A stretch of 64,000 nucleotides of DNA, from assembly GCA_009784975.1 (NCBI GenBank), contig WQXG01000004.1, positions 19,761 to 83,760 on the forward strand. Reading direction: 5' to 3'. The notes beneath the pieces are model-generated. The model ran no database searches and was not told the DNA's origin. It worked only from the letters and a program-made list of their open reading frames with translations. Of the stretch, positions 1 to 64,000 are shown piece after piece. Numbering within the stretch: the stretch's first letter is position 1; the number at the start of each line of letters is the position of its first letter. The DNA comes from Treponema sp. Lineage in GTDB: Bacteria; Spirochaetota; Spirochaetia; Treponematales; Breznakiellaceae. Position numbers and translations under genes: made by a program.

Positions 1-1245
1 GTCTCCAAGCGAAACTGCTGTTGTGGAGGGAATAAAATCAAAGGTCATAAAACCGAATTTGCTGTGCCCCGTACGGAGATCGCCGCCAAAATAAATATTT
101 CTAAAATTATCACGCAGCGAAAGTGTCGCAAAATCCGGCGCGATAAGACCTTCGTCGTAAAAAGTTTTTAGCAGAGGCAGGATATTATCCAGCATATTGT
201 CCTGCGCATAGGAAAACTGCAAAACTCCGTCCTTGTCCAGATAGAATTTTGATTCATAAGAATCGGATCCAAAAACACGCTGCCCGTTAAAATAATTGGC
301 AAGCCGCAGAAGGTCTTCTCTGTAGGAAGTTTGGCGGAAAAAATAGGGAACTATATCCGCATTTGGAACAACAGTTCCTGTAACAAGCCTGGACAATGTG
401 TTGGGCGCAAGGCGGATTACACGCCAAAGGGCAGCAAGTTCGTCAATATCAAACTGCGCTTTGCTTCCAAGAAAAAGCTGCGATGGTTTTTCCAAAGACG
501 GATATGTTTCCTTTATATAATTGATCAATGTATCCCTTGCCGCATTAAAACTTAAAACACCGTCAACAGCCGCTTCATTCTGCATAACAATAACATTGCG
601 GGAATGTCTTGCATTTTCGCCGTGCCAGTAGCCAGGATACGAAACTTTAAGTGCTGCCGTTTCCCTTTGCGGGGTTAAATCCAAAAGCGCGCTTACCCAG
701 GACTGTCGGCACATAAACGCGCGGGCAAAATATCCAATTTCCGCAATGTAGGGTACAAAATAAATTCCGCCGTCATAAGCTGTAATTGCTTCCCTTATGC
801 TTCCGTTATTTTCAAGATATGTTTTAAAATTGGGCATATATCCGTTATCTATAAATTGCCCCAGTTCCAGAAAATATCCTTGAGTACCGTAGGTCATAAG
901 GTCTTCTGCCGTTGAATTTCCGCCGTAAATATTTGCGTCTTTAAAACCTGTAGCGGATTGTGTCTGAATAATCTCATTGGATCTTGACTGTGTTGTAACA
1001 TCTTCCAGTTCTATCCCCAGCTTTCTTTCTACCCATTGCCAAAACGGTTTTAGGTCTCCTGTTTTAATGATGCTGCCGTCCGGCATTGTCAGCGGAGAGG
1101 AATGGTTATATTTAAAAAACCTGTTCTCCGCAACATAATTAATTTTAATGGGCCCAAAAGTATCCGCACCATCAAAACCCGTCTGCCTGGCACATGATGA
1201 CATTAAAATCAACAACCCCAAAACAACCAAAAATTTCTTTTTCAT
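1..1245 (-). CDS. ABC-transporter extracellular solute-binding lipoprotein (large LplA/YtcQ-like sugar-binding type); C-terminal end runs off the window
   Basis: The minus-strand frame is open from the ATG at 1245 to the window edge. It is absent from the ORF track because there is no stop in the window. My translation starts MKKKFLVVLGLLILMSSCARQTG (signal peptide plus lipobox Cys) and continues ...YGGNSTAEDLMTYGTQGYFLELGQFI... It lies directly upstream of two ABC permease genes. Confidence 0.75.
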   Translation of the reverse strand, partial: MKKKFLVVLGLLILMSSCARQTGFDGADTFGPIKINYVAENRFFKYNHSSPLTMPDGSIIKTGDLKPFWQWVERKLGIELEDVTTQSRSNEIIQTQSATGFKDANIYGGNSTAEDLMTYGTQGYFLELGQFIDNGYMPNFKTYLENNGSIREAITAYDGGIYFVPYIAEIGYFARAFMCRQSWVSALLDLTPQRETAALKVSYPGYWHGENARHSRNVIVMQNEAAVDGVLSFNAARDTLINYIKETYPSLEKPSQLFLGSKAQFDIDELAALWRVIRLAPNTLSRLVTGTVVPNADIVPYFFRQTSYREDLLRLANYFNGQRVFGSDSYESKFYLDKDGVLQFSYAQDNMLDNILPLLKTFYDEGLIAPDFATLSLRDNFRNIYFGGDLRTGHSKFGFMTFDFIPSTTAVSLGD

Positions 1246-1308
1246 AAAATCCATTCTCCTCTTTGTTCATTATCCATTATTCTTTGCTCTTTGTTCATTG
1301 TTCTTTGC

Positions 1309-2175
1309 TTACCCCTTCACTCCTCCCAAATTTGTTCCTCTTGCGAAATATTTTTGAATAAAAGGATATATTATCAATACGGGAATGATCGAGCATACCA
1401 GTATCGCAAACATATACGAATCTGCGGCAAAGGGCAGTTCCAAAGGCGAATTGTCTGCGAATTGGGCATAATATTCGATTAACCGGCGCATTGTTACCTG
1501 CAAAGGAGCGTCCGCTTCTTCGCGCAAAAGCAGGTTTGCCCAAAAATATCCGTTCCAGCGGTTGGTTGCATAAAAAAGTGAAACTGTAATAATAGCCGCC
1601 GTTGACATTGGAATATAAATTTTACTGAATAGCTGAAAATCATTCGCCCCGTCTATTGTCGCAGCCTCGTCAATTTCCGCAGGGATTGTTTCAAAATAAC
1701 TGCGAAGAAGTATTATATTAAATGCCTGCACTCCGAACGCAAATACAAAACCCCAGCGGTTGTTAACGCCCATATGATAGTAGTTTAAATATGTAGGAAT
1801 CATGCCCGCACTGAACCACATTGTAAAAACTATAAACAGATTAAACTGGCGGCGGAACAGCAGTTTTTTTCTGGAAAGCGCATAGGCTCCGCATGCGGAA
1901 ATTAACATACTCCATGCCGTTCCAAAAACGGTATAAAATAAAGTGTTAACGTAGGAAAGCCAGAAAGTTTTATTGTTTAAAAGGAATTTGTATACTTCAA
2001 AATTAACATCGCGGGGGAACAGGACTACTTCGCCGAATTCATATGCCATTTTTCCGCTGACAGACGCAGAAAAAGCATAAACTACAGGATACAGCGCCAG
2101 CAGGGAAAAAACACCCGTTAAAAAATAGGCAAAAAATTTAAATGTTATTTCGCTTGCGCCAAGGCGTTTTATCAT
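1309..2175 (-). CDS. carbohydrate ABC transporter permease (MalG/LplC-like)
   Basis: ORF 1309..2229. The internal start MIKRLGASEITF at 2175 avoids overlap with the upstream gene, which ends at 2180. Multi-TM protein with an EAA-loop-type motif, IDEAATIDGANDFQLFSKIYIPM. Confidence 0.85.
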   Translation of the reverse strand: MIKRLGASEITFKFFAYFLTGVFSLLALYPVVYAFSASVSGKMAYEFGEVVLFPRDVNFEVYKFLLNNKTFWLSYVNTLFYTVFGTAWSMLISACGAYALSRKKLLFRRQFNLFIVFTMWFSAGMIPTYLNYYHMGVNNRWGFVFAFGVQAFNIILLRSYFETIPAEIDEAATIDGANDFQLFSKIYIPMSTAAIITVSLFYATNRWNGYFWANLLLREEADAPLQVTMRRLIEYYAQFADNSPLELPFAADSYMFAILVCSIIPVLIIYPFIQKYFARGTNLGGVKG

Positions 2176-2179
2176 ATAA

Positions 2180-3169
2180 TCACCACAATGAGGTCGATGT
2201 GACCCGGCGGCTGATATAATTCGCGCCAATTACAAGAAAAAATCCTATTACCGAATTGAACATATCGATAGCGGAACCCATGCCGGTATTGCTCTGCGTA
2301 CCTACAAACAAAGCCAGCCTGTATGCAAGAGTGCTTAATACGTCTCCTGTTGCATACGTGGAATTATTGTAAAGAAGGATAACTCTTTCGTATCCTACGG
2401 AAAACATATTTCCAATGCGCATTATCAGCATGATTGTCAGGGTTATGGAAATACCCGGCAATGTCACATAACGAAGTTCCTGTATTTTGTTGCCGCCGTC
2501 TACGCGCAAAGCCTCGTACAGTGTAGGAGACACTCCCATTATTGCGGCAAAAAATACAATTGAACTGTAGCCCGCCTCTTTCCAGATGCCCGTTATGCAA
2601 AACAGCGGCCTGAAATACCTCGCCGTTTCCAGTATTTTTCCGTCCGGCGTAAAGCCAAGGTCAAGCATGGCGCGCGCCAACACTCCCGTAGAAATGGAAG
2701 ATTCCTTTAAAAGCATAAGCGCAAGTCCTGTAATTGTTACCTCTGACAAAAAATAGGGCAGATATGTAATTGTCTGCGTAAGTTTGCGGTAAGGTTCATG
2801 GATAATTTCGCTAAAAAGGATTGCAAGAATAATTGGAACGGGAAATGCAAAGATAAGTCCGTAAAGGCTTATCATAAATGTATTTCTAAAAGCGCCCCAG
2901 AATTCCCGTTTGAATGTATCGTTAAACATAAGCTGAGTAAAATTAAAAAAGCCGGCAAAATCGCTGCCAAGAATTCCTTCGTCCGGTTTATAATCCTTAA
3001 AAGCAACCAGAAGACCGCCCATGGGTTTATACACAAACAAAAGATACCAGATTAGCATTGGAATAAGCAGGCAGTATAAACGCCAATCGCGAATAAAAAC
3101 AGAAAGATACTTTTGCCCCGATTCCAGAAAAGCATCATTGTTTTTTAAAAGCGGCTTGTTTAGCGTCAT
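2180..3169 (-). CDS. carbohydrate ABC transporter permease (MalF/LplB-like)
   Basis: ORF 2180..3223. The likely start MTLNKPLLKNN at 3169 lies just after the stop of the GH88 gene at 3180. TM-rich protein with an EAA-type motif, YEALRVDGGNKIQELRYVTLPGI. Confidence 0.85.
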   Translation of the reverse strand: MTLNKPLLKNNDAFLESGQKYLSVFIRDWRLYCLLIPMLIWYLLFVYKPMGGLLVAFKDYKPDEGILGSDFAGFFNFTQLMFNDTFKREFWGAFRNTFMISLYGLIFAFPVPIILAILFSEIIHEPYRKLTQTITYLPYFLSEVTITGLALMLLKESSISTGVLARAMLDLGFTPDGKILETARYFRPLFCITGIWKEAGYSSIVFFAAIMGVSPTLYEALRVDGGNKIQELRYVTLPGISITLTIMLIMRIGNMFSVGYERVILLYNNSTYATGDVLSTLAYRLALFVGTQSNTGMGSAIDMFNSVIGFFLVIGANYISRRVTSTSLW

Positions 3170-3179
3170 ATTTTTCCCA

Positions 3180-4301
3180 TTACCAAATATTAATTTCCAG
3201 ACCCCAAGGGTGGTCACACCCAAGTCTGTTTACGGCTTCCATAAAAAAATAATCGCCGTAAATAAGAGGAACATGCCTTTCTTCCGGTTTACCGTGATAC
3301 TGCGCGGTTGCCATATTTACAATTCCGTCCGCTGCCGGATCCCAGATACAGTGGGATGCTTCTATTGCTTTTAAAATACTAACCGCATTTTTTAAGAACT
3401 CATCGTTTTTTGTTAACTGCCAAAGAACCTGCAGCCCGCAGGCGGCAATTGATCCTGCGGAAGTATCAATTATATCACCGGGCATTTTAAAATCCGCAGG
3501 CGGAATAAACCCGAAACGGGATACTTCTTTGCAAAAATATTCCGCGATACGCTCTGCCGCTTCAAGAAAACGCTTTTCGCCAGAATGACGGAATGAAAGC
3601 GCAAAACCGTACAATGCCCACGCCTGCCCTCTTGTCCATGAAGAGCCGGCTGCGTACCCCTGACCTGCCGGAGTTTCAACTAACGCTCCGTTTAAAGGAT
3701 CAAGGATTGCTATGTGATTGCAGGATCCGTCTTCTCTTACGAGATTTTTAAGGGAGGTATCGGCATGATCAGACGCGATAAACGCAAAGCGCGGATCCTG
3801 GAGCTCTTTGCCTGCCCAATAAAGGAGAGGGAGATTCATCATGCTGTCAACAATAATCCATCCTGTGCAATCACGGTTCCAGGCGCGGATAAATTTTCCG
3901 CGGGGATTGTAACGGCCTGCAAGAAGGGATGCGGCGTGAAGAGCGCGGGTGCGGGCTGTTTTATCGCCTGTAAGCCTAAAATCCAGCACCGAAGAAAGCA
4001 TCCACATAAAACCAACATCGTGGTGCAGACCTTCAAAGCCCGCGAGAGACGCATCAAGTCTTTCCTGTACAGCTCGGGCTGTCAGTAAATATTTTTCTTC
4101 TTTTGACGCATTGTACATGATCCAGAGCATTCCCGGCCAAAAACCGTTGGTCCACCAATATATATTTTCTTTCATTTTATCGGAATATTTTCCGTTTACA
4201 GCGGCATAAGGTACGGATGCTCCCAGCCTGTCACATTGCGCGGACATTTTCAGCGCTATTTTTTCCCAGACTGTTTCTGCCCATGTTGTTATGTTTTCCA
4301 T
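3180..4301 (-). CDS. glycoside hydrolase family 88 (unsaturated glucuronyl/galacturonyl hydrolase-like)
   Basis: 373 aa. Contains YWWTNGFWPGMLW, HDVGFM and WTRGQAWALYGF, which are characteristic of GH88 (alpha/alpha)6 hydrolases. Recognised from memory of the UGL family. Confidence 0.8.
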   Translation of the reverse strand: MENITTWAETVWEKIALKMSAQCDRLGASVPYAAVNGKYSDKMKENIYWWTNGFWPGMLWIMYNASKEEKYLLTARAVQERLDASLAGFEGLHHDVGFMWMLSSVLDFRLTGDKTARTRALHAASLLAGRYNPRGKFIRAWNRDCTGWIIVDSMMNLPLLYWAGKELQDPRFAFIASDHADTSLKNLVREDGSCNHIAILDPLNGALVETPAGQGYAAGSSWTRGQAWALYGFALSFRHSGEKRFLEAAERIAEYFCKEVSRFGFIPPADFKMPGDIIDTSAGSIAACGLQVLWQLTKNDEFLKNAVSILKAIEASHCIWDPAADGIVNMATAQYHGKPEERHVPLIYGDYFFMEAVNRLGCDHPWGLEINIW

Positions 4302-4367
4302 TTTTTTAGTATATCACATTTTATTGTAATATATGCTATAATGAATAATAAAAAATTAGGAGTTTTT

Positions 4368-6686
4368 ATGATAAAAGTTACAGATAATAGTTTTTTTCTG
4401 CAAACTGCCGATACGGAATATATTTTTCGTATTACAAAACACGGGCATTTAGAGCACATTTATTACGGAGCAAAGCTGGCAGGCGGTGATATTGAAGCGC
4501 TTGCCGTTAAACGTTCCGCGCAGGCAGGCTCGTCTGTGGTGTACTACGGAGATGATCCGCTGTACAGTCTTGATACCATGTGCCTTGAATGGTCGGGTAT
4601 CGGAAAGGGCGATTATCGTTTTTCTCCCGCAGAAATTAAAATGCCCAATGATGGTTTTATCTGCGACTTTGTTTACGAGAGCCACAGTGTAAAAGAAGAA
4701 AATATACCCATGAAAGAGCTGCCTTTTGCAAAAGGCGAATGTTCTTCACTTGAAATAAAACTTCGCGATAAAGCAAGCGATGTTTCATTAACATTGATCT
4801 ATTCGGTTTTTAAAAAAGCCAATTGCATAACACGGCGCATTGTTCTTGAAAGCGATGCTCCCCTCGTTATCCGCCGCCTTTTAAGCCTTTCACTTGATAT
4901 GCCTAACATGGGATACAATATGGTCACCTTTGACGGCGACTGGGCAAGGGAAGCGCACAGGCATGACCGCCTGCTGCAGCCGGGGCTCTTTGTCAACGAG
5001 AGCAGAACAGGAGCAAGCAGCAACAAGCATAATCCCGGTTTTTTACTCTGCGAAAACGGCACATCAGAAAGCAGCGGCAGGGTGTATGGTTTTAACCTTA
5101 TATATTCGGGGAATCATTTTAGTTTTGCGGAATTAAACAGCCATGAACTTGTCCGGGTTGGAATTGGAATCAGCCCGCATTGTTTTGAATGGACGCTGAA
5201 TAAAGGAGAAAGTTTTGAAACTCCGCAGGCTGTTATGACTTTCAGCAACAATGGTTTTAACGGTTTAAGCAAAAATTTTCATTCGTTTGTAAACGATCAT
5301 ATAATAAGCGGACAATGGCAGGGCAAAGAACGGCCTGTTCTTTATAATTCATGGGAACCGTTTTTTTTTAAATTTAATCAGGGAAAATTGATGAAGATGG
5401 CGCGGCTTTCCAAAAAGCTGGGCATGGAACTTTTTGTACTTGATGACGGCTGGTTCGAAGGACGCGATGATGACAAAGCGGGGCTCGGCGATTATGCGAT
5501 TAACCGACGGAAGTTTCCGTTCGGAGTTGGTTCGTTCGCAAAAAAAGTCCGCCGCCTGGGGCTGGAATTCGGCATCTGGTTTGAACCGGAAATGATAAAT
5601 GAAAATTCCAATCTCTACCGCGCCCATCCCGAATACGCCGTTAAACATCCTAAATGCGAATCTACCTACGGACGCAACCAGCTTGTTCTTGATTTATGCA
5701 ACCCTGCCGTGCGCGATTACATTGTCTCTTCTGTGGGCAAAGTGCTGGATGAAACAGGCGCAAGTTATGTGAAATGGGACATGAACCGGCACATCAGTGA
5801 ATTTTATTCTGCGTTTATCGCTTCTCAGGGAGAATTTTTTCATCGTTATATACTTGGGCTTTACGATATATTAAAACGTATTTTTAATCCAAGACCTCAT
5901 ATTCTCCTTGAGTCCTGCTCTTCCGGCGGAAACCGTTTTGATTTAGGCATGCTCTGTTTCTCACCGCAAATTTGGGCATCCGACAATACCGATCCCGCCG
6001 TAAGATTAAATATTCAGGGGGGATTGTCCTATCTGTATCCTCTTTCCGCGATGGGCGCTCATGTATCCGATGCTCCGCATCAGCAGACACTGCGTGATAC
6101 AAGCCTTTCTACCCGCTACAATGTCGCGTGCTTCGGATGCCTCGGCTATGAGCTGGATTTGCGTTTCCTTTCATTTGCGGAAAAACGAGAAATAAAAGAT
6201 CAGGTTGCTTTTTACAAAAAACATCGTAAAACGTTTCAATACGGTGTTTTTGAACGCTTAAACGTAGCTTCCAGCAGATTAAAAAATAAAAAAATCTGGC
6301 TGTGCCGCGCGGAAAAAGAAGCCGTTGCCGGTTTTTTTCAGACACAATCCGGCGTTGGAGAGGAACCGGATGTCCTGCGGGTCAGCGGGCTTGAGAACGA
6401 AGCGTTCTATCATGTAAAAACCCGTCCGCAAAGTTTGTATATAAAACGGTTTGGAGGTCTTGTAAAACACATTCTGCCTTTCACGCTCGATCCCAATGGT
6501 TTTATACTGCGGACAGTTAACCGCTTTTATACCATGACTGACTGCACAGAAGATTATCAATGCAGCGGCAGCGCTCTTGAGGCGGGCATTCTTTTGAACA
6601 ATCAATTTATGGGCAGCCATTATAACAATAAAACCAGACTGCTTGGCGATTACGGCTCAAGCTTATATACTATCAAAAGGAAATAA
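4368..6686 (+). CDS. alpha-galactosidase, GH36
   Basis: ORF 4236..6686. The best start is the ATG at 4368, preceded by TAGGAG. The N-terminus MIKVTDNSFFLQTADTEYIF is typical of the family. GH36 signatures are LVLDDGWF, YVKWDMNR and ESCSSGGNRFD. Confidence 0.9.
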   Translation: MIKVTDNSFFLQTADTEYIFRITKHGHLEHIYYGAKLAGGDIEALAVKRSAQAGSSVVYYGDDPLYSLDTMCLEWSGIGKGDYRFSPAEIKMPNDGFICDFVYESHSVKEENIPMKELPFAKGECSSLEIKLRDKASDVSLTLIYSVFKKANCITRRIVLESDAPLVIRRLLSLSLDMPNMGYNMVTFDGDWAREAHRHDRLLQPGLFVNESRTGASSNKHNPGFLLCENGTSESSGRVYGFNLIYSGNHFSFAELNSHELVRVGIGISPHCFEWTLNKGESFETPQAVMTFSNNGFNGLSKNFHSFVNDHIISGQWQGKERPVLYNSWEPFFFKFNQGKLMKMARLSKKLGMELFVLDDGWFEGRDDDKAGLGDYAINRRKFPFGVGSFAKKVRRLGLEFGIWFEPEMINENSNLYRAHPEYAVKHPKCESTYGRNQLVLDLCNPAVRDYIVSSVGKVLDETGASYVKWDMNRHISEFYSAFIASQGEFFHRYILGLYDILKRIFNPRPHILLESCSSGGNRFDLGMLCFSPQIWASDNTDPAVRLNIQGGLSYLYPLSAMGAHVSDAPHQQTLRDTSLSTRYNVACFGCLGYELDLRFLSFAEKREIKDQVAFYKKHRKTFQYGVFERLNVASSRLKNKKIWLCRAEKEAVAGFFQTQSGVGEEPDVLRVSGLENEAFYHVKTRPQSLYIKRFGGLVKHILPFTLDPNGFILRTVNRFYTMTDCTEDYQCSGSALEAGILLNNQFMGSHYNNKTRLLGDYGSSLYTIKRK

Positions 6687-6688
6687 TT

Positions 6689-8062
6689 ATGGAAAAAAAT
6701 TCTATACGCAACCGCGTAACATTCGGCGTTGGAACAATCGGCAGGGACATGGTTTATGCCATCGTCAGCATGTTTTTAATTGTCTATCTTACAGAAGTAA
6801 TGAAATTTCCCGACAGTACAATGGCATGGATTGTTGGAATCATTTTTATAGCCCGTATTTTTGACGCGCTGACAGATCCTTTAATGGGATTTATCGTTGA
6901 TAATACAAATACCCGCTGGGGAAAATTTAAACCGTGGATTTCCATAGGAGCTGTTCTTTCGCCTGTTTTTACAATACTCCTTTTCACCGACTTTAGCCTG
7001 CAGGGAAGCGGATTTATAATTGCCTTTGCCATCTTTTATTTTATGTGGGGCATCAGCTACACTCTCCATGATATTTCCTACTGGTCAATGCTTCCCGGTT
7101 TAACGGTAAATCAAAAGGAACGGGAAAAAATCGGCTCCCTTGCGCGTATCTGCGCCAACGTAGGTTTATTTTTTGTTGTTGTCGCAGTTCTGCCTCTTAC
7201 AGGAATCCTGGGAGAAAAATTCGGGTCGCCGCAAAAAGGTTATTTTATTTTTTCTATCCTTGTTTCTGTTTTTATGTCACTGGGGCTTTGTGTTACAATA
7301 TTCGGAGTAAAAGAAACAGGAATTGTTTCTGCAAAAAAACAAAGCACTCCTATAAAAGAGCTGCTTGGCATAATTGTAAAAAACGATCAATTGCTTTTTA
7401 TCGCAATTGCCATGTCGCTTTTTATGATAGGTTATATGACAACGACAACATTCGGCGTATATTTCTTTAAATACGCATACGGCGATGAAAACATGTTTCC
7501 GGTATTTTCTGCCATTCTTGGCGTATCGCAGCTGTCGGCTTTAACATTATTTCCTTTATTCAGCAAAAAATTCGAGAGAAAAACCCTTTTTACAGGAGCG
7601 ATAATTTCAATCTCTGCGGGCTACATACTTTTCTTTTATGCACCTGTAACAACAATGGTGTTCATTGGAATCGCGGGTGTTTTAATTTTCTTTGGACAGT
7701 CATTTATCCAATTGATGATGCTGATGTTCCTTGCAGACTCGGTAGATTACGGGCACTGGAAACTCGGCAAACGCAACGACAGCATTACTTTTTCGCTGCA
7801 GCCGCTTATTTATAAATTAGGCGGCGCTGTCGGCTCCGGGATTGTAGGAGCGGTTGCGATCATTTCCGGTATTAATCAGGCAGAAACAGCCGCCGAAGTT
7901 ACTCCTCAGGGTATTTTATTGATGAAAGCCGCAATGCTGATTTTCCCCCTGTTATGTTATGCGGGATGCTATCTTATCTACCGTACAAAGTTTAAAATCG
8001 ACAGCAAGTTTTACGCGCAGATACTTGCCGATTTACGCGAACGCGGAGAAATTAAAAGCTAA
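6689..8062 (+). CDS. glycoside-pentoside-hexuronide (GPH) family sugar:cation symporter (MelB/YicJ-like)
   Basis: 457 aa with about 12 TM segments. The N-terminal motif GVGTIGRDMVYAIVSMFLIVYLT...FDALTDPLMGFIVDNTNTRWGKFKPW is typical of GPH transporters. It starts 3 nt after the GH36 gene. Confidence 0.85.
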   Translation: MEKNSIRNRVTFGVGTIGRDMVYAIVSMFLIVYLTEVMKFPDSTMAWIVGIIFIARIFDALTDPLMGFIVDNTNTRWGKFKPWISIGAVLSPVFTILLFTDFSLQGSGFIIAFAIFYFMWGISYTLHDISYWSMLPGLTVNQKEREKIGSLARICANVGLFFVVVAVLPLTGILGEKFGSPQKGYFIFSILVSVFMSLGLCVTIFGVKETGIVSAKKQSTPIKELLGIIVKNDQLLFIAIAMSLFMIGYMTTTTFGVYFFKYAYGDENMFPVFSAILGVSQLSALTLFPLFSKKFERKTLFTGAIISISAGYILFFYAPVTTMVFIGIAGVLIFFGQSFIQLMMLMFLADSVDYGHWKLGKRNDSITFSLQPLIYKLGGAVGSGIVGAVAIISGINQAETAAEVTPQGILLMKAAMLIFPLLCYAGCYLIYRTKFKIDSKFYAQILADLRERGEIKS

Positions 8063-8913
8063 AAAAACGTATAGGATACGCCGGCGTAAGCTTTGAACAT
8101 TTTCCAGAAATCACCGGGAACGATCATTGTATCGCTTTTCAGCAAAAACGGTATTTCAGCGCCGGCTAATATACGGAATGACGGCGCTAACCTGATGTTT
8201 ATCCCAAAACCCGCAAAAAAAGACGTTAGGTCTTCTGATATATCCGTGATACGGGAGAGCATCTGATACCCTCCGTTAACGCTGAATATAACCGGGAAAT
8301 TTTTATGGTAGATTTCGGCGCTTGCCTCGCAGCGAAGCAGCCTTTCGCCGGAGTGTTCTGTTGTATAACTTTTTGTGTTAACAGAAAAAGTTGTTAATAC
8401 GTAGGGCAGCCAGAAGCCTATTTTAGCCCCGGAAGTCTCCCTAAAATTATTGCTTAATAAATCATATTTGGTACCCAATGTAGCGGATACGGAAATGGAA
8501 AAAAAGAAAATCCCCGGCATTGAAAATTCCATGCTGCCTAAAACCCCTATTTCAGGAACATCCGGTTTTTGCCAAAAATCATCGTTTACTCCGATAAACG
8601 GACCGAATTCCACTCTGAAAAAATCCGTTCTCGCCATAAACCTGAAATCCAGGCTATTCTGTAATATGTTATCCCTTTCCAGGCTGATTTTATATGACAT
8701 AGAGCCGGATATTTCATTTTTTAAGTTAAAACTTCCTATTATAAAAGGATACGGGGTAAATTCACTAAAATACAGCCCGCCCGGAGGTCCTGAGGGCTGA
8801 AAAGTCATTTGGTTAACGCCTGCCGTAAGCTCTAATTCCAGCGCTCCAAGCAGACAAAAACCGCTAAATACAAGCAAAATACCCAGACAAATATACCGAT
8901 TAAACCTTTTCAT
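8059..8913 (-). CDS. hypothetical exported protein, possible outer-membrane beta-barrel
   Basis: ORF 8059..8940. The likely start is MKRFNRYICLGILLVFSGFCLL (signal peptide). The sequence has alternating hydrophobic and polar beta-strand-like segments and ends ...AGVSYTFF, an aromatic C-terminus typical of OMPs. No family recognised. Confidence 0.5.
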   Translation of the reverse strand: MKRFNRYICLGILLVFSGFCLLGALELELTAGVNQMTFQPSGPPGGLYFSEFTPYPFIIGSFNLKNEISGSMSYKISLERDNILQNSLDFRFMARTDFFRVEFGPFIGVNDDFWQKPDVPEIGVLGSMEFSMPGIFFFSISVSATLGTKYDLLSNNFRETSGAKIGFWLPYVLTTFSVNTKSYTTEHSGERLLRCEASAEIYHKNFPVIFSVNGGYQMLSRITDISEDLTSFFAGFGINIRLAPSFRILAGAEIPFLLKSDTMIVPGDFWKMFKAYAGVSYTFF

Positions 8914-9092
8914 ACTATAAATATTAACACTTTTAAACAAAAAATGCTAATCTAAAAAACTGTCAAGTTATATGGAATTCTTGTATTATTTTCAAATCGT
9001 GTCTGAAATTTGGAATTATAGAGCAGATTACTTAAAATTTACTTAATTGGTATCTTGACTTTATGCCATTTATATTGGATATTGGTAATATG

Positions 9093-11432
9093 AGTGATTA
9101 TCTTGATCCCAATAATGAAGAGCTTCTCAAGGACTTTTTCAGCGAAGCACAGATGCAGGTGGATACTATGGAGCAAAATGTTCTGGTTCTTGAAAACGAG
9201 GGCGCCAACAAGGACGCCGTGGACGAGATTTTCCGGGCGGCTCATACCCTTAAGGGCGGGTCCGCAACTGTGGAAATGATGGAACTTTCTAAATTCACGC
9301 ATCTCATAGAAGATGTCTTTGATGCAATTCGCGGCGGCCAGATATCTGTAAATGAAGATGTTGTGGATGCGTTGCTGCAGGCAATCGACATAATAAAAGA
9401 AATGCTTGACAAGCGTATGGACGGCTCAGTCTATAAGGAGGATACTTCCCAAATAGAAGGCAAACTCCGCGGTCTTATGGCAAGCGGTTCTCAGAAAGCT
9501 GCGCCTAAAGCCGCCGCAAAACCCGCGCCTGCTCCTGTAAAAGCTCCCCCCAAACCCAAAACAGGTCAGCTTTCCGCAGACGAAATTGAAGAATTAAAAG
9601 ATTCCGTTGATGGGGCAATTCCCATATTCAGGGTTTCCGTAACTTTTGATGAATCCAGCCTGATGAATACCGTTGGAGGCATCCAGGTTTATGCGGCTCT
9701 TAAAAGCCTTGGAACAGTTCTTAAAACAGTCCCAGATTTTGAACAGCTTTATGCCGATAACTTTTTCCCTGTCGTGGATTATTACATCGCGTCTGCGGAA
9801 GATCCGCAAAGATTAAAAAAAACCGTAATTTTGCCGGATGTTAGCCTTAGCGCGGAAGTGTCCGATATTGACGGTGCGTCTAAATCTGCTCCCGTCGCGG
9901 CAAAACCCGCTCCTGCGGCAGCGCCGATAGCGGCTCCTGTAGCGGCACCGGTTGAAGCAGCTGCGGCAGTGCCGGCGGCAGCGAAACAGCAAGATGTGCA
10001 TGATTTACATAAAGACGCGGAGAACAAGAAAGCCGGAAAAGAAGCCGGATCAATTCTGCGTGTAGATTCAAAACGAATTGATGATCTTTTAAATCTTGTT
10101 TCTGAAACAGTTATTACCAAGGCAACATTTAACCAGATCAATATGCAGTTTAATATTCTTACAGCGCAACTTCGCGAAATAGAAAATCAGTACCGTGAGA
10201 AAATTAAAAATCTTTTTGACAGCCTCCCCAATTATCTTGGAAATATTCAGGAAGGCAAATCAATTAAAGATATCCGCAAGGAAATAAACGAAAATTACGG
10301 CGATATTTTTACGCTTTTTGACGGTTTTGAAGCTTCATTCAAGAGCAACATGGCAAAATTCCGTTCAACTTCGCAGAACCTTGGGCGCATTACGGGAGAA
10401 CTTCAGGAAGGCGTTATGCGTATTCGCATGGTTCCAATCAGCCAGATATTCAGCCGTTTCCCGCGCCTTGTACGCGACCTTTCCAAATCGCTTAACAAAA
10501 AAATTAACCTGGTAATAGAAGGTGAAGATACCGAACTTGACAAATCGGTAATAGAAGACCTGCTTGATCCAATTATGCACTCGGTTCGCAACTCCATAGA
10601 TCACGGAGTTGAATCTGCGGAGGAACGCCGCGCCGCGGGCAAACCCGAAGAGGGGCAGGTGCTGTTAAAAGCCGCAAACGAAGGTAACATGATTGTTATC
10701 GAAATCGGCGATGACGGCAAAGGCATCGATGTTGAGTCTGTCAAAGCAAAGGCGGTCGAACGCGGTATTATAAGCCCGAATAAAATTCTTACCGATGTCG
10801 AAGCTTTTAACCTTATTTTTGAACCCGGTTTCTCAACCGCAAAACAGGTAACAAGCATTTCAGGACGCGGTGTCGGTCTTGATGTTGTCCGCCGCCAGAT
10901 CGATGATCTTAACGGAACGGTAACCGTTAACTCCGAACGCGGCAAGGGAACCAAATTTATTATTAAACTGCCGCTTACGCTTGCCATTATTCAGGGCTTG
11001 CTTGTCAGGGTCGGTGCGGAAATCTATTCTATCCCCATTACATCTGTAATAGAAAGCTTGCGGATAAGACCGGATGAAATTAAAAAGATCGACAACTACG
11101 AAGTTTTCAATATACGCAGTGATGTTATTTCACTTCTGCGCCTTAACCGCCTGTTTGGCATCAAGACGGAGGAACAGCAGGAATATCATTTTATAGTAAT
11201 TGTCGGAACTGCAGAAAAGAAAATGGGCTTCATGGTAGACAGCCTTATTGGAGAAGAAGATGTGGTCATCAAGCCCCTGCGTGATCAGTTTACCAATTCT
11301 CCGGGTATTGCCGGAGCTTCAATATTGGGAGATGGTTCGGTTTCTCTTATTATTGATGTCAGCCAGCTTCTTGAACTGGGGTTAAAAAAGGAAATGGAGC
11401 AGCGCCGAATCCGCGAAGCTCAAACACGGTAG
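9093..11432 (+). CDS. cheA: chemotaxis histidine kinase CheA
   Basis: ORF 9063..11432. The start MSDYLDPNNEELLKDFFSEA at 9093 fits CheA N-termini. Hpt motif RAAHTLKGGSA. HATPase motifs DHGVE, IEIGDDGKGID and GRGVGLDVV. C-terminal CheW-like P5 domain. Confidence 0.93.
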   Translation, partial: SDYLDPNNEELLKDFFSEAQMQVDTMEQNVLVLENEGANKDAVDEIFRAAHTLKGGSATVEMMELSKFTHLIEDVFDAIRGGQISVNEDVVDALLQAIDIIKEMLDKRMDGSVYKEDTSQIEGKLRGLMASGSQKAAPKAAAKPAPAPVKAPPKPKTGQLSADEIEELKDSVDGAIPIFRVSVTFDESSLMNTVGGIQVYAALKSLGTVLKTVPDFEQLYADNFFPVVDYYIASAEDPQRLKKTVILPDVSLSAEVSDIDGASKSAPVAAKPAPAAAPIAAPVAAPVEAAAAVPAAAKQQDVHDLHKDAENKKAGKEAGSILRVDSKRIDDLLNLVSETVITKATFNQINMQFNILTAQLREIENQYREKIKNLFDSLPNYLGNIQEGKSIKDIRKEINENYGDIFTLFDGFEASFKSNMAKFRSTSQNLGRITGELQEGVMRIRMVPISQIFSRFPRLVRDLSKSLNKKINLVIEGEDTELDKSVIEDLLDPIMHSVRNSIDHGVESAEERRAAGKPEEGQVLLKAANEGNMIVIEIGDDGKGIDVESVKAKAVERGIISPNKILTDVEAFNLIFEPGFSTAKQVTSISGRGVGLDVVRRQIDDLNGTVTVNSERGKGTKFIIKLPLTLAIIQGLLVRVGAEIYSIPITSVIESLRIRPDEIKKIDNYEVFNIRSDVISLLRLNRLFGIKTEEQQEYHFIVIVGTAEKKMGFMVDSLIGEEDVVIKPLRDQFTNSPGIAGASILGDGSVSLIIDVSQLLELGLKKEMEQRRIREAQTR

Positions 11433-12770
11433 GTGAATATGTCAGCAATAATCAGGGATTTAGCCCAGGTAAACGCCGATTTACAGGAACAAAAAGAACG
11501 GGTCGAGAATGTAGACTTTAAAATGGTTACCTTCTCTCTTGCCGGTAAAGATTACGGCGTTGATATCATGAATGTTAAGGAAATTGCAAAGGCGGATAAA
11601 TTTACTTATGTGCCCAATGCAGCTTCATTTGTACGCGGAGTTTATAATCTGCGCGGTGATATTATCCCAATCATCGACCTTCGTCAGTTTTTTCATTTAC
11701 CGGTAGAGGAAAAGAACGATAATCTTGAAAACATGCTTATCCTTCACATTAATGAACAGGTATATGGAACAATCGTAGACAAGATTGACAAGGTTGTCGG
11801 AATAAATCATGAAGCAATTCAGCCGCCTCACCCTATCTTCGGCGATATCAATATTAAATACATAAGCGGCGTTGTGGAAAAACAGGGCGATTTATACATC
11901 ATTCTGGATGTTGTGCGTATATTCACGGTAAGCGATGAAGAAAAGAAACAATCACGCTCCGGGGTTGCAGATTCCGGCGAGTATTATGTTCCGCCGCCGC
12001 AAGCCGGGGATACTTTGTCTCAAAGGACAGCCGCCGATTCCGCAATCGGGTTTATTCAGGAAAGCCTTTCCGCGTTACGGCGTTTTACGGTTACCGGGTT
12101 AAACAACAAGTGGCTGCAAAGACGTTTCGCGGAATGGAGTGTTGGCCGCTCCGGAGAATCGCTGCAATTACGAAGCGCGTCAGAAGCCGATGATTTCCTT
12201 GGCTCCTTCTTCTCCCCCTGTTCAGGCGAATTCTGGACAGAATCTTATGCCAATGCTATCAAAAAAATCCTGCCGGAGAACTCTTCCGCAAACCTCAATA
12301 TTTGGAATGTTGGCTGCGGAAAGGGCTATGAAACTTATTCTTTTGCGTGTATACTAAAGACAAGGTATCCTAATTCCCGTATCAAGATATGGGCAAATGA
12401 CAATGATATCATGGCTGTTTCTGCCGCGCCGAATATGTATTTCGACCTGGGCGAACTGCCGGATTATTGCAGGCCGTATATGGTACGCGGGCAGAACGGG
12501 TATTCGTTTGATCAATCTATCAAGGACTCGATTGTTTTCGAGTTTCATGATATATCGAATGATAATCCCCTGCCGGATTTGGATATTATTCTTGCCAGAG
12601 ATATTGTATCTTTCCTGCCGGAAAGCGATCAGGCAAAGGTAATCACGGATTTTTCGGAAAAACTGAAGAATCGCGGGATTGTAATTCTGGGAAGAAATGA
12701 AGAGCTTAACGGGGTCATTTGGCATTCAATAGCCGACGATCCCATTTCGGCTTATTTACATTCGGAATAA
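11433..12770 (+). CDS. cheW: CheW domain fused to a CheR-like SAM-methyltransferase-fold domain
   Basis: GTG at 11433, or ATG at 11439, immediately after the cheA stop. The N-terminal half, FKMVTFSLAGKDYGVDIMNVKEI...VRGVYNLRGDIIPIIDLRQFF, is a CheW domain. The C-terminal half, NIWNVGCGKGYETYSFACIL...ILARDIVSFL, parallels the CheR motif IWSAGCSTGEEPYS. Confidence 0.85.
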   Translation: MNMSAIIRDLAQVNADLQEQKERVENVDFKMVTFSLAGKDYGVDIMNVKEIAKADKFTYVPNAASFVRGVYNLRGDIIPIIDLRQFFHLPVEEKNDNLENMLILHINEQVYGTIVDKIDKVVGINHEAIQPPHPIFGDINIKYISGVVEKQGDLYIILDVVRIFTVSDEEKKQSRSGVADSGEYYVPPPQAGDTLSQRTAADSAIGFIQESLSALRRFTVTGLNNKWLQRRFAEWSVGRSGESLQLRSASEADDFLGSFFSPCSGEFWTESYANAIKKILPENSSANLNIWNVGCGKGYETYSFACILKTRYPNSRIKIWANDNDIMAVSAAPNMYFDLGELPDYCRPYMVRGQNGYSFDQSIKDSIVFEFHDISNDNPLPDLDIILARDIVSFLPESDQAKVITDFSEKLKNRGIVILGRNEELNGVIWHSIADDPISAYLHSE

Positions 12771-12804
12771 AACAAGGTATTATAAAAATATTAAGGAGTA
12801 AAAT

Positions 12805-13281
12805 ATGAGAGTTGAATATATCAACCCCTTTGTAGAGTCCGCATTTAATGTATTAAAAGAGGTGTTGAATTCCGAAGTAAAACGCGGAGAAATCTACCTT
12901 AAACCTACTTCAATGTCCATTATGGGCGTTGCCGCTCTTGTAGGTCTTGCCGGTGATGTTGAAGGCCGCGTTCTTTTTGATATGACAAAGGAAACCGCTT
13001 TATTTGTAGCCAGCAAAATGAACGGCGAAAATTTCACGGTTCTTGACGAACTTGGCAAGGCAACCATTCAGGAACTCGCCAACATGATAACTGCCCAGGC
13101 TGTAACCAAATTACATGACCTTGGCTTTAAATTCGATCTTACTCCCCCTGCCCTGTTCACAGGCGACAATATGGAAGTTTCCACAAACCTCGGCGAAGTA
13201 GAAGCTCTTATTGTACCAATGGAACTTGGTCCCAATATAAAAATCGAAGTAAACGTTGCTATCCGCGAAAGGATAAAATAG
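12805..13281 (+). CDS. cheX: CheX, a CheY-P phosphatase of the CheC/CheX family
   Basis: 158 aa. MRVEYINPFVESAFNVLKEVL... is a typical CheX N-terminus, and the operon position after cheW fits. Confidence 0.85.
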   Translation: MRVEYINPFVESAFNVLKEVLNSEVKRGEIYLKPTSMSIMGVAALVGLAGDVEGRVLFDMTKETALFVASKMNGENFTVLDELGKATIQELANMITAQAVTKLHDLGFKFDLTPPALFTGDNMEVSTNLGEVEALIVPMELGPNIKIEVNVAIRERIK

Positions 13282-13283
13282 TT

Positions 13284-13739
13284 TTACAAACCAATTCTTT
13301 GGAATATCCTTCCCGGTAAACTGACAAGGTATGCCGGGAGGGGAATTTTGAAAATCCTTATTTCAAAATGCAAATGCGGTCCCGTTGAGGTGCCGGTATC
13401 TCCCACAGTTCCAATAATGGATTTAAGATCTACTTTTTCTCCTTCCTGTACAGATATGGAATCAAGGTGATAATATCTGGATTCTGTAAAACCTAAATGA
13501 GAAATATTAACAAAATACCCGCGTTGATCATCATAACCGGTCTGTTTAATTGTACCTCTGGAAACAGGAAAAACAGGAGTTCCCACGTTATGGCCTATAT
13601 CGCTTCCGGGATGAAAAAAGCCGGTAATTCCTGAAGGTCTAATGCCCCACCAGGAAGTAAGTTTCCCCCCTATCACAGGCGGACGCACAAAAAAACCAAG
13701 AGCAAGAATTAATACAATAATAACTATAATTTTTTTCAT
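13284..13739 (-). CDS. M23 family metallopeptidase (LytM domain), secreted
   Basis: 151 aa. Signal peptide MKKIIVIIVLILALGFF. M23 motifs HPGSDIG and GDTGTSTGPHLHFEI. Confidence 0.85.
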   Translation of the reverse strand: MKKIIVIIVLILALGFFVRPPVIGGKLTSWWGIRPSGITGFFHPGSDIGHNVGTPVFPVSRGTIKQTGYDDQRGYFVNISHLGFTESRYYHLDSISVQEGEKVDLKSIIGTVGDTGTSTGPHLHFEIRIFKIPLPAYLVSLPGRIFQRIGL

Positions 13740-13793
13740 GTGTAATATTACTCATAAAAAGATTTTTTTTCTATATATTTCCATATATTTCTA

Positions 13794-13822
13794 TTGACAC
13801 TTTTTGCACCATATTTTATATT
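13794..13822 (+). promoter_or_regulatory. sigma70-type promoter for tRNA-Val
   Basis: TTGACA at 13794-13799, a 17-nt spacer, then TATATT at 13817-13822. It lies about 55 nt upstream of the tRNA. Confidence 0.6.
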
Positions 13823-13877
13823 GTTGGATAGCCGTTAAGGCGGTTTAACAGCCCTTTGTGGCAATTAACCACCTTAG

Positions 13878-13951
13878 GGGCAGTTAGCTCAGTTGGTTAG
13901 AGCACCAGCTCGACACGCTGGGGGTCACAAGTTCGAGTCTTGTACTGCCCA
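13878..13951 (+). tRNA. tRNA-Val (anticodon GAC); CCA not encoded
   Basis: Hand-folded cloverleaf. Acceptor GGGCAGT/ACTGCCC, D arm GCTC/GAGC, anticodon arm CCAGC-TCGACAC-GCTGG, T arm ACAAG-TTCGAGT-CTTGT, discriminator A. Position 33 reads C rather than the usual U. Confidence 0.85.
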
Positions 13952-13957
13952 ATTTTT

Positions 13958-14003
13958 AGGAGCAAACAGCTTCAGGAAACTGAAGCCGGTTGCTCCTTTT
14001 TTA
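13958..14003 (+). terminator. rho-independent terminator after tRNA-Val
   Basis: AGGAGCAA...TTGCTCCT outer stem with an inner CAGCTTCAG-GAAA-CTGAAGC stem, followed by a T6 run. Confidence 0.8.
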
Positions 14004-14052
14004 TTGAGAAAAAGCCATTGTTTTTCCATTAGTTATGCGGTATTATTAGTAA

Positions 14053-14196
14053 GTGCGAATATTTAAGAACATACGGTTTACCCGGTTTGCTTGCAATGAA
14101 GATGTTTCGGACAGCGAGCTTAGAGAAGCAGCAAACCAGCTTGAAGCAGGACAGGCAGATGCTAATCTTGGCGGAAATGTTTATAAAGTGGGTTAG
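14053..14196 (+). pseudogene. truncated RelE-like toxin (DUF1044/PF06296-type) remnant
   Basis: My translation from the GTG at 14053 is VRIFKNIRFTRFACNEDVSDSELREAANQLEAGQADANLGGNVYKVG, then a stop. This matches the N-terminal third of this toxin family (FKN.WF.RWA..E.ISD..L..A..E...G..DADLGG...K). It stops at 47 aa, where full-length members have about 100 aa. Confidence 0.6.
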
Positions 14197-14199
14197 CTA

Positions 14200-14406
14200 A
14201 TGAAAAGAAAATATCAAAGCAAAATACTACGAGCTATTCACGAAGATATGGAAGGTCTGCATAAATTAGGTATTGTTACTGATGCCGAAATGCAGGAATT
14301 TGATGAAGACTGCCTCGTTCAAGAACCTGAACCAGCTTATGCTTCCTCAAGCTCCAGCAGAACAGAACATGTTACTCGTATATCCGCTAAAGGCGCCGGT
14401 TCATAA
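14200..14406 (+). pseudogene. truncated NadS/COG2944-like antitoxin lacking its HTH domain
   Basis: MKRKYQSKILRAIHEDMEGLHKLGIVTDAEMQEFDEDCLV resembles the N-terminus of the antitoxin partner of PF06296 toxins (...AIHE.ME.L...G.I....M..FDE.CL). The remaining sequence, SSSSSRTEHVTRISAKGAGS, has no recognisable HTH. It starts 4 nt after the toxin remnant. Confidence 0.5.
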
Positions 14407-14412
14407 CACTCT

Positions 14413-15699
14413 ATGGCAAAAAAGAAATATGTGCAGGTGGGCACAGGCGGACGGGCAAGGATGTTCTATGAGGCTGTTGCTTCCACATACAAGGATTATG
14501 CGCAGCTTGCGGCGTTCTGTGATATTTCGCAAACACGCATGGAATACGCGAATAAACAATTAACAGAAGAGTACGGCGCTGCGGCGGCAAAACTCTACAA
14601 TTACACCGAATTTGATAAAATGCTGGATGAACAAAAGCCGGATTGTGTTATTGTTACCAGTGTGGACAGAACGCATCATGACTATATCATACGCGCAATG
14701 GAAAAAGGCTGCGATGTTATCACAGAAAAGCCCATGACCATAGATGAAAAAAAAGCTCAGGCTATAATCGATTGTCAGAAACGCACGGGCAAAGATTTGA
14801 GGGTTACCTTTAATTACCGTTATGCTCCGCACAATACAAAGATTCGCGAACTTATCATGGACGGAGTAATAGGAGATGTGTTTTCTGTTCATTTTGAATG
14901 GCTTTTGAATATCCAGCACGGCGCAGATTACTTTCGCAGATGGCATCGCAACAAGCACAATTCCGGCGGGCTTCTGGTTCATAAATCTACTCATCATTTT
15001 GATCTTATAAATTTCTGGCTTGGCAGCACGCCGGAAACTGTCTTTGCTTTCGGCGATTTAAATTTTTACGGCATGAAAAACGCTGAACGCCGGGGAGTAA
15101 AAAATTTCTATAGCCGCTGTCACGGCAGTGAATCCGCAAAAAACGATCCTTTTGCCATCGACATGGAAAACAACCCTTCTCTTAAAGCAATGTATCTTGA
15201 TGCCGAAACGGACTCAGGATATATCCGCGATCGCAGCGTATTCTCTGATGATATTTCTATCGAAGATACTATGGGCGTAATTGTACATTATAAAAATAAT
15301 GCCATATTAACTTATTCGCTAAATGCTTATATGCCCTGGGAAGGCTATAACATCGCTTTTAATGGTTCAAAAGGACGGCTGGAAGTTAAAGTGATAGAAA
15401 AATCCTACATTAACGCAGGCGGCGAAAAAGGAGATGAAGGCGCATTAGCCGGCAAACATCTTGTTGTTAATCCAATGTTCGGCAAACCCTGGGAAGTTGA
15501 ATTTGAAGAAGGCAAGGGCGGTCATGGAGGCGGAGATCGCGTAATGCTGGAAGATATTTTCGGCAATCCCAAGCCTGATCGTTTTCATCGCTCTGCAAAT
15601 CATATCGAAGGCGCTTACTCAATTCTTACAGGGGTTGCAGCCAACAAATCAATCGCGTCAGGTATGCCTGTTAAGGTTGCAGATCTTATTGCTTTATAA
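14413..15699 (+). CDS. Gfo/Idh/MocA family oxidoreductase
   Basis: 428 aa. N-terminal Rossmann segment KYVQVGTGGRARMFY and the family motif ITEKPM. Confidence 0.8.
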   Translation: MAKKKYVQVGTGGRARMFYEAVASTYKDYAQLAAFCDISQTRMEYANKQLTEEYGAAAAKLYNYTEFDKMLDEQKPDCVIVTSVDRTHHDYIIRAMEKGCDVITEKPMTIDEKKAQAIIDCQKRTGKDLRVTFNYRYAPHNTKIRELIMDGVIGDVFSVHFEWLLNIQHGADYFRRWHRNKHNSGGLLVHKSTHHFDLINFWLGSTPETVFAFGDLNFYGMKNAERRGVKNFYSRCHGSESAKNDPFAIDMENNPSLKAMYLDAETDSGYIRDRSVFSDDISIEDTMGVIVHYKNNAILTYSLNAYMPWEGYNIAFNGSKGRLEVKVIEKSYINAGGEKGDEGALAGKHLVVNPMFGKPWEVEFEEGKGGHGGGDRVMLEDIFGNPKPDRFHRSANHIEGAYSILTGVAANKSIASGMPVKVADLIAL

Positions 15700-15703
15700 C
15701 GTG

Positions 15704-16021
15704 TTATATAACACTCTCATCTATCCACTTTAAATATTCCGCAAGCCCGTCTGTAACAGGCACCTGTATTATTTGCGGCACTTCGTAAGAGTGGTTTTCT
15801 TTAATAAATGCTTTAATTTCATTAAACAGCGCGGTTTTGGATTTAATAAACAGCACTATTTCGTTATCCTGGCAAATTTTATCCTGCCATGAATATATGC
15901 TTTCTACCGGAAACATTTGTACACAGGCTGCAAGGCGTTTTTCTACAAGGAGCCTGCTGATTGCGGCAGCGGCTTCTTTGCCGGAGACGGTTGTTATTGT
16001 TATGGAATATCCATTTGTCAT
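15704..16021 (-). CDS. cutA: divalent-cation tolerance protein CutA
   Basis: 105 aa. The pattern LAACVQMFPVESIYSWQDKI...HSYEVPQIIQVPV...YLKWI is CutA1-like. Confidence 0.85.
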   Translation of the reverse strand: MTNGYSITITTVSGKEAAAAISRLLVEKRLAACVQMFPVESIYSWQDKICQDNEIVLFIKSKTALFNEIKAFIKENHSYEVPQIIQVPVTDGLAEYLKWIDESVI

Positions 16022-16051
16022 ATACGCAGAGCTTGGTTGTTAATTGCCGTA

Positions 16052-16080
16052 TTGTCAAGGGTTTTTTAACATGGTATTAT
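16052..16080 (+). promoter_or_regulatory. sigma70-type promoter for the MFS transporter gene
   Basis: TTGTCA at 16052-16057, a 17-nt spacer, then TATTAT at 16075-16080. Confidence 0.5.
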
Positions 16081-16115
16081 ATAAGGGTAGAAAATTTTAA
16101 ACAAAGGAAAAAATT

Positions 16116-17360
16116 ATGACACAAAAAAATGCATATCATTGGTTAATCGTAGGCTCTTGTTTTCTCTTAATGGCGGTATCTATCGGTATTCTTGTTAATT
16201 GCTTTAACCCGCTTGTACCTGCGCTTAGAGCTCATTTCGGAGGCGACGAAGGCGGAAGCATTCAGCTTATCTTTACGATTGCGGTTTTGGCGAATCTTGT
16301 AGGCGGCGCGCTTGCGGGAAAGATTATGTCAAAAGTACCCATGCGCAAAATTATGCCTGTTTACGCGATAGTTATGTCGGCAGGTATTTTCGGGTGGTCT
16401 ATGAGCACTCACCTCTGGCAGCTCTATGTAGTATCAATTCTTGTAGGTCTTGGAGCCAGCGGCATTTCGCTTGTTCCCTGCGGAATCCTTATAAATAACT
16501 GGTTCCAGGAAAAGAAAGGCGTAGCTACAGGAATTGCTTTTACAGGAAGCGTTGCAGGAGGGCTTGTTTTCGTACAGTTGACTCAATATATTGTGAGCAA
16601 CTTCGGATGGCAGAAAGCTTACCTCGTACTCGGCATAATTGCCGCAGCTATTTCCATACCTGTAACACTTTTTATTATAAGAGGCACACCGCAGGAAAAA
16701 GGAATGCTGCCCTATGGAGCAACCGGAGAAAAAACCTCAAATACAACGGCGGAAGTTACAGGAATAAAACTTGGCAAATTTATTAAAACAAGTTCATTCT
16801 GGCTGCTTGCAATCAGCGGTTTCTTTATTGGTTTTGCGAACGTCGGTGTTCAAAATAATATATCAACCTATCTTACAGATGTTGGCTATACATCCACCAT
16901 TGCGACAATGGCTTTCTCCATCGGTCTTTTTGTGCAGATTTTTGGAAAATTTTTACTTGGCTGGTTCTATGATAAAAAAGGCGTAATCTTCAGTCAGATT
17001 TACTGTCTGTTGTGTTTTATCGGATGTATCACACTATTAATTTTATCAAACGGCAGCAGTATCGCTATTGCCTTTGCTTTTGGCGCGGTGTTTGGTCTTG
17101 TCGCATCAATGACCACTGTTACTCCTCCGTATTTGACAGCAAGAATAGTCGGCGTGCGTGACTATGCCACTATCTTTGGTATAATGAGTTTGTTCTACGG
17201 ACTTGGCGTTGCTTCCGGTCCAATGGTTGTCGAAGGACTTTATACATCTATCGGCTGGACACCTATTTGGATAGGACTTACAATCATGTCGGCAATAATG
17301 GCAGTTACTACAATTCTTGCCCACCGCAAAAGCACAGGGTTTGCTTCGGAAAAAAACTAG
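16116..17360 (+). CDS. MFS transporter (oxalate/formate-antiporter-like subfamily)
   Basis: 414 aa with about 12 TM segments in a two-fold MFS layout. An AGGAAA ribosome-binding site lies upstream. Confidence 0.75.
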   Translation: MTQKNAYHWLIVGSCFLLMAVSIGILVNCFNPLVPALRAHFGGDEGGSIQLIFTIAVLANLVGGALAGKIMSKVPMRKIMPVYAIVMSAGIFGWSMSTHLWQLYVVSILVGLGASGISLVPCGILINNWFQEKKGVATGIAFTGSVAGGLVFVQLTQYIVSNFGWQKAYLVLGIIAAAISIPVTLFIIRGTPQEKGMLPYGATGEKTSNTTAEVTGIKLGKFIKTSSFWLLAISGFFIGFANVGVQNNISTYLTDVGYTSTIATMAFSIGLFVQIFGKFLLGWFYDKKGVIFSQIYCLLCFIGCITLLILSNGSSIAIAFAFGAVFGLVASMTTVTPPYLTARIVGVRDYATIFGIMSLFYGLGVASGPMVVEGLYTSIGWTPIWIGLTIMSAIMAVTTILAHRKSTGFASEKN

Positions 17361-17361
17361 A

Positions 17362-18354
17362 TTGAACGATATCCTAAAAGCAGCCGGGATCATTCGTAAC
17401 GGCGGTCTTGTTGCATTTCCAACCGAGACCGTCTATGGTCTCGGCGCGGATGCGTTTAACAGTGAAGCGCTCGCAAAAATATTCGAGGTTAAAGGCCGCC
17501 CCCGTTTTGATCCGCTGATTATTCACATTGCCGCAATTGAAACTCTGGAAAACGCCGCAAACCTGCCGCTCTTAAATAAAGAAACACGAAAAAAATTATT
17601 TCTGCTGGCGGAAAATTTTTGGCCGGGTCCTCTTTCCATTGTTCTGCCAAAAAATGAAAAAATACCGGGCATTGCGACAGCGGGGCTGGCAACCGCCGCA
17701 ATCCGTTTTCCTGACCATGAAATAGCAAGGGAACTTATCTCTCTTTCTACAGGAGCGGTAGCGGCTCCCAGCGCCAACCCGTTTGGCTCGATAAGCCCGA
17801 CAAGAGCGGAACATGTACGGGATAGGCTTGGCGACAGGATAGACATGATCCTGGACGGCGGTCCCGCCCGAATTGGGCTGGAATCTACAGTTATTGATAT
17901 CACAGGCGAATGTATAAAAATACTAAGACCCGGCGGTACGCCGAAAGAAGCAATCGAACAGTTAATAGGACCTGTAAAAGACGGCTTTATAACCGCCGCA
18001 GAGGGGGTTAGTCTTGTTTCTCCCGGGCAATTAAAGAGCCATTATGCTCCCAGAACCCCTCTTTTGGTATTGAATCAGGAAGATATTCTCAAAATTCCCT
18101 GCGAGACAGGCAGTGCATTCCTCTTTTTTGACGGTTTTTCAAGGGATTCGTGGCAAAAATTACAAAACCCGCCGGAATCGGCTGTTATAAGGGTACTTTC
18201 CGAGGCTGGACAACCCCTGGAAGCCGCTTCCCGTCTCTTTGAAACCCTCCATGAACTGGATAATGGCAGAATTTCGCGAATTTTCGCCCAATTAGCGCCT
18301 CCAAAAGGTCTCGGCGAAGCCATAAATGACCGTTTAACCCGCGCCTCAGCATGA
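17362..18354 (+). CDS. tsaC: L-threonylcarbamoyladenylate synthase (TsaC/Sua5/YwlC, long form)
   Basis: ORF 17317..18354. The first ATG overlaps the MFS gene by 44 nt. An in-frame TTG at 17362, just after the MFS stop, is the more likely start. The motif GGLVAFPTETVYGLGADA is diagnostic, and a Sua5 C-terminal domain is present. Confidence 0.85.
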   Translation: MNDILKAAGIIRNGGLVAFPTETVYGLGADAFNSEALAKIFEVKGRPRFDPLIIHIAAIETLENAANLPLLNKETRKKLFLLAENFWPGPLSIVLPKNEKIPGIATAGLATAAIRFPDHEIARELISLSTGAVAAPSANPFGSISPTRAEHVRDRLGDRIDMILDGGPARIGLESTVIDITGECIKILRPGGTPKEAIEQLIGPVKDGFITAAEGVSLVSPGQLKSHYAPRTPLLVLNQEDILKIPCETGSAFLFFDGFSRDSWQKLQNPPESAVIRVLSEAGQPLEAASRLFETLHELDNGRISRIFAQLAPPKGLGEAINDRLTRASA

Positions 18355-18410
18355 TTTTTCATCGTGATGGTTCGTAGTAAAAAAAATTCTTTTAAATTTG
18401 CGTAATCCCC

Positions 18411-18466
18411 TTGCAACAACTCTATATATGGTGTATGCTAAAAAAAACGCCGCTATATGTGTGGTA
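18411..18466 (+). promoter_or_regulatory. candidate nrdJ promoter overlapped by one good and one weak NrdR-box-like palindrome
   Basis: TTGCAA at 18411-16, a 17-nt spacer, then TATGCT at 18434-39. ACTCTATATATGGTGT at 18419-18434 matches the NrdR box acaCwAtATaTwGtgt at 14 of 16 positions. CCGCTATATGTGTGGT, 31 nt downstream at 18450-18465, matches at about 10 of 16. Confidence 0.45.
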
Positions 18467-18511
18467 TACCTCTCTGGCTGCTAACAGCCTGGAAAAAAAA
18501 AGGATTTGGGA

Positions 18512-21500
18512 ATGAAAGTCAACAGGTTTTTTACAGACCGCACAAGCGGTCCGTATTACGATATTGTTTGGGAAAGGCGAAAGAGTGAAATCCGCAACCC
18601 TAACGGCAAGGCAATTTTTTCTGAGGACACTGTCATTGTGCCCGCATTCTGGAGTCAAATTGCCGCGGATATTATCGCTCAAAAGTATTTTCGTAAGGCA
18701 GGAGTCCCTGCAGATAAAATCTACGAATGGAAAAATTGGGCGAGGGGGTCCGCCAAAGCCCAGGAAAACGACGAAGATCCGGGCAATTCTCTGCCTCAGG
18801 ATGGCGCGGAACATGATGCGCGCCAGGTTTTTCACCGGCTTGCCTTTACATGGCTTGAATGGGGCAGGCAAAATAACTATTTTGACAGCGAAGAAGACGA
18901 AAGCGCCTTTTACGATGAAACCTGCTATATGCTGGCTCATCAATTTGCGGCTCCCAACAGCCCGCAATGGTTTAATACCGGGCTTTATTCGGTATACGGG
19001 ATAGATGGTCCCGCGCAGGGGCATTATTTCTACGATACCGAAAAAAAGAAAGTCGTTAAGTCCGAAAGCTCCTATAAACGGCCGCAGCCCCATGCCTGCT
19101 TTATCCTCTCCATAGATGATGATCTTGTAAATGAAGGCGGTATCATGGACCTTATGACCCGTGAAGCCAGGCTTTTTAAATACGGTTCGGGCACAGGTTC
19201 CAATTTTTCACGTATCCGCGGAATGAACGAAAGTCTTTCCGGCGGCGGAGTTTCATCCGGTCTTTTATCATTTTTAAAAGTCGGAGACCGTTCGGCATCC
19301 GCAATTAAGTCCGGGGGAACTACACGCCGGGCAGCGAAGATGGTAACCCTCGATATTGATCATCCTGATGTGGAAAAGTACATAGGCTGGAAAGCAGGTG
19401 AAGAATTTAAAGTTGCCTCTATGGTAACAGGTTCGCTTGTTTTAAAAAAACATATTGACGCGATTAAAAAAGCATTATCCGGCTTTCGCGGTCCTGAAGA
19501 CGACAAGTTTAACGCTGAGAAAAACCATGAGCTTGCAGCTGTCCTGCGCGCCGCTTTGGGCGACAAAATTCCGCCGTCCTATCTTTACCAGCAGTTACGC
19601 CGTCTTGAACAAGGCGACGATGAAGTGAATGTTTCCCAGTATTCCACCGCATGGGACGATGAAGCATACAACACTGTCTCAGGGCAAAGTTCCAACAACA
19701 GTCTGCGCCTTACAGATGATTTTATGCGCGCCGTACTGAACGATACCGACTGGGAACTGAGGGGACGCACAGACGGAGAACCGGTAAAATCTGTTAAGGC
19801 GCGTAAACTTTGGAACGATATAGCAAAGACAAGCTGGCAGTGCGCCGACCCCGGTCTTCAATATCACACAACGATCAACGACTGGCATACATGCCCGGCA
19901 GGCGGCGAGATTCGCGCTTCGAATCCTTGCTCTGAATATATGTTCCTGGACGATACCGCATGTAATCTTGCGTCAATTAATCTTGCAGTATTATACGACA
20001 AAAAAAGTAAAGCGTTTAATGTTGATGGATATCTTCACGCGATTGATATCTGGACAACAATTCTGGAAATCTCCGTAGTTATGGCGCAGTTTCCATCTCC
20101 CCGCATTGCGGAACTTTCATATCAATACCGAACACTTGGACTGGGGTATGCCAATTTAGGGACACTCCTTATGATTATGGGTCTTGCATACGATTCAGAA
20201 GAAGGCCGCTCTGTTGCGGGCGCGCTCTCTGCGCTGCTTTCAGGAGAAGCCTATGCGCAATCCGCGCTTATGGCAAAAGAGCTGGGATCTTTTTCGAGTT
20301 ACGGTGAAAACGCAGACAATATGCTGCGCGTTATCCGCAACCACAGACGGGCAGTTTACAATGAGCCGGCTAGCGATTACGAAGCGCTCAGCACCATACC
20401 AAAGGGAATCGATCCCGCGCACTGCCCTGCCTATCTTTTAAATACTGCAAAAGCTGTCTGGGACAAAGCTCTTAATCTGGGCATGTCGCACGGTTTTAGA
20501 AACGCGCAGGTTACGGCAATTGCTCCTACAGGCACAATCGGTCTTTTAATGGATTGCGATACCACAGGCATAGAACCTGATTTCGCGCTTGTAAAATTTA
20601 AAAAACTGGCAGGCGGGGGTTATTTTAAAATTATAAATCAATCGGTGCCGCCCGCTCTTGAAAGCCTGGGTTATTCGCCGCAATCAATCGAAGAAATCGT
20701 AGCGTTTGCGATGGGCAGAAAAACTTTTAATAATGCTCCCGCAATTAACCACGAAACACTTAAAGCAAAAGATTTTACGCCGGAAGCAATATCCGCCGCA
20801 GAAGACGCGGTAAAGACAGCTCTTAATCTGGAAGGAATTTTTAATCCGTACATATTGGGAAAATCTTTTGTAGAAGAAGTTTTAAAAGTGCCCGAATCAA
20901 CATGGTCGCTCCCGGGTTTTAGCCTTCTTAAACATCTTGGTTTTTGTTCCCAGGATATTGAAGACGCTGAAATTTTCACCTGCGGAACCATGGGGCTGGA
21001 AGGCGCACCGGGTCTTAAAAAAGAACACTATGCAGTCTTTGATACTGCGGCTCCTTCGGGCAAAAAAGGAAAACGTTCGATATCATGGAAAGCGCATATC
21101 GAAATGATGGCTGCTGTCCAGCCGTTTATTTCCGGAGCTATTTCCAAAACAATAAATATGCCTAACGGCGCAAATTACGATGATGTTAAAGGCGCATATA
21201 TGCTTTCCTGGAAGAACGGGCTTAAAGCAGTTGCGCTGTACCGTGACGGCTCCAAATTGTCTCAGCCGTTAAATACTTTTGCTCCGGGAACAGATCCGTT
21301 AGCCGACACTATTCTTAAAGTAGAAAAAGGCCTTGAGCTCTCTCCCGTCGCGCCGGACAGAAGAAAATCCGCGACTATCCGCGGGCTTCGCAAACCATTG
21401 CCGAACCGCAGAATGGGCTACACGCAAAAAGCAAAAATCGGCGGTCATTCAATTTTTATAAGAACCGGTGAATTTGAAGACGGCAGCCTTGGAGAAATCT

Positions 21501-22213
21501 TTCTTGATATGCAAAAAGAAGGATCCGCTTTCCGCAGTCTTTTAAACAGCTTTGCCATCACTGTTTCTTTGGGGCTGCAATACGGCGTTCCTCTTGAAGA
21601 ATATGTCGACGCGTTTACATTCAGCCGCTTTGAACCGAACGGAATGGTGCAGGGGCATGACTGGGTAAAAATGGCAACCAGTGTTATCGATTATGTTTTC
21701 CGCGATCTTGCCATTAGTTATCTGAAACGCAACGATCTGGGACAGGTAAAACCGGAAGATCTTGTCGCAACCACAACAAAGAGCGAAGCGGACGCGACAA
21801 ATCCAAAACCGCGCGAAAAACAAAGCGGCACAAATGCTGTTGCGGGCACAGGTTTAAGGGCATCCGTTCCGGTGCTTCCGTCAGGATCCGGAAAATCCTC
21901 AGGATCCAGAGAATCCCGTATCTTCACGACTCCCGGCGAGCGGGATTATCCGGAAATAACAAGCGGCAATTTGGCAGGAGTACCCGCAGGGCTACCCGCG
22001 GGGCTGCACAAAGCTCCGCAAACGCAGGTTATGATAATGGATGATTATGCGTCAGAAGCTTATCCGCAGGAAAGCGAAGTAATAAAAATTATAGAAGCGC
22101 GGATAAAAGGTTATGAAGGTGATCCTTGTCCTAACTGCGGGTCTTTTACTCTGGTTAGAAACGGAACCTGCATGAAGTGCGACACTTGCGCCGGAACAAC
22201 GGGGTGTTCCTGA
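18512..22213 (+). CDS. nrdJ: adenosylcobalamin-dependent (class II) ribonucleotide reductase
   Basis: ORF 18506..22213. ATG at 18512, 8 nt after AAGGA. Conserved segments are [20 protein letters not shown], the active-site region [22 protein letters not shown], and the C-terminal Cys cluster CPNCGSF...CMKCDTC. Confidence 0.92.
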
Positions 22214-22234
22214 TTCAATGAATAGGAGTAAAAC

Positions 22235-22864
22235 ATGAAGTTGATTTTTTTAGGTCCTCCGGGAGCGGGCAAGGGTACGCTGGCATTAAGAGCGACAGAT
22301 ATTCTTAAGGTACAGCAAATCAGCACGGGATCGATTTTCCGCGCGGAAATGGCGGCGAAAAGTCCTTTGGGTCTTAAAGTAAAATCAATTATAGACGCGG
22401 GAAAACTGGTAGATGATGAAACAACAATTGCTCTTGTAAAACAAAGGCTTTCGCAGGATGATGTTCAAAACGGTTTTATCCTTGACGGATTTCCGCGCAC
22501 AATTCCGCAGGCACAGGCACTTGACGAATTCTGCACGGTAGACAAGGTAGTAAATTTTGACATCCCCGATTCTGGAGTTTTGGAACGTCTTGGCGGACGA
22601 AGGGTATGCCGTAAATGCGGTTTTAATTTTCATATGACTTTTAACAAACCGTCAAAAGACGATGTATGCGATCATTGCGGCGGCGAAGTTTATACGCGCG
22701 AAGATGATAAATCCGATGCAGTCCAGAAACGGCTTGAAGTTTACCGCGAACAGACAGCTCCGCTAATTAATTTTTACCGCGAAAAAGGCCTGCTTGTTGA
22801 TATAGACGCAAAACCAATGATAGATGAGATTGTTGTAAGCTTTAAAAAAGCGTTAGGTATTTAA
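22235..22864 (+). CDS. adk: adenylate kinase
   Basis: P-loop GPPGAGKGT, the GFILDGFPRT motif, and a Zn-lid CRKCG...CDHCGG. Confidence 0.95.
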   Translation: MKLIFLGPPGAGKGTLALRATDILKVQQISTGSIFRAEMAAKSPLGLKVKSIIDAGKLVDDETTIALVKQRLSQDDVQNGFILDGFPRTIPQAQALDEFCTVDKVVNFDIPDSGVLERLGGRRVCRKCGFNFHMTFNKPSKDDVCDHCGGEVYTREDDKSDAVQKRLEVYREQTAPLINFYREKGLLVDIDAKPMIDEIVVSFKKALGI

Positions 22865-24655
22865 AACCTCATGGGAGTGAGCCCCCAGCTCATCCCATAT
22901 CTTTTGAGCAATTTCTGCCGCGGCTTTATCCGCGTCTATCATGCGATTTTCTTTTTCGCTGCGCCGTTTAACTTCCACCTGAGGCAAATTCTTTTCGCCG
23001 ATTATAATGCGCCAGGGGATACCTGTAAGGTCTGCATCGTTAAACTTTACTCCGGGGCGTTCATTACGATCATCGAGCAGAACTTCTATACCCGCCTGTG
23101 TTAATTCCAGAGCAATTTTATCCGCCGCGTTTTTTACTTCTCCGTCGTATTTAATTGGAACGATTATCACATGAAAAGGCGCAACTGATACAGGCCAAAT
23201 AATTCCCGCATCATCATGATGTTCTTCGATAACAGAAGCAAGCGTGCGATCAATGCCAATGCCGTAACAGCCCATCACAGGTATCTGGCTTTTTCCGTTT
23301 TCGTCAAGATACGAAGCATTCATGGAGCGCGTGTATTTATTGCCAAGTTTAAAAATATGACCGAGCTCATTGCCCATTTTAATGTACAGTTCTGCGCTGC
23401 ACAGTGAACATTTATCACCTGCTTTTACAGTTCGGATATCATCGATCTTCCAGGCATTAAAATCTCTTCCGTATGCTACATGTTTATAGTGAAGATCTTT
23501 AGAAAGAGCGCCTGTAACAGCATCATTCATTGCACTAACGCTTGTGTCGGCGATGAGCGGCAGATTAGCCAGCCCAACAGGACCTGCAAACCCTACAGGA
23601 GCATTGGTTAAACGTACAACATCGGCATCCGATGCAAGTATCACTTCGCCGGCTTTTAGAATCGATGCAAGTTTAACTTCGTTTACATCAAGATCGCCGC
23701 GGATAGCCGCTGCAAAGAAAACCTCGCTGTATGATGTATTTTTACGTTCCAGTTTGCCGCAGCCGGGGGCAGAAGAAAGGTCTAGCTCAACATTAACCGC
23801 GCGGTAAATAAGAGTTTTAATAAAACTTGCCGGTGTCATTTTTAAAAAGCCGCAAAGTTCATCTATTGTTTTAACATTCGGTGTATCTATTTTTTCATAG
23901 GCAGGAGTATTTAAAGCAGCATCAACAGTATAATCAGGCGCGCAAGATGCTTTTTCTACATTTGCCGCATAATCGCATGATTTGCAAAGTATCAAAGTAT
24001 TGTCGCCGACATCACTTTCTACCATGAATTCTTCCGACCCGCTGCCGCCCATAGCCCCTGAGTCAGCTCGTACAGGAATAACAGACAGCCCGCAGCGTTT
24101 AAAAATTTGGCGGTATGCGCGTCCCATTGCCTGATAGGTGTCATCAAGACTTTTTTCATCTGTGTGCCAGGAATATGCGTCTTTCATTGTAAACTCACGT
24201 CCCCGCATTACGCCGTAACGCGGGCGCACCTCATCCCTGAACTTGGTATTGATCTGGTATAAAGCAAGCGGCAGCTGGCGGTAACTGGAAAGTTCATCGC
24301 GGACAATTGCTGTGAAAGCTTCTTCTGCCGTAGGAGAGACGACAAAATCATTATCAAGACGGTTTTTAACCCGTAAAAGTGATTCGCCCATGGAGTCCCA
24401 TCTTCCCGATTCTTTCCAAAGCTCTGCCGGAATAACCACAGTCGGTTTAATTTCCAGAGCGCCGATGGCATTCATTTCCTCGCGGACAATCTGCTCTACT
24501 TTGCGAAAAGAACGAAGCCCCAGCGGAAGATACGCAAAAAGCCCGTTTGACAGCTTACGAAGAAGCCCTGCGCGAAACATAAGACGATGACTGGCGATAA
24601 CCGCATCTGCCGGAACTTCCCTTAGAGTGGGAATAAAAAGATGTGAATATTTCAT
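22853..24655 (-). CDS. proS: proline--tRNA ligase (bacterial type with INS editing domain)
   Basis: 600 aa. Class II aaRS motifs are FRDEVRPRYGVMRGREF and GCYGIGIDR. The N-terminus is MKYSHLFIPTLREVPADA. Confidence 0.93.
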   Translation of the reverse strand: MKYSHLFIPTLREVPADAVIASHRLMFRAGLLRKLSNGLFAYLPLGLRSFRKVEQIVREEMNAIGALEIKPTVVIPAELWKESGRWDSMGESLLRVKNRLDNDFVVSPTAEEAFTAIVRDELSSYRQLPLALYQINTKFRDEVRPRYGVMRGREFTMKDAYSWHTDEKSLDDTYQAMGRAYRQIFKRCGLSVIPVRADSGAMGGSGSEEFMVESDVGDNTLILCKSCDYAANVEKASCAPDYTVDAALNTPAYEKIDTPNVKTIDELCGFLKMTPASFIKTLIYRAVNVELDLSSAPGCGKLERKNTSYSEVFFAAAIRGDLDVNEVKLASILKAGEVILASDADVVRLTNAPVGFAGPVGLANLPLIADTSVSAMNDAVTGALSKDLHYKHVAYGRDFNAWKIDDIRTVKAGDKCSLCSAELYIKMGNELGHIFKLGNKYTRSMNASYLDENGKSQIPVMGCYGIGIDRTLASVIEEHHDDAGIIWPVSVAPFHVIIVPIKYDGEVKNAADKIALELTQAGIEVLLDDRNERPGVKFNDADLTGIPWRIIIGEKNLPQVEVKRRSEKENRMIDADKAAAEIAQKIWDELGAHSHEVLNT

Positions 24656-24688
24656 TAAAATTATAATAGCGCAGAGTATATCAGAGGG

Positions 24689-25702
24689 TCAAGTCGATTT
24701 TACCAGCTTCCCTGCTTCCTTAATTGCCGCTTTCCAATGATCTACCAATATTTTGGGAGCAATTGGTTTTGCGCGGGGCGTCATGGAAAGAATAAAATCC
24801 ATAACTTTATTAAACTGATTGCTTGTAAACGACAATTTTATACCATTGGCAGTTTTTTGGATTTTTTGATCTTCTGCCCACTGACGTTCACTAATCCACC
24901 GGGTATCCCCTGTTATTTCTATGGAAAATTTATAAATTTTGTTTTCCGCATATACGCCGAAATAACTTAAACCCTCGGAATTACGATAGTCAAAGTTGGC
25001 TTTAAGAACAAACTTTTCTTTGGTGGCAGAAGCGCAGGAAATTCTGGAAAGAGCAAACATCCGTTTTTCTTTTCTGTCTACATCATAACCGGAAAGATAC
25101 CATGCGCTACGATCGAACAACAACTGATAAGGATGGATTTTGCGGGTTTTTAATTTTGCATCTTCTCTTACTTCATACTTTGTACTGTCTTTTTCTGCGG
25201 CATCCTGATAAAAAAAAGTAATAACAAGATTTTCCTGCAAACCTTTAACTATGCATTTCCAGACAAACGGGTCTACAGGGACAGTAACAGCTTTAGGAAT
25301 AATTATCCTGTCTTTGTACCATTTGGAATTCTGCACATTTTTTAGCGGAACAGTTATACTTTCCAGAAGATTCATTGCGGCATCATGAATAGGGGAATCT
25401 TTATATAACTCCATTAAACTTTTTGCCATATCCAGAGCAAGCAGATCTTCCGCGCTTGCGTAGGTTGTAGAAAGCCGGAAAGTTTTTTCGTAATAAAAAT
25501 ATCCTTTTTTATAATAGTCATAGTCAATCGGCGCGCCCATCACATCCCGCATATAGTTAATATCACGATTAATGCTGGATTGGCTTGTTTCATATTTTTC
25601 CGCCAAATAAGGAACATTTGGATATTTTCCGGAAGCGATTTCCTCGTCAATAAAGAAAATCCTGGGAATTGCCGACTTTGGAAGTGTTTTTCTGGATTTC
25701 AT
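24689..25702 (-). CDS. HTH + WYL domain transcriptional regulator
   Basis: 337 aa. The N-terminal wHTH (FIDEEIASGKYPNVPYLAEKYETSQSSINRDINYMRD) is followed by a central segment, IHPYQLLFDRSAWYLSGYD, typical of WYL domains. Confidence 0.65.
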   Translation of the reverse strand: MKSRKTLPKSAIPRIFFIDEEIASGKYPNVPYLAEKYETSQSSINRDINYMRDVMGAPIDYDYYKKGYFYYEKTFRLSTTYASAEDLLALDMAKSLMELYKDSPIHDAAMNLLESITVPLKNVQNSKWYKDRIIIPKAVTVPVDPFVWKCIVKGLQENLVITFFYQDAAEKDSTKYEVREDAKLKTRKIHPYQLLFDRSAWYLSGYDVDRKEKRMFALSRISCASATKEKFVLKANFDYRNSEGLSYFGVYAENKIYKFSIEITGDTRWISERQWAEDQKIQKTANGIKLSFTSNQFNKVMDFILSMTPRAKPIAPKILVDHWKAAIKEAGKLVKST

Positions 25703-25790
25703 TGTTTTATTATACAGTATAATTTGGTTTTTTCAAGTATTTCTAAAATTATTTCCAGACAAATTTTGCTTATTTTCCAAATTAAAATGA

Positions 25791-26477
25791 TCAGGCATAA
25801 TGGCTCACCTGAAGAGTTTTCCCGCTCAATTTGTTTCTCAATATCTCAACTTCCTCTGCAGATAATCCAATTTTGCTTCGCAAGTAAACTTCTGCTATAT
25901 GCTGAAGATTATTTTCATTTATACTCTGTGAATCACTCATAAGAGAGAGAATTTGCATTGCGGTTGCGGCATCAGCTTTTTGCGCGGTATAAACGCTTGA
26001 TTCAAATATGCTGTTAAATGATTTAAGATAATCATTAATAACATCATCAAGGGAAGATCCCATAAAAGATTCAAGAGCCATACAAACAAAACCTGTTCTG
26101 TCCATTCCTGCATGACAATGGATTAACCAGGGACCTTCTGTATGAATAATGAATTGTAAAGCCTCTTTTAGTTTTATTTTAAAACTGCTGCTTGTACAGC
26201 TAAAATCCATGCCAAGAGCTATAACTCTTCCATTACTAAAAATATTGTAATACCATGGAGCAACAACAGATTTTCCAATAATGCCAGATGTTGTATCGCA
26301 CAGATTAATAATTGTATTTATTTTTGCTTTAGAAGCCAATATGGAAATCGCTTTTTCCTGTTTATTATCCTTTATTGGATGACTGCTGCGGTATAAAGTA
26401 TTTGGAGCGATATTACCAATGCGGATTTCGCGGAAATTTACGGAATTGGCATCTAATGAAGTCAATGTATTATTCAT
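25791..26477 (-). CDS. protein-tyrosine/dual-specificity phosphatase-like protein
   Basis: 228 aa. CX5R active-site loop HCHAGMDRTG, and an LYRSSHP motif near the N-terminus as in Y_phosphatase3-type enzymes. Confidence 0.65.
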   Translation of the reverse strand: MNNTLTSLDANSVNFREIRIGNIAPNTLYRSSHPIKDNKQEKAISILASKAKINTIINLCDTTSGIIGKSVVAPWYYNIFSNGRVIALGMDFSCTSSSFKIKLKEALQFIIHTEGPWLIHCHAGMDRTGFVCMALESFMGSSLDDVINDYLKSFNSIFESSVYTAQKADAATAMQILSLMSDSQSINENNLQHIAEVYLRSKIGLSAEEVEILRNKLSGKTLQVSHYA

Positions 26478-26534
26478 TATTTATATATACAACATAACTC
26501 TTTAGTCTGTCAAATAGTGACAAATTGAAAATAA

Positions 26535-27641
26535 TTATAATTCCAATTTTAGATCTCCGTCTTTAATCCAATTTATTTTTCCAAGAATTAAACGCCCCAT
26601 TACGCCAAAAATAGCAGGAATAACGAAAAACAGTAATATTACGGCAAAAATAAGAGTACCAGTATTAATACCATTATCCAATGATGTTGATACTGTGGTA
26701 AATACGCCTACAAGACCTGATGTTCCCATTCCGCTTCCCGTTCTATCACAATGAATTTGAAATACAGCGGAAGCAAAAATACCACCTACCGCACTTGCTA
26801 AAACAGGCGGAATAAGCAAACGTGGATTTTTAAATATATTTGGTATTTGTAACATACTTGTTCCAATCCCTTGCGCAATAAGTCCAGATATACGATTTTC
26901 ACGCCAACTCATAACCGCAAAACAAATCATATGTGACGCTCCACCCACAACGGCTGCTCCACCAGCAAGACCGCCTATACCGCAGGCAACACATATTGCA
27001 GCACTGGATGTCGGCATAGTAAGAAATAAACCAATTGAAACCGATATTACTAAACCCATCCATATTGGATTTGTTTCAGTTGTTAGCATTATCCAGTTAC
27101 CAAAAGCAGTAAATGCTTTAACGATTGGCGGACAAATGGTAAAAGCCATTAAACAACTTATTAAAATGGCAGAAATAGGCAATACAACAATATCAAGCCT
27201 GGTACGCCCTTTTAGAAACTGACCAAGTTCAACAGCAATAAGCGAAACTAAAAAAGCGGAAACGGGGTCTCCTGGACTTCTTAAAAATATTGAGAACATT
27301 TCATTTGCGTTTATAGAATTAATTATTGCGATACACTGCGCTCCGATAAATCCGGCGCATACAGCCGAAAACAGAACAAGTTTTTCAGCTTTTAAGCTAT
27401 GGGCAACCCCTGCTCCTATTCCTGCTCCCATTAAAATCTGAGAAGCAAAACCTACTGTCTGAAACGCGAGCCCAATACTGCCGTCGCCTATCCATTTGCC
27501 AATCTGATTGACAATAGTACCTGCGATTAAGGAGGCAAATAAACCAAATGCCATACCGCCAGAAGCCGTAATAAACCACCGATTTGCTACATTTTTTATA
27601 TATGACCAAATATTATTGTCATTTAATTTTTCTTCAGTCAT
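26535..27641 (-). CDS. polytopic membrane protein, PTS EIIC_2-like
   Basis: 368 aa with about 10 TM segments rich in Gly and Ala. The N-terminal WFITASGGMAFGLFASLIAGTIVNQIGKWIG resembles proteins annotated PTS transporter subunit IIC (EIIC_2). This is from memory, not searched. No EIIA, EIIB or HPr gene is nearby. Confidence 0.5.
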   Translation of the reverse strand: MTEEKLNDNNIWSYIKNVANRWFITASGGMAFGLFASLIAGTIVNQIGKWIGDGSIGLAFQTVGFASQILMGAGIGAGVAHSLKAEKLVLFSAVCAGFIGAQCIAIINSINANEMFSIFLRSPGDPVSAFLVSLIAVELGQFLKGRTRLDIVVLPISAILISCLMAFTICPPIVKAFTAFGNWIMLTTETNPIWMGLVISVSIGLFLTMPTSSAAICVACGIGGLAGGAAVVGGASHMICFAVMSWRENRISGLIAQGIGTSMLQIPNIFKNPRLLIPPVLASAVGGIFASAVFQIHCDRTGSGMGTSGLVGVFTTVSTSLDNGINTGTLIFAVILLFFVIPAIFGVMGRLILGKINWIKDGDLKLEL

Positions 27642-27671
27642 TATTTTCCTGTGTGCCTAATGCCTTTGCCC

Positions 27672-28073
27672 TTAGTGCCGTCTTGTATAAGTACCATACA
27701 TAGTTTGTAAAGTTTTTCCGTCCGCGCTTAGAGTGAATGTAGCATTATTCCATTGACTTCTTAAAGCAACGTTAGTGCGCCGATCGTATTCAATACCAAA
27801 ATCCTGCCCAGACCATGTCAGATTGCCCGTACTTCTCAGATTCCTCCATTTCGGCTCGCCAATTTTAAACCAGCCTTTGTTTATGGCATCCCGATCATAT
27901 GGCGCAAGAGGAGAACCGAAAGTAGTCCAAACACCGATGTTGCCGCTGACGGTAATTCGCCTTCCATCGTTTGCCCTCTCCCAAACGCCATTGAGCGTTG
28001 CCTGCTGCGCGAAAACCGCGCTTAATCCAACGATTGTGAGCAACAGTAAGCCCATCAGTAATTTCTTGTTCAT
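27672..28073 (-). CDS. small secreted hypothetical protein
   Basis: 133 aa. Signal peptide MNKKLLMGLLLLTIVGLSAVFAQ. No family recognised. Confidence 0.6.
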   Translation of the reverse strand: MNKKLLMGLLLLTIVGLSAVFAQQATLNGVWERANDGRRITVSGNIGVWTTFGSPLAPYDRDAINKGWFKIGEPKWRNLRSTGNLTWSGQDFGIEYDRRTNVALRSQWNNATFTLSADGKTLQTMYGTYTRRH

Positions 28074-28409
28074 TTTATGTCTCCTTGATATATATACGAC
28101 CCATACGGGGGGTATTTAATACATTACGTATAGTATAACACTGTATTCTTTATTTCGATACATCTATATTTCATAATTTTAAGCCAAGCACAATGGCATA
28201 TAACTTTCAGCAGGCGCAAGCATGTCTTTTTCTTTTTATACATCAGACGCAGGCTTAATATTCCTGAACGGGCCTCTATTCAATTCTTCACGAGAAACGG
28301 CATGACGAACCGGAACTTTCATCGCATTTGAGGAATGGTTTTACATGAAACCTGTTATTATCTCCGTTTTCGGGTAGGCTATGTCCTTATACAGCAATGA
28401 CTTATTAAA

Positions 28410-28482
28410 TCGGGCAACCCGGATTTGAACCGGGGACCTCTTGGTCCCGAACCAAGCGCGCTACCATCTGCGCTACTGCCCG
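28410..28482 (-). tRNA. tRNA-Pro (anticodon CGG)
   Basis: Hand fold of the reverse complement. Acceptor CGGGCAG/TTGCCCG, D arm GCGC/GCGC, anticodon arm CTTGG-TTCGGGA-CCAAG, T arm CCCGG-TTCAAAT-CCGGG. Confidence 0.88.
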
Positions 28483-28488
28483 CTGGGT

Positions 28489-28516
28489 AAAAAAAAGCCC
28501 GTCCAAAGGACAGGCT
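28489..28516 (-). terminator. hairpin plus U-run between tRNA-Asp and tRNA-Pro
   Basis: On the minus strand: AGCCTGTCC-TTT-GGACGGGCT followed by T8. Confidence 0.55.
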
Positions 28517-28519
28517 ATA

Positions 28520-28594
28520 CGAGAGTGACGGGACTTGAACCCGCGATCTCCGGCGTGACAGGCCAGCGCGATAAACCAACTTCGCTACACCCCC
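28520..28594 (-). tRNA. tRNA-Asp (anticodon GTC)
   Basis: Hand fold of the reverse complement. Acceptor GGGGGTG/CACTCTC (two G-U pairs), D arm GCGA/TCGC, anticodon arm CTGGC-CTGTCAC-GCCGG, T arm GCGGG-TTCAAGT-CCCGT. Confidence 0.85.
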
Positions 28595-28639
28595 AAGGTT
28601 ACTTTAACTTAGCAAAAACACAAAAAATAGTCAAGTGCT

Positions 28640-30460
28640 TTATATGCTTTTTTTAAGGTTTAATATCGATTCCAGCTCATCTACCAGGCTGCCGAAAACA
28701 TCGCAGGCTGCGTTTACGGGCTCTGGAGAGCTCATGTCTACCCCTGCCGCTTTAAGCGCTTCGATTGGGAAACGGCTGCCGCCGGATTTAAGGAAGGTAA
28801 AGTAGTCCTCCCTTTCCTTTGCACCGCCGCCAAGCACACGATCCGCAAGAGCTAGGGCTGCTGAGACGCCTGTTGCGTATTTATAGACATAAAATGCGCG
28901 GTAAAAATGAGGTATTCGCAAGCCTTCCAGGTCGCTTATCTCTTCCAGAACCATATCAGGACCAAAGTATTTTTCCAGCAGCTTGCGGTATTCTGCGCGC
29001 AGAATATCCACTGTTAAAGGGGTTCCGCCTTCTTCAAGTTCATGGGTAATTTTTTCATATTCTGCAAACATGGTTTGACGGTATAAAGTAGCCAATAGCT
29101 CATCCGCATGTTTGTTAATAAGATAGAGGCGGATATCGTTATTATCGGTTTCTTTTAACATATAACGGAAAAGAAGTTCTTCGTTGAATGTGCTCGCTAC
29201 TTCGGCTTCAAAAATAGTGTAATTGTAGCTCATAAAGGGATTGCTGCGCGCGGCGTACCATGAGTGCATTGAATGGCCGCCTTCATGCGCCAGAGTAAAC
29301 ACATCGCGGATTGAATCATTTTTGTAGTTCATAAGGATATAGGGGTCGCCCGTGAAACTTCCGGCAGAAAAAGCGCCGGAACGCTTGCCTTTGTTTTCGT
29401 AACGGTCTGCCCAGCGTCCAAGGAGCCCGCCCTTCAATACAGAAACATATTCATCACCTAACACAGAAAGCGCATTGCTTACAAGATCAACAGCTTCGTT
29501 CCAGCTTGTTGTTTTTTTAACATTTGGAACAAGAGGCGCATACACATCCCAGTGACGCAGTTCATTAAGTTTTAAAATACGTTTGCGAAGAGAATAATAA
29601 CGATGAAGAGTACCGAGTTTTCCGCCGACAGCGGAAATAAGATTGTCATAAACAGTTTCGCTTACATTGTCGGGGAAAAGAGCCTTCGCGCGCGCAGAAG
29701 AATATCCTCTGATCCTCGCGTTTATAACATCCTGTTTTACAGAGCCGGAATAAAGAGCAGCGATGGTAGTTTTATGCGCATCAAAACAGCTGTAAAACAT
29801 ATTGTATGTTTTCTTGCGCAAATCGCGATCATCGCTTTCCATGAATACAGAAAAAGTTGATTGAGAAAGAGGACGTTTTCCTTCTTTTGTTTCGATTGTT
29901 CCAAAATTAAAATCTACATTTGTAAGCACAGAAAACGCATCGCCCGGTATTCCTTCTCCTTCCGCCTGAAGCGCGATTATTCTTTCTTCTTTGTCGCTTA
30001 AAATGTAAGGTCTGTACCTGATGATTCTTTGCAGATAAATAAGATAATCTGCCATTTTTTCATGTGTTAGAAATGCCTCCATATCTTTTTCTGCAATATC
30101 AAGTATTTCCGGATTTTGCCATGCTGCCGCAGCTCCTGCTTTTGCGCCTGCCATTGTAATTTTTCCAACCATTGTGCGTGATGCGCTGTCGCCTTCATCT
30201 TCAGATTGCCGCAGCTGCGCGTAATAGCCGAGCCTTTCTCCAAGTATTTCCATATCACGCGAAAAATCCAGGTAATCTGCTAGATGCTCTGCTGATTTTC
30301 CAAGCGTTCCCTGAAAAGACGGAATCCTTTCTATCATTTTTTCAAAATCCAAAAGAGCGCTGTTCCATTCTTCATCACTTGTAAATAATTTTGATAAATC
30401 CCAGGTTTCAGAGCCGGGAACTTCGCTTCTTGCCGGAATTGTATGTTCGTTATTGGACAT
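28640..30460 (-). CDS. pepF: oligoendopeptidase F (M3B)
   Basis: 606 aa. Zinc motif HEGGHSMH and the overall PepF-like N-terminus. Confidence 0.9.
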   Translation of the reverse strand: MSNNEHTIPARSEVPGSETWDLSKLFTSDEEWNSALLDFEKMIERIPSFQGTLGKSAEHLADYLDFSRDMEILGERLGYYAQLRQSEDEGDSASRTMVGKITMAGAKAGAAAAWQNPEILDIAEKDMEAFLTHEKMADYLIYLQRIIRYRPYILSDKEERIIALQAEGEGIPGDAFSVLTNVDFNFGTIETKEGKRPLSQSTFSVFMESDDRDLRKKTYNMFYSCFDAHKTTIAALYSGSVKQDVINARIRGYSSARAKALFPDNVSETVYDNLISAVGGKLGTLHRYYSLRKRILKLNELRHWDVYAPLVPNVKKTTSWNEAVDLVSNALSVLGDEYVSVLKGGLLGRWADRYENKGKRSGAFSAGSFTGDPYILMNYKNDSIRDVFTLAHEGGHSMHSWYAARSNPFMSYNYTIFEAEVASTFNEELLFRYMLKETDNNDIRLYLINKHADELLATLYRQTMFAEYEKITHELEEGGTPLTVDILRAEYRKLLEKYFGPDMVLEEISDLEGLRIPHFYRAFYVYKYATGVSAALALADRVLGGGAKEREDYFTFLKSGGSRFPIEALKAAGVDMSSPEPVNAACDVFGSLVDELESILNLKKSI

Positions 30461-30472
30461 ATTTTTCTCCTT

Positions 30473-31846
30473 TTATTTTTTACTTTGGACTCGCAGCGAG
30501 CCCAACGCTGCCACTGCAGCGCCGTAAAGACTCGCCTGTTCTACGGGAGCGATTACATAAGGACGCGGCATATCCTTAAATAACATCTGATGCAGATACG
30601 ATTCTAGCGAACGGCGCATTCCTTTGTATGCCAAATACGTTGTGCCTTCTACAGCAATGCGGACCGGGGAATACGGTTCATAATTGCTTTTTATACGTTT
30701 AACTGTTGCGGCTAACGCAGCGGCAGAAAAGAGGGCGGCGCGTTCTGTAATAATTGACGTAATGTATTGAACTGCCGCAAGCGCATCACTTTCATTGGGG
30801 GTAAAAAGGGAGCCAAGCGGACCCTGTGCTGTAAGCGGGCAGCGGGTAAATTCATTTAAAGTTTTGGTTTCAAGGTGAGGCATAACAAGAAGCTCGTCTG
30901 ATCTTTTAAAATAGATAACTTTATCTTTTATTGCCTGTTTTAAAATGTGCAGCGTTAAAGGTCCCAGATATGCGCCTGCTGTAGCTTTTTCCAGAAAATA
31001 ACTTCCCGGATTTTTGGTTGTATTGTCGTATTCGATATCAAGCCTTCCGCGGCTTCTAATATTAAAACTGCCTGTTTCGCATACCACAATCTGCGGTGAG
31101 GAACTGGAATTAAATTTAATTTTAGGAATTGACGTTTCCGGATACGCGGTGTTAAAGCCGGTGCCCAAAATAAAACCTGCCGCATAGCCGCCCTCTGCTC
31201 CAAAATCATTGCGAGTACGCGATGCTTCCCCGTCAGGTGAAATTGAAGCAAGACCGGACAGAAGGGTTGCAACTGTATCATTTAACAATACGATCTGACC
31301 GTTGTATTTAAAACCTTTTGCGGCAAGAGCCTCGCGCAGTCCCTTGCCGATTGCTTTTCCTATTACATCAGGAGCATCTACTTCTTTGCTGAATGCAAGA
31401 AGTATTCCGTCAGAATCCGAAGTAATTTCCATAGGGTAGGAAAAAGTAAAGCCAATTCCTTCTATTTTGGAATCTTTAAGCAGAGGAAGGGCAGCATCTG
31501 CGATTTTATCAAAAAAATCAGATGCGCTTAATTGCCCGTTGGTTCCCGGCATCGGTATTTTATTTGTTCCCTGAGCTACAGCCTCGCCGTTTTCGTTAAA
31601 ATAAATCAGGCTTGAACGCAGATTAGTGCCGCCTGCATCAAGGGCTAACACGGTTTTTCCTGACGGAATGCGCGTAACAGGAGAGATATATGACGGAATC
31701 ATGGGTAGGCTTGAGCTTTTTCCTTCCAGTCCTCTTTCCATTTCAATGAGCAAATCCTTAACAAGAGCATAAGGGTTTATTTCATCGTAGTGAAACCCGT
31801 AATACCGCGCAAAAACAGACAGTTCCTGTGCATTAAATTTTTTCAT
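30473..31846 (-). CDS. hexokinase family protein
   Basis: 457 aa. The phosphate-1 motif VLALDAGGTNLRS and the two-lobed hexokinase layout, as known for treponemal hexokinases. Confidence 0.8.
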   Translation of the reverse strand: MKKFNAQELSVFARYYGFHYDEINPYALVKDLLIEMERGLEGKSSSLPMIPSYISPVTRIPSGKTVLALDAGGTNLRSSLIYFNENGEAVAQGTNKIPMPGTNGQLSASDFFDKIADAALPLLKDSKIEGIGFTFSYPMEITSDSDGILLAFSKEVDAPDVIGKAIGKGLREALAAKGFKYNGQIVLLNDTVATLLSGLASISPDGEASRTRNDFGAEGGYAAGFILGTGFNTAYPETSIPKIKFNSSSSPQIVVCETGSFNIRSRGRLDIEYDNTTKNPGSYFLEKATAGAYLGPLTLHILKQAIKDKVIYFKRSDELLVMPHLETKTLNEFTRCPLTAQGPLGSLFTPNESDALAAVQYITSIITERAALFSAAALAATVKRIKSNYEPYSPVRIAVEGTTYLAYKGMRRSLESYLHQMLFKDMPRPYVIAPVEQASLYGAAVAALGSLRVQSKK

Positions 31847-31865
31847 TCAAAAACCTCATTTCATT

Positions 31866-34800
31866 TTAAATATTAAACACTCTTTGTTCAATATCAAACT
31901 GTTTTACAATTTCTGTCATTTCAACAGCATGACCTGTCCGCAGATAATACAGCCAAACACGGCATTCTTTATTGCCGCCGGCAAAAATATCCGTAACAGC
32001 ATTATAATAGCAGGACATTTGAGCAGCATGCTCTTTTGGCAGCTCGTATGAATCAGTCTTTAAATCTACTACATGAATGCAGCCGTTATCTTCAAAAAAC
32101 AAGTCGATAGTACCGTTAATAAATGCCTCTTTTCCTTCTTTGTTTCTTATGATGCTTTTAAACGGAAATTCATTCTCGCATAATTTTGCGTTTTCTGCTG
32201 TCTTTCCAAGCGGAGAAAGCATAAAGCGTTTCGCAATTTCCATACCGGCTTTAAGCACAACATCCGACTGCTCATCATTTAATAAACAGGCAATATTCGA
32301 CGGAATAAATGCTCCTTCTTTTTTCAGGCTTGCTTCTACACAGGCATGCGCAATTGTTCCAAAACATGCATGATTGAATTTGCGGGATTTATCATCGCTG
32401 TCTTGGGGGCTCAACCCTTTGGATAAACCAAGTATCATTGCGTCAATATTGCCGAATATATCGTCAGATTTACTGCCGGAAAATTCCGTGTTTATAATTA
32501 AATTTTTTATTTCATCTTCTTTATCTTTACGCAGCGATACAGGCGAAAAATGATTATCAAGCAAAAAGGGCGTTGTAATTGTTTCAGTCTTTTTATAAAA
32601 GACTGACGTCTTTTTAATAAAATTATTTATACTTATTCCGCTGTAAGGAGCGTCTGTTTTGTAAAAAACAGGGATTTCTTCCAGATTAAAAAAGCTTTTT
32701 TTATTTTTATGCCCTTCTTCCGGTATATGCCCGGCAATTGAAGGCAGCAAAAGACCCATAAATGTATCATTATCCAGAATAGAATCGTTTTCTATATAAT
32801 TATCGCTGCTGCTGCATTTTTCTGCTATATAATTTTTTAATTTTAGGGAAAAATCTTTTGTCTCATAATCATTTATTTTTACCGCGCCTGTTATGTGCAA
32901 TTCTTTTTCTGCCCTTGTCATTCCTACATAAAGAAGGCGGCGCAGCTCTGCCGTTCTTTTGCGCCTTGTTTCTTCGCTTGCCATATCCCAGAAATAATTA
33001 TTTCTTTTCCCTGCAAAATCCCTGCACTCCAGAGGCGGCGGAGGGCTGAAAACAATACCAACCTCGCCTGAATCATAAACGACATCAACTGTATCCAACA
33101 GGCTTTTCTTTCCGCAGCAGCAAAGAAAAACCACAGGATACTCCAGCCCTTTGCTTTTATGTATGGTTGTCAGGCGGACTGCGCTGGGACGTTCGAGCGG
33201 AAGTTCAATTTCGGACAGCTCGCTTCCGTTTTCCCTGTTGGAAATCATGGAATCTGTAAATGATGCAAGAGTTTCATTTTCCGAATCCGCTATAGCGGCA
33301 TAATGAAACAGATAATCAAACATTTCACGATATACGCTTGTATAAGGATCCCATTCTGTTTCATAGCGGTAACCTTCATTGTACCATAATTCACTTACAA
33401 GAGAGCTGATGCTAAAGCTTTCCGCTTTTTTACAAATTGCAGAATATACATTTTGCCCGCTTTTGTATTTTTCACCGTCTGTTTTATCAAGATGCTCCAG
33501 CGGCTTGTCATCAAACGGAATGCCGCCTTCATTGCAGAACAATGAAAGACACAGGGCGGTTCCTGCTATTGAAAGCCCTGCAAACGGAGAACGCAGCGTT
33601 TCTGCATAGGATGCGCTGTCTGTCGGATGGGAAACAAGGCGAAGAACCGACATTAAATCATTTACAAGCCCGCCGTAGAATATATCTTTAATATTTTCGC
33701 AAGTGTACGGGATGTCAAGAGAACGCAGATGTTTTTCAAAATAATGCTGAGCAGACCCGGTGCGGAAAAGAATGGCTATTTCATGCGGCTGATATTTTTC
33801 TTTTAATAATTGTTTTATTTTATTTGCAACAAACTGCGCTTCGTTTTCATCGGAAGTCAGGCGCTCTTCTTCTTCGTCTTTTCCTTTATGGGAATTTAAT
33901 ATATAAAAAGAAATGCTTCCTTCGCCTTCTATTCCCGCTTCAAGAGGCGAATAGGACGCTTCATAAAGCGGCAGAGATTTGGAAGGAGCAAAAACCGAAC
34001 CAAAGATTGTATTAAAAGCGCTTATAAGATGCGGCGCAGAGCGGTAATTTGTTTTTAAATAGAGTTCTTTGCATTTTAGCTCATCTTTAAGTTTTCTGAA
34101 TACCGAAACATCTGCTCCCCTAAAAAGATAAATAGACTGTTTTTCATCTCCTACAAAGAAAAGTTTATCCGGGCAAATATCCTTTTCAGAAGGTATACCA
34201 TTATTTTTTACATCCAGGTTTTCGGCAAGAAGGAAAAGAATATCTTTTTGCAATTCATTGTTGTCCTGAAATTCATCTATCATTATTGCTTTAAATGTTT
34301 CTTTTTCGCTCTGCCTTATATCCTTCTGTTCAATAAGAATGGTTCTGGAAAGGTTTGCCACATCGTAGTACGAAAGGATTCCCTGCGCGCGCTTTCTTTC
34401 AAAATAAATTGTCTGCAATTCCGAAAGCAATGACATTACAGAAATAATAAAACCGGATTGCATGCAGGAAATTCCAATAGAAGAAAGAGATCCAAAAAGA
34501 TCGCGCAGTAATTTAATATTTTCCTTTACAGGATTGCCTGACTTCTTCCCTCCCCTTAAATCTACGCATCCTATCAGATTTATAAAGCGTAAAAACAAGG
34601 TTATATTTTTTTGCAGCGGATGCGCTTCTGATTTTTCAATGGCATCTTCTCCAGGTACGCTCAGCAAATAATCAAAATACTTTTTTAAATCTTCTGTTTG
34701 CGGTACCTCAATTCCTGCTTTTACATATTTTTCCATTACTTCAACAAGAACCGGGAGAAGTGAATTATCCGTTAAAATATCGCTTTCTATTTTGTTCAGC

Positions 34801-35438
34801 AGATCAATTGTTTTATCAAACAAATCTTTCCATTGTTCCAGTATTTTTTTAAATTGTTTTTTTATATCGGCAAAGAAATCCCTTGGTTTGTCTATATTGC
34901 AGAATTTATACAATATATCCGCAAAAATATTATCGACAATTTTTTCCGGCTGATATACAGAATACAGCCTTTCAATAGCCGGATGATTGCGATGTTCTAT
35001 AAAAAAAGGATAGGAAATCTCAAGCGCAATCTGCTTGCATTGTTCCTTGTCTATTTTAAAATCCGGAGTTATTCCGTAACGCGGAGCGCATTGCCTTACA
35101 ATCGAAGCGCTGTAGGAGTCAAGTGTTTGTATCCGGGCATGAATAAAATCTTCTATTGCCTTGCCTGCTCTTTTCGCTTTAATGCCTGTTTCTTTTTCTG
35201 CAATATATTTTATTTCTGAATAAATGCGCTTAAACATTTCTGCTGCCGCTTTTCTTGTAAATGTAAGCGTTAATATCTGATCTACCTTATAGTCTTTTTC
35301 CGTAAGCAGCCACACATAACGATTTGCAAGAACTCTTGTTTTTCCGGAACCCGCGCCTGCTGCTACAACAGCATTTTTTCCGCAAACTACCGCTTTTTTC
35401 TGTTCTTCATTTAACTTTGAGCTTTTTTCTATACTCAT
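31866..35438 (-). CDS. addA: AddA-type ATP-dependent helicase/nuclease (UvrD helicase + C-terminal PD-(D/E)XK nuclease)
   Basis: 1190 aa. Walker A AGAGSGKT, UvrD motifs (TFTRKAAAEM, IMIDEFQDNN, TIHKSKGLEYP), and a C-terminal nuclease segment IDLFFED...VVDLKTD. Confidence 0.88.
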   Translation of the reverse strand: MSIEKSSKLNEEQKKAVVCGKNAVVAAGAGSGKTRVLANRYVWLLTEKDYKVDQILTLTFTRKAAAEMFKRIYSEIKYIAEKETGIKAKRAGKAIEDFIHARIQTLDSYSASIVRQCAPRYGITPDFKIDKEQCKQIALEISYPFFIEHRNHPAIERLYSVYQPEKIVDNIFADILYKFCNIDKPRDFFADIKKQFKKILEQWKDLFDKTIDLLNKIESDILTDNSLLPVLVEVMEKYVKAGIEVPQTEDLKKYFDYLLSVPGEDAIEKSEAHPLQKNITLFLRFINLIGCVDLRGGKKSGNPVKENIKLLRDLFGSLSSIGISCMQSGFIISVMSLLSELQTIYFERKRAQGILSYYDVANLSRTILIEQKDIRQSEKETFKAIMIDEFQDNNELQKDILFLLAENLDVKNNGIPSEKDICPDKLFFVGDEKQSIYLFRGADVSVFRKLKDELKCKELYLKTNYRSAPHLISAFNTIFGSVFAPSKSLPLYEASYSPLEAGIEGEGSISFYILNSHKGKDEEEERLTSDENEAQFVANKIKQLLKEKYQPHEIAILFRTGSAQHYFEKHLRSLDIPYTCENIKDIFYGGLVNDLMSVLRLVSHPTDSASYAETLRSPFAGLSIAGTALCLSLFCNEGGIPFDDKPLEHLDKTDGEKYKSGQNVYSAICKKAESFSISSLVSELWYNEGYRYETEWDPYTSVYREMFDYLFHYAAIADSENETLASFTDSMISNRENGSELSEIELPLERPSAVRLTTIHKSKGLEYPVVFLCCCGKKSLLDTVDVVYDSGEVGIVFSPPPPLECRDFAGKRNNYFWDMASEETRRKRTAELRRLLYVGMTRAEKELHITGAVKINDYETKDFSLKLKNYIAEKCSSSDNYIENDSILDNDTFMGLLLPSIAGHIPEEGHKNKKSFFNLEEIPVFYKTDAPYSGISINNFIKKTSVFYKKTETITTPFLLDNHFSPVSLRKDKEDEIKNLIINTEFSGSKSDDIFGNIDAMILGLSKGLSPQDSDDKSRKFNHACFGTIAHACVEASLKKEGAFIPSNIACLLNDEQSDVVLKAGMEIAKRFMLSPLGKTAENAKLCENEFPFKSIIRNKEGKEAFINGTIDLFFEDNGCIHVVDLKTDSYELPKEHAAQMSCYYNAVTDIFAGGNKECRVWLYYLRTGHAVEMTEIVKQFDIEQRVFNI

Positions 35439-38326
35439 TTGGCTTTCCTTAAAGAATCAATGTTTTCGCGGCCTATTACATAAACTGTACGGCATATTCT
35501 GCGATAACTACATTTCTGGCAATCACTTTCACTTTTGGGGAAAACTTTTAAATCGCCGCTTGAGATATCCTGTGCAAATTGTTCTGTCTTTTTGTTAAAT
35601 TCATCGAATATTAATTTATATTTGTCGCTTTCATATAATATTTGCCTGTCTTCTTTTGGAATTTCCTTTCCTTTATCATTTATGACACTGCCTATTATTA
35701 CCTCCGGCTTTGCATCCAGAATACTGTAAAAGACAGCGGTATAAACTTTATATTTCTCACTTTCCTGCACAAGAGTTATATATGCAGGAAGCTGAAAATT
35801 TACAAGCCCGTCTTCACTATCACCTGTGCATTCATCGCGGGGCGGCAGATTTTTTAGCTTAAAATCTACGATAATGTATTTTTCAGAAGAATCTTTTAAA
35901 ATAAAATCTATTGATCCTTTAAGAATAAATCCATCCTTTTCTATCTTGTAATACTTTTCACAATTGACAACCCGGCATCCTGCAAAAAAAGAAAGAAAAC
36001 ACGCAATTGAGTTCTCTAGATTATGCTGATAATCCATCTTGCCGGCGCGCAAAAGGCGGGAAGTAAGAGAACTCATCTTTGTTTCTTTATCCGGAAGCAG
36101 CGCGGGAAATCCTTCAAAAACAGCATCTATACTGTCTGACAGCCGTTTTTTATAATCTGGCGGAAGAACCGGAGTTTCCTCATTATATCCATCGCCCCGC
36201 TGCGGTTCCAATAAAGGTTTGTTTTTTAAACCGGTAAAAAAATGATTAAGAATAGCATGATAAACCGAACCTGTCATGTTATCCATCATTGCTGTTTCTA
36301 TCTGCACATTGTGCAATCTAAAAACATTGTTAAAAATCCAATGCAGCGAACATTGATAATAATCACGCAATGAAGAAGGTGAAATGCCGGGCTGATCTGA
36401 TTTTGCGTATATCGAATGTATATAGTTTTTAACTTCTTCGTAAAATTTAAGTTTTTTTGGATGAATGACGCCTGAACGCCTGTTCTTCCATTGTAAAAAA
36501 CCATTTATCTGATTTTCATGTAGTATATCAAACTCTTGCGGAGCTCCATCGTTAAATGAAGAATAAAACATGCTTTCTTTTTTATAATGGTCATAAGAAA
36601 ATTTATCTTTATAATCCGGCGCATAGCGTTCCTTTGCGTCAGAAGGAGCATTGATTCTTGAATGAGGTATAGTAAACCCGGTAAAAGTCTGTTCGCTGCA
36701 GAAAAATGCCGCTCTCTTTGCGGAATTATATTTATGCAGTTTTATAAAAGCAGATGATGCATCCTTGTCTATAAAACCGAGTTCTTCACGTTTTTTTCTG
36801 GACAAAAAACCCAGCCGCGTATAAACAACAGACAAAACATCCTGATTCGCGCCCAAAACAACATGACAGTCATAAAGCACGCCGGCAGCTGTTTTATACG
36901 GAAGAATAGCAACTCCGCCCGCTTTGGTTTGGGCAAGATAATTTACTTCGCTTAAATGCTCTGCAAGAAAAGCCAAAGGCTCTTCCATTATAATCTGAGG
37001 GAAATCATTCTCCAGCATTGCAAGGTCTGTTAATTCAGTAATGCAGCGGGACATGATAAGATTGGATTCAATGGAATAATTATTTATATCCAGAAAAGTA
37101 TCGCGGAAAATAAAATATTGCCTGCGAAGAGCAGAAAAAGAAGCGGATGAATGCAGCGCATTCAGATGTTTTTTTAGCTCCATAAAAAACTCTTTTACAT
37201 CTTCTCCAGGATCTTCATACGGTTTTTTTAAAGCATCTTCCCAAATATTTATATGTTTATCTTTTTCTGTCCAGGAATAAATGCAATTATTGTTTATCCC
37301 GAATTTGATCAGCTTGTCTATCAGATCAGTGTTTTTCCACGGAAGGCTCTTGTTCATAATTAAAGACACAACAGAAGAGAATGAATAATTGAATATTGCG
37401 CAGTCAAGTACAGACTGAAAAAAACGGCCGGCAGGATAATCTGAAAGGGGCTTACTGGTTTTTTTTACGCATGGAATATTCCTGTTTGCAAATTCACGCA
37501 GAACATAGGGTTCGTAATTTTCTGTATCGGGAATACATACGGCTATGGAGTCCCAGTTTATATTATGATTTTCATGAAGAGCGCGTATGTAAAGGGCAGC
37601 TTCGGTAATTTCACTGCGTGAATTGGTATAAAAAAAGGTATCTGTACTGCTGCTGTCAGTATCTTGCGCATAGATAAATTTAACATCAGCTCCCGATCCA
37701 CCGCTTTCTTTCAGCAAATCTTCGTATTCGCAGAAATCATTAAGCGCTTCCGGAAAAAAAATAAAACATTCCTTTCCGTCATTGTTAAAAGGCGGCGCTT
37801 CCCACGCCTGTTCAAAAAGCGAATGTTTCTCCAGAAACTGCGCATAACGCCTGGCAAGATTATACATATCCCAATCATCATTTTCAAACTTGCTTGTTTC
37901 TGCCTGCGTATCAAGGATACGTTCAATTAAACAACCTGTTTTTTTGTTAAACCAGGCGCCTAACTGCGGCAAAATATCCGTAAGCCAGGGGATAAACTGC
38001 CTTGCTTGCTGCGCCCACTCTTCCCCAATCAATGATGAGAAAACAAGAGGTTCTTTGTTTTTTGCAGCATCGGCATTTTCCCTGACAAGATTGCTTACAA
38101 ATATTTTTCTAAGAGCGGAAGGAATGCTCTTTTTACTTTGCACCTGCGACCTTATTGAATTTTGCTTGAATTTATCCCAGGCAATAAATTTATTCATGGC
38201 AATCGTGCCGCTTTTTAAACGAAGTATATGATCTGCCCAGCTTGAAACTGCTATATCTGTAGGAAAAACAAACAGGACATTGGGCGCTTCAATATTATCT
38301 AAAAGGATTTTTTCAACATGTTTCAT
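35435..38326 (-). CDS. addB: AddB-like PD-(D/E)XK nuclease subunit
   Basis: 963 aa with a 4-nt overlap onto addA. The C-terminal nuclease motif GSIDFILKD...IVDFKLK and the terminal Cys cluster DCQKCSYRRICR are consistent with the AddB Fe-S nuclease domain. Confidence 0.8.
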   Translation of the reverse strand: MKHVEKILLDNIEAPNVLFVFPTDIAVSSWADHILRLKSGTIAMNKFIAWDKFKQNSIRSQVQSKKSIPSALRKIFVSNLVRENADAAKNKEPLVFSSLIGEEWAQQARQFIPWLTDILPQLGAWFNKKTGCLIERILDTQAETSKFENDDWDMYNLARRYAQFLEKHSLFEQAWEAPPFNNDGKECFIFFPEALNDFCEYEDLLKESGGSGADVKFIYAQDTDSSSTDTFFYTNSRSEITEAALYIRALHENHNINWDSIAVCIPDTENYEPYVLREFANRNIPCVKKTSKPLSDYPAGRFFQSVLDCAIFNYSFSSVVSLIMNKSLPWKNTDLIDKLIKFGINNNCIYSWTEKDKHINIWEDALKKPYEDPGEDVKEFFMELKKHLNALHSSASFSALRRQYFIFRDTFLDINNYSIESNLIMSRCITELTDLAMLENDFPQIIMEEPLAFLAEHLSEVNYLAQTKAGGVAILPYKTAAGVLYDCHVVLGANQDVLSVVYTRLGFLSRKKREELGFIDKDASSAFIKLHKYNSAKRAAFFCSEQTFTGFTIPHSRINAPSDAKERYAPDYKDKFSYDHYKKESMFYSSFNDGAPQEFDILHENQINGFLQWKNRRSGVIHPKKLKFYEEVKNYIHSIYAKSDQPGISPSSLRDYYQCSLHWIFNNVFRLHNVQIETAMMDNMTGSVYHAILNHFFTGLKNKPLLEPQRGDGYNEETPVLPPDYKKRLSDSIDAVFEGFPALLPDKETKMSSLTSRLLRAGKMDYQHNLENSIACFLSFFAGCRVVNCEKYYKIEKDGFILKGSIDFILKDSSEKYIIVDFKLKNLPPRDECTGDSEDGLVNFQLPAYITLVQESEKYKVYTAVFYSILDAKPEVIIGSVINDKGKEIPKEDRQILYESDKYKLIFDEFNKKTEQFAQDISSGDLKVFPKSESDCQKCSYRRICRTVYVIGRENIDSLRKAK

Positions 38327-38410
38327 TATTATATCAGTTTAGATTATAAATATATTTTTGTCTATTGAGCGTATATTGCCAATTTCCTGCATTTTATGTA
38401 AACTGTCACC

Positions 38411-38905
38411 ATGAAGATCATCACACTTGGCGACGAAATGCTCAGAAAAAAAGCGGAAAAGATAGATAAAATTGATGATGAAATTGTCAGCCTTTCGCGG
38501 AAAATGCTGGAAATTCTAAAAAGCGACAAGGGTGTAGGGCTCGCTGGACCGCAAATCGGGATCATGAAACGTATTTTTGTTGTACATATCGAAGATGACG
38601 AAGAACGCGTTTTTATTAATCCGTCGCTTCTGGAAACATCCCTAAAGACAGTTAAATTCGAGGAAGGCTGTCTTTCCATTCCCGGCGTTTACACAGATGT
38701 AGTCCGCGCAGAATCGATCAAACTTCAGGCATGGAACGAAAAGGGGCGGCCTTTTACAATTGAAGCAAACGGTCTTCTTGCGCGGGTAATGCTTCATGAA
38801 TACGATCATCTTGAAGGCGTGCTTTTTCTGGATCATTTAACGGAAATTAAACGTAAAAAACTATTGGAAAAATATGAAAAAATCCGCATGAGAGAAAAAG
38901 CTTGA
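38411..38905 (+). CDS. def: peptide deformylase
   Basis: Motifs GVGLAGPQIG, EGCLSIPG and HEYDHLEG. Confidence 0.95.
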   Translation: MKIITLGDEMLRKKAEKIDKIDDEIVSLSRKMLEILKSDKGVGLAGPQIGIMKRIFVVHIEDDEERVFINPSLLETSLKTVKFEEGCLSIPGVYTDVVRAESIKLQAWNEKGRPFTIEANGLLARVMLHEYDHLEGVLFLDHLTEIKRKKLLEKYEKIRMREKA

Positions 38906-39834
38906 GAGTCTTATATGCGGCAAGTCCTGCCATTGCGGTTCCCGCTCTTGAGGCGCTGCTTGGCACAGAGGGAATTGAACTGGCGGGTGTGCTTACCAAC
39001 CCCGATACGCCTCGCGGAAGACACGGCGCTTTGCAGCCGACAGATGCAGGGGAAGCTGCAAAAAAACACTCAATCTTTATTTTAAAACCGGAAAAACTAA
39101 ATACTCTTGCCCGTGAACAGGCTGCCTCCTTAAATTGCGATCTTCTGATTTCATTTGCCTACGGGCAGATTTTTGGCCCAAAATTTCTTGCATTGTTCCC
39201 GCTTGGAGGAATTAACATCCACCCAAGCCTGCTGCCCAAATACAGGGGACCGACACCTCTGCAAGCTGCCATTTTAAACCGTGATACTGTAACAGGAATT
39301 ACTATACAAAAGCTGGCGCTGGAAATGGACTGCGGAGATATCCTTATGCAGGAACAATTTGAATTAACCGGCAAGGAAACATCGGATTCATTAAGCGAAA
39401 TTGCCGGTATAAAAGCGGCTCAAATGCTGCCGGAATTACTGAAAAAAAGAGGCGGCTTTTCGGGAAGAGAGCAAAACCACAGCGAAGCTACATATTGTTC
39501 ACTAATAACCAAAGAAGACGGGGTAATAAACTGGAATTGCAGTGCGCCGGAAATAGAAGCAAAAATCCGCGCTTTTACCCCCTGGCCGCTGTGCAGGACT
39601 ATTCACAACGGGCGGGAATTAATTATATTAAAAGCAGATGTTTTTAACGAACCGGAAATGGTAAAATCTCCCGGAGAGGTCTTGGGAACAGATAAAAATC
39701 ATGGTATACTTATCCAGACTGGAAAGGGCATTCTTGCGGCGACGCATCTGCAGTATCAGGCAAAAAAAGCGCTTTTTTGGCGTGATTTTTTAAACGGGGC
39801 GCGGGATTTTACCGGCTCACAACTAGGATTTTAA
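38902..39834 (+). CDS. fmt: methionyl-tRNA formyltransferase
   Basis: The TTG start overlaps the def stop. The HPSLLPKYRGPTP motif is present and the 310-aa length fits. Confidence 0.92.
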   Translation: MRVLYAASPAIAVPALEALLGTEGIELAGVLTNPDTPRGRHGALQPTDAGEAAKKHSIFILKPEKLNTLAREQAASLNCDLLISFAYGQIFGPKFLALFPLGGINIHPSLLPKYRGPTPLQAAILNRDTVTGITIQKLALEMDCGDILMQEQFELTGKETSDSLSEIAGIKAAQMLPELLKKRGGFSGREQNHSEATYCSLITKEDGVINWNCSAPEIEAKIRAFTPWPLCRTIHNGRELIILKADVFNEPEMVKSPGEVLGTDKNHGILIQTGKGILAATHLQYQAKKALFWRDFLNGARDFTGSQLGF

Positions 39835-39844
39835 GAAGGGCTGT

Positions 39845-40858
39845 ATGGGAAAATTTAATTTAAGTTCAATCGAAGATTATGTAGCAAATCACTTAAGGAT
39901 GTTTATCCTTTCAGTTGCAGGGCTGGTAATTTTTGTAGGTATAATTGCGGTATCTGTTTTTTTTATTGCAGTTCACGGCGAGGAACAGACAATGGTTCCC
40001 GATGTCGTTGGCAAGGAATTAACTTCCGCCCTTATGGAATTGCAGGTAAAGGAATTATATCCCCGCCTTCAGCTTCGCTATTCGCAGACTTCCAGAGATA
40101 AGGGGATAATTCTTGAACAGGAACCAAAACCCGGAACCATCGTAAAAGCGGGGCGCCGTATCCGTCTTGTCGTAAGCCAGGGTGTTATTTTAAACAAGGT
40201 TGAGAATTTTGTCACCCGTAACATTGATGAAGTACGGATGGAAATACACGCGATCAATGCGGCATCTGGCGGTCCTCCTCTGCTTTCCATAAAAGAACCC
40301 ATAATGTACGAATTTTCATCAGAAAATCCCGGCGTAATTCTTGAACAAAAACCCGTAAGCGGAACTGATATTTCAGGACCCACATCTTTGGAATTTGTTG
40401 TCAGCAGGGGAAGAGAAAACCGAATGGTAACAGTACCTCAATTATCCGGATTATCAATGTCTGCCGCGCTTACATTAATTTCTTCAAGCGGAATTAACTT
40501 CAGGTTTACCGCGAGAGAAAGAAGCGGTAATGAAAGAGGCGAAACCATTGTGGAGCAAACGCCTGCCGCAAATACATCTGTTTCTATTAATACTCCGGTT
40601 CAGCTAACTGTTACCAATCCTCCAAGTTTGGCAAGCAGTGAAGTTTTTGGAATTTTTTCGTATACAATACCGCAGAATCCCTACCCGTTAATTGTGCGCC
40701 TTGAAACGCAGCTTCCTTCGGGAGAGCGAAGGCTGCTCTTTACCGCAAATTTCCCGGGCGGATTATTTACCGTTCCGTACAGGGTGCCGTCGGGAAGCCT
40801 GCTTATTTTGTCTATGCTTAACCGCGAGCTATACCGCGAAACGGTAGAAAGGAATTAA
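39845..40858 (+). CDS. membrane-anchored PASTA-domain protein with no kinase or PBP domain
   Basis: 337 aa. One N-terminal TM segment, then PASTA-like repeats (VPDVVGKELTSALMELQ...; VTVPQLSGLSMSAALTLI...). Confidence 0.7.
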   Translation: MGKFNLSSIEDYVANHLRMFILSVAGLVIFVGIIAVSVFFIAVHGEEQTMVPDVVGKELTSALMELQVKELYPRLQLRYSQTSRDKGIILEQEPKPGTIVKAGRRIRLVVSQGVILNKVENFVTRNIDEVRMEIHAINAASGGPPLLSIKEPIMYEFSSENPGVILEQKPVSGTDISGPTSLEFVVSRGRENRMVTVPQLSGLSMSAALTLISSSGINFRFTARERSGNERGETIVEQTPAANTSVSINTPVQLTVTNPPSLASSEVFGIFSYTIPQNPYPLIVRLETQLPSGERRLLFTANFPGGLFTVPYRVPSGSLLILSMLNRELYRETVERN

Positions 40859-42519
40859 GATTCCTCTTCTATACGAATACCGGAAACATAAATACTGCCG
40901 CCGTTGCTTAAAACGATTATTGCTATAAATGCTTTTGCCAGATTATCGAATCCCGGGGTGATGGCTAAATCCCGCACATTCAGATAAGTAACAGCGGTTG
41001 CTCTTGTTCCCCGCGCGGAAACAAGCGGTTCAATCAGCAGCTGGGAAGCGGTACCCATTATGGATTGCGCCGCGTTTGCATTGTTATTGTTCACCATTAT
41101 CCACATGTCACGGCTGGCAGGAGCGCTCCAGATAATTTCGTAATCAACAGAAATGCGTATATTTTTATCCGGGGTTAATAAATCAAATACTCCGTCACGA
41201 TGGACATCAGTATCGGTATTGTCATGTATATTGCTGCCAATCATTATTCTGGTACTGTTATGCGAATTAGCGCTGTCAGCACTGCCGTATCGCGGAAATG
41301 CCACCGGATCAGGATTGTTCCCCGATACATTATTTGATGAGTTAAGCAAAAGACCGGATGCCGTATATGGAATAAAATTTCCTTTTACTTTAACGGGCAT
41401 ACCTTCTGCATATTCTCCTCTTCCATACATTTTGTAGTTAACAGCCGATTCATACGAACTAAGCGTAGGACGCGGAGTAAGCGCCGGAAGCTCGGATGTC
41501 GGAGGATTGGGCGGCGTTATATCCAGATTTAAATGCCCGTCGCGCGCGCGATCCCATGCCCATATCGGCAAGGCTTGAGTTTTTACAAGTACAGATGCGT
41601 TTACAGAATTATCGCTGTAATGCGCCGTTACGCGCACAACTGCGGGAGGATCCTTAAAATTGCTTATAGATATGCCTTTTAGAGCGCAAATTTTTCCATT
41701 CGGTTCAATCTGCACCTCTGAAACATTGCCTGTTGTCCATGTAATAGATAAAGGCGTGCCTCCTGCATAGTCCGCTTCTATCTGCACGATGTCATTCGGA
41801 TACAGCCATATAATATTAGTTACAGGCAGTTTCTTTCCTTCACGATCTTCATTTGCAAAATTAATCCGTATTCCCCTGATTGTTATATCCGCAGCTTCTG
41901 TTATCTGCATATTAAAAGTTTTTGAAAAGCCGTTAATAGACGCGGTTATTGTTACATCGCCCTCTATAAGTCCTTTAACAATGCAGCTTCTGCTGCCTGC
42001 AATAGGAACTAGCTCAACCATATCTTGCGGGCTTTGGCTCCACGTTAAATTTCCTGCTGCCCAAAGCGGAATTAGCTCTGCGCTTAAAATCTGCTCTTCG
42101 CCAACTTCAATTTTGGGCAAACCTAAAATATTGTTTACCCCCTCTGCCTGAGCAGCCGCATAAATAAAAACAGAAATTGTTTTTGATACTAACCCGCCTG
42201 TATTGGATTTCCATGCCTTTACCGTAATTGAAACACTTCCTGAAGTATTAATGTTTTCCCCTCTTACGGTACATTCACTCCCAACTCCCGCACTTGTTAT
42301 AACAGCATCGCTTCCTGTAATTTCCCAAATAATTGAAACATTTCCTGCATTTTCTGTCTGTGCTCTTAAAGTAATTTCCTGCCCTTTTTGAACGGCTACA
42401 AAGGAACCCCTCTCCTGATCATCAAGATAAATTCTAACGCTGCCAGGCGATGTATTATCAAATTCAGGGCATCCTGTTAAAGCGAACACAATTACAAAGG
42501 ATAGCAGGATTTTTATCAT
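40855..42519 (-). CDS. surface lipoprotein: three Ig-like (Big_2-type) domains plus the uncharacterised C-terminal module
   Basis: ORF 40855..42555. The start MIKILLSFVIVFALTGC (lipobox) at 42519 overlaps the upstream stop by 4 nt. Ig-like segments include ITVKAWK and VTITASING. The C-terminal module (nt 40858-41571) ends IYVSGIRIEEES. Confidence 0.7.
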   Translation of the reverse strand: MIKILLSFVIVFALTGCPEFDNTSPGSVRIYLDDQERGSFVAVQKGQEITLRAQTENAGNVSIIWEITGSDAVITSAGVGSECTVRGENINTSGSVSITVKAWKSNTGGLVSKTISVFIYAAAQAEGVNNILGLPKIEVGEEQILSAELIPLWAAGNLTWSQSPQDMVELVPIAGSRSCIVKGLIEGDVTITASINGFSKTFNMQITEAADITIRGIRINFANEDREGKKLPVTNIIWLYPNDIVQIEADYAGGTPLSITWTTGNVSEVQIEPNGKICALKGISISNFKDPPAVVRVTAHYSDNSVNASVLVKTQALPIWAWDRARDGHLNLDITPPNPPTSELPALTPRPTLSSYESAVNYKMYGRGEYAEGMPVKVKGNFIPYTASGLLLNSSNNVSGNNPDPVAFPRYGSADSANSHNSTRIMIGSNIHDNTDTDVHRDGVFDLLTPDKNIRISVDYEIIWSAPASRDMWIMVNNNNANAAQSIMGTASQLLIEPLVSARGTRATAVTYLNVRDLAITPGFDNLAKAFIAIIVLSNGGSIYVSGIRIEEES

Positions 42520-42875
42520 CTTAGCCCCTTTGTAATAAACTTTACCTGCGCCCAAATTGCAGGATTAACAGCAGAAACAACTTTTATTACAGCTTCCTTA
42601 TTAGCGGTTCTTCCGGTACGAACAACACCTGCGCTGTCAACTTCTATAAATTCAGGATTATCACTGCTCCATTCAACAATATGCCCGGAAGGAACAATTG
42701 CATACAACCGCTGCACCCTGTTTGTAACAATTTCTATTTCCCTGTCATTTAAAATTTCTCTGCCTGAATAGATAACAATCCCGTCCGCCGATAAATCTGC
42801 ATCAGCATCCGGCTTAAGATCGCAGGCTCCAAGAATAATTAAAGTTAAAACCAAAATAAATACTTTTTTTATCAT
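42516..42875 (-). CDS. small lipoprotein with a single Ig-like (Big_2-type) domain
   Basis: ORF 42516..42908. Likely start MIKKVFILVLTLIILGAC (lipobox). Big_2-like segment EWSSDNPEFIEVDSAGVVRTG...AVIKVVS. Confidence 0.65.
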   Translation of the reverse strand: MIKKVFILVLTLIILGACDLKPDADADLSADGIVIYSGREILNDREIEIVTNRVQRLYAIVPSGHIVEWSSDNPEFIEVDSAGVVRTGRTANKEAVIKVVSAVNPAIWAQVKFITKGLR

Positions 42876-42888
42876 AAAAGTTTCTCTC

Positions 42889-44292
42889 TTAAAAAGAATA
42901 TTCAACATACAAAGGTATGGTGAGCACTGCTTTTTCCTGCATTCCGTTTACAGTCCCTGCAAATCTATATCCAATTCCGCCTTTAACATAACAATTATTA
43001 ATAATAGTTTTTTGAATGGATAAACCTGCGCCTATTCTGTAACCTCCGCTAAGAGCGGCAGGAGTTCCGCTGCCGATAATATTTCCGTTATTGTCATAAG
43101 AAATGCCAATCCATTCAAAACCAAAGTTTAATATTAATCTGCCAAAAGAAAATTCCCAGGAAGGCCATATATGCAGATTCAATTCCGGAGCAAAATAAAC
43201 TCCTGTAACATGACCTTTTAAACTGCCTCCGAATTTTGCATCCAAACGCCCTGCGATTTCAAATGCGTCATATTTATAACGCGCTCCCAATGCAACATGA
43301 TACGGTGCCTGCCAGACTAGCCCTGATTTATAGGCTCTGTAAACAGGATCAAGCAGGCTTTCATCAATTTTTTCAAATATATCAGGCGGGCTTTCTTCCC
43401 AATTCTTAAATGGTATCGGTATTTTGCCGCCAACATCTATCGTTAAACCGGAGATTCCTGTAAATGCAAAAGCTGCTTCTACCCGCGCGGATGTTATATT
43501 AAAAACCGGAATCGCATAAGAAGCAAGTTCTGTCACTGTTTCATTTATAATTTCATCGGTTACTATATTAATGCCTACATGAGGTTTAGCGCCAAAATAC
43601 TGCACGCGCACTGTTCCAACATTTGGAATTGTGTATGCCGCCGCAACCTGAATACGGTGCCAAACCTCTGCGTTTTGCGTAATTAAATCAGGACTGGAAT
43701 TATACACAGTACCGGGCGCGCTTGCATTGGCAAACGGCATCAGATCGTATAACATGGCGCCGAAAAAAAGATTCTCTTTTGGAGTAATACTGAGCATTAA
43801 ACCTGCCTGCCCGTTCCAGTGCGTTCTAAAGCGCGTAAAAATTCCGTCCGCATCGTACATACGGACAGTGTAGGCATGCATTCTTTCATCCTGATCATTT
43901 ATCTGCCCGCGCAGACGGTCGTTTAAAAAACGGCCGGCATCAATCTGCATCCATGGAAAAGGTCTCCACCATGCCTGCAAATAATCTTCTATCGCAACTC
44001 CGTCTGTTCTTGCCTGAATGCGCGTTCTCATCCCAATAATATTTTCATAGGATGCGCGCAAATCAAGGCGTGCCCGAATTCCCTGGCTTGAAGCATTGCG
44101 CCCTGCGCCTGCACCCATTATAACAGCTTCTTTTTCAGGTCCGCCGAAATATGACGGCTCTGTATCTTCATTTAATATAAGCTGAAACGGAATAATCGCC
44201 ATATCCACAGATGTTCCGATTGTAATTTCCGCAAAACACGGGGCTGCAATTATTAAAAATGCTGTCAGATACAGCGTCAGTATTTTTTTCAT
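42889..44292 (-). CDS. predicted outer-membrane beta-barrel protein
   Basis: 467 aa. Signal peptide MKKILTLYLTAFLIIAAPCFA. Many amphipathic strand-like segments (RARLDLRASY, AGLMLSITP, VRVQYFGAK, RVEAAFAFTG, GARYKYDAFEIAGRLDAKFG, GYRIGAGLSIQ). The C-terminus is ...PLYVEYSF. Confidence 0.6.
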   Translation of the reverse strand: MKKILTLYLTAFLIIAAPCFAEITIGTSVDMAIIPFQLILNEDTEPSYFGGPEKEAVIMGAGAGRNASSQGIRARLDLRASYENIIGMRTRIQARTDGVAIEDYLQAWWRPFPWMQIDAGRFLNDRLRGQINDQDERMHAYTVRMYDADGIFTRFRTHWNGQAGLMLSITPKENLFFGAMLYDLMPFANASAPGTVYNSSPDLITQNAEVWHRIQVAAAYTIPNVGTVRVQYFGAKPHVGINIVTDEIINETVTELASYAIPVFNITSARVEAAFAFTGISGLTIDVGGKIPIPFKNWEESPPDIFEKIDESLLDPVYRAYKSGLVWQAPYHVALGARYKYDAFEIAGRLDAKFGGSLKGHVTGVYFAPELNLHIWPSWEFSFGRLILNFGFEWIGISYDNNGNIIGSGTPAALSGGYRIGAGLSIQKTIINNCYVKGGIGYRFAGTVNGMQEKAVLTIPLYVEYSF

Positions 44293-44303
44293 ATCATGCT
44301 CCT

Positions 44304-45680
44304 TTAACGTATCAGTTTATCCATTTCAAAATCTGCAAACAGAACAGCCATTTCGCGTTCTCCTCTTTCATTTTTTTCTTCGCCCAAAAAAGTTAACACA
44401 GGGTTAGCCGGGTCAGGCAATCCAAAAGGTGTCATGTGCAATATACGCCGGTAAACGCCGAACTTGGGACGAATGTAACTGTTAAACGGACGGTACATCA
44501 CAAAAGGATCCGGCTCATTGTATATTGCGGGTGAATAGGTATATTCCATTAATACTTTCATGTCCCTTATACGAACAAGTTTAATGCTGAAAGTACCAGG
44601 ATTATCATAGGTGACGGTTTCTTGCGCGAAAATCCATTCGCCTTTAAAAGGCGCAAGGTCTACTTCGGCAGGATACCAGTTTACACTTGGGTCTCCGTTG
44701 GGACGAATCGGTCCGCGGTAAATTAGCTGCAGCACTTCCCTTCCCGTCCGTAATCTGCGGCCTGTCAAAGTAAAGGTGGGGTTTCCCGAATCTCCGCCTT
44801 CCGGTTTTAACTGATGAATATGCGTAAATTCACTTGATACCCTAAAATCATCCGGCAGGCGGAATTTCCATCTGTGCGTAAATGTATCGCCGTTTCCTCT
44901 TGAATGCATATCGGGATTATCATGCTGGCCATCCATGGTTTTTATTTCCATTCTTTGCCGGTCATCATAACCTCCCACCATGTCACCGTCCAGCTCATGA
45001 TGCATAATAAATCTAAAAACTTCCCTGTGCAAACGAAAAGCTTCTTCCGGCAAATATTCCCAATCTTTTACCTGAACAACATGCGGCACACCTTCATGTA
45101 ATTTACGCAGTTCGGTTTCCAGATAATTATCGCCGTGTATGGTATCTTCGAACGAAACAAGATTTGTCTGGCGGGCGGATAATCCGTCCGGCGCTTCATA
45201 ATGAAACCCCCTATCCCTTATAAGCCGGTAGGATGTCTGCCCGCGCGCATTGTAGGGAACGGCAAAATCTTCATTATAAACATTCATGTTTGCGGATAAA
45301 ATATTGCGGCTAACGTCCGCTGCTTTCCAGTTACGGACAAACACACGAAGCTCGCCGGATCTTTGCGCGGATTCAAATTTTACGATACCCATAACTCCTG
45401 CTTTTCCGGATATTTCAAAATCGGAACCGTTTTTTACAACCTGAATCGAAGGAGAGCCGGATGAAAATGCCGCATCGGTAATTTTAGTGTCAGATAAAAA
45501 ATAATCGTTATAAAGGGAAACAGTTATTGTTTCATCGGGATCGATTACCAAAACATGCAGAAGCGGAGCATAAATTTTTGTTTCTCTTATTTCCAGGCGG
45601 GGGCTTTCCGTTTCCGGCGCATCAGGCTGCAGGCAGGAAGAAAGAAAAATCAATAATATAACATAAAATATTTTAATCAT
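44304..45680 (-). CDS. lipoprotein with an N-terminal Ig-like domain and a concanavalin-like / polysaccharide-lyase-like (PF14099-type) domain
   Basis: 458 aa. Lipobox LLIFLSSC. The core QRMEIKT...GDTFTHRWKFRLPDDFRVSSEFTHIHQLKPEGGDSGNPTFTLTGR...LQLIY resembles the heparin-lyase-I/glucuronan-lyase-like Polysacc_lyase family. This is from memory of the family pattern, with no search run. Confidence 0.45.
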   Translation of the reverse strand: MIKIFYVILLIFLSSCLQPDAPETESPRLEIRETKIYAPLLHVLVIDPDETITVSLYNDYFLSDTKITDAAFSSGSPSIQVVKNGSDFEISGKAGVMGIVKFESAQRSGELRVFVRNWKAADVSRNILSANMNVYNEDFAVPYNARGQTSYRLIRDRGFHYEAPDGLSARQTNLVSFEDTIHGDNYLETELRKLHEGVPHVVQVKDWEYLPEEAFRLHREVFRFIMHHELDGDMVGGYDDRQRMEIKTMDGQHDNPDMHSRGNGDTFTHRWKFRLPDDFRVSSEFTHIHQLKPEGGDSGNPTFTLTGRRLRTGREVLQLIYRGPIRPNGDPSVNWYPAEVDLAPFKGEWIFAQETVTYDNPGTFSIKLVRIRDMKVLMEYTYSPAIYNEPDPFVMYRPFNSYIRPKFGVYRRILHMTPFGLPDPANPVLTFLGEEKNERGEREMAVLFADFEMDKLIR

Positions 45681-45692
45681 TAAAAACTCCCG

Positions 45693-46730
45693 TTAATCCG
45701 CGCTTTCTATTCGTATACCGCGAAGCAGAATCTTGCCCTGCGGCAATGCCAAACAAACAAAGGAACGTGACAGTACTGCGTCTTTTTTTTCGGCATCAGT
45801 GCTTCCCGGAATATCATCTTTTTTTGACGTTGAAAGCGCGGAAAGCGAGTTATCAAATATTCCTGTTAAAATTCCTGTACTCGCGCTTGATTGCGTTAAC
45901 TCCGTAACAAAAGAATTGTTAATTGCCGAAGCATTACGCTGCAGAGTATTGTTGTTTACCTGAATACGCAAAAACGAATCCGCATCCAGCATTTCGTATT
46001 CAACAGAAACGCGCACCCTTCCTGCCCATAGCTCATATCCTTGGGGTCCGTTTAAAAAATCAAATTGCCCGTTTTTATCATAAACCGGATGATCCTCAAA
46101 AGGCGAATTTGTCGCCGTTGCCATTCCGGAGCCGATTAAAAGCTTCGCCCCTGCTCCTTCCAGCACTATCCCGCCGCGTTTCATATCGCTGTAAATTTCC
46201 GTATCTCCTGTGCGAATCAACATTGGAAAACCTGCATCATAAATGTAGTAATTTGTCTGCGCTTCCAATACAGGATTTTCCATCCAGTCGGCATACAGAT
46301 AATTCCATTTAAAAAATGTTTTTGGAATCACATTGATGATACATTCCGCCCCAACAACAATTTCGTTTAAAGTATTCCGCGCGGTAACAAAGATTATAGT
46401 CTTGCCGCCGTTTTTGGCTGTGACAGTAATTTCCTGCCCGGAAAAACCGCTTAATTCCAAAATACTACCATTGCTGCTTTGCCAATGCACTCCGCCCTGC
46501 ACTCCCGCCGGCTCCAGCATAACCCCCAGAATTCCTGACCTTCCTTCGATGAGAGTTATACCCAACACAGGAACCGGATTTTTATTGAATAAAATTGAAA
46601 CACCGTCTACAGGAGATTGAAGATAATTATTTTCCGTTGCCAAACCTTCGGTTTGAGGGCAGCCAAGCATCAGAAGCCCTAAAACTGCGCAAAAAGCCAT
46701 TGTTTTTCTGCCCGAAAAATAATTTAACAT
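45693..46730 (-). CDS. lipoprotein: one Ig-like (Big_2-type) domain plus the uncharacterised C-terminal module
   Basis: 345 aa. The lipobox LLMLGC can be reached from either Met, at 46730 or 46700; promoter geometry favours 46700. Big_2-like segment ITVTAKNGGKTIIFVTA. The module (nt 45696-46319) ends ILLRGIRIESAD. Confidence 0.7.
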   Translation of the reverse strand: MLNYFSGRKTMAFCAVLGLLMLGCPQTEGLATENNYLQSPVDGVSILFNKNPVPVLGITLIEGRSGILGVMLEPAGVQGGVHWQSSNGSILELSGFSGQEITVTAKNGGKTIIFVTARNTLNEIVVGAECIINVIPKTFFKWNYLYADWMENPVLEAQTNYYIYDAGFPMLIRTGDTEIYSDMKRGGIVLEGAGAKLLIGSGMATATNSPFEDHPVYDKNGQFDFLNGPQGYELWAGRVRVSVEYEMLDADSFLRIQVNNNTLQRNASAINNSFVTELTQSSASTGILTGIFDNSLSALSTSKKDDIPGSTDAEKKDAVLSRSFVCLALPQGKILLRGIRIESAD

Positions 46731-46735
46731 AGTTT

Positions 46736-46786
46736 ATTTTACAACAGACTAATTTTCTTGACAACAGGCAATATGGGGGTTATATT
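46736..46786. promoter_or_regulatory. back-to-back divergent sigma70-type promoters sharing an overlapping -35 region
   Basis: Plus strand: TTGACA at 46758-63, a 17-nt spacer, TATATT at 46781-86. Minus strand: TTGTCA as the complement of 46759-64, a 17-nt spacer, TAAAAT as the complement of 46736-41. Confidence 0.55.
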
Positions 46787-46824
46787 TTGATAAACAAGCA
46801 AATAATTCTTTTTTGGAGGGAGTT

Positions 46825-49800
46825 ATGAGAAAGATGGGAATAATACTGATATCTTTAGTTTTAATTTTTACCGGATGTATTGATGAACCGAACGGAAACA
46901 GCATAGAGCCTGTTATTAATGGAATTACATACGGATTTAATGAAGTACCTGTAACCGAAGACGGACTGGTAGAAATCGGCTATCGTAAAGAAGTATTATT
47001 TTCCGCTAACGCAGAAAACGCAACAATATTTTCATGGACTGCGGATGTTCCGGGCAGAGTAACAATAACTCCAAATAACAGCACTACAGCAATGATCAAG
47101 GGAATTGCCGGAGGAGATGTTAGAATAACATTTACCGCTTCTGACGGAACTTCAAGCGCTGTTTTTGAATTTACGATACAGGTTGAACACAGACCTGCAG
47201 AAGGCTTATGGCTGGATGTGATTCATGAAAACGATTTTGTAACAGAAAACCAGGAATTCATCATAAACGAAAAAGATTCCGAAGGTTTAACTTTTATAGC
47301 CGATGCGGCTGAAGATAATGCCGATGTATCAGATGCCGTTACCTGGACAGCGGAACCATCCGGCATAGTTACACTTAGCGTTACTTCCGGCAGCACGGTA
47401 ATAATTACACCGCGTGAAGCAGGAGAAGTTATTATTACAGTAAAAATCACATCTGTTATTTTCGATGACGAAGAATTATCATTTAAAATAATCGTAGAAG
47501 AAGAAAGCTTTGAAAATGTTTTATTCCTGTGGCGCGCATCAGATTACACCGGTTCAATACCAAATATAACAAGCGGCGGCTCAGCACCATCTTTTACCCA
47601 TACCAATTTTGAAAAATTCATGGAACAAAAAGACGGCATGGTAATAAAATCCATGCGCGGTTTTGGCAGCACTGTTACCACCAATGCGAAAGGACTTGCA
47701 TTAGGTTCCGATTCAAGCAATGCGCGGCTTGCCATTGGACAATATGCCAATGAGGGCACTGCGGCAGGTTCCGGCGGCAATCCTCCCGCTCATTCACCGC
47801 AAATGGATCCAATCCCGGATTACGGCGGCGAAATTGATCTTTACCGTAAAAAAGTACGCCTTACCATAGAGTACGCCGATGCCAGCACAATTGCAGGCGG
47901 TTACCTCTTACGCATTTATATCGGCAACAACGGAACAGGCGAAGCAAACTCAATTTTTGGAGCAGCAAGCAATCTTGTATCTTACGGCACAGATCCTCAT
48001 TTTGGAGCCACAGGCACATGGCTGGAAATACTGGATGCATCTGAAGGCAACACCTTAAGCGCAGGAAAAATAATTTTTGAAATTGACACAACAACAGAAA
48101 CCTTCACCTCTCTTGCAAACGAAAGATATCTTGCAAAAACATTTATCGCCCTGCACTGCCAGTCAGGCGGCACCAATAACTACGACGGCAAAATTACAAT
48201 AACAAGCATAAAGCTTGAATACATCGACGGCGAAGAAACACCGGATGTGCTTGCACTGGAAGTAAAAGAAGAAGGCACGGTTGTGCCGTCTGCGGGTATT
48301 ACGATAATTGGACCGGAAGAAAAAAACATTTCTGCGAACGTTACTCCTGTTGCTGATAGTATTACATGGGTAATAACAAATACAGATATTGCTACTGTAC
48401 ATCCAGCTTCAGGACAAAATGTAACAATTGCCGCCGGAACTGAAACCGGTACAACCTCTATCACTGTAACAGCGATTAAAGACGGATATTTTTCTGCAGC
48501 CAGAACATTTAATATTACTGTGCAGAATGTACCAATTGAATTAAGCGTAAAACAGGAAGACGATCCTGTAGGCGCATCAATTCAAATGAAAGAAGGAGAC
48601 CCGTCAATAACTCTTAGCGCAGAAGCAAATCCCAGCACTACTATAAACTGGGAAAGCGATAAACCTGAATTTGTAACAGTTACACCTCTGAACGGCGGAA
48701 CTTCTGCAACCATTACTGCAGAAGCTCCAGGGACAGCAACAATCACCGTTAGCGCTGAACTTGCAGGTTATGAATCTGCACAGAAAATTTTTACTGTTGC
48801 AGTAATTCCGGCAGACGGCGATCCCAATCTTATTTGGGAATGGAATTATGGAACTAACAATGGAGCAAAGGGTACATTTACATCTGCAAGTGATAACGCA
48901 TATCTTGTCGGCAAAGGAGTTCATCCAAAAGCAACAGTTATGCCAATCAGGCTTCAATCCGGCGCAATTGAAAACGATGACACTAAAGGCGGGATCAGAA
49001 TAAACGCATCATCAACTACAGGCATACTTTCAATAGGCACTTCTTCCAACACAGGTTCATTGACTGATTCTTCGCCTGCCGGAGAATTTAATTTTAAAGA
49101 CTTAATAAAAGATTCCGGAAAAATAAAAATAACCATTGCCTGCGAATTTGAAACAGCAGGTCAGGGTAATCGCGCTTTTATTGTCCAGCTTAACAATAAT
49201 ACCAGTGGTGGTACTAATTCGCCATTTGGACAGGCTCCCAGCAGGATTTTCTATTGGCAAAATACTCCGGGCGGCGCTGCTGCTCCAAGCAACTGGAACA
49301 GCGCAGAGGGCTTGGCTGAATGTGTTCAAATTGACAAAAGTTTAACAGACACAAACAATTACCTGGATAAAGTTTTTATTGGCATTGTCGCATTGGGATT
49401 AAATGCCGGAAACGCAGGCTGTACAGTTCTAATTAAAGGCATCAAGATCGAATATGTTCCTGAAGTACCAAGTGATGTTATTTTTGAATGGGATTATAAT
49501 GAAGATGGGTGGACTAATTTAGCTGCAAATGCCAATGGTTCACATGATAGCAAAAATATCAGAGCGGGAGGACAAGATCTTAATAGCCATGCAACAGAAG
49601 ACGGCGTAATCCTGAATGAAGGCGGTAGGTTTATAATCGGCGGCTCTACTACCAGTGTACCGACAACATCTACAACTGTAACTGACACAGGAGGACAGTT
49701 TAATTTTAGCTCTGCTATCACAGCAGGAAGAACGATAAAGATATCTATCGACTATAAGGTTTTAAACAACACTGGCAGCCAATCAAATAAATTTCTAAGA

Positions 49801-50076
49801 ATTCAAGTAAATAATAATACTACTACTAATAATGCTTCTGTACTAAATAATTGGGAAGTAGCAAGAGGTCAAATAGATTCTGGCAGTTTTCCTCAAGAGG
49901 GCACTCTTTCAGGAATATTTAATCCTGGAAGTGCTACTCTAACTACAGCAGCATTAGAATTACCAACTCCATTGGATTTGCAAACAGTACTATCACAATC
50001 ATTAATTGCCATAACCTTACCAGGTAACAGCGGTTCTGTACTCATTAAAAGTGTTAAAATAGAATATACAGATTAA
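46825..50076 (+). CDS. giant surface lipoprotein: Ig-like (Big_2-type) domains interleaved with three copies of the uncharacterised module
   Basis: ORF 46813..50076. ATG at 46825 follows GGAGGGA. Lipobox LIFTGC. Big_2-like segments include VRITFTASDG, ITVTAIKDGY and TITVSAELAGY. The modules end ITITSIKLEYID, VLIKGIKIEYVP and VLIKSVKIEYTD. Confidence 0.8.
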   Translation: MRKMGIILISLVLIFTGCIDEPNGNSIEPVINGITYGFNEVPVTEDGLVEIGYRKEVLFSANAENATIFSWTADVPGRVTITPNNSTTAMIKGIAGGDVRITFTASDGTSSAVFEFTIQVEHRPAEGLWLDVIHENDFVTENQEFIINEKDSEGLTFIADAAEDNADVSDAVTWTAEPSGIVTLSVTSGSTVIITPREAGEVIITVKITSVIFDDEELSFKIIVEEESFENVLFLWRASDYTGSIPNITSGGSAPSFTHTNFEKFMEQKDGMVIKSMRGFGSTVTTNAKGLALGSDSSNARLAIGQYANEGTAAGSGGNPPAHSPQMDPIPDYGGEIDLYRKKVRLTIEYADASTIAGGYLLRIYIGNNGTGEANSIFGAASNLVSYGTDPHFGATGTWLEILDASEGNTLSAGKIIFEIDTTTETFTSLANERYLAKTFIALHCQSGGTNNYDGKITITSIKLEYIDGEETPDVLALEVKEEGTVVPSAGITIIGPEEKNISANVTPVADSITWVITNTDIATVHPASGQNVTIAAGTETGTTSITVTAIKDGYFSAARTFNITVQNVPIELSVKQEDDPVGASIQMKEGDPSITLSAEANPSTTINWESDKPEFVTVTPLNGGTSATITAEAPGTATITVSAELAGYESAQKIFTVAVIPADGDPNLIWEWNYGTNNGAKGTFTSASDNAYLVGKGVHPKATVMPIRLQSGAIENDDTKGGIRINASSTTGILSIGTSSNTGSLTDSSPAGEFNFKDLIKDSGKIKITIACEFETAGQGNRAFIVQLNNNTSGGTNSPFGQAPSRIFYWQNTPGGAAAPSNWNSAEGLAECVQIDKSLTDTNNYLDKVFIGIVALGLNAGNAGCTVLIKGIKIEYVPEVPSDVIFEWDYNEDGWTNLAANANGSHDSKNIRAGGQDLNSHATEDGVILNEGGRFIIGGSTTSVPTTSTTVTDTGGQFNFSSAITAGRTIKISIDYKVLNNTGSQSNKFLRIQVNNNTTTNNASVLNNWEVARGQIDSGSFPQEGTLSGIFNPGSATLTTAALELPTPLDLQTVLSQSLIAITLPGNSGSVLIKSVKIEYTD

Positions 50077-50199
50077 CAACAAACCACCCGTAATCTTGTT
50101 GTAGGGCGCGGCGGGGATACGAACAGGGAAAACATCTTCGGCCGTTAAAAGGCGGGCTCTTTGCCGAAGTTTTCCCTGATCGCAGCCCCGCCGCGCCCG
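50076..50199 (+). other. two consecutive stem-loops, the second an extended GC-rich hairpin of about 95 nt
   Basis: First hairpin: ACAACAA-N13-TTGTTGT at 50076-50102. Second hairpin: GGGCGCGGCGGGG (50105-50117) pairs with CCCCGCCGCGCCC (50187-50199). It encloses CAGGGAAAAC/GTTTTCCCTG and CTTCGGC/GCCGAAG. It lies between the stop of the giant lipoprotein gene and mgtC. Confidence 0.6.
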
Positions 50200-50248
50200 T
50201 ACAGCAATATTTCTTGTTTGATTTAGTTTTTTGTAGTACAATTACCCC

Positions 50249-50926
50249 ATGCCTACAATCACAGAAATAGACATAGTAATACGCCTCTGCCTGGCCTTTG
50301 TTGCCGGCGGAATCATCGGGTTTGAACGTTCCAGCCGCCGCCAGGTTGCAGGTCTTAGAACGCATATACTTATCGCGGTGGGAGCATGCTGCCTTATGCT
50401 GCTATCCATTTGGCTGCCGCAATTTTTTAAAAGCGGGGATCCGGGCAGGATTGCAGCCCAGGTGGTTGCGGGCATGGGCTTTTTGGGAGCAGGCGCGATT
50501 ATCCGCCTTGGCAATGATGTTAAAGGGCTTACTACAGCCGCTTCATTGTGGGTTGTTGCAGCAATCGGCATGACAATAGGAGCCGGGTTGTATATCGCGG
50601 CAGTTGCGGCAGAAGCCCTTACGCTAATCTCACTATTGTGGCTGAGCAGAATAGAAAGAAAAATCTTCCCCGATATCCGCACCAAAATACTGGAAATACA
50701 ATACAATCACGGCAATGAGCCGAACACCGATATTGCAATGGAAGTTTTTAAAAGTTTCAGCGTAAAAAACCAATCAATGAATATTTATCACGGACAGGAA
50801 AATATAAAAAAAACAAAAGTGCGCTTTCTTGTAAGCATTTTAGAAACAACCGATGTTTCCAAACTTGTAAAAGCGCTTAAATCCAGCGATGATATCGAGA
50901 ATATCGAAGTTGAGGAAAAATATTGA
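50249..50926 (+). CDS. mgtC: MgtC/SapB family protein
   Basis: 225 aa. The N-terminal membrane domain RLCLAFVAGGIIGFERSSRRQVAGLRTHILIAVGA is the canonical MgtC pattern. A soluble C-terminal domain follows. Confidence 0.88.
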   Translation: MPTITEIDIVIRLCLAFVAGGIIGFERSSRRQVAGLRTHILIAVGACCLMLLSIWLPQFFKSGDPGRIAAQVVAGMGFLGAGAIIRLGNDVKGLTTAASLWVVAAIGMTIGAGLYIAAVAAEALTLISLLWLSRIERKIFPDIRTKILEIQYNHGNEPNTDIAMEVFKSFSVKNQSMNIYHGQENIKKTKVRFLVSILETTDVSKLVKALKSSDDIENIEVEEKY

Positions 50927-52134
50927 ATCTCACTGCGAATACCCTCACAACAGTAAGCGAACTTACGGAACAAATTCGCCTTAATCTTGAAGAATCGTTT
51001 TCTTCGGTTTTTGTTGAGGGAGAAATATCAAATTGCAGACCGGCAAGTTCCGGGCATCTTTATTTCAGCCTTAAAGATTCAGGAGCTAAAATTGACGCTG
51101 TGATGTTTAAAAACAGGCTGAGAACTTTAACCTTTGAGCCAAAAGACGGAATGCTGCTGCGTGTACGCGGAAGCCTTTCTGTCTATGCTCCGCGCGGAAC
51201 ATACTCCATCATCTGCGAAGAAATGGAAATTGCAGGAGCGGGTGAACTTCTTGCAATCCTTGAAAAAAGAAAACAAAAACTTGCTGCAGAAGGACTCTTT
51301 GACACAGATCGCAAAAAAGAATTGCCGCGATTTCCCTCTGCTGTGGGAGTAGTAAGTTCTCCGACAGGAGCTGCGGTTCGTGACATTATAAACATATTAA
51401 CAAGACGCGCTCCTAATTTAAAAATAATAATCCTCCCCGCCGCTGTGCAGGGAGAAGAAGCAGCTTCCCAAATCGCAGCGAGGATAAAGCAGGCAAATAA
51501 ATGGCGTCTTGCAGATGCGCTTATCGTGGGCAGAGGCGGCGGCTCATTGGAAGATTTGCTGCCCTTCTCTGATGAAGAAGTTGTCCGCGCAATTGCGGCA
51601 TCAAAAATTCCTGTAGTAAGCGCGGTTGGCCACGAAATAGACTGGGCATTAAGTGATTTTGCAGCGGACTTGCGCGCGCCCACTCCTTCCGCCGCAGCAG
51701 AACTTGTCAGCGAAGATTCATCAGCATTAAAAGATACAATTACAATGGCGGCGGAAAATTTATTTGATACAATTAATACGCGGCTGGAAAAAGCGCAGCT
51801 CCTCCTTAAACCATTTGCCCCGCAAGACATGGAGTACCGTATCCGCACAATCCTTCAGCCGCGCCTTATCCGCCTTGATGACGCGAAAGATACGCTAATC
51901 GGCGCAATGACAGACAAATGCGTAAATTTAAAAAACAGGATAAAATTAACAGACGCTGTTTTAAAAGCGGCAAGCCCTTTATCGGCAATGAAAAAAGGTT
52001 TCTCTGTTGTAACAGACAGCAAAGGCAAAGTTGTTCTGGACGCCGCAAATGTAAAAATCGGCGAAACACTTAATATAAGGCCGCTTAAGGGAACAATCAG
52101 CGCAGTAGCGGAAAAAATACAGGAAGGAGCATAA
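50923..52134 (+). CDS. xseA: exodeoxyribonuclease VII large subunit
   Basis: The TTG start overlaps the mgtC stop. OB-fold N-terminus VSELTEQIRLNLEESFSSVFVEGEISN...GHLYFSLKD, plus the GRGGGSLEDL motif. Confidence 0.92.
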   Translation: MNLTANTLTTVSELTEQIRLNLEESFSSVFVEGEISNCRPASSGHLYFSLKDSGAKIDAVMFKNRLRTLTFEPKDGMLLRVRGSLSVYAPRGTYSIICEEMEIAGAGELLAILEKRKQKLAAEGLFDTDRKKELPRFPSAVGVVSSPTGAAVRDIINILTRRAPNLKIIILPAAVQGEEAASQIAARIKQANKWRLADALIVGRGGGSLEDLLPFSDEEVVRAIAASKIPVVSAVGHEIDWALSDFAADLRAPTPSAAAELVSEDSSALKDTITMAAENLFDTINTRLEKAQLLLKPFAPQDMEYRIRTILQPRLIRLDDAKDTLIGAMTDKCVNLKNRIKLTDAVLKAASPLSAMKKGFSVVTDSKGKVVLDAANVKIGETLNIRPLKGTISAVAEKIQEGA

Positions 52135-52135
52135 T

Positions 52136-52408
52136 ATGGCAAAAAAAACAGCTGCCGCAAAAGGCAGCTCAATGAAAAATTTTGAGGAAAGGCTCAGACG
52201 GCTGGAAATACTGGGAGATCAAATTCGTAAAACCGATATTCCTCTGGATGAGGCTTTGGCTGCTTTTGAAGAAGGTATCCGCCTTGCGCGGGCTTTGGAA
52301 AGCGACCTTGAAAAAATAGAAAACAGAATCGAAATATTGATGAATTCAACAGAGGTGCCTTTGGATGAATCGCCTGATCTGGAACTGTTTGATGCCGGAG
52401 AAAACTAA
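52136..52408 (+). CDS. xseB: exodeoxyribonuclease VII small subunit
   Basis: 90 aa. FEERLRRLEILGDQIRKTDIPLDEALAAFEEGIRLARAL is the typical XseB helix-hairpin. Confidence 0.9.
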   Translation: MAKKTAAAKGSSMKNFEERLRRLEILGDQIRKTDIPLDEALAAFEEGIRLARALESDLEKIENRIEILMNSTEVPLDESPDLELFDAGEN

Positions 52409-54178
52409 GTGGATGGAATAGCGATTTTAGCGCCGGAAGAAGCAAGGCGTATTGCAGCGGGAGAGGTGATCGATCGCCCCGCGGCTCTTGTCAGGGAATT
52501 CCTTGATAATGCGATAGATGCAAAAGCAGCAAACATTGATATAACTCTGGAAGAAGGCGGGTGCAAAAAAACAGAATGTTCCGACGACGGCGCCGGCATG
52601 AGCCGCAAAGATTTGGAATTATGCTGGCATACTCATGCTACCAGTAAAATCCGCGCTCTTGCGGATTTGGACACTGCTCTTACTCTTGGTTTTCGCGGGG
52701 AAGCGCTTGCCGCCGCTTCTGCTGTTTCGCGCATTGAAATAATTACCAGCACAGACGGCAGAGAGGCATGGCAGCTTGAAACCGGACCCGGCGGCAGCAG
52801 CCCTGTCAAACTGGAACAAACACGGCGTACAAAGGGCACTACCATAAGAGCACTTAATCTTTTTGAAAGCATTCCTGCGCGCAAACGATTTTTAAAAAGG
52901 GAAGGAAGCGAAGCGGTTCTTTGCAGGCAGGCTTTCATTGACAAGGCATTGGCATTTAACGCAATCAATTTCCGTTTTATTCAGGACGGCAAACTAAAAG
53001 ATTTTCTGCCTGCGGTATCTTCAAAAAAAGAACGTTTTGCCGCCGCTACAGGGCATCAAAATTTTCTGCACGAAATAAATGTTACAGGAGACGGTTTTTC
53101 CGCCGTGATAGTTTTGGGCGGCCCTGAACTGTACCGCAATGACAGAAGACAGTTATTTGTTTTTGCCAACGGCAGAAGAGTGCATGATTTCTCGCTGATT
53201 CAGGCGATGGAATACGGCTCTCAGGGATGGTTCCCCAACGGCACTCATCCTGTAGGAGCAGTTTATGTTGAGGTAGATCCGTCTCTTGCGGATTTTAATA
53301 TTCACCCGGCAAAACGCGAAGTGCGTTTCCGTGACCCGGGAACGATCCACCATGCTGTCTCAGGGGCTGTGAAGAGTTTTTTTCATAATTTGTATCTTGG
53401 AAGAGTTGGCAAAGACTCTCGCAGAGACGCAGAGGCGCAGAGGACGCAGAGGGAAGAGGGGGAAGAGGTTGGAAGAGACTCTCGCAGACCGCAAACCGAA
53501 GGTTTGAAGGAGGCGCAGAGGACGCGGAGGGAAGAGGGGGAAGAAGGGGGAGAATTTAAATTTTCTTATGACTCTGCGATCTCTGCGTCTCTGCGGCTCC
53601 GCGAGAGTTTTTCCCAGTGCCTCTGCGAGAGTTCTTCCCAGTTTCCTGTGTATGCGGGGAGGGTGTTTGGGGTTTTTATTTTGATTGAGTGGGGGGATAA
53701 GCTCTACATTATCGATCAGCATGCGGCGCATGAACGTATTCTTTACGACAGGTTTTTAAAAGAGCCGATTCCCAAACAGGAATTGCTTGCGCCCATTCCT
53801 TTCTGTACAGATAGTGATGATGAGGATGCGTTTTTGGAAAAAAAGCGCGAAGAATTATCGCGGCTTGGGATTGATATCGAAAAAGATGAAACCGGCTGGC
53901 GTATCGATGCGCTTCCTTCGGATTGGCGGTTGGGCGATGCGGCAACCGTAAAGGAAATCCTTGAATTGCGGACAGCAGGGGAAAACATGGCGGAGCGCTG
54001 GGCTGCAACGATGTGCTGCCGGGCGGCAATTAAAGACGGTGATTACCCGGATGATGAAACTGCACTTGCTCTTGGCAAGGAGGCGCTTGCCCTGAAAGAC
54101 CCGCGCTGCCCTCACGGCCGTCCTGTCTGGACAGAGATTAGCAAGGAAGCGCTTTACAAAGCTGTCAGAAGGGATTGA
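52409..54178 (+). CDS. mutL: DNA mismatch repair endonuclease MutL
   Basis: GTG start directly after the xseB stop. N-terminal GHKL ATPase motifs IAAGEVIDRPAALVREFLDNAIDA and LGFRGEAL. C-terminal endonuclease motif DQHAAHERILYDRF. Confidence 0.92.
   Translation: MDGIAILAPEEARRIAAGEVIDRPAALVREFLDNAIDAKAANIDITLEEGGCKKTECSDDGAGMSRKDLELCWHTHATSKIRALADLDTALTLGFRGEALAAASAVSRIEIITSTDGREAWQLETGPGGSSPVKLEQTRRTKGTTIRALNLFESIPARKRFLKREGSEAVLCRQAFIDKALAFNAINFRFIQDGKLKDFLPAVSSKKERFAAATGHQNFLHEINVTGDGFSAVIVLGGPELYRNDRRQLFVFANGRRVHDFSLIQAMEYGSQGWFPNGTHPVGAVYVEVDPSLADFNIHPAKREVRFRDPGTIHHAVSGAVKSFFHNLYLGRVGKDSRRDAEAQRTQREEGEEVGRDSRRPQTEGLKEAQRTRREEGEEGGEFKFSYDSAISASLRLRESFSQCLCESSSQFPVYAGRVFGVFILIEWGDKLYIIDQHAAHERILYDRFLKEPIPKQELLAPIPFCTDSDDEDAFLEKKREELSRLGIDIEKDETGWRIDALPSDWRLGDAATVKEILELRTAGENMAERWAATMCCRAAIKDGDYPDDETALALGKEALALKDPRCPHGRPVWTEISKEALYKAVRRD
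53399..53640 (+). repeat. in-frame block of direct and inverted short repeats (CGCAGAG / CTCTGCG units plus a 33-nt direct repeat) in the mutL linker
   Basis: CGCAGAG occurs four times at 53420-53451 with 8, 8 and 9 nt spacing. A 33-nt direct repeat, GGCGCAGAGGACGC(A/G)GAGGGAAGAGGGGGAAGA, occurs at 53434-53466 and 53512-53544 (32 of 33 identical). The reverse-complement units CTCTGCG are at 53572, 53581, 53589, 53597 (variant) and 53621. Confidence 0.85.
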
Positions 54179-55670
54179 CCGCCAGTCCCCACACACGTCC
54201 TGTAGCAAGCCCCCAGCGTTTGTTAACATATTCAGAAAAAGTATTTGCTTCTGCAACGAAAGCAGAAACAACCGAAGGACTTGGGATGACTCCCACACGC
54301 CATGCAAGATGCCGCCCGTAATAATCGGCAGTTTCAAAAACCGGCTGCTGCAGAACATGAGATTTAAATTCTTTTACCATTAGGTAATCATTTTCCAGAT
54401 CGTAATTCTGAACTTCAAAGTATATCAGAATAAAATCTTTTGCATCCTGCGGAAATTGTTCCCAGCGGCTGCGGCTATAATCCCTGAACTCTTCGTCAAT
54501 AAAGAAAATACCGTGGAAACCTTCATGATTCATATACCTGTAGCGCATAAAACCCGCCGATGCCCTGGATATTGACAAGATCGCGCCTTCACCTGCTGCA
54601 ATGCTGCCATGCTCTTCGCGGATAATACCTTCGTTAAATAATATTTTTTCAAGTTCTTTTTCTTCTTCCAAAATTGGAAAATTTGTTTTGCGGACCATGT
54701 CAAAAAAACGGGCAAGGTCTTCTGCGCGGTAATCATGAGCATTCCAGCCGTGAAGACCTTCAATTTCCTCATCATGCGAAAGCCGTCCGTGGAAACCTGC
54801 TTTTTCTACAAAAAACGCAAGGCGCTTTAACATCCTGTCCTGCACCCTGTAATCGGCAAAATCAATTATTAACAATGACGGAAAACGATCCCAGCGGAAA
54901 ACTTCGTATCCCGGATTCCGCCAGTTTCCCCTTGGCCATAAAATAACAAGGGCAGGATCCGCTTTTATGGGCTGGGGAAATACAGGTTTTTCTGAAAACT
55001 TTAAAATAAAAGAACTGACTTCTTCTCCAAAAAGAACAGCTTTCCCTGCCGGAGCAAAACCGGGCGGCAAGTATAGTTTTTCCGTGCCGGGCAGCGTTTC
55101 AATTATACGATCCGCTATTTTTAAAACAACAGTTCCGCTGAACTCAGCTTCTGCTTCGGCAAATGTTCCGTTAATAAAACTTTCGGGAACATCAATAATA
55201 AAATTAAAATCTTCATCTTTATAAACAAACGGGCTTTTAAAATAATATTCTTTTTCCTTGTCATAATAAAAACCAAACTTTTTTTCGCTTAATTTAAAAG
55301 ATTTAAGGCGGAAAACCGCTTCACTTTCAGCGCTGCCTTCAAGAGCAATGCTGAAACTGCCTGCAAAGGATTCTTCCAGCGGGATGGAATAATGAACAAC
55401 TGAAGATATGTCCATCGGCAATTCCCAGGAGGATGTTCCCGTATCAAGCACAATGCGGCATTTTTCTTTTGCTTCCCGCGAAGGAGAAACGATAAAATCA
55501 TATTCAACTACAAGCGATGAATTGGGCGGGACAGGGTCATTAAAACTAAAATCCAGTTTTACAGGCGATGAAAAATCAAGTAAATTTTCCTGAAGCACAG
55601 TTTTGCCGCAGGAAGCAAGGAGCAGAGCCGCAAGAAACATGCTGCTTCGCAGCAGCCATATCTGCCTCAT
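54165..55670 (-). CDS. hypothetical lipoprotein
   Basis: 501 aa. MRQIWLLRSSMFLAALLLASCGK is a signal peptide plus lipobox. No family recognised. The 3' end overlaps the mutL 3' end by 14 nt in convergent orientation. Confidence 0.7.
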   Translation of the reverse strand: MRQIWLLRSSMFLAALLLASCGKTVLQENLLDFSSPVKLDFSFNDPVPPNSSLVVEYDFIVSPSREAKEKCRIVLDTGTSSWELPMDISSVVHYSIPLEESFAGSFSIALEGSAESEAVFRLKSFKLSEKKFGFYYDKEKEYYFKSPFVYKDEDFNFIIDVPESFINGTFAEAEAEFSGTVVLKIADRIIETLPGTEKLYLPPGFAPAGKAVLFGEEVSSFILKFSEKPVFPQPIKADPALVILWPRGNWRNPGYEVFRWDRFPSLLIIDFADYRVQDRMLKRLAFFVEKAGFHGRLSHDEEIEGLHGWNAHDYRAEDLARFFDMVRKTNFPILEEEKELEKILFNEGIIREEHGSIAAGEGAILSISRASAGFMRYRYMNHEGFHGIFFIDEEFRDYSRSRWEQFPQDAKDFILIYFEVQNYDLENDYLMVKEFKSHVLQQPVFETADYYGRHLAWRVGVIPSPSVVSAFVAEANTFSEYVNKRWGLATGRVWGLAVNPF

Positions 55671-56440
55671 AACATTACAATTTTCTGCGCAATCAGTTTT
55701 GCCAGATAAAAGCGCGAATCCAAATCAACCGCGTCACTGTTTGCAAGGAAGGTTTGAAACTCCGCGATAAACGATTCTGGAAGCACCGGCAATTCGCACA
55801 CCTGTTTAAAATAAGCGCGGTGGGAAGGTTCAAAATGTTTGTTTATGCAAAAGAGCGTAAGGCAGGCGGTTTTTATAAAACCTGCAGAAGCGATAAGATA
55901 GTGAAACTTGTCACCCTGAAAACAGGCGGCTCCCAAATCCGACAAAAAATGCTCCATCTTGAATTGGACAGTATATCGCATTTCTTTCCAGAAATTGTCA
56001 CCGATATTTTTCAGCCGTTTTCTTACATCATGTATCCAGCTGGAACGTGAAAAAATAATATCGCAGTTGGCAAGACGGTAAAAACCATAAGTTCCCGAGT
56101 CTTTTATTAACCACAATGATTCATGCTTTGTGCAGGCAATGTTTACAAGTTCATCGATTTTTGCGGTTTTTTTAAATTCCAGCCGTACCGGAACATCGCC
56201 GATTAAAAACCGGTCTTTTTCGCCTGCGCTTTCAAAAGCCGCAATATCATCGCCGTAGAGCTGACAGCGGTTATCAGCATCGGGAATTGAAGATGTACAG
56301 AAAACATCCAGAATCAGCGCAAAATACGGATCCAGAGTATCCGCCAAAGCCGCTTCGTTAAGGGTTATACATTCAACGCCATTCCAGGATGAAAGGATTT
56401 CCTTAAACCTTTCTACCAATAATTTGGTCTTATATTTCAT
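55667..56440 (-). CDS. hypothetical cytoplasmic protein
   Basis: ORF 55667..56461. Likely start MKYKTKLLVERF. It has a 4-nt overlap with the downstream lipoprotein gene, which suggests an operon. No catalytic motif confidently recognised. Confidence 0.65.
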   Translation of the reverse strand: MKYKTKLLVERFKEILSSWNGVECITLNEAALADTLDPYFALILDVFCTSSIPDADNRCQLYGDDIAAFESAGEKDRFLIGDVPVRLEFKKTAKIDELVNIACTKHESLWLIKDSGTYGFYRLANCDIIFSRSSWIHDVRKRLKNIGDNFWKEMRYTVQFKMEHFLSDLGAACFQGDKFHYLIASAGFIKTACLTLFCINKHFEPSHRAYFKQVCELPVLPESFIAEFQTFLANSDAVDLDSRFYLAKLIAQKIVML

Positions 56441-56467
56441 TGTGATTCTCCGTATAATCATTGTATC

Positions 56468-57022
56468 ATGGGAAGCTTCAAAAATGAAAGATATTCAGAT
56501 GTATCCCCGGCAGAAAAATTTCTTGTGCTTGTTCCTCATCGGGATACCCGTGTTGAACTGCAAAAATACAGCGAAATGCTTCTTAAATCCGGGCTTAAAA
56601 ATGTATATAAATTTCCTCAAGCTGCTCCTCTGGCTGCCCTTTCAAAGCCGCTAACATCAAATGAGTTAAAAAACATTGCCCGTTCGCTAAGGGAAGCCGC
56701 CTTAATACGCGGCATTAGCGGTGAAATGTTTCATACTAAAGAATTGTCAACCGTAACATTTCCGGATAAACCGCTATTCGGCCCCCGTCTGGATTTGGGC
56801 ACACGGGAGCTCTCCATAAACTTTAAAACAGAAAAGATTATTTCTCTTTTTTCTCCGGCTATAATTGGTTTATTTTTAAATTGCAGCGGGGTCAGCGCAG
56901 AGCCGCATAAACTGTCTTTCCGCGCCGCCGCTGTTGCCAATATGTACTGGAAACCTGTTAAATCCGGCTATAAATGGAAAATCGGGAAATTACACTGGCT
57001 GCCAAAAACCATTACTTATTAA
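56468..57022 (+). CDS. hypothetical protein
   Basis: 184-aa ORF, divergent from the previous gene. No family recognised. Confidence 0.5.
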   Translation: MGSFKNERYSDVSPAEKFLVLVPHRDTRVELQKYSEMLLKSGLKNVYKFPQAAPLAALSKPLTSNELKNIARSLREAALIRGISGEMFHTKELSTVTFPDKPLFGPRLDLGTRELSINFKTEKIISLFSPAIIGLFLNCSGVSAEPHKLSFRAAAVANMYWKPVKSGYKWKIGKLHWLPKTITY

Positions 57023-58919
57023 AAAGACTTACAAGCCATGTGCTAAGCCACGGCAGATATGTTACCAAAAGCACAACTATAAGGCGCACAAGCAGGAATG
57101 GGGAAACATATTTGCAAATCTCCATAAACGGCTTCTGGAAACGGTACGATGAAAGAAACAGGTTAAGCCCTACAGGCGGAGTAATATACCCTACTTCAAG
57201 GTTAACAAGGAAGATAATTCCCAAATGCACCGGGTCTATGCCGTAAATCTCTCCCAGCGGAATAATAAGGGGGAGCACAACAAGGATGGCGGAAAACATA
57301 TCCAATACAAAACCAATAACAAGAAGAGCGGCATTAAGAAGCAGCAGGAAAACCCATTTGGAAGAAACAACAGTATGCATCCAGGAGGCAACATTGGCAG
57401 GCGCCTGGGTATCTATGATGTAATAAGAAAACGCGTTTGCCAGAGCAAGAATGGATAATACGCCGCCTATAATGGGAATGGCGCTGTCAAATATTCTTTT
57501 AATATCAGAGAATTTAATATCTTTATGTATAAAAACTTCTACAATAAAAATATATAAAACAGCAACTGCCCCAAGCTGGACAAGATCAAGAACGCCGGTA
57601 AAATAACCAATAATTAAAAGTATTGGCAGTAAAATCTCCAGGCTTGATTCTTTTAAGGCAGCAAGCGCCTTGCGCAGTTCAAATTTTTCTACAGGGATTT
57701 TTACTTTAAGCGATATAACAATGCCGAATACTATCATTGCAATAACAAGAAGAACACCGGGAATTATTCCGCCCAAAAATAAATGAAGAATATTAACCTG
57801 AAGAACCGTTCCAACCAGAATCAAAGGAAGACTGGGCGGAAAAAGCAAACCTATGCTTCCCACAGAGGTTAAAAGCCCAATTGAAAATTTGGAAGGATAT
57901 TTTAAATGTTCGCTGAGTATCGCATACAGGATGCCGCCAAGGGCAAGAATTGTAACCCCGGATGCTCCCGTAAAAGATGTAAAAAATGCGCAGATTACTA
58001 CAGAAACAATTATAATCCCACCGGGAATCCAGCTAAACAAACTGCGGAAAGTATTTACAAGCCTCTGCCCCGCTTTGCTTTCTGAAAGGAAAAATCCAAC
58101 TATTGTAAAAAGCGGAATCGCGATAATATTCTGGCTGATAAGACCAAAATAAATTTTATTCGGAACAGTATCCATCTGCCCGCCGGAAGCCAAAAGCAGA
58201 AGAAGCGAAAGACCGCCCAAAACAACAAATAAAGGCGTTCCTCCAAGGGCTGCTACGAGCAGGAAAACTACAAGCGGTATCTTTGCATAATAAGCAATAT
58301 CTTCAAACAGAATGCATAAATCAAAAATAGCATCGGGCATATCAAAGCCCCAGATTATTTTAACGATAACCGGAAAAGAAGCAACTGTTCCCAAAACAAG
58401 AGCAAGTACAGGTAACAAAATCTTCCAGCCTGTCAGCCTTGTCCTGCGCGCAAAACGAATAGCCATAACTCCAAAAGCGATAGGTATTATCAGAGCAAGA
58501 ACACGCTTTGAAGCAAAGCCAATCATGCTTCCGTCAAGCCCCATTTTTATAAAGGAGATGGAGCTCCATGCGATTACAATACAAATAAACGCAGAAACCA
58601 GATTACAAAAAACTTTTAATCTTTCTCTGATTGGACCTTCGGGAAGATACTGCACGACTGAAATAGCCAGATGCGTTTCTTTTCTGGTACAGATCATCCC
58701 GCCTGCAAGAGCTGTAAACAATAAAAAGTGTACAATGAATCCGGAAGAAGCCGGTATCCCTGTCCTGAACAGAAAAAATACCAGCAATTCCAATAAAGGA
58801 AAAACAGCCATTAAAACCAAAACGGCTATACAAAAATAATCTTCAATTAAATATAGAACAGACCTAACCCGGCCAATCAATGATTGGTCGGGCTTTTCCT
58901 GTATTGATTGTGTTTCCAC
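57012..58919 (-). CDS. TRAP transporter fused small/large permease (DctQ-DctM fusion; TatQ-M-like)
   Basis: 635 aa with about 16-17 TM segments. The N-terminal DctQ-like part is fused to a DctM-like part. It is the last gene of the tatT-dctP-dctQM operon. Confidence 0.85.
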   Translation of the reverse strand: METQSIQEKPDQSLIGRVRSVLYLIEDYFCIAVLVLMAVFPLLELLVFFLFRTGIPASSGFIVHFLLFTALAGGMICTRKETHLAISVVQYLPEGPIRERLKVFCNLVSAFICIVIAWSSISFIKMGLDGSMIGFASKRVLALIIPIAFGVMAIRFARRTRLTGWKILLPVLALVLGTVASFPVIVKIIWGFDMPDAIFDLCILFEDIAYYAKIPLVVFLLVAALGGTPLFVVLGGLSLLLLLASGGQMDTVPNKIYFGLISQNIIAIPLFTIVGFFLSESKAGQRLVNTFRSLFSWIPGGIIIVSVVICAFFTSFTGASGVTILALGGILYAILSEHLKYPSKFSIGLLTSVGSIGLLFPPSLPLILVGTVLQVNILHLFLGGIIPGVLLVIAMIVFGIVISLKVKIPVEKFELRKALAALKESSLEILLPILLIIGYFTGVLDLVQLGAVAVLYIFIVEVFIHKDIKFSDIKRIFDSAIPIIGGVLSILALANAFSYYIIDTQAPANVASWMHTVVSSKWVFLLLLNAALLVIGFVLDMFSAILVVLPLIIPLGEIYGIDPVHLGIIFLVNLEVGYITPPVGLNLFLSSYRFQKPFMEICKYVSPFLLVRLIVVLLVTYLPWLSTWLVSLFNK

Positions 58920-58922
58920 GTA

Positions 58923-59951
58923 CTAACGTCCCCTTCGGTATTCTGTTAAAATATCTTTTACTTTTAAATAATACTCTCTGTTAAAAGTAGGATTTGCTCC
59001 GCCAATAAGCCTGTTTTCATATGAGTTGGTATCATCAAACCAAACTTGCTGCTGCGCAGGAGTCAATGTATTTATTTTAAGACCATGCCTTACCATTGTA
59101 GAAATTGCTTCTGTTTCCAAGCCTGCGATTGACGCTTCTATATCTCTTTCCATGCGCTTGGTTGCTTCCAGGAGCTCGGGTTTAAACCTGTCCGGAATTC
59201 TGCGCCAGGTTACTTCGTTCATTAAAATGCCGCCCATAAACGGAGCAACATTGATGCTTGACATATTGGAAGCAATGCCGAAAAGCTGATTTGCCGCTAC
59301 GAAAATAGGGCTGGAGTAAACGGCATCTGCTCTGCCGCTTTGCAGTGAAAACAATAATTCGTTAACATTTGCCGGAACAATCTGATAACTTAAAAGCCTG
59401 AAAGCCTGAATCATCTGCTGATCATCAGAACCTGTGGCAAGCCTTAATCTGCGTAAATCATCCGGAGTTACGATAGGCGATCTTGTAAATATTTTTATCC
59501 ATCCGGCGCGCGCCCAGGCAAGATTAACAAAACCGTTTCTTTGAATTCTTTCATTCAGATCCGATTTAACTTTGCCCAGCACTTCATCCAGTTCGTCATC
59601 ATTCCTGATTAGAAACGGAAAACTTACAGCCATTAATTCCGGCACTACGGAATTCAATCCCATGCTGGTAAAAACGCCCGCCTGTATCTGGTTGCTTCTT
59701 ACCAAAGCCATAACCTGCGATTCATCGCCTGCGGTTCCGCCGTGGAACACAGTCACATTGAGCAAACCGTTTGTTATCCGCGCCCAATCCGCCGCCATGC
59801 GATTAATTGCCTGTCCCCATGCGGTATTTTCCGGAGCAAGCGACGCCAATTTAATGTTCATTGTTCTTTGCGCAAAAACCGGATTCAAAACCAAAAACAA
59901 CAACAATAAAATAAAAATGAATTGAAGTTTTTGTCTGCTAAAAATTTTCAT
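58923..59951 (-). CDS. TRAP transporter substrate-binding protein (DctP family; TatP-like)
   Basis: ORF 58923..60029. ATG at 59951 follows AGGAGA. Signal peptide MKIFSRQKLQFIFILLLLFLVLNPVFA. DctP-like core NIKLASLAPENTAWG. Confidence 0.85.
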   Translation of the reverse strand: MKIFSRQKLQFIFILLLLFLVLNPVFAQRTMNIKLASLAPENTAWGQAINRMAADWARITNGLLNVTVFHGGTAGDESQVMALVRSNQIQAGVFTSMGLNSVVPELMAVSFPFLIRNDDELDEVLGKVKSDLNERIQRNGFVNLAWARAGWIKIFTRSPIVTPDDLRRLRLATGSDDQQMIQAFRLLSYQIVPANVNELLFSLQSGRADAVYSSPIFVAANQLFGIASNMSSINVAPFMGGILMNEVTWRRIPDRFKPELLEATKRMERDIEASIAGLETEAISTMVRHGLKINTLTPAQQQVWFDDTNSYENRLIGGANPTFNREYYLKVKDILTEYRRGR

Positions 59952-59994
59952 AAAAATCTCCTCTCTTGTTAATTTGAGTCTGTTTTCAGACATT

Positions 59995-60954
59995 TTACCA
60001 ATCATCATCCCAGTCATCCCAATCATCACCTGAATCGAAAAGGATAAAAAGCTGAGATGCTGAAGCCAGCAAATAACGCGCTTTCCGCTGGGAGATAATA
60101 TTTACCAGACGGTTTGAAGGATCATCATCTATGTCTATCGCAAGTGCGTTGTCTAACATTTCTTTAAATTTGGGGTAATCCTGAGCAGGTATGCAAACTG
60201 CCTGTGCATAAGCTACATAAGTCCCTGCGGATTTTCCCCCGGATTTTTCAAGCGCCCTTTGGTAATGGGTTTCCACTTTTGAAAAATCACCGCCCATTCC
60301 ATCAGGAATTGACGCATGGAATAACAATAAAAATTCATCCAAAGCGCCGGAATTAAAATCAGGATCCAGTTCATAAGCGCGTTCCACAAGAGCGTAGAAT
60401 TCCAATATACGCATCCCTAAATCCAAATCGAAAGGATTAAGAGAAAATGCGGAAAGCCCGGCAGCCGCAGACCAGTAAAGCGCAGGCACATCGGCTTTTT
60501 TCATCTGTGCCAGTATTTCCGGCAAATTACCTTCATAGTAGGCATTGGAAAAACCGGGATATTTTAATTCCAGTCCGCGGTAAAGCAATTCCAGCCCCCT
60601 AAGGTACAGTTTCTTTGCGCGATCCAATGCATCCTGACGCTCCTGAAATCTTGCAATAGGAAGCATTTCCGCCGGTCCCTGAACAAAAGCATTTGCATAC
60701 ATAACAAACATGGAGCCGGTTGTATTAATCAGCCCCTGATGGTTTGTATTCTGCGAAAGCAAAGCTTCGTACATTTTGATGGCAAAAGGAATCGCGTCCC
60801 CAACCAATTGGGGATCAGAATCTCCCGTGAAGACATCAGAGCTGCCTTCACCCGTTAGCGCGTTGGCTATCATATTCATTGCCAACTGGTTGATTGAACA
60901 AGCCGAAAAGCAACAAATAGTTAAAATTGTTATAAAAGTAATTATCTTTCTCAT
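59995..60954 (-). CDS. tatT: TatT-like TPR lipoprotein of TPR-protein-associated TRAP transporters (TPATs)
   Basis: 319 aa. Lipobox CCFSAC. Helical TPR-like repeats. Its position immediately upstream of dctP and dctQM is as in Treponema pallidum tp0956-tp0958. The C-terminus is DSGDDWDDWDDDW. Confidence 0.7.
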   Translation of the reverse strand: MRKIITFITILTICCFSACSINQLAMNMIANALTGEGSSDVFTGDSDPQLVGDAIPFAIKMYEALLSQNTNHQGLINTTGSMFVMYANAFVQGPAEMLPIARFQERQDALDRAKKLYLRGLELLYRGLELKYPGFSNAYYEGNLPEILAQMKKADVPALYWSAAAGLSAFSLNPFDLDLGMRILEFYALVERAYELDPDFNSGALDEFLLLFHASIPDGMGGDFSKVETHYQRALEKSGGKSAGTYVAYAQAVCIPAQDYPKFKEMLDNALAIDIDDDPSNRLVNIISQRKARYLLASASQLFILFDSGDDWDDWDDDW

Positions 60955-61010
60955 AACCTGCCAAATTGTACTACTAATAACAAAAAAATAAAAGAGGCAA
61001 ATGGTTACTT

Positions 61011-61044
61011 AATAAAAAGGCTGCCCGTGATTCCGGACAGCCTT
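61011..61044 (-). terminator. rho-independent terminator after groEL
   Basis: Minus strand: AAGGCTGTCCG-loop-CGGGCAGCCTT followed by a T-rich run, 20 nt after the groEL stop. Confidence 0.7.
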
Positions 61045-61063
61045 AAAAAGCAACAATTATGGA

Positions 61064-62725
<1,662 letters not shown>

Positions 62726-62770
62726 TTAGTATTTATTATTTGTCTATAAAGTACCAAATTACAACAATTT

Positions 62771-62952
62771 AAGCAATAGGTACAATGGCTCTCCGTACCG
62801 GCACCCGCAGGCAACGGGCTCAGAAAAAACCCCTCAGGAGTCCGCCTACGAGCCTGCTTTGCAGTCTCTCCGGGCGGGGAATTTCGGAAGATGTTTTTTA
62901 TGAGCCCGTTGCCTGCGGGCGCCGGTACGATGTGACTATATATCTATTGCTT
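62771..62952. repeat. 182-nt nested palindromic element (candidate structured RNA or miniature mobile element)
   Basis: Outer arms AAGCAATAG (62771-79) and CTATTGCTT (62944-52). After internal loops of about 14 nt, an inner 29-nt inverted repeat CGTACCGGCACCCGCAGGCAACGGGCTCA (62794-62822) pairs with TGAGCCCGTTGCCTGCGGGCGCCGGTACG (62901-62929). It has a single mismatch and extends a further 12 bp. The core of about 55-78 nt is non-palindromic. Confidence 0.8.
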
Positions 62953-63098
62953 GTATTTACCGTAGGGGGGAGCCTATATTTTGGGAGCGGTTTTCGCCTT
63001 TGGCGTTACCGCACGGCGTTGGGGCACTTTGGGTTAAATTTTACGTGAGGCAATGCGAGGCATTGTTGTTTTTAGCAGGACAAGATATATTGTCTTTT

Positions 63099-63329
63099 AT
63101 GGATACTATTCAATTTGATGTTGTGAAGCATTTTGGCGTTATTTCTCAGGAAAAAAGCGGCTGGCAAAAGGAACTAAACATGGTTTCCTGGAACGGCAGA
63201 ACCCCAAAACTCGATATAAGGGACTGGGCGCCCGAACGCAAGAAAATGGGCAAAGGGGTCACCTTAACCGAAGACGAAGCTGCCGCCCTGAAAGATTTAC
63301 TTAGCAAAGCGCTGGTTAAAGAAGATTAA
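63099..63329 (+). CDS. PC4/YdbC-like single-stranded DNA-binding protein
   Basis: ORF 63000..63329. Likely start at 63099 (MDTIQFDVVKHFGVISQEKSGWQKELNMVSWNGRTPKLDIRDWAPERKKMGKGVTLTEDEAAAL). It closely parallels Lactococcus YdbC (...KGWRKELNLISWNGRPPKFDLREWAPDHEKMGKGITL...), recalled from memory. Confidence 0.75.
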   Translation: MDTIQFDVVKHFGVISQEKSGWQKELNMVSWNGRTPKLDIRDWAPERKKMGKGVTLTEDEAAALKDLLSKALVKED

Positions 63330-63940
63330 CTGCCAAAAACTGTAATTCCGGCTCCTTCTTCCACTATTTCCTCCATAAGTGAAAAAGATGCATCTTCGTT
63401 AATTACCAATTTTATCGGTAATATGTAATCCACTTCAAATCTGACTACCTGGCTTTTTGTGTAAAGAAAGCAGGATTTATCGTCAGTTTCAATACCTGAC
63501 AATATATGCAGGTAGCAAAGCCCGGTATCATCAAAACCCGGTTCATCTGTACTATAACCCGCAATATGAAGGATAATATCCGGCGTTTTTACTTCTATCT
63601 CAAAAGATGAAATAAAATCATTTGAGGATATTGCTACCAAAGGCAGGTTTAAAAGCACAAAATTTCCGGTAATATCATTGCTTATATTTTTAACTTCATT
63701 GCCATTTAAATCCTCGCTGATCCAATTAGAATAGGCTATAACAGAGTTATCACCCCAATTGTAATAATTACGGATTTTTATTGTAATTGGAGCATCCATA
63801 TTGTTTTCTACCATAAACAATAATGAAAAATTATCAGGCGGCGTATAAATGTGATAATTAGGCTGCGGACAAGAAATAAGAATATACGATATTGTGAACA
63901 ATAACGTAATAATAGCAAATTTATTCATAAGTTCCAGCAT
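63326..63940 (-). CDS. hypothetical lipoprotein
   Basis: 204 aa. MNKFAIITLLFTISYILISC is a signal peptide plus lipobox; Met 63928 or 63940 could be the start. No family recognised. Confidence 0.6.
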   Translation of the reverse strand: MLELMNKFAIITLLFTISYILISCPQPNYHIYTPPDNFSLLFMVENNMDAPITIKIRNYYNWGDNSVIAYSNWISEDLNGNEVKNISNDITGNFVLLNLPLVAISSNDFISSFEIEVKTPDIILHIAGYSTDEPGFDDTGLCYLHILSGIETDDKSCFLYTKSQVVRFEVDYILPIKLVINEDASFSLMEEIVEEGAGITVFGS

Positions 63941-64000
63941 ACTTGGTTACAAACCAAAATCAACCCCCAGCAAGTATCAAACTTGTGAAAAGCTGGAAAA

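What the first reader, a model, noticed from the sequence alone, without database searches (positions are those of the whole stretch)
40855..50076. Divergent six-gene surface locus: Ig-like lipoproteins, a beta-barrel and a lyase-like lipoprotein built around a shared uncharacterised module
A consensus back-to-back promoter pair at 46736-46786 drives a five-gene minus-strand operon with stop/start overlaps or gaps of 14 nt or less. In transcription order its products are:
- lipoprotein E: Big_2 plus the module;
- lipoprotein D: an Ig-like domain plus a ConA-like, lyase-like domain;
- a 467-aa predicted beta-barrel;
- a small single-Big_2 lipoprotein;
- lipoprotein A: three Big_2 domains plus the module.

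The same promoter pair drives, on the plus strand, a 1083-aa lipoprotein carrying three further copies of the module. Every product is exported, five of them with lipoboxes. The layout of surface glycan-binding lipoproteins, an outer-membrane channel and a degradative enzyme resembles a Bacteroidota PUL (SusC/D plus SGBPs). It has no SusC/D or TonB components and it occurs in a spirochaete. I cannot place the module or the barrel in any characterised family, which makes this the best candidate in the window for an undescribed system. It may capture and degrade surface polysaccharide or host matrix, or act as an adhesin.
Basis: partly seen in the sequence, partly recalled or inferred. Interest (0 to 1): 0.8.

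Follow-up and report, generated by a model that had tools for sequence, protein, structure and literature searches.

The report
Spirochaete outer-membrane uronate-polysaccharide harvesting locus
A six-gene cluster in an uncultured Treponema most likely forms the cell-surface half of a system that catches, cuts and imports a glucuronic-acid-containing polysaccharide, built from a lyase, an unclassified pore protein and lipoproteins carrying an undescribed domain rather than the SusC/SusD parts used by Bacteroidota.

Summary
Six intact genes lie at 40855-50076: F diverges from E-D-C-B-A across a 154-bp spacer that carries the two best sigma-70-like sites in the region. Five products have lipoboxes. 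C is a confidently modelled beta-barrel.

The shared ~210-aa module is real, with five copies. It matches no Pfam, NCBIfam or PDB family and occurs in only 188 of 1.84 billion protein cluster representatives.

New evidence:
- **Synteny:** the six genes are syntenic in other Treponema/Spirochaetaceae MAG species at 30-60% identity.
- **Neighbours:** in relatives the locus sits beside a GH88 unsaturated glucuronyl hydrolase, a second PF14099-like lyase, KduI, KduD, ABC permeases and an IclR regulator.
- **Operator:** a TGTTCG-N6-CGAACA palindrome lies in the divergent promoter region of relatives. The window lacks both the operator and IclR, but has a GH88-ABC operon 37 kb away.
- **Module elsewhere:** it is fused to a heparinase-II-like lyase and repeated in PL1/CE8 pectinolytic enzymes.

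Best reading: this is the outer-membrane and surface part of a lyase-based utilisation system for a glucuronate-containing polysaccharide. It works like a PUL or a KdgR regulon but belongs to neither. Substrate, surface exposure and module binding are untested. I rate it a new variant of a known kind.

The parts
46825..50076 (+). Gene F: 1083-aa lipoprotein (lipobox FTGC). Architecture Ig-Ig-module-Ig-Ig-module-module. The longest ORF starts at 46813.
   Evidence: ORF; gene call; modules; Ig domains; Big_2 33.8 bits
47506..48228 (+). F module copy 1 (aa 232-472 in 1087-aa numbering)
   Evidence: domain iE 8.7e-52
48817..49458 (+). F module copy 2 (aa 669-882)
   Evidence: domain iE 3.6e-55
49465..50073 (+). 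F module copy 3 (aa 885-1087)
   Evidence: domain iE 5e-61; 32% identical to the E module by BLASTP
46736..46786 (.). Back-to-back sigma-70-like promoter pair with overlapping -35 hexamers. Plus strand 46758-46786, minus strand 46764-46736.
   Evidence: 11/12 and 10/12 matches, the two best in 10 kb; sequence. Activity not tested. The TGTTCG-N6-CGAACA operator seen in relatives is absent here.
45693..46670 (-). Gene E: 325-aa lipoprotein with one Big_2-like Ig domain and one module. The longest ORF starts at 46730.
   Evidence: AF2 model pLDDT 90.9; 45 homologues in alignment A4
45696..46334 (-). E module (aa 133-345 in 345-aa numbering): beta-sandwich of about 12 strands
44304..45680 (-). Gene D: 458-aa lipoprotein (LSSC). 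It has a lineage-specific N-terminal domain and a PF14099-like beta-jelly-roll polysaccharide-lyase domain.
44307..45242 (-). D lyase-like domain (aa 147-458). Invariant residues: Y151, E162, H200, H227, D231, R241-Q242-R243-x-E245, W271, H287, Q290, K292, R308, R404, K406, Y410, R411.
   Evidence: alignment A2; Pfam on family members
42889..44292 (-). Gene C: 467-aa outer-membrane beta-barrel. It has a signal-peptidase-I signal and a conserved C-terminal Phe. A conserved lumen-facing Arg cluster (R73, 75, 79, 89, 91, 95) lies near a conserved 42-aa internal loop (121-162).
42516..42875 (-). Gene B: 119-aa lipoprotein (LGAC) with a single Big_2-like domain. It always follows the barrel gene.
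40855..42519 (-). Gene A: 554-aa lipoprotein (LTGC) with two to three Ig-like domains and one module.
40861..41568 (-). A module (aa 330-565 in 566-aa numbering)
   Evidence: domain iE 1.2e-44
1309..4301 (-). Likely downstream partner elsewhere in the window: GH88 unsaturated glucuronyl hydrolase (3180-4301) followed by two ABC permease genes (2180-3223, 1309-2229).
   Evidence: GH88: PDB 1vd5 E 5.9e-55; 67% identical to the GH88 adjacent to the locus in L006; Pfam. The functional link is inferred from adjacency in relatives.

Best explanation
The six genes encode the outer-membrane and surface part of a lyase-based utilisation system for an acidic polysaccharide, most likely one containing glucuronate.

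Proposed steps:
1. Lipoproteins E, A, F and perhaps B hold an undescribed ~210-aa beta-sandwich module on Ig-like stalks. The module acts as a non-catalytic binding module that captures the polymer.
2. Lipoprotein D, a distant PF14099-type beta-jelly-roll lyase, cuts the polymer by beta-elimination.
3. The porin-like barrel C admits the unsaturated oligosaccharides to the periplasm. C has a conserved arginine cluster and an internal loop.
4. An ABC transporter, GH88 unsaturated glucuronyl hydrolase, KduI and KduD then convert the products to KDG.

In relatives an adjacent IclR (KdgR-like) repressor probably controls both arms of the divergent promoter through a TGTTCG-N6-CGAACA operator. The window copy has lost that control, or never had it.

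Shown here:
- gene content and synteny;
- fold of E and C;
- family links of D and GH88;
- genomic association with the uronate pathway;
- the operator motif in relatives;
- the module's presence in true lyases.

Inferred:
- binding by the module;
- lyase activity of D;
- transport by C;
- surface location;
- substrate identity.
For: **D is lyase-like**
- The identical NCBI protein is named polysaccharide lyase, and D hits Bacteroidota proteins bearing PF14099 at E 1e-38 to 1e-21.
- 33 of 42 family members match PF14099.
- Invariant His, Tyr, Arg, Gln and Lys residues are consistent with beta-jelly-roll lyases.

**Synteny**
- F|E-D-C-B-A is conserved in L003, L004 and L005.
- It is also conserved in L006 to L009.

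**Catabolic neighbours**
- L006: LUD, GH88, PL592, then F, EDCBA, IclR, KduI, KduD.
- L008: ABC, LUD, GH88, PL697, then F-like, EDCBA, IclR.
- L009: EDCBA, IclR, KduI, KduD.
- L007: ABC, LUD, two F-like genes, EDCBA, IclR.
- L005: GH88 directly after A.
- In the window, a GH88 gene (1vd5, E 5.9e-55) plus two ABC permeases lie at 1.3-4.3 kb.

**Operator**
- In L003/L009, L006 and L008 there are two copies in the F-E spacer. In L003/L009 the second copy has two mismatches.
- L004 has two 2-mismatch copies just upstream of E, where the contig begins.
- L007 has one copy in the spacer plus one 2-mismatch copy upstream of the LUD-ABC genes.

**Module in true enzymes**
- P0302 carries the module at 53-272 followed by a heparinase-II-like lyase (62.9 bits, iE 3.6e-12).
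- The module is repeated in PL1 and PL1+CE8 proteins P0356 and P0364. hhalign of their repeats against the module gives Prob 97.1, E 7.5e-11.

**Module fold**
- It is a beta-sandwich. Low-TM (below 0.3) hits include the CBM-bearing 7jrm (CBM51-2), SGBP-B, a SusE-like protein, and LamG-like and ConA-like jelly-roll proteins.

**Barrel**
- Confident barrel model.
- Amphipathic strands, an Arg cluster, a conserved loop and a conserved C-terminal Phe.
Against: - No biochemical data exist for any of the six products.
- D itself is below the Pfam gathering score (18.8 against 29.9 bits). Its family has no solved relative detectable by sequence, so catalysis and substrate are unproven.
- In the window the locus is flanked by housekeeping genes (def, fmt, a PASTA protein; MgtC, XseAB, MutL). 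It has neither the operator nor IclR, KduI or KduD within 64 kb.
- The module shows no specific structural match to a known CBM. The Foldseek searches used the two-domain model and gave TM below 0.3.
- No sulfatases or other clues fix the substrate.
- Surface versus periplasmic location of spirochaete lipoproteins cannot be predicted from sequence.
Confidence: 0.6

Rival explanations
1. Surface adhesin or coat. The Ig-stalked lipoproteins with lectin-like modules attach the treponeme to a partner surface such as host gut lining, protist or fibre. D only remodels that matrix locally and C is an unrelated porin. The system is not nutritional.
For: - Architectures rich in Big_2/Ig domains are typical of adhesins.
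- Foldseek also hits antigen I/II adhesins, intimin and S-layer proteins.
- The window copy has no adjacent catabolic genes.
Against: - Five of six related loci place it next to GH88, KduI, KduD, ABC or IclR genes.
- In L007 and L008 the F-like gene lies on the same strand directly upstream of a lyase, GH88 and/or ABC permease genes.
- A shared operator spans both arms.
- The module occurs in soluble multi-domain lyases.
Confidence: 0.15
2. Exopolysaccharide export and trimming apparatus, analogous to alginate AlgE (barrel), AlgL (lyase) and AlgK (lipoprotein). The barrel exports a self-made acidic polymer and D edits it.
For: - AlgE is among the fold hits (8pz4, TM 0.44).
- Lyase plus barrel plus lipoproteins is also the make-up of secretion systems (established knowledge of the alginate system).
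- The barrel has an Arg-rich lumen.
Against: - No glycosyltransferase, polymerase, copolymerase or c-di-GMP receptor gene lies in or beside any of the seven loci examined.
- The neighbours are catabolic instead: GH88, KduI, KduD and ABC importer permeases.
- Pfam Alginate_exp does not match C.
Confidence: 0.07
3. The module is itself a new catalytic domain (a lyase, hydrolase or esterase) rather than a binding module. E, A and F would then be enzymes.
For: - It is large for a CBM (~210 aa).
- It has strongly conserved polar motifs (NNN-T, G-x-F-D-F, terminal I-x-I-E).
- It has no known family.
Against: - It is present in up to three tandem copies per protein, and in up to about five repeats in PL1 enzymes that already carry a catalytic domain. 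That pattern is typical of accessory modules.
- Profile comparison with the D lyase family shows no relation.
- Only W, G, N, L and E are invariant. No obvious acid/base pair stands out.
Confidence: 0.1

Closest known systems
Bacteroidota polysaccharide utilisation loci (SusC/SusD with SusE/F-type SGBPs and surface enzymes)
   Same: - A co-transcribed set of surface lipoproteins, a surface-anchored degradative enzyme and an outer-membrane transporter.
- Binders are built as Ig-like stalks carrying a distal beta-sandwich module, as in SusE/F and SGBP-B. Foldseek returns 6e57 and 7m1b among its hits.
- Linked to downstream glycosidases and a dedicated regulator.
   Different: - There is no TonB-dependent SusC and no SusD.
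- The transporter is a plug-less, porin-like barrel, so uptake would be passive.
- The regulator in relatives is IclR type.
- The host is a spirochaete.
KdgR regulon of pectinolytic Enterobacterales (Pel lyases, KdgM/KdgN oligogalacturonate porins, Tog transporters, KduI/KduD, IclR-family KdgR). Recalled from established literature.
   Same: - A lyase produces unsaturated oligouronides.
- A dedicated outer-membrane channel is present.
- KduI and KduD follow downstream.
- An IclR-family regulator has a palindromic operator in front of several operons.
   Different: - C is 467 aa and does not match KdgM or any other Pfam family.
- The lyase is lipid-anchored rather than secreted.
- GH88 points to glucuronyl rather than galacturonyl substrates.
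- Extra module-bearing lipoproteins are present.
- The window copy lacks the regulator and the operator.
PF14099 polysaccharide lyases (per Pfam: heparin lyase I, PL13; glucuronan lyase, PL20)
   Same: D and its relatives match this Pfam model. They conserve His, Tyr, Arg and Gln positions of the kind used by beta-jelly-roll lyases.
   Different: - D is below the gathering threshold.
- Profiles of the family detect no solved lyase structure.
- It is probably a separate, uncharacterised family. The CAZy family could not be assigned because dbCAN was not available.
General and substrate-specific porins (OmpF/PorB/MOMP, OprP, AlgE, ChiP)
   Same: - A beta-barrel with amphipathic strands.
- An internal loop facing a cluster of conserved lumen arginines.
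- A C-terminal Phe.
   Different: - TM to every solved barrel is 0.47 or lower, normalised to the query.
- DSSP on the model lists more strand segments (about 18-22) than the 16 of a general porin. The strand number itself was not determined.
- There is no sequence-family match.
- 54 homologues were found, and every one that carries a name is from a Treponema/Spirochaetaceae MAG.

Membership tests
Bacteroidota-type PUL | Adjacent SusC-like TonB-dependent transporter and SusD-like lipoprotein | tested here: not met
   No TBDT, plug or SusD Pfam or NCBIfam match in any of the six products or in neighbours of the related loci.
Bacteroidota-type PUL | Co-localised CAZyme(s) and surface glycan-binding lipoproteins | tested here: inconclusive
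   A lyase-like lipoprotein D and module-bearing lipoproteins are present. Glycan binding and surface exposure were not tested.
PF14099 Polysacc_lyase (PL13/PL20-type beta-jelly-roll lyases) | Score above the Pfam gathering threshold | tested here: not met
   D scores 18.8 bits against a cut-off of 29.9. 33 of 42 relatives match at E<=0.01, best 9.9e-9. This indicates distant homology, not clear membership.
PF14099 Polysacc_lyase (PL13/PL20-type beta-jelly-roll lyases) | Beta-eliminative cleavage of a uronate polymer with a His/Tyr catalytic pair | not testable with these tools
   Invariant H200, H227, H287, Y151, Y410, R241, R243 and Q242 are compatible.
Big_2 bacterial Ig-like domain (PF02368) | Pfam match and Ig-like beta-sandwich fold | tested here: met
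   F scores 33.8 bits, above 22.8. The Ig domain of the E model matches lambda gpV Big_2 (2l04, TMt 0.67, 26% identity). A, B and E are sub-threshold by Pfam.
Outer-membrane beta-barrel proteins | Signal peptide, closed amphipathic beta-barrel, C-terminal aromatic residue | tested here: met
   AF2 pLDDT 84, pTM 0.81. Foldseek probability is 1.0 to many porins. Strands alternate hydrophobic and polar faces, and F467 is conserved at 95%.
KdgM/NanC oligouronide porins and AlgE alginate porin | Match to PF06178 (KdgM) or PF13372 (Alginate_exp) | tested here: not met
   No Pfam family matches C at E<=1. AlgE is only a TM 0.44 fold hit.
Known carbohydrate-binding modules | Sequence match to a described CBM family, or demonstrated glycan binding | tested here: not met
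   No Pfam, NCBIfam or PDB match for the module. There is only generic beta-sandwich fold resemblance. dbCAN was not available. Binding is not testable here.
KdgR/IclR-controlled uronate regulon | IclR-family regulator with a shared palindromic operator in front of the operons, plus KduI/KduD | tested here: inconclusive
   Met in relatives L003/L009, L006, L007 and L008. Not met in the window: there are 0 operator matches at <=2 mismatches and no IclR, KduI or KduD. Binding of the regulator to the palindrome is inferred.
GH88 unsaturated glucuronyl hydrolase (window 3180-4301) | Full-length similarity to characterised UGL structures | tested here: met
   phmmer against the PDB gives 1vd5 at E 5.9e-55 over residues 23-360. 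Pfam PF07470 scores 34.3 bits, above 26.6.

The most novel reading that the evidence does not exclude
Spirochaetes have independently evolved a SusCD-like 'utilisome'. In this reading the unclassified barrel C forms a stable outer-membrane complex with the small lipoprotein B as a lid or tether. The lyase D and the module-bearing lipoproteins E, A and F join the same complex. Capture, cleavage and import of an acidic glycan would then be physically coupled without TonB energy. The module would found a new CBM family specific for polyuronates, shared with marine PL1 and heparinase-II-like enzymes.
Probability: 0.2. Interest if true: 0.8.

Novelty: new variant of a known kind. Interest (0 to 1): 0.62.

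Why it matters
Glycan foraging at the outer membrane is understood in molecular detail mainly for Bacteroidota (SusC/D) and for a few proteobacterial porin systems. How spirochaetes, which are major fibre- and host-associated fermenters, take up polysaccharides across their unusual lipoprotein-rich outer membrane is essentially undescribed.

This locus offers four things:
- a concrete, conserved and testable set of parts;
- two protein families with no annotation: a ~210-aa module found in only 188 of 1.84 billion cluster representatives, and a porin family whose 54 detected homologues are all from Treponema/Spirochaetaceae MAGs wherever a name is given;
- a distant lyase family with no solved structure;
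- a candidate operator for an IclR regulator.

If the module binds polyuronates, it would also annotate unexplained repeats in large pectinolytic and heparinase-like enzymes of other phyla.

Tried and rejected
- **PDB profile searches:** the module, the D family and its Bacteroidota branch returned no relevant hits. Only T9SS tails matched.
- **Profile comparison of the module with the lyase domain** showed no relation, so the module is not a degenerate copy of D.
- **Foldseek on the whole E model**, against PDB and BFVD, was dominated by the Ig domain and by multi-domain sandwiches. It cannot assign the module.
- **Foldseek on the barrel** gave generic porins only. The FadL top hit has TM 0.28, so I do not call C a FadL or a general porin member.
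- **First reading of the pectate-lyase hits:** the per-domain scores are only 10-19 bits, so I treated them as unproven. A separate hhalign of the repeats then gave Prob 97.1.
- **Operator search in the window**, and a search for motifs shared between the window's GH88 promoter and the E/F spacer, found nothing.
- **Promoter scan enrichment** was not above chance overall.
- **Literature searches** found no description of this locus, module or barrel. The termite-gut origin of the MAGs rests on my recollection of the isolate naming and could not be verified.
- **NCBIfam** gave nothing.

Full report
**1. What is there**

The window holds six intact ORFs at the stated coordinates. Two independent public assemblies carry the same DNA (ENA ERZ27264051 and Logan SRR10512954). 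Their gene calls are A 554 aa, B 119, C 467, D 458, E 325 and F 1083. NCBI holds the identical D protein as 'MAG: polysaccharide lyase [Treponema sp.]'.

With the called starts the minus-strand genes are separated by 12, 11 and 13 nt and a 4-nt overlap, which fits one operon. The 154-bp spacer between E and F contains the two best sigma-70-like sites of the 10-kb region. These are TTGACA-17-TATATT on the plus strand and TTGTCA-17-TAAAAT on the minus strand, with overlapping -35 hexamers. The overall number of promoter-like sites is not above chance, so only their position and score count. Activity is untested.

Five products start with a hydrophobic stretch ending in a lipobox cysteine (LTGC, LGAC, LSSC, MLGC, FTGC). 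C has a cleavable signal ending CFA/E. This was read from the sequence, as no predictor was available.

**2. The shared module**

The five copies align over about 210 residues at roughly 25% identity. Recurrent motifs are F-x-W near the start, R-L-x-I-G, G-x-F-D-F, L-R-I-Q-V-N-N-N-T and a terminal I-x-I-E. An HMM locates them at E 133-345, A 330-565 and F 232-472, 669-882, 885-1087.

Pfam, NCBIfam and a PDB profile search find nothing. The E model is confident (pLDDT 90.9, pTM 0.84). It shows an N-terminal Ig domain that matches the lambda gpV Big_2 domain, and a C-terminal beta-sandwich of about 12 strands. Foldseek gives only low-TM resemblance to CBM-like, LamG-like and ConA-like sandwiches and to SGBP-B and SusE-like proteins.

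An exhaustive HMMER search of 1.84 billion cluster representatives found 188 proteins at E<=0.001. 86 of the 143 newly returned hits that I checked have lipobox-like N-termini. The strong hits combine the module only with Ig-type domains.

Three informative exceptions exist.
- P0302 has the module at 53-272 in front of a heparinase-II-like lyase (62.9 bits, iE 3.6e-12).
- P0356 carries PL1. Its cluster includes a 'pectate lyase family protein [Neptunicella sp.]'.
- P0364 carries CE8 plus PL1.

The last two contain several weak copies of the module. Individually those copies score only 10-19 bits. However, an alignment of the repeats compared with the module profile gives hhalign probability 97.1%, E 7.5e-11 over 146 columns, and the same motifs line up.

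The module is unrelated to the D lyase domain. I therefore read it as an undescribed accessory module that travels with uronate-polysaccharide lyases. It most likely binds carbohydrate.

**3. The lyase-like protein D**

D matches PF14099 below threshold. It has many relatives:
- Treponema orthologues at 41-78% identity;
- Bacteroidota proteins at E 1e-38 to 1e-21, which carry PF14099 together with T9SS tails or DUF4998.

33 of 42 sampled members match PF14099. Residues 147-458 are shared with those relatives and hold about 25 invariant positions. These include D-R-Q-R-x-E-I-K, H-I-H-Q-x-K and R-P-K-x-G-x-Y-R. From my own knowledge, these recall the Arg / Gln-His / Tyr signature strands of beta-jelly-roll lyases. 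That is a lead, not a test.

Profiles of the family find no solved lyase. This is a distant, structurally uncharacterised branch.

**4. The barrel C**

54 homologues were found. Every one that carries a name is from a Treponema or Spirochaetaceae MAG, and none has a Pfam domain. The model is a closed barrel (pLDDT 84, pTM 0.81). Foldseek hits hundreds of porins with probability 1, but TM is 0.47 or lower relative to the query. MOMP, PorB, OprP and AlgE are the best by TM.

Strands alternate a hydrophobic and a polar face. The polar face carries nine arginines that are at least 90% conserved, six of them on two neighbouring strands (R73, 75, 79, 89, 91, 95). A 42-residue, highly conserved loop (121-162) follows strand 6. 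The C-terminal Phe is conserved.

This is the layout of a porin with an internal constriction loop facing a basic wall. It is compatible with passage of anionic oligosaccharides, though that function is inferred.

A 29%-identical homologue stands alone next to PTS and GH1 genes. The barrel family is therefore not confined to this locus.

**5. Synteny and context**

A scan of one genome per GTDB species found three loci, in two Treponema MAGs and one Spirochaetaceae MAG. Wherever the contig reaches far enough, each has F diverging from E-D-C-B-A, at 30-60% protein identity.

Contigs found through barrel homologues show what lies around the locus.

| Locus | Gene order |
|---|---|
| L006 | LUD-domain, GH88, PF14099-like lyase (592 aa), F, E D C B A, IclR, KduI, KduD-like SDR |
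| L008 | ABC permease, LUD, GH88, lyase (697 aa), 228-aa gene, F-like, E D C B A, IclR |
| L009 (=L003) | F, E D C B A, IclR, KduI, KduD |
| L007 | ABC permease, LUD, 197-aa gene, two F-like genes, E D C B A, IclR |
| L005 | GH88 directly after A |

In L007 and L008 the F-like genes and the downstream catabolic and transport genes lie on the same strand. The divergent promoter region would therefore serve two arms.

That spacer contains a near-perfect palindrome, TGTTCGTATATACGAACA.
- It occurs twice in L003/L009, L006 and L008. In L003/L009 the second copy has two mismatches.
- L004 has two 2-mismatch copies just upstream of E, where the contig begins.
- L007 has one copy in the spacer plus a 2-mismatch copy in front of the LUD-ABC genes.

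This palindrome is the obvious candidate operator for the adjacent IclR-family regulator. That is an inference by analogy with KdgR.

**6. The window copy**

It has none of these neighbours. It sits between def-fmt-PASTA and mgtC-xseAB-mutL. It has no operator at up to two mismatches. No IclR, KduI or KduD lies within 64 kb.

It does have a GH88 gene at 3180-4301, 67% identical to the one next to the locus in L006. That gene is a clear unsaturated glucuronyl hydrolase (1vd5, E 5.9e-55). Two ABC permease genes follow it.

The simplest reading is that an ancestral locus of about 20 kb was split in this genome.

**7. Mechanism**

I favour this sequence of events:
1. Module-bearing lipoproteins capture the polymer.
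2. Lipoprotein D cleaves it by beta-elimination.
3. Barrel C admits the oligosaccharides.
4. ABC import and GH88 release the unsaturated uronate.
5. KduI and KduD convert it to KDG.

GH88 argues for a glucuronate-containing polymer rather than homogalacturonan. No sulfatase was seen in any flank, which weakly argues against sulfated glycosaminoglycans. The actual substrate is unknown.

Rivals considered are an adhesin or coat role, an AlgE/AlgL/AlgK-like export machine, and a catalytic rather than binding module. The catabolic context and the multi-copy accessory pattern of the module count against them, but none is excluded.

**8. Comparison and novelty**

The system works like a Bacteroidota PUL or the enterobacterial KdgR regulon, but it fails the defining tests of both. 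It has no SusC/SusD and no KdgM-family porin. D is at best a distant PF14099 relative. The module and the barrel are unannotated families.

I found no paper describing the locus. I rate it a new variant of a known kind, with moderately high interest. The logic is familiar. The parts and the phylum are not, and every step is directly testable.

Noticed in passing
L003/L009 7078-7095 and 7277-7294; L006 7112-7129 and 7313-7330; L008 7151-7168 and 7349-7366; L007 7102-7119 and 945-962; L004 83-100 and 295-312: A conserved palindrome, TGTTCG-N6-CGAACA, lies in the F-E spacer of relatives that have an adjacent IclR gene. In L007 a 2-mismatch copy also sits in front of the LUD-ABC genes. It is a candidate operator of a KdgR-like regulator. 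It is absent from the window.
   Followed up: partly
window 1309-4301 (-): A GH88 unsaturated glucuronyl hydrolase (1vd5, E 5.9e-55) is followed by two ABC permease genes. The same GH88 type is adjacent to the locus in relatives, so this is probably the displaced downstream half of the pathway.
   Followed up: partly
window 4236-8062 (+): A GH36 alpha-galactosidase (Melibiase, E 1.6e-134) and an MFS_2 sugar transporter diverge from the GH88 operon. This is a separate melibiose/raffinose-type uptake unit.
   Followed up: no
L010 10001-11386: A 29%-identical homologue of barrel C (P0110, a Spirochaetaceae MAG) stands alone beside PTS and GH1 genes. The barrel family is therefore broader than this locus and may be a general spirochaete sugar porin family.
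   Followed up: no
L006 1-300, L007 294-929, L008 499-1134: A 211-aa LUD-domain (PF02589) protein is conserved between GH88 and the ABC permease in the related loci. Its role in uronate use is unexplained.
   Followed up: no
L006 1430-3208, L008 2266-4359: A second, larger PF14099-like lyase (592-697 aa) lies upstream of GH88 in relatives. Its C-terminal ~280 aa are 33% identical to D. The window has no copy.
   Followed up: partly
window 40855-40858: The stop codon of gene A overlaps by 4 nt the stop of the convergent PASTA-domain gene (39845-40858). No room is left for a terminator between the two convergent units.
   Followed up: no
L006 3339-4207: Three small plus-strand genes, one of them matching dnstrm_HI1420 and so perhaps toxin-antitoxin-like, are inserted between F and the lyase-GH88 genes. 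They interrupt what is one same-strand arm in L008.
   Followed up: no
window 9063-12770 and 31866-38326: CheA and a CheW-CheR fusion gene, and an AddAB-like helicase-nuclease pair (UvrD plus PDDEXK_1), are ordinary housekeeping genes that separate the GH88 operon from the locus.
   Followed up: no

Follow-up and report, generated by a model that had tools for sequence, protein, structure and literature searches.

Bacteroidota display surface glycan-binding lipoproteins of the SusE/SusF type, which carry Ig-like domains at the N-terminus and, behind these, between one and three beta-sandwich modules. A comparable organization is found in the 64-kb stretch of Treponema DNA analyzed here (the window), where module-bearing proteins carry lipoboxes, Big_2 domains lie N-terminal to and between modules, and modules occupy the C-termini. 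As with SusE/SusF, the genes adjoin those of an outer-membrane protein and a degradative enzyme, and a dedicated regulator is located nearby in related loci. In contrast to SusE/SusF, the genes belong to a spirochaete, a 467-aa protein outside the recognised families acts as partner, and no cassette protein shows a Pfam match to a TonB-dependent receptor (SusC), SusD, SusE or SusF.

The module can also be compared with carbohydrate-binding modules (CBMs) of families CBM27 (TmCBM27, 1OF3), CBM22 and CBM11, which it resembles in being a predicted all-beta sandwich that occurs singly or in tandem and is in some cases appended to an enzyme (as in the family member P0108). It differs from them in length (200-240 residues versus 150-175 in the matched CBM chains), in sequence, which resembles no CBM model of Pfam and no chain in the PDB, and in that most copies reside in non-enzymatic lipoproteins. 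We estimate a probability of roughly 55% that the module is a non-catalytic beta-jelly-roll representing a new CBM-like family, carried by the lipoproteins of a polysaccharide-utilisation locus that lacks SusC/D.

A six-gene cassette

The cassette consists of a giant lipoprotein gene that is divergent from five others. These specify the module-bearing lipoprotein E, a lyase resembling PL20/PL7 enzymes, a putative outer-membrane protein, a small Big_2 lipoprotein and the module-bearing lipoprotein A. All five lipoproteins possess a lipobox, and the cassette genes overlap or are separated by gaps of 11-12 nt. The giant lipoprotein (46813..50076, plus strand; lipobox FTGC) comprises Ig-like domains, a first module (G1), two Big_2 domains and two further modules (G2, G3); translation probably begins with the ATG in position 46825, which yields 1083 aa and agrees with NCBI entry MCL2804667.1. 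Gene E (45693..46730, minus strand; lipobox MLGC) encodes one Big_2-like domain and one module, and gene A (40855..42555, minus strand, called start at 42519, 554 aa; lipobox LTGC) Ig-like repeats and one C-terminal module. The small lipoprotein (42516..42908, minus strand; lipobox LGAC) shows a weak Big_2 match. Back-to-back promoter-like sites (46736..46786) lie in the 82 nt that separate gene E from the giant gene, one on the plus strand (46758-46786, 11 of 12 matches) and one on the minus strand (46764-46736, 10 of 12 matches); they rank as the top two matches within 40500-50400, yet the regional total is no higher than in shuffled sequences.

The lyase lipoprotein (44304..45680, minus strand, 458 aa; lipobox LSSC) has a beta-jelly-roll catalytic domain of the PF14099/PL20/PL7 type. 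NCBI names it 'polysaccharide lyase', its homologues carry PF14099, and the stretches RQRMEIK, HIHQLK and KFGVYRR are invariant. In a Foldseek search with an AlphaFold2 model of the protein (pLDDT 86.4), the glucuronan lyase 2ZZJ ranked first (E 4.6e-8), ahead of lyases of families PL7 and PL13. The neighboring gene (42889..44292, minus strand) encodes the 467-aa protein, which has a signal peptide and the C-terminus ...IPLYVEYSF and is putatively an outer-membrane beta-barrel. Its relatives are known only from metagenome-assembled genomes (MAGs) of Treponema and Spirochaetaceae, and no relative of known function was found in Pfam or, with the single sequence and a 21-sequence profile, in the PDB; a weak match to 2ZZJ (E 0.036) was treated as due to chance. 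A gene for a GH88 protein (unsaturated glucuronyl hydrolase family; 3180..4301, minus strand) is also present in the window, 37 kb from the cassette, and no IclR gene adjoins the cassette there.

Five diverged copies of one module

A preliminary description of this DNA had proposed five copies of an uncharacterised module in three genes. All five stretches indeed translate to the landmark peptides it quoted: G1 (47515..48228), G2 (48826..49461) and the C-terminal G3 (49474..50073) on the plus strand, corresponding to residues 235-472, 672-883 and 888-1087 of the giant reading frame, and the C-terminal copies of gene E (45696..46319, residues 138-345) and gene A (40858..41571, residues 329-566) on the minus strand, each detected by both HMM and BLASTP. 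When the giant protein, in its database version, was scanned with an independent HMM of the family (alignment A2), the envelopes fell at nt 47515-48228, 48826-49461 and 49474-50073, at most 3 nt from the earlier coordinates (the end of G2 lies 3 nt further on). One proposed landmark, the strand consensus (V/I)R(L/I)(T/S)(I/V)(E/D)Y, applies exactly to G1 and A but was too narrow for the other copies, which read IKITIACEF (G2), IKISIDY (G3) and VRVSVEY (E).

BLASTP connected every pair of copies; G3 and E are the closest (33% identity, E 1.6e-24), and the remaining pairs range from E 3e-7 to 1e-2. Each copy was recovered by an HMM of the other four, with E values, for a search space of the 713 six-frame ORFs of the window, of 6.7e-12 (G1), 1.4e-12 (G2), 1.6e-18 (G3), 3.8e-18 (E) and 2.2e-10 (A). 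In these leave-one-out searches the real copies scored 36-63 bits and shuffled ones at most 7.7 bits (200 shuffles per copy), which rules out a compositional artefact of Asn/Thr/Ser-rich sequence. Searched against the six-frame translation of the entire window, the five-copy HMM matched these five places only.

The copies are old. Each is 38-60% identical to a module in a protein of another organism and at most 36% identical to the other copies in the window. The closest relative of G1 is the first module of the family member P0047 (54% identity), orthologues of copy E are 46-60% identical, and the orthologous modules of copy A are 43-48% identical. The nearest foreign modules are mostly found in the equivalent position, and several of the best matches of G3 sit in different architectures. 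Because the copies are closer to modules of other organisms than to one another, the duplications predate the divergence of these lineages, in line with the earlier suggestion of an old and maintained family. The reported absence of long identical DNA was likewise borne out, as no direct DNA repeat was found between any two copies (seed 11, minimum length 20); this search and the cross-organism identities together rule out an origin by recent duplication or as a DNA repeat. The Asn-rich stretch, the C-terminal position and the occurrence in Treponema had also prompted us to consider the module as target of a diversity-generating retroelement. This was rejected, as the NNN motif is about 90% conserved across the family and not variable; no template/variable repeat pair was found in 40800-50100, and Pfam scans of most window ORFs of at least 150 aa revealed no reverse transcriptase.

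Sequence novelty and predicted fold

In keeping with the label 'uncharacterised' in the preliminary description, the module is covered by no model of Pfam-A (2025 copy) or NCBIfam r20, and there was no match even at E<=1. Scans of all six cassette proteins with both collections gave Big_2-type matches only, all outside the modules, and the best PDB chain found with the family profile had an E value of 1.4, which is no match. Judged by Pfam-A, NCBIfam and PDB sequences, the module thus belongs to no existing CBM family. The AlphaFold2 model of G3 (mf55b10eed6db) is compact and all-beta with about 13 strands (pLDDT 81.9, pTM 0.83). This confident model, together with the recurrence of the module as a contiguous stretch of 200-240 residues, characterizes it as a discrete, autonomously folding unit. 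The module is a previously undescribed domain of about 210 residues (200-240), predicted to be a beta-sandwich. The earlier proposal of such a fold agrees with the model and with its Foldseek neighbors, which are jelly-roll CBMs, lectins and receptor-binding domains.

All top Foldseek matches were jelly-roll domains with probabilities of 0.9-1.0, but with TM scores of only 0.3-0.5 and rmsd values of 8-11 A. They include CBM27 (1OF3), CBM22 (4XUO/4XUP) and CBM11 (6R3M/2LRO), for which probabilities were 0.92-1.00, TM scores 0.35-0.5 and rmsd values 8-10 A, as well as legume lectins, Eph ligand-binding domains, the Hc region of botulinum neurotoxin (BoNT) and Cry domain III; a viral structure library added phage tail-fibre accessory, LamG and CenC-like domains. 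ConA-like lectins and receptor-binding jelly rolls (5U38/3ZYR, Eph 3NRU, BoNT Hc) have the general topology predicted for the module and are among the top matches (E 2e-4 to 7e-3), although the similarity is remote (TM 0.3-0.48, 8-13% identity) and the module matches none of the Pfam models Lectin_legB, Laminin_G and Ephrin_lbd. With TM scores of 0.3-0.5 and rmsd values of 8-11 A to solved CBMs, the comparison supports the fold class and no specific CBM family.

Many jelly-roll lyases and hydrolases have this fold class, the Foldseek list also contains the alginate lyase 7C8F and the putative glycoside hydrolase 4JRL, and the family is located in lyase loci; the module might thus itself be catalytic and represent a family of polysaccharide lyases or glycoside hydrolases that has so far escaped recognition. 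We regard this as very improbable. The positions conserved among 153 full-length modules are W6, G57, G74, D/N77, T/S91, Y94, N113-115, S122, L173, F177, I194 and E197, and among these modules there is no conserved Arg/Lys/His/Gln/Tyr set and no paired-acid set that would indicate catalysis. The beta-jelly-roll fold class predicted for the module is also that of the PF14099 lyases (PL20 2ZZJ, PL13 heparinase I) and PL7, the group to which the cassette lyase belongs, but the module lacks the invariant R-x-E, H-x-x-Q and K-x-G-x-Y stretches of that lyase, and profile-profile comparison with the neighboring lyase family (hhalign) gave a probability of 0.1%, so that a degenerate copy of the lyase domain was rejected as well. 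That the module occurs in tandem and, in P0108, joined to a complete lyase is, moreover, typical of an accessory module. Of the conserved residues, D/N77, N113-N115 and E197 may form a structural metal site. The loop tryptophans in DGW and NNW are subfamily-specific: they vary little or not at all among 14 E-type orthologues, and G3 has them too.

A family of Treponema and Spirochaetaceae lipoproteins

An exhaustive profile search yielded 231 cluster representatives (E<=1e-3). All those with a named source come from MAGs of Treponema or Spirochaetaceae; the family has so far been seen only in these uncultured bacteria. Isolate names of the source MAGs resemble what we take to be the naming of termite-gut MAGs; a literature search under accession and sample codes returned nothing on their habitat. 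Among the best 144 of the 231 representatives, which contain 193 modules in total, 93 have a lipobox-like signal, and in 121 the last module ends no more than 12 residues from the C-terminus. Family members are mostly lipoproteins with Ig-like domains and one to three modules each, usually ending in a module, and partner domains are mostly Big_2, Flg_new_2 and PKD. A C-terminal sorting domain (T9SS CTD, PF18962), which is single, strictly C-terminal and about 80 residues long, was rejected as an identity of the module in view of the internal and tandem copies G1 and G2, the length of 200-240 residues and the lack of a PF18962 match.

Carbohydrate-active fusions occur in a few members. In P0108 the module is followed by DUF4962, Hepar_II_III_C and HepII_C, in P0080 it is combined with an F5/8 type C domain, and one member each contains a GDSL esterase and CHB_HEX_C; all three window genes and most other members have Ig-like domains only. 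Because most members are not enzymes, few modules lie within a carbohydrate-active enzyme as the classical definition of a CBM demands. The C-terminal regions of P0092 and of a 720-aa protein at locus L010 gave no PDB or Pfam match.

Conservation of the locus and proposed function of the module

The cassette (giant, and E, lyase, outer-membrane protein, small lipoprotein and A) is kept at 30-60% identity in three other MAG loci, L001, L002 and L007. At L001 and L007 the cassette is flanked by GH88 genes, to which the distant GH88 gene of the window is 55-61% identical. At L002 and L007 it has an IclR regulator next to it, and additional lyase paralogues occur at both of these loci. L010 represents another locus type, with four module lipoproteins and a heparinase II/III lyase lipoprotein; L010 and L009 encode other putative outer-membrane proteins and no homologue of the 467-aa protein. 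The scan for related loci relied on patterns of E-type proteins, and genomes are thus undersampled. Circumstantial support for carbohydrate binding comes from the fusions (heparinase II/III-type lyase, F5/8 type C domain, GDSL esterase) and from the conserved clustering of the module with genes for polysaccharide lyases, GH88 and IclR regulators.

In each cassette a single outer-membrane-protein gene accompanies three genes for module-bearing lipoproteins. This stoichiometry would also fit a protein-protein docking or assembly domain that tethers the lipoproteins to the outer-membrane protein or to each other and scaffolds a surface complex without binding glycans, as would the usual C-terminal position of the module (121 of the best 144 of 231 representatives) and the most conserved residues (NNN, E197, D/N77, W6), which form a fixed, patch-like set in all copies of any subfamily. 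However, these residues are mostly in predicted core strands, the module is fused to a lyase in P0108, and it is present in L009 and L010 despite the missing homologue of the 467-aa protein. In addition, a protein may hold as many as three copies in tandem, with loops that are hypervariable, which is the pattern of a binding module and not of a single docking site. We consider docking an unlikely function.

It also seems improbable to us that the module is a lectin-type adhesin serving attachment (to plant fibre, glycans of the gut wall or of protist surfaces, or other bacteria) and not substrate capture for a lyase. The predicted lectin-like jelly-roll fold, the long Ig-domain stalks, the large and diversified paralogous family within a single clade and the scarcity of enzyme domains among its members are all consistent with such a role, but the tight, conserved and operon-like linkage to lyases, GH88 and IclR in at least four independent loci of two types, and likewise the lyase fusion in P0108, point to nutrient acquisition.

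Under the favored CBM-like reading, the module most likely captures acidic polysaccharides for digestion. The module lipoproteins would be displayed on the cell surface, where we presume them to be exposed although this is not a given for Treponema lipoproteins, with Big_2 and other Ig-like domains spacing out and extending the module copies. The modules would bind a uronic-acid-containing polysaccharide via variable loops of the sandwich, and the five diverged copies could provide avidity and perhaps different sub-specificities. The lyase would then cleave the captured chain, the outer-membrane protein would admit the unsaturated oligosaccharides, and the breakdown could be completed by GH88 and transporters, whose genes lie in other parts of the window. 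In this scheme we infer glycan binding, the substrate class and the channel function.

Conclusions

A wider proposal, which we put forward tentatively, is that uncultured treponemes possess their own surface machinery for harvesting polysaccharides, analogous to the polysaccharide-utilisation loci of Bacteroidota but built from unrelated parts: a spirochaete-restricted family of glycan-binding jelly-roll modules borne by Ig-stalked lipoproteins, outer-membrane channels of a new family in place of SusC/D, and lyases of the jelly-roll or heparinase type. Its targets may be uronic-acid polymers such as glucuronans, and the five modules of one cassette may recognise different features of a single complex substrate. 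The lyase and GH88 partners render the hypothesis of a uronic-acid substrate directly testable. If the module does bind glycans, it would define a new CBM family, and its HMM would offer a handle on polysaccharide-utilisation loci of spirochaetes, to which the SusC/D markers of Bacteroidota do not apply. More than 200 clusters of Treponema proteins currently named 'hypothetical' or 'Ig-like domain-containing' would thereby gain a function, and uronic-acid polysaccharides would be indicated as a substrate class for these bacteria.

Sequence relationships of the five modules

The module is present five times in three lipoprotein genes, namely as copies G1, G2 and G3 of the plus-strand giant lipoprotein (47515-48228, 48826-49458 and 49474-50073) and once each on the minus strand in genes E (45696-46319) and A (40858-41571). 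Translation showed that all five encode the landmark peptides listed in the preliminary description, and BLASTP linked the copies at the protein level (E-value 1.6e-24 for G3 and the E copy, 3e-7 to 1e-2 for other pairs). Hidden Markov models built from four copies recovered the left-out fifth with E-values of 2e-10 to 2e-18, shuffled copies (200 shuffles per copy) scored at most 7.7 bits, and the five-copy model matched these five places only in a six-frame translation of the whole window. A DNA repeat search linked none of the copies, in agreement with the reported lack of long identical DNA. Each window copy shares 38-60% identity with a module from another organism's protein, in most cases in the corresponding position, and no more than 36% with any other window copy, which indicates that the copies are old paralogues and bears out the earlier view that no recent duplication is involved.

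The preliminary description had treated the module as uncharacterised, and this holds for Pfam-A (2025 copy) and NCBIfam r20, whose matches were confined to Big_2-type Ig domains outside the modules. No PDB chain was matched by a profile of 21 modules (best E-value 1.4), and the giant protein is listed at NCBI as 'hypothetical protein FWD26_01855 [Treponema sp.]' (MCL2804667.1). A word-indexed search retrieved 26 relatives, all lacking Pfam annotation, and every named one originates from a Treponema or Spirochaetaceae MAG. When 1.84 billion cluster representatives were searched exhaustively with a profile, the family grew to 231 proteins at E<=1e-3 (111 at E<=1e-10); the named members, where checked, were all from Treponema sp. 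MAGs. The best 144 of these 231 proteins carry 193 modules, one to three each. A lipobox-like signal was found in 93 of these 144, many of the remaining ones being fragments, and in 121 the last module ends 12 or fewer residues from the C-terminus.

Among 66 more distant members the Pfam partners were mainly Big_2 (15 members), Flg_new_2 (5) and PKD (3), with GDSL esterase, heparinase II/III (DUF4962, Hepar_II_III_C, HepII_C) and CHB_HEX_C domains in single proteins each. In the family protein P0108 a module (residues 52-274) precedes a complete heparinase II/III-type lyase, and in P0080 a module occurs together with an F5/8 type C domain. P0167 (2569 aa; 330-8039 of locus L011) shows a partial module-like match in six stretches (E-value 2e-8; best stretch, profile positions 65-159). 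Its neighbours are an HU-type DNA-binding gene and small genes that weakly match HNH and SNase, a context that we read as phage-like. P0167 could therefore be a structural protein of a phage whose sandwich is only distantly related, or it may not belong to the family.

Predicted fold and conserved residues

The AlphaFold2 model of copy G3, built from the 21-sequence family alignment, is compact and entirely beta, with about 13 strands (mean pLDDT 81.9, pTM 0.83), and its low-confidence stretches fall in the loops whose length varies among copies. Foldseek matches in the PDB were remote (best E-value 1.9e-4, TM 0.3-0.5, rmsd 8-11 A) and uniformly jelly-roll binding domains, comprising Eph ligand-binding domains, the Bacteroides putative glycoside hydrolase 4JRL, CBM27, CBM22 and CBM11, legume lectins, botulinum toxin Hc and Cry domain III; a viral structure library agreed (tail-fibre accessory, LamG and CenC-like domains). 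The model thus favours the beta-sandwich proposed earlier and supports assignment to the jelly-roll fold class, while it does not support membership in any particular structural family. A lectin adhesin unrelated to feeding appears improbable to us.

Conservation was scored over 153 full-length modules in G3 numbering. W6 (98%), G57 (100%), G74 (93%), L173 (95%), F177 (88%), I194 (90%) and E197 (94%) are conserved, N113-N115 are kept at about 90% each, and D/N77, T/S91, Y94 and S122 are conserved as well. The polar cluster of D/N77, the three asparagines and E197 may form a structural metal site. Neither a lyase-type Arg/Lys/His/Gln/Tyr set nor a hydrolase-type pair of acids is conserved across the 153 modules, which argues against catalysis by the module. 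As there is also no profile similarity to the neighbouring lyase, and the architecture is of the accessory type, we regard a cryptic catalytic domain as very improbable.

Organization of the cassette

The giant gene (46813-50076, plus strand) is transcribed divergently from the minus-strand genes E (45693-46730), a 458-aa protein (44304-45680), a 467-aa protein (42889-44292), a small lipoprotein (42516-42908) and A (40855-42555), which overlap or are spaced by 11-12 nt. All cassette proteins except the 467-aa protein possess a lipobox. Under the 325-aa call for gene E in the ENA and Logan assemblies, the signal peptide and the lipobox would be lost, and start calls for the giant gene differ as well (1080 aa at JGI and 1083 aa at NCBI versus a 1087-aa TTG ORF). 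The two best sigma-70-like promoter matches within 40500-50400 (11/12 and 10/12 positions) lie back to back at 46736-46786, within the 82 nt that separate E from the giant gene, which suggests a shared divergent control region; the total of such matches in the region is not above chance.

The 458-aa protein is 100% identical to an NCBI 'polysaccharide lyase [Treponema sp.]', and its C-terminal half has Bacteroidota homologues (E-values 1e-21 to 1e-38), many with PF14099. Its AlphaFold2 model (pLDDT 86.4) best matched the PL20 glucuronan lyase 2ZZJ (E-value 4.6e-8, TM 0.56 on the target), followed by PL7 alginate and glucuronan lyases and PL13 heparinase I. Its invariant stretches RQRMEIK, HIHQLK and KFGVYRR resemble the PL7 motifs R-x-E-L-R, Q-I-H and Y-F-K-A-G-V-Y.

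The 467-aa protein carries a signal peptide, and its C-terminus (...IPLYVEYSF) shows the alternation of hydrophobic residues and the final Phe that outer-membrane barrels also show; it is a putative outer-membrane protein. Its 54 relatives, all from the same kind of MAG (Treponema/Spirochaetaceae), have no Pfam domain and no PDB relative. That the module serves as a docking domain for this protein we consider unlikely.

Related loci

The same layout recurs in three other loci (L001, L002 and L007), whose cassette proteins are 30-60% identical to those of the window. L007 contains two lyase paralogues inside the cassette, and L002 an additional PF14099 lyase upstream of it. A GH88 gene adjoins the cassette in L001 and L007, and an IclR-type regulator in L002 and L007, unlike in the window, where no IclR gene is adjacent. 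The window GH88 (3180-4301, minus strand), 55-61% identical to those of L001 and L007, lies about 37 kb from the cassette in a sugar-utilisation cluster (1309-8062) beside two ABC permeases (1309-3223, minus strand), together with a GH36 alpha-galactosidase (4236-6686) and an MFS_2 transporter (6689-8062), both on the plus strand.

A second locus type, L010, which L009 resembles, encodes a heparinase II/III lyase as a lipoprotein, four lipoproteins with modules, and a pair of paralogous proteins of about 550 aa with signal peptides. Polysaccharide lyases therefore accompany the module in more than one type of locus. The paired 550-aa paralogues (L010 8235-11587; L009 6292-9666) adjoin module lipoproteins and in L010 also the heparinase II/III lyase, share N-termini of the form ...AQFNW..L..D.NTGL..W..PTGE and match no Pfam family; they may represent a second, unrelated family of outer-membrane components.

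Elsewhere in the window, mutL (52409-54178, plus strand) carries a repeat-rich segment of about 235 nt (53405-53640) in the MutL linker. Two inverted arms of 45 nt (53407-53451 and 53572-53616) are 84% complementary, and a direct repeat of 42 nt (53432-53473 and 53510-53551) is 90% identical; the segment is translated in frame as AQRTQREEGEE and AQRTRREEGEE. It has the look of a small insertion or expansion that the protein tolerates because the linker is disordered. The window further encodes a chemotaxis cluster (9063-13281) of CheA (9063-11432), a CheW-CheR fusion (11433-12770) and CheX (12805-13281), and a minus-strand TRAP transporter (57012-60954) of fused DctQ-DctM (57012-58919), the DctP solute-binding protein (58923-60029) and a TAtT T-component (59995-60954).

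Proposed role of the module

We propose, with a probability of roughly 55%, that the module is a new CBM-like jelly-roll family whose members capture a uronic-acid polysaccharide on behalf of the lyase and the outer-membrane channel encoded alongside. Modules would be displayed on Ig-stalked lipoproteins; glycan binding, surface exposure, the identity of the substrate and the channel function are what we infer for this cassette. The module lipoproteins would play a part like that of the SusE/F-type proteins, which bind glycans at the surface in Bacteroidota PULs, although the Treponema cassette has no SusC/D and shows no homology to SusE/F. Both fold class and functional logic are familiar, but the libraries (Pfam-A, NCBIfam r20, PDB) and the literature searched describe neither the sequence family and its confinement to uncultured treponemes nor a cassette of this kind lacking SusC/D. 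The modules are good candidates for a new CBM family, and they offer a useful marker of polysaccharide loci in spirochaetes.
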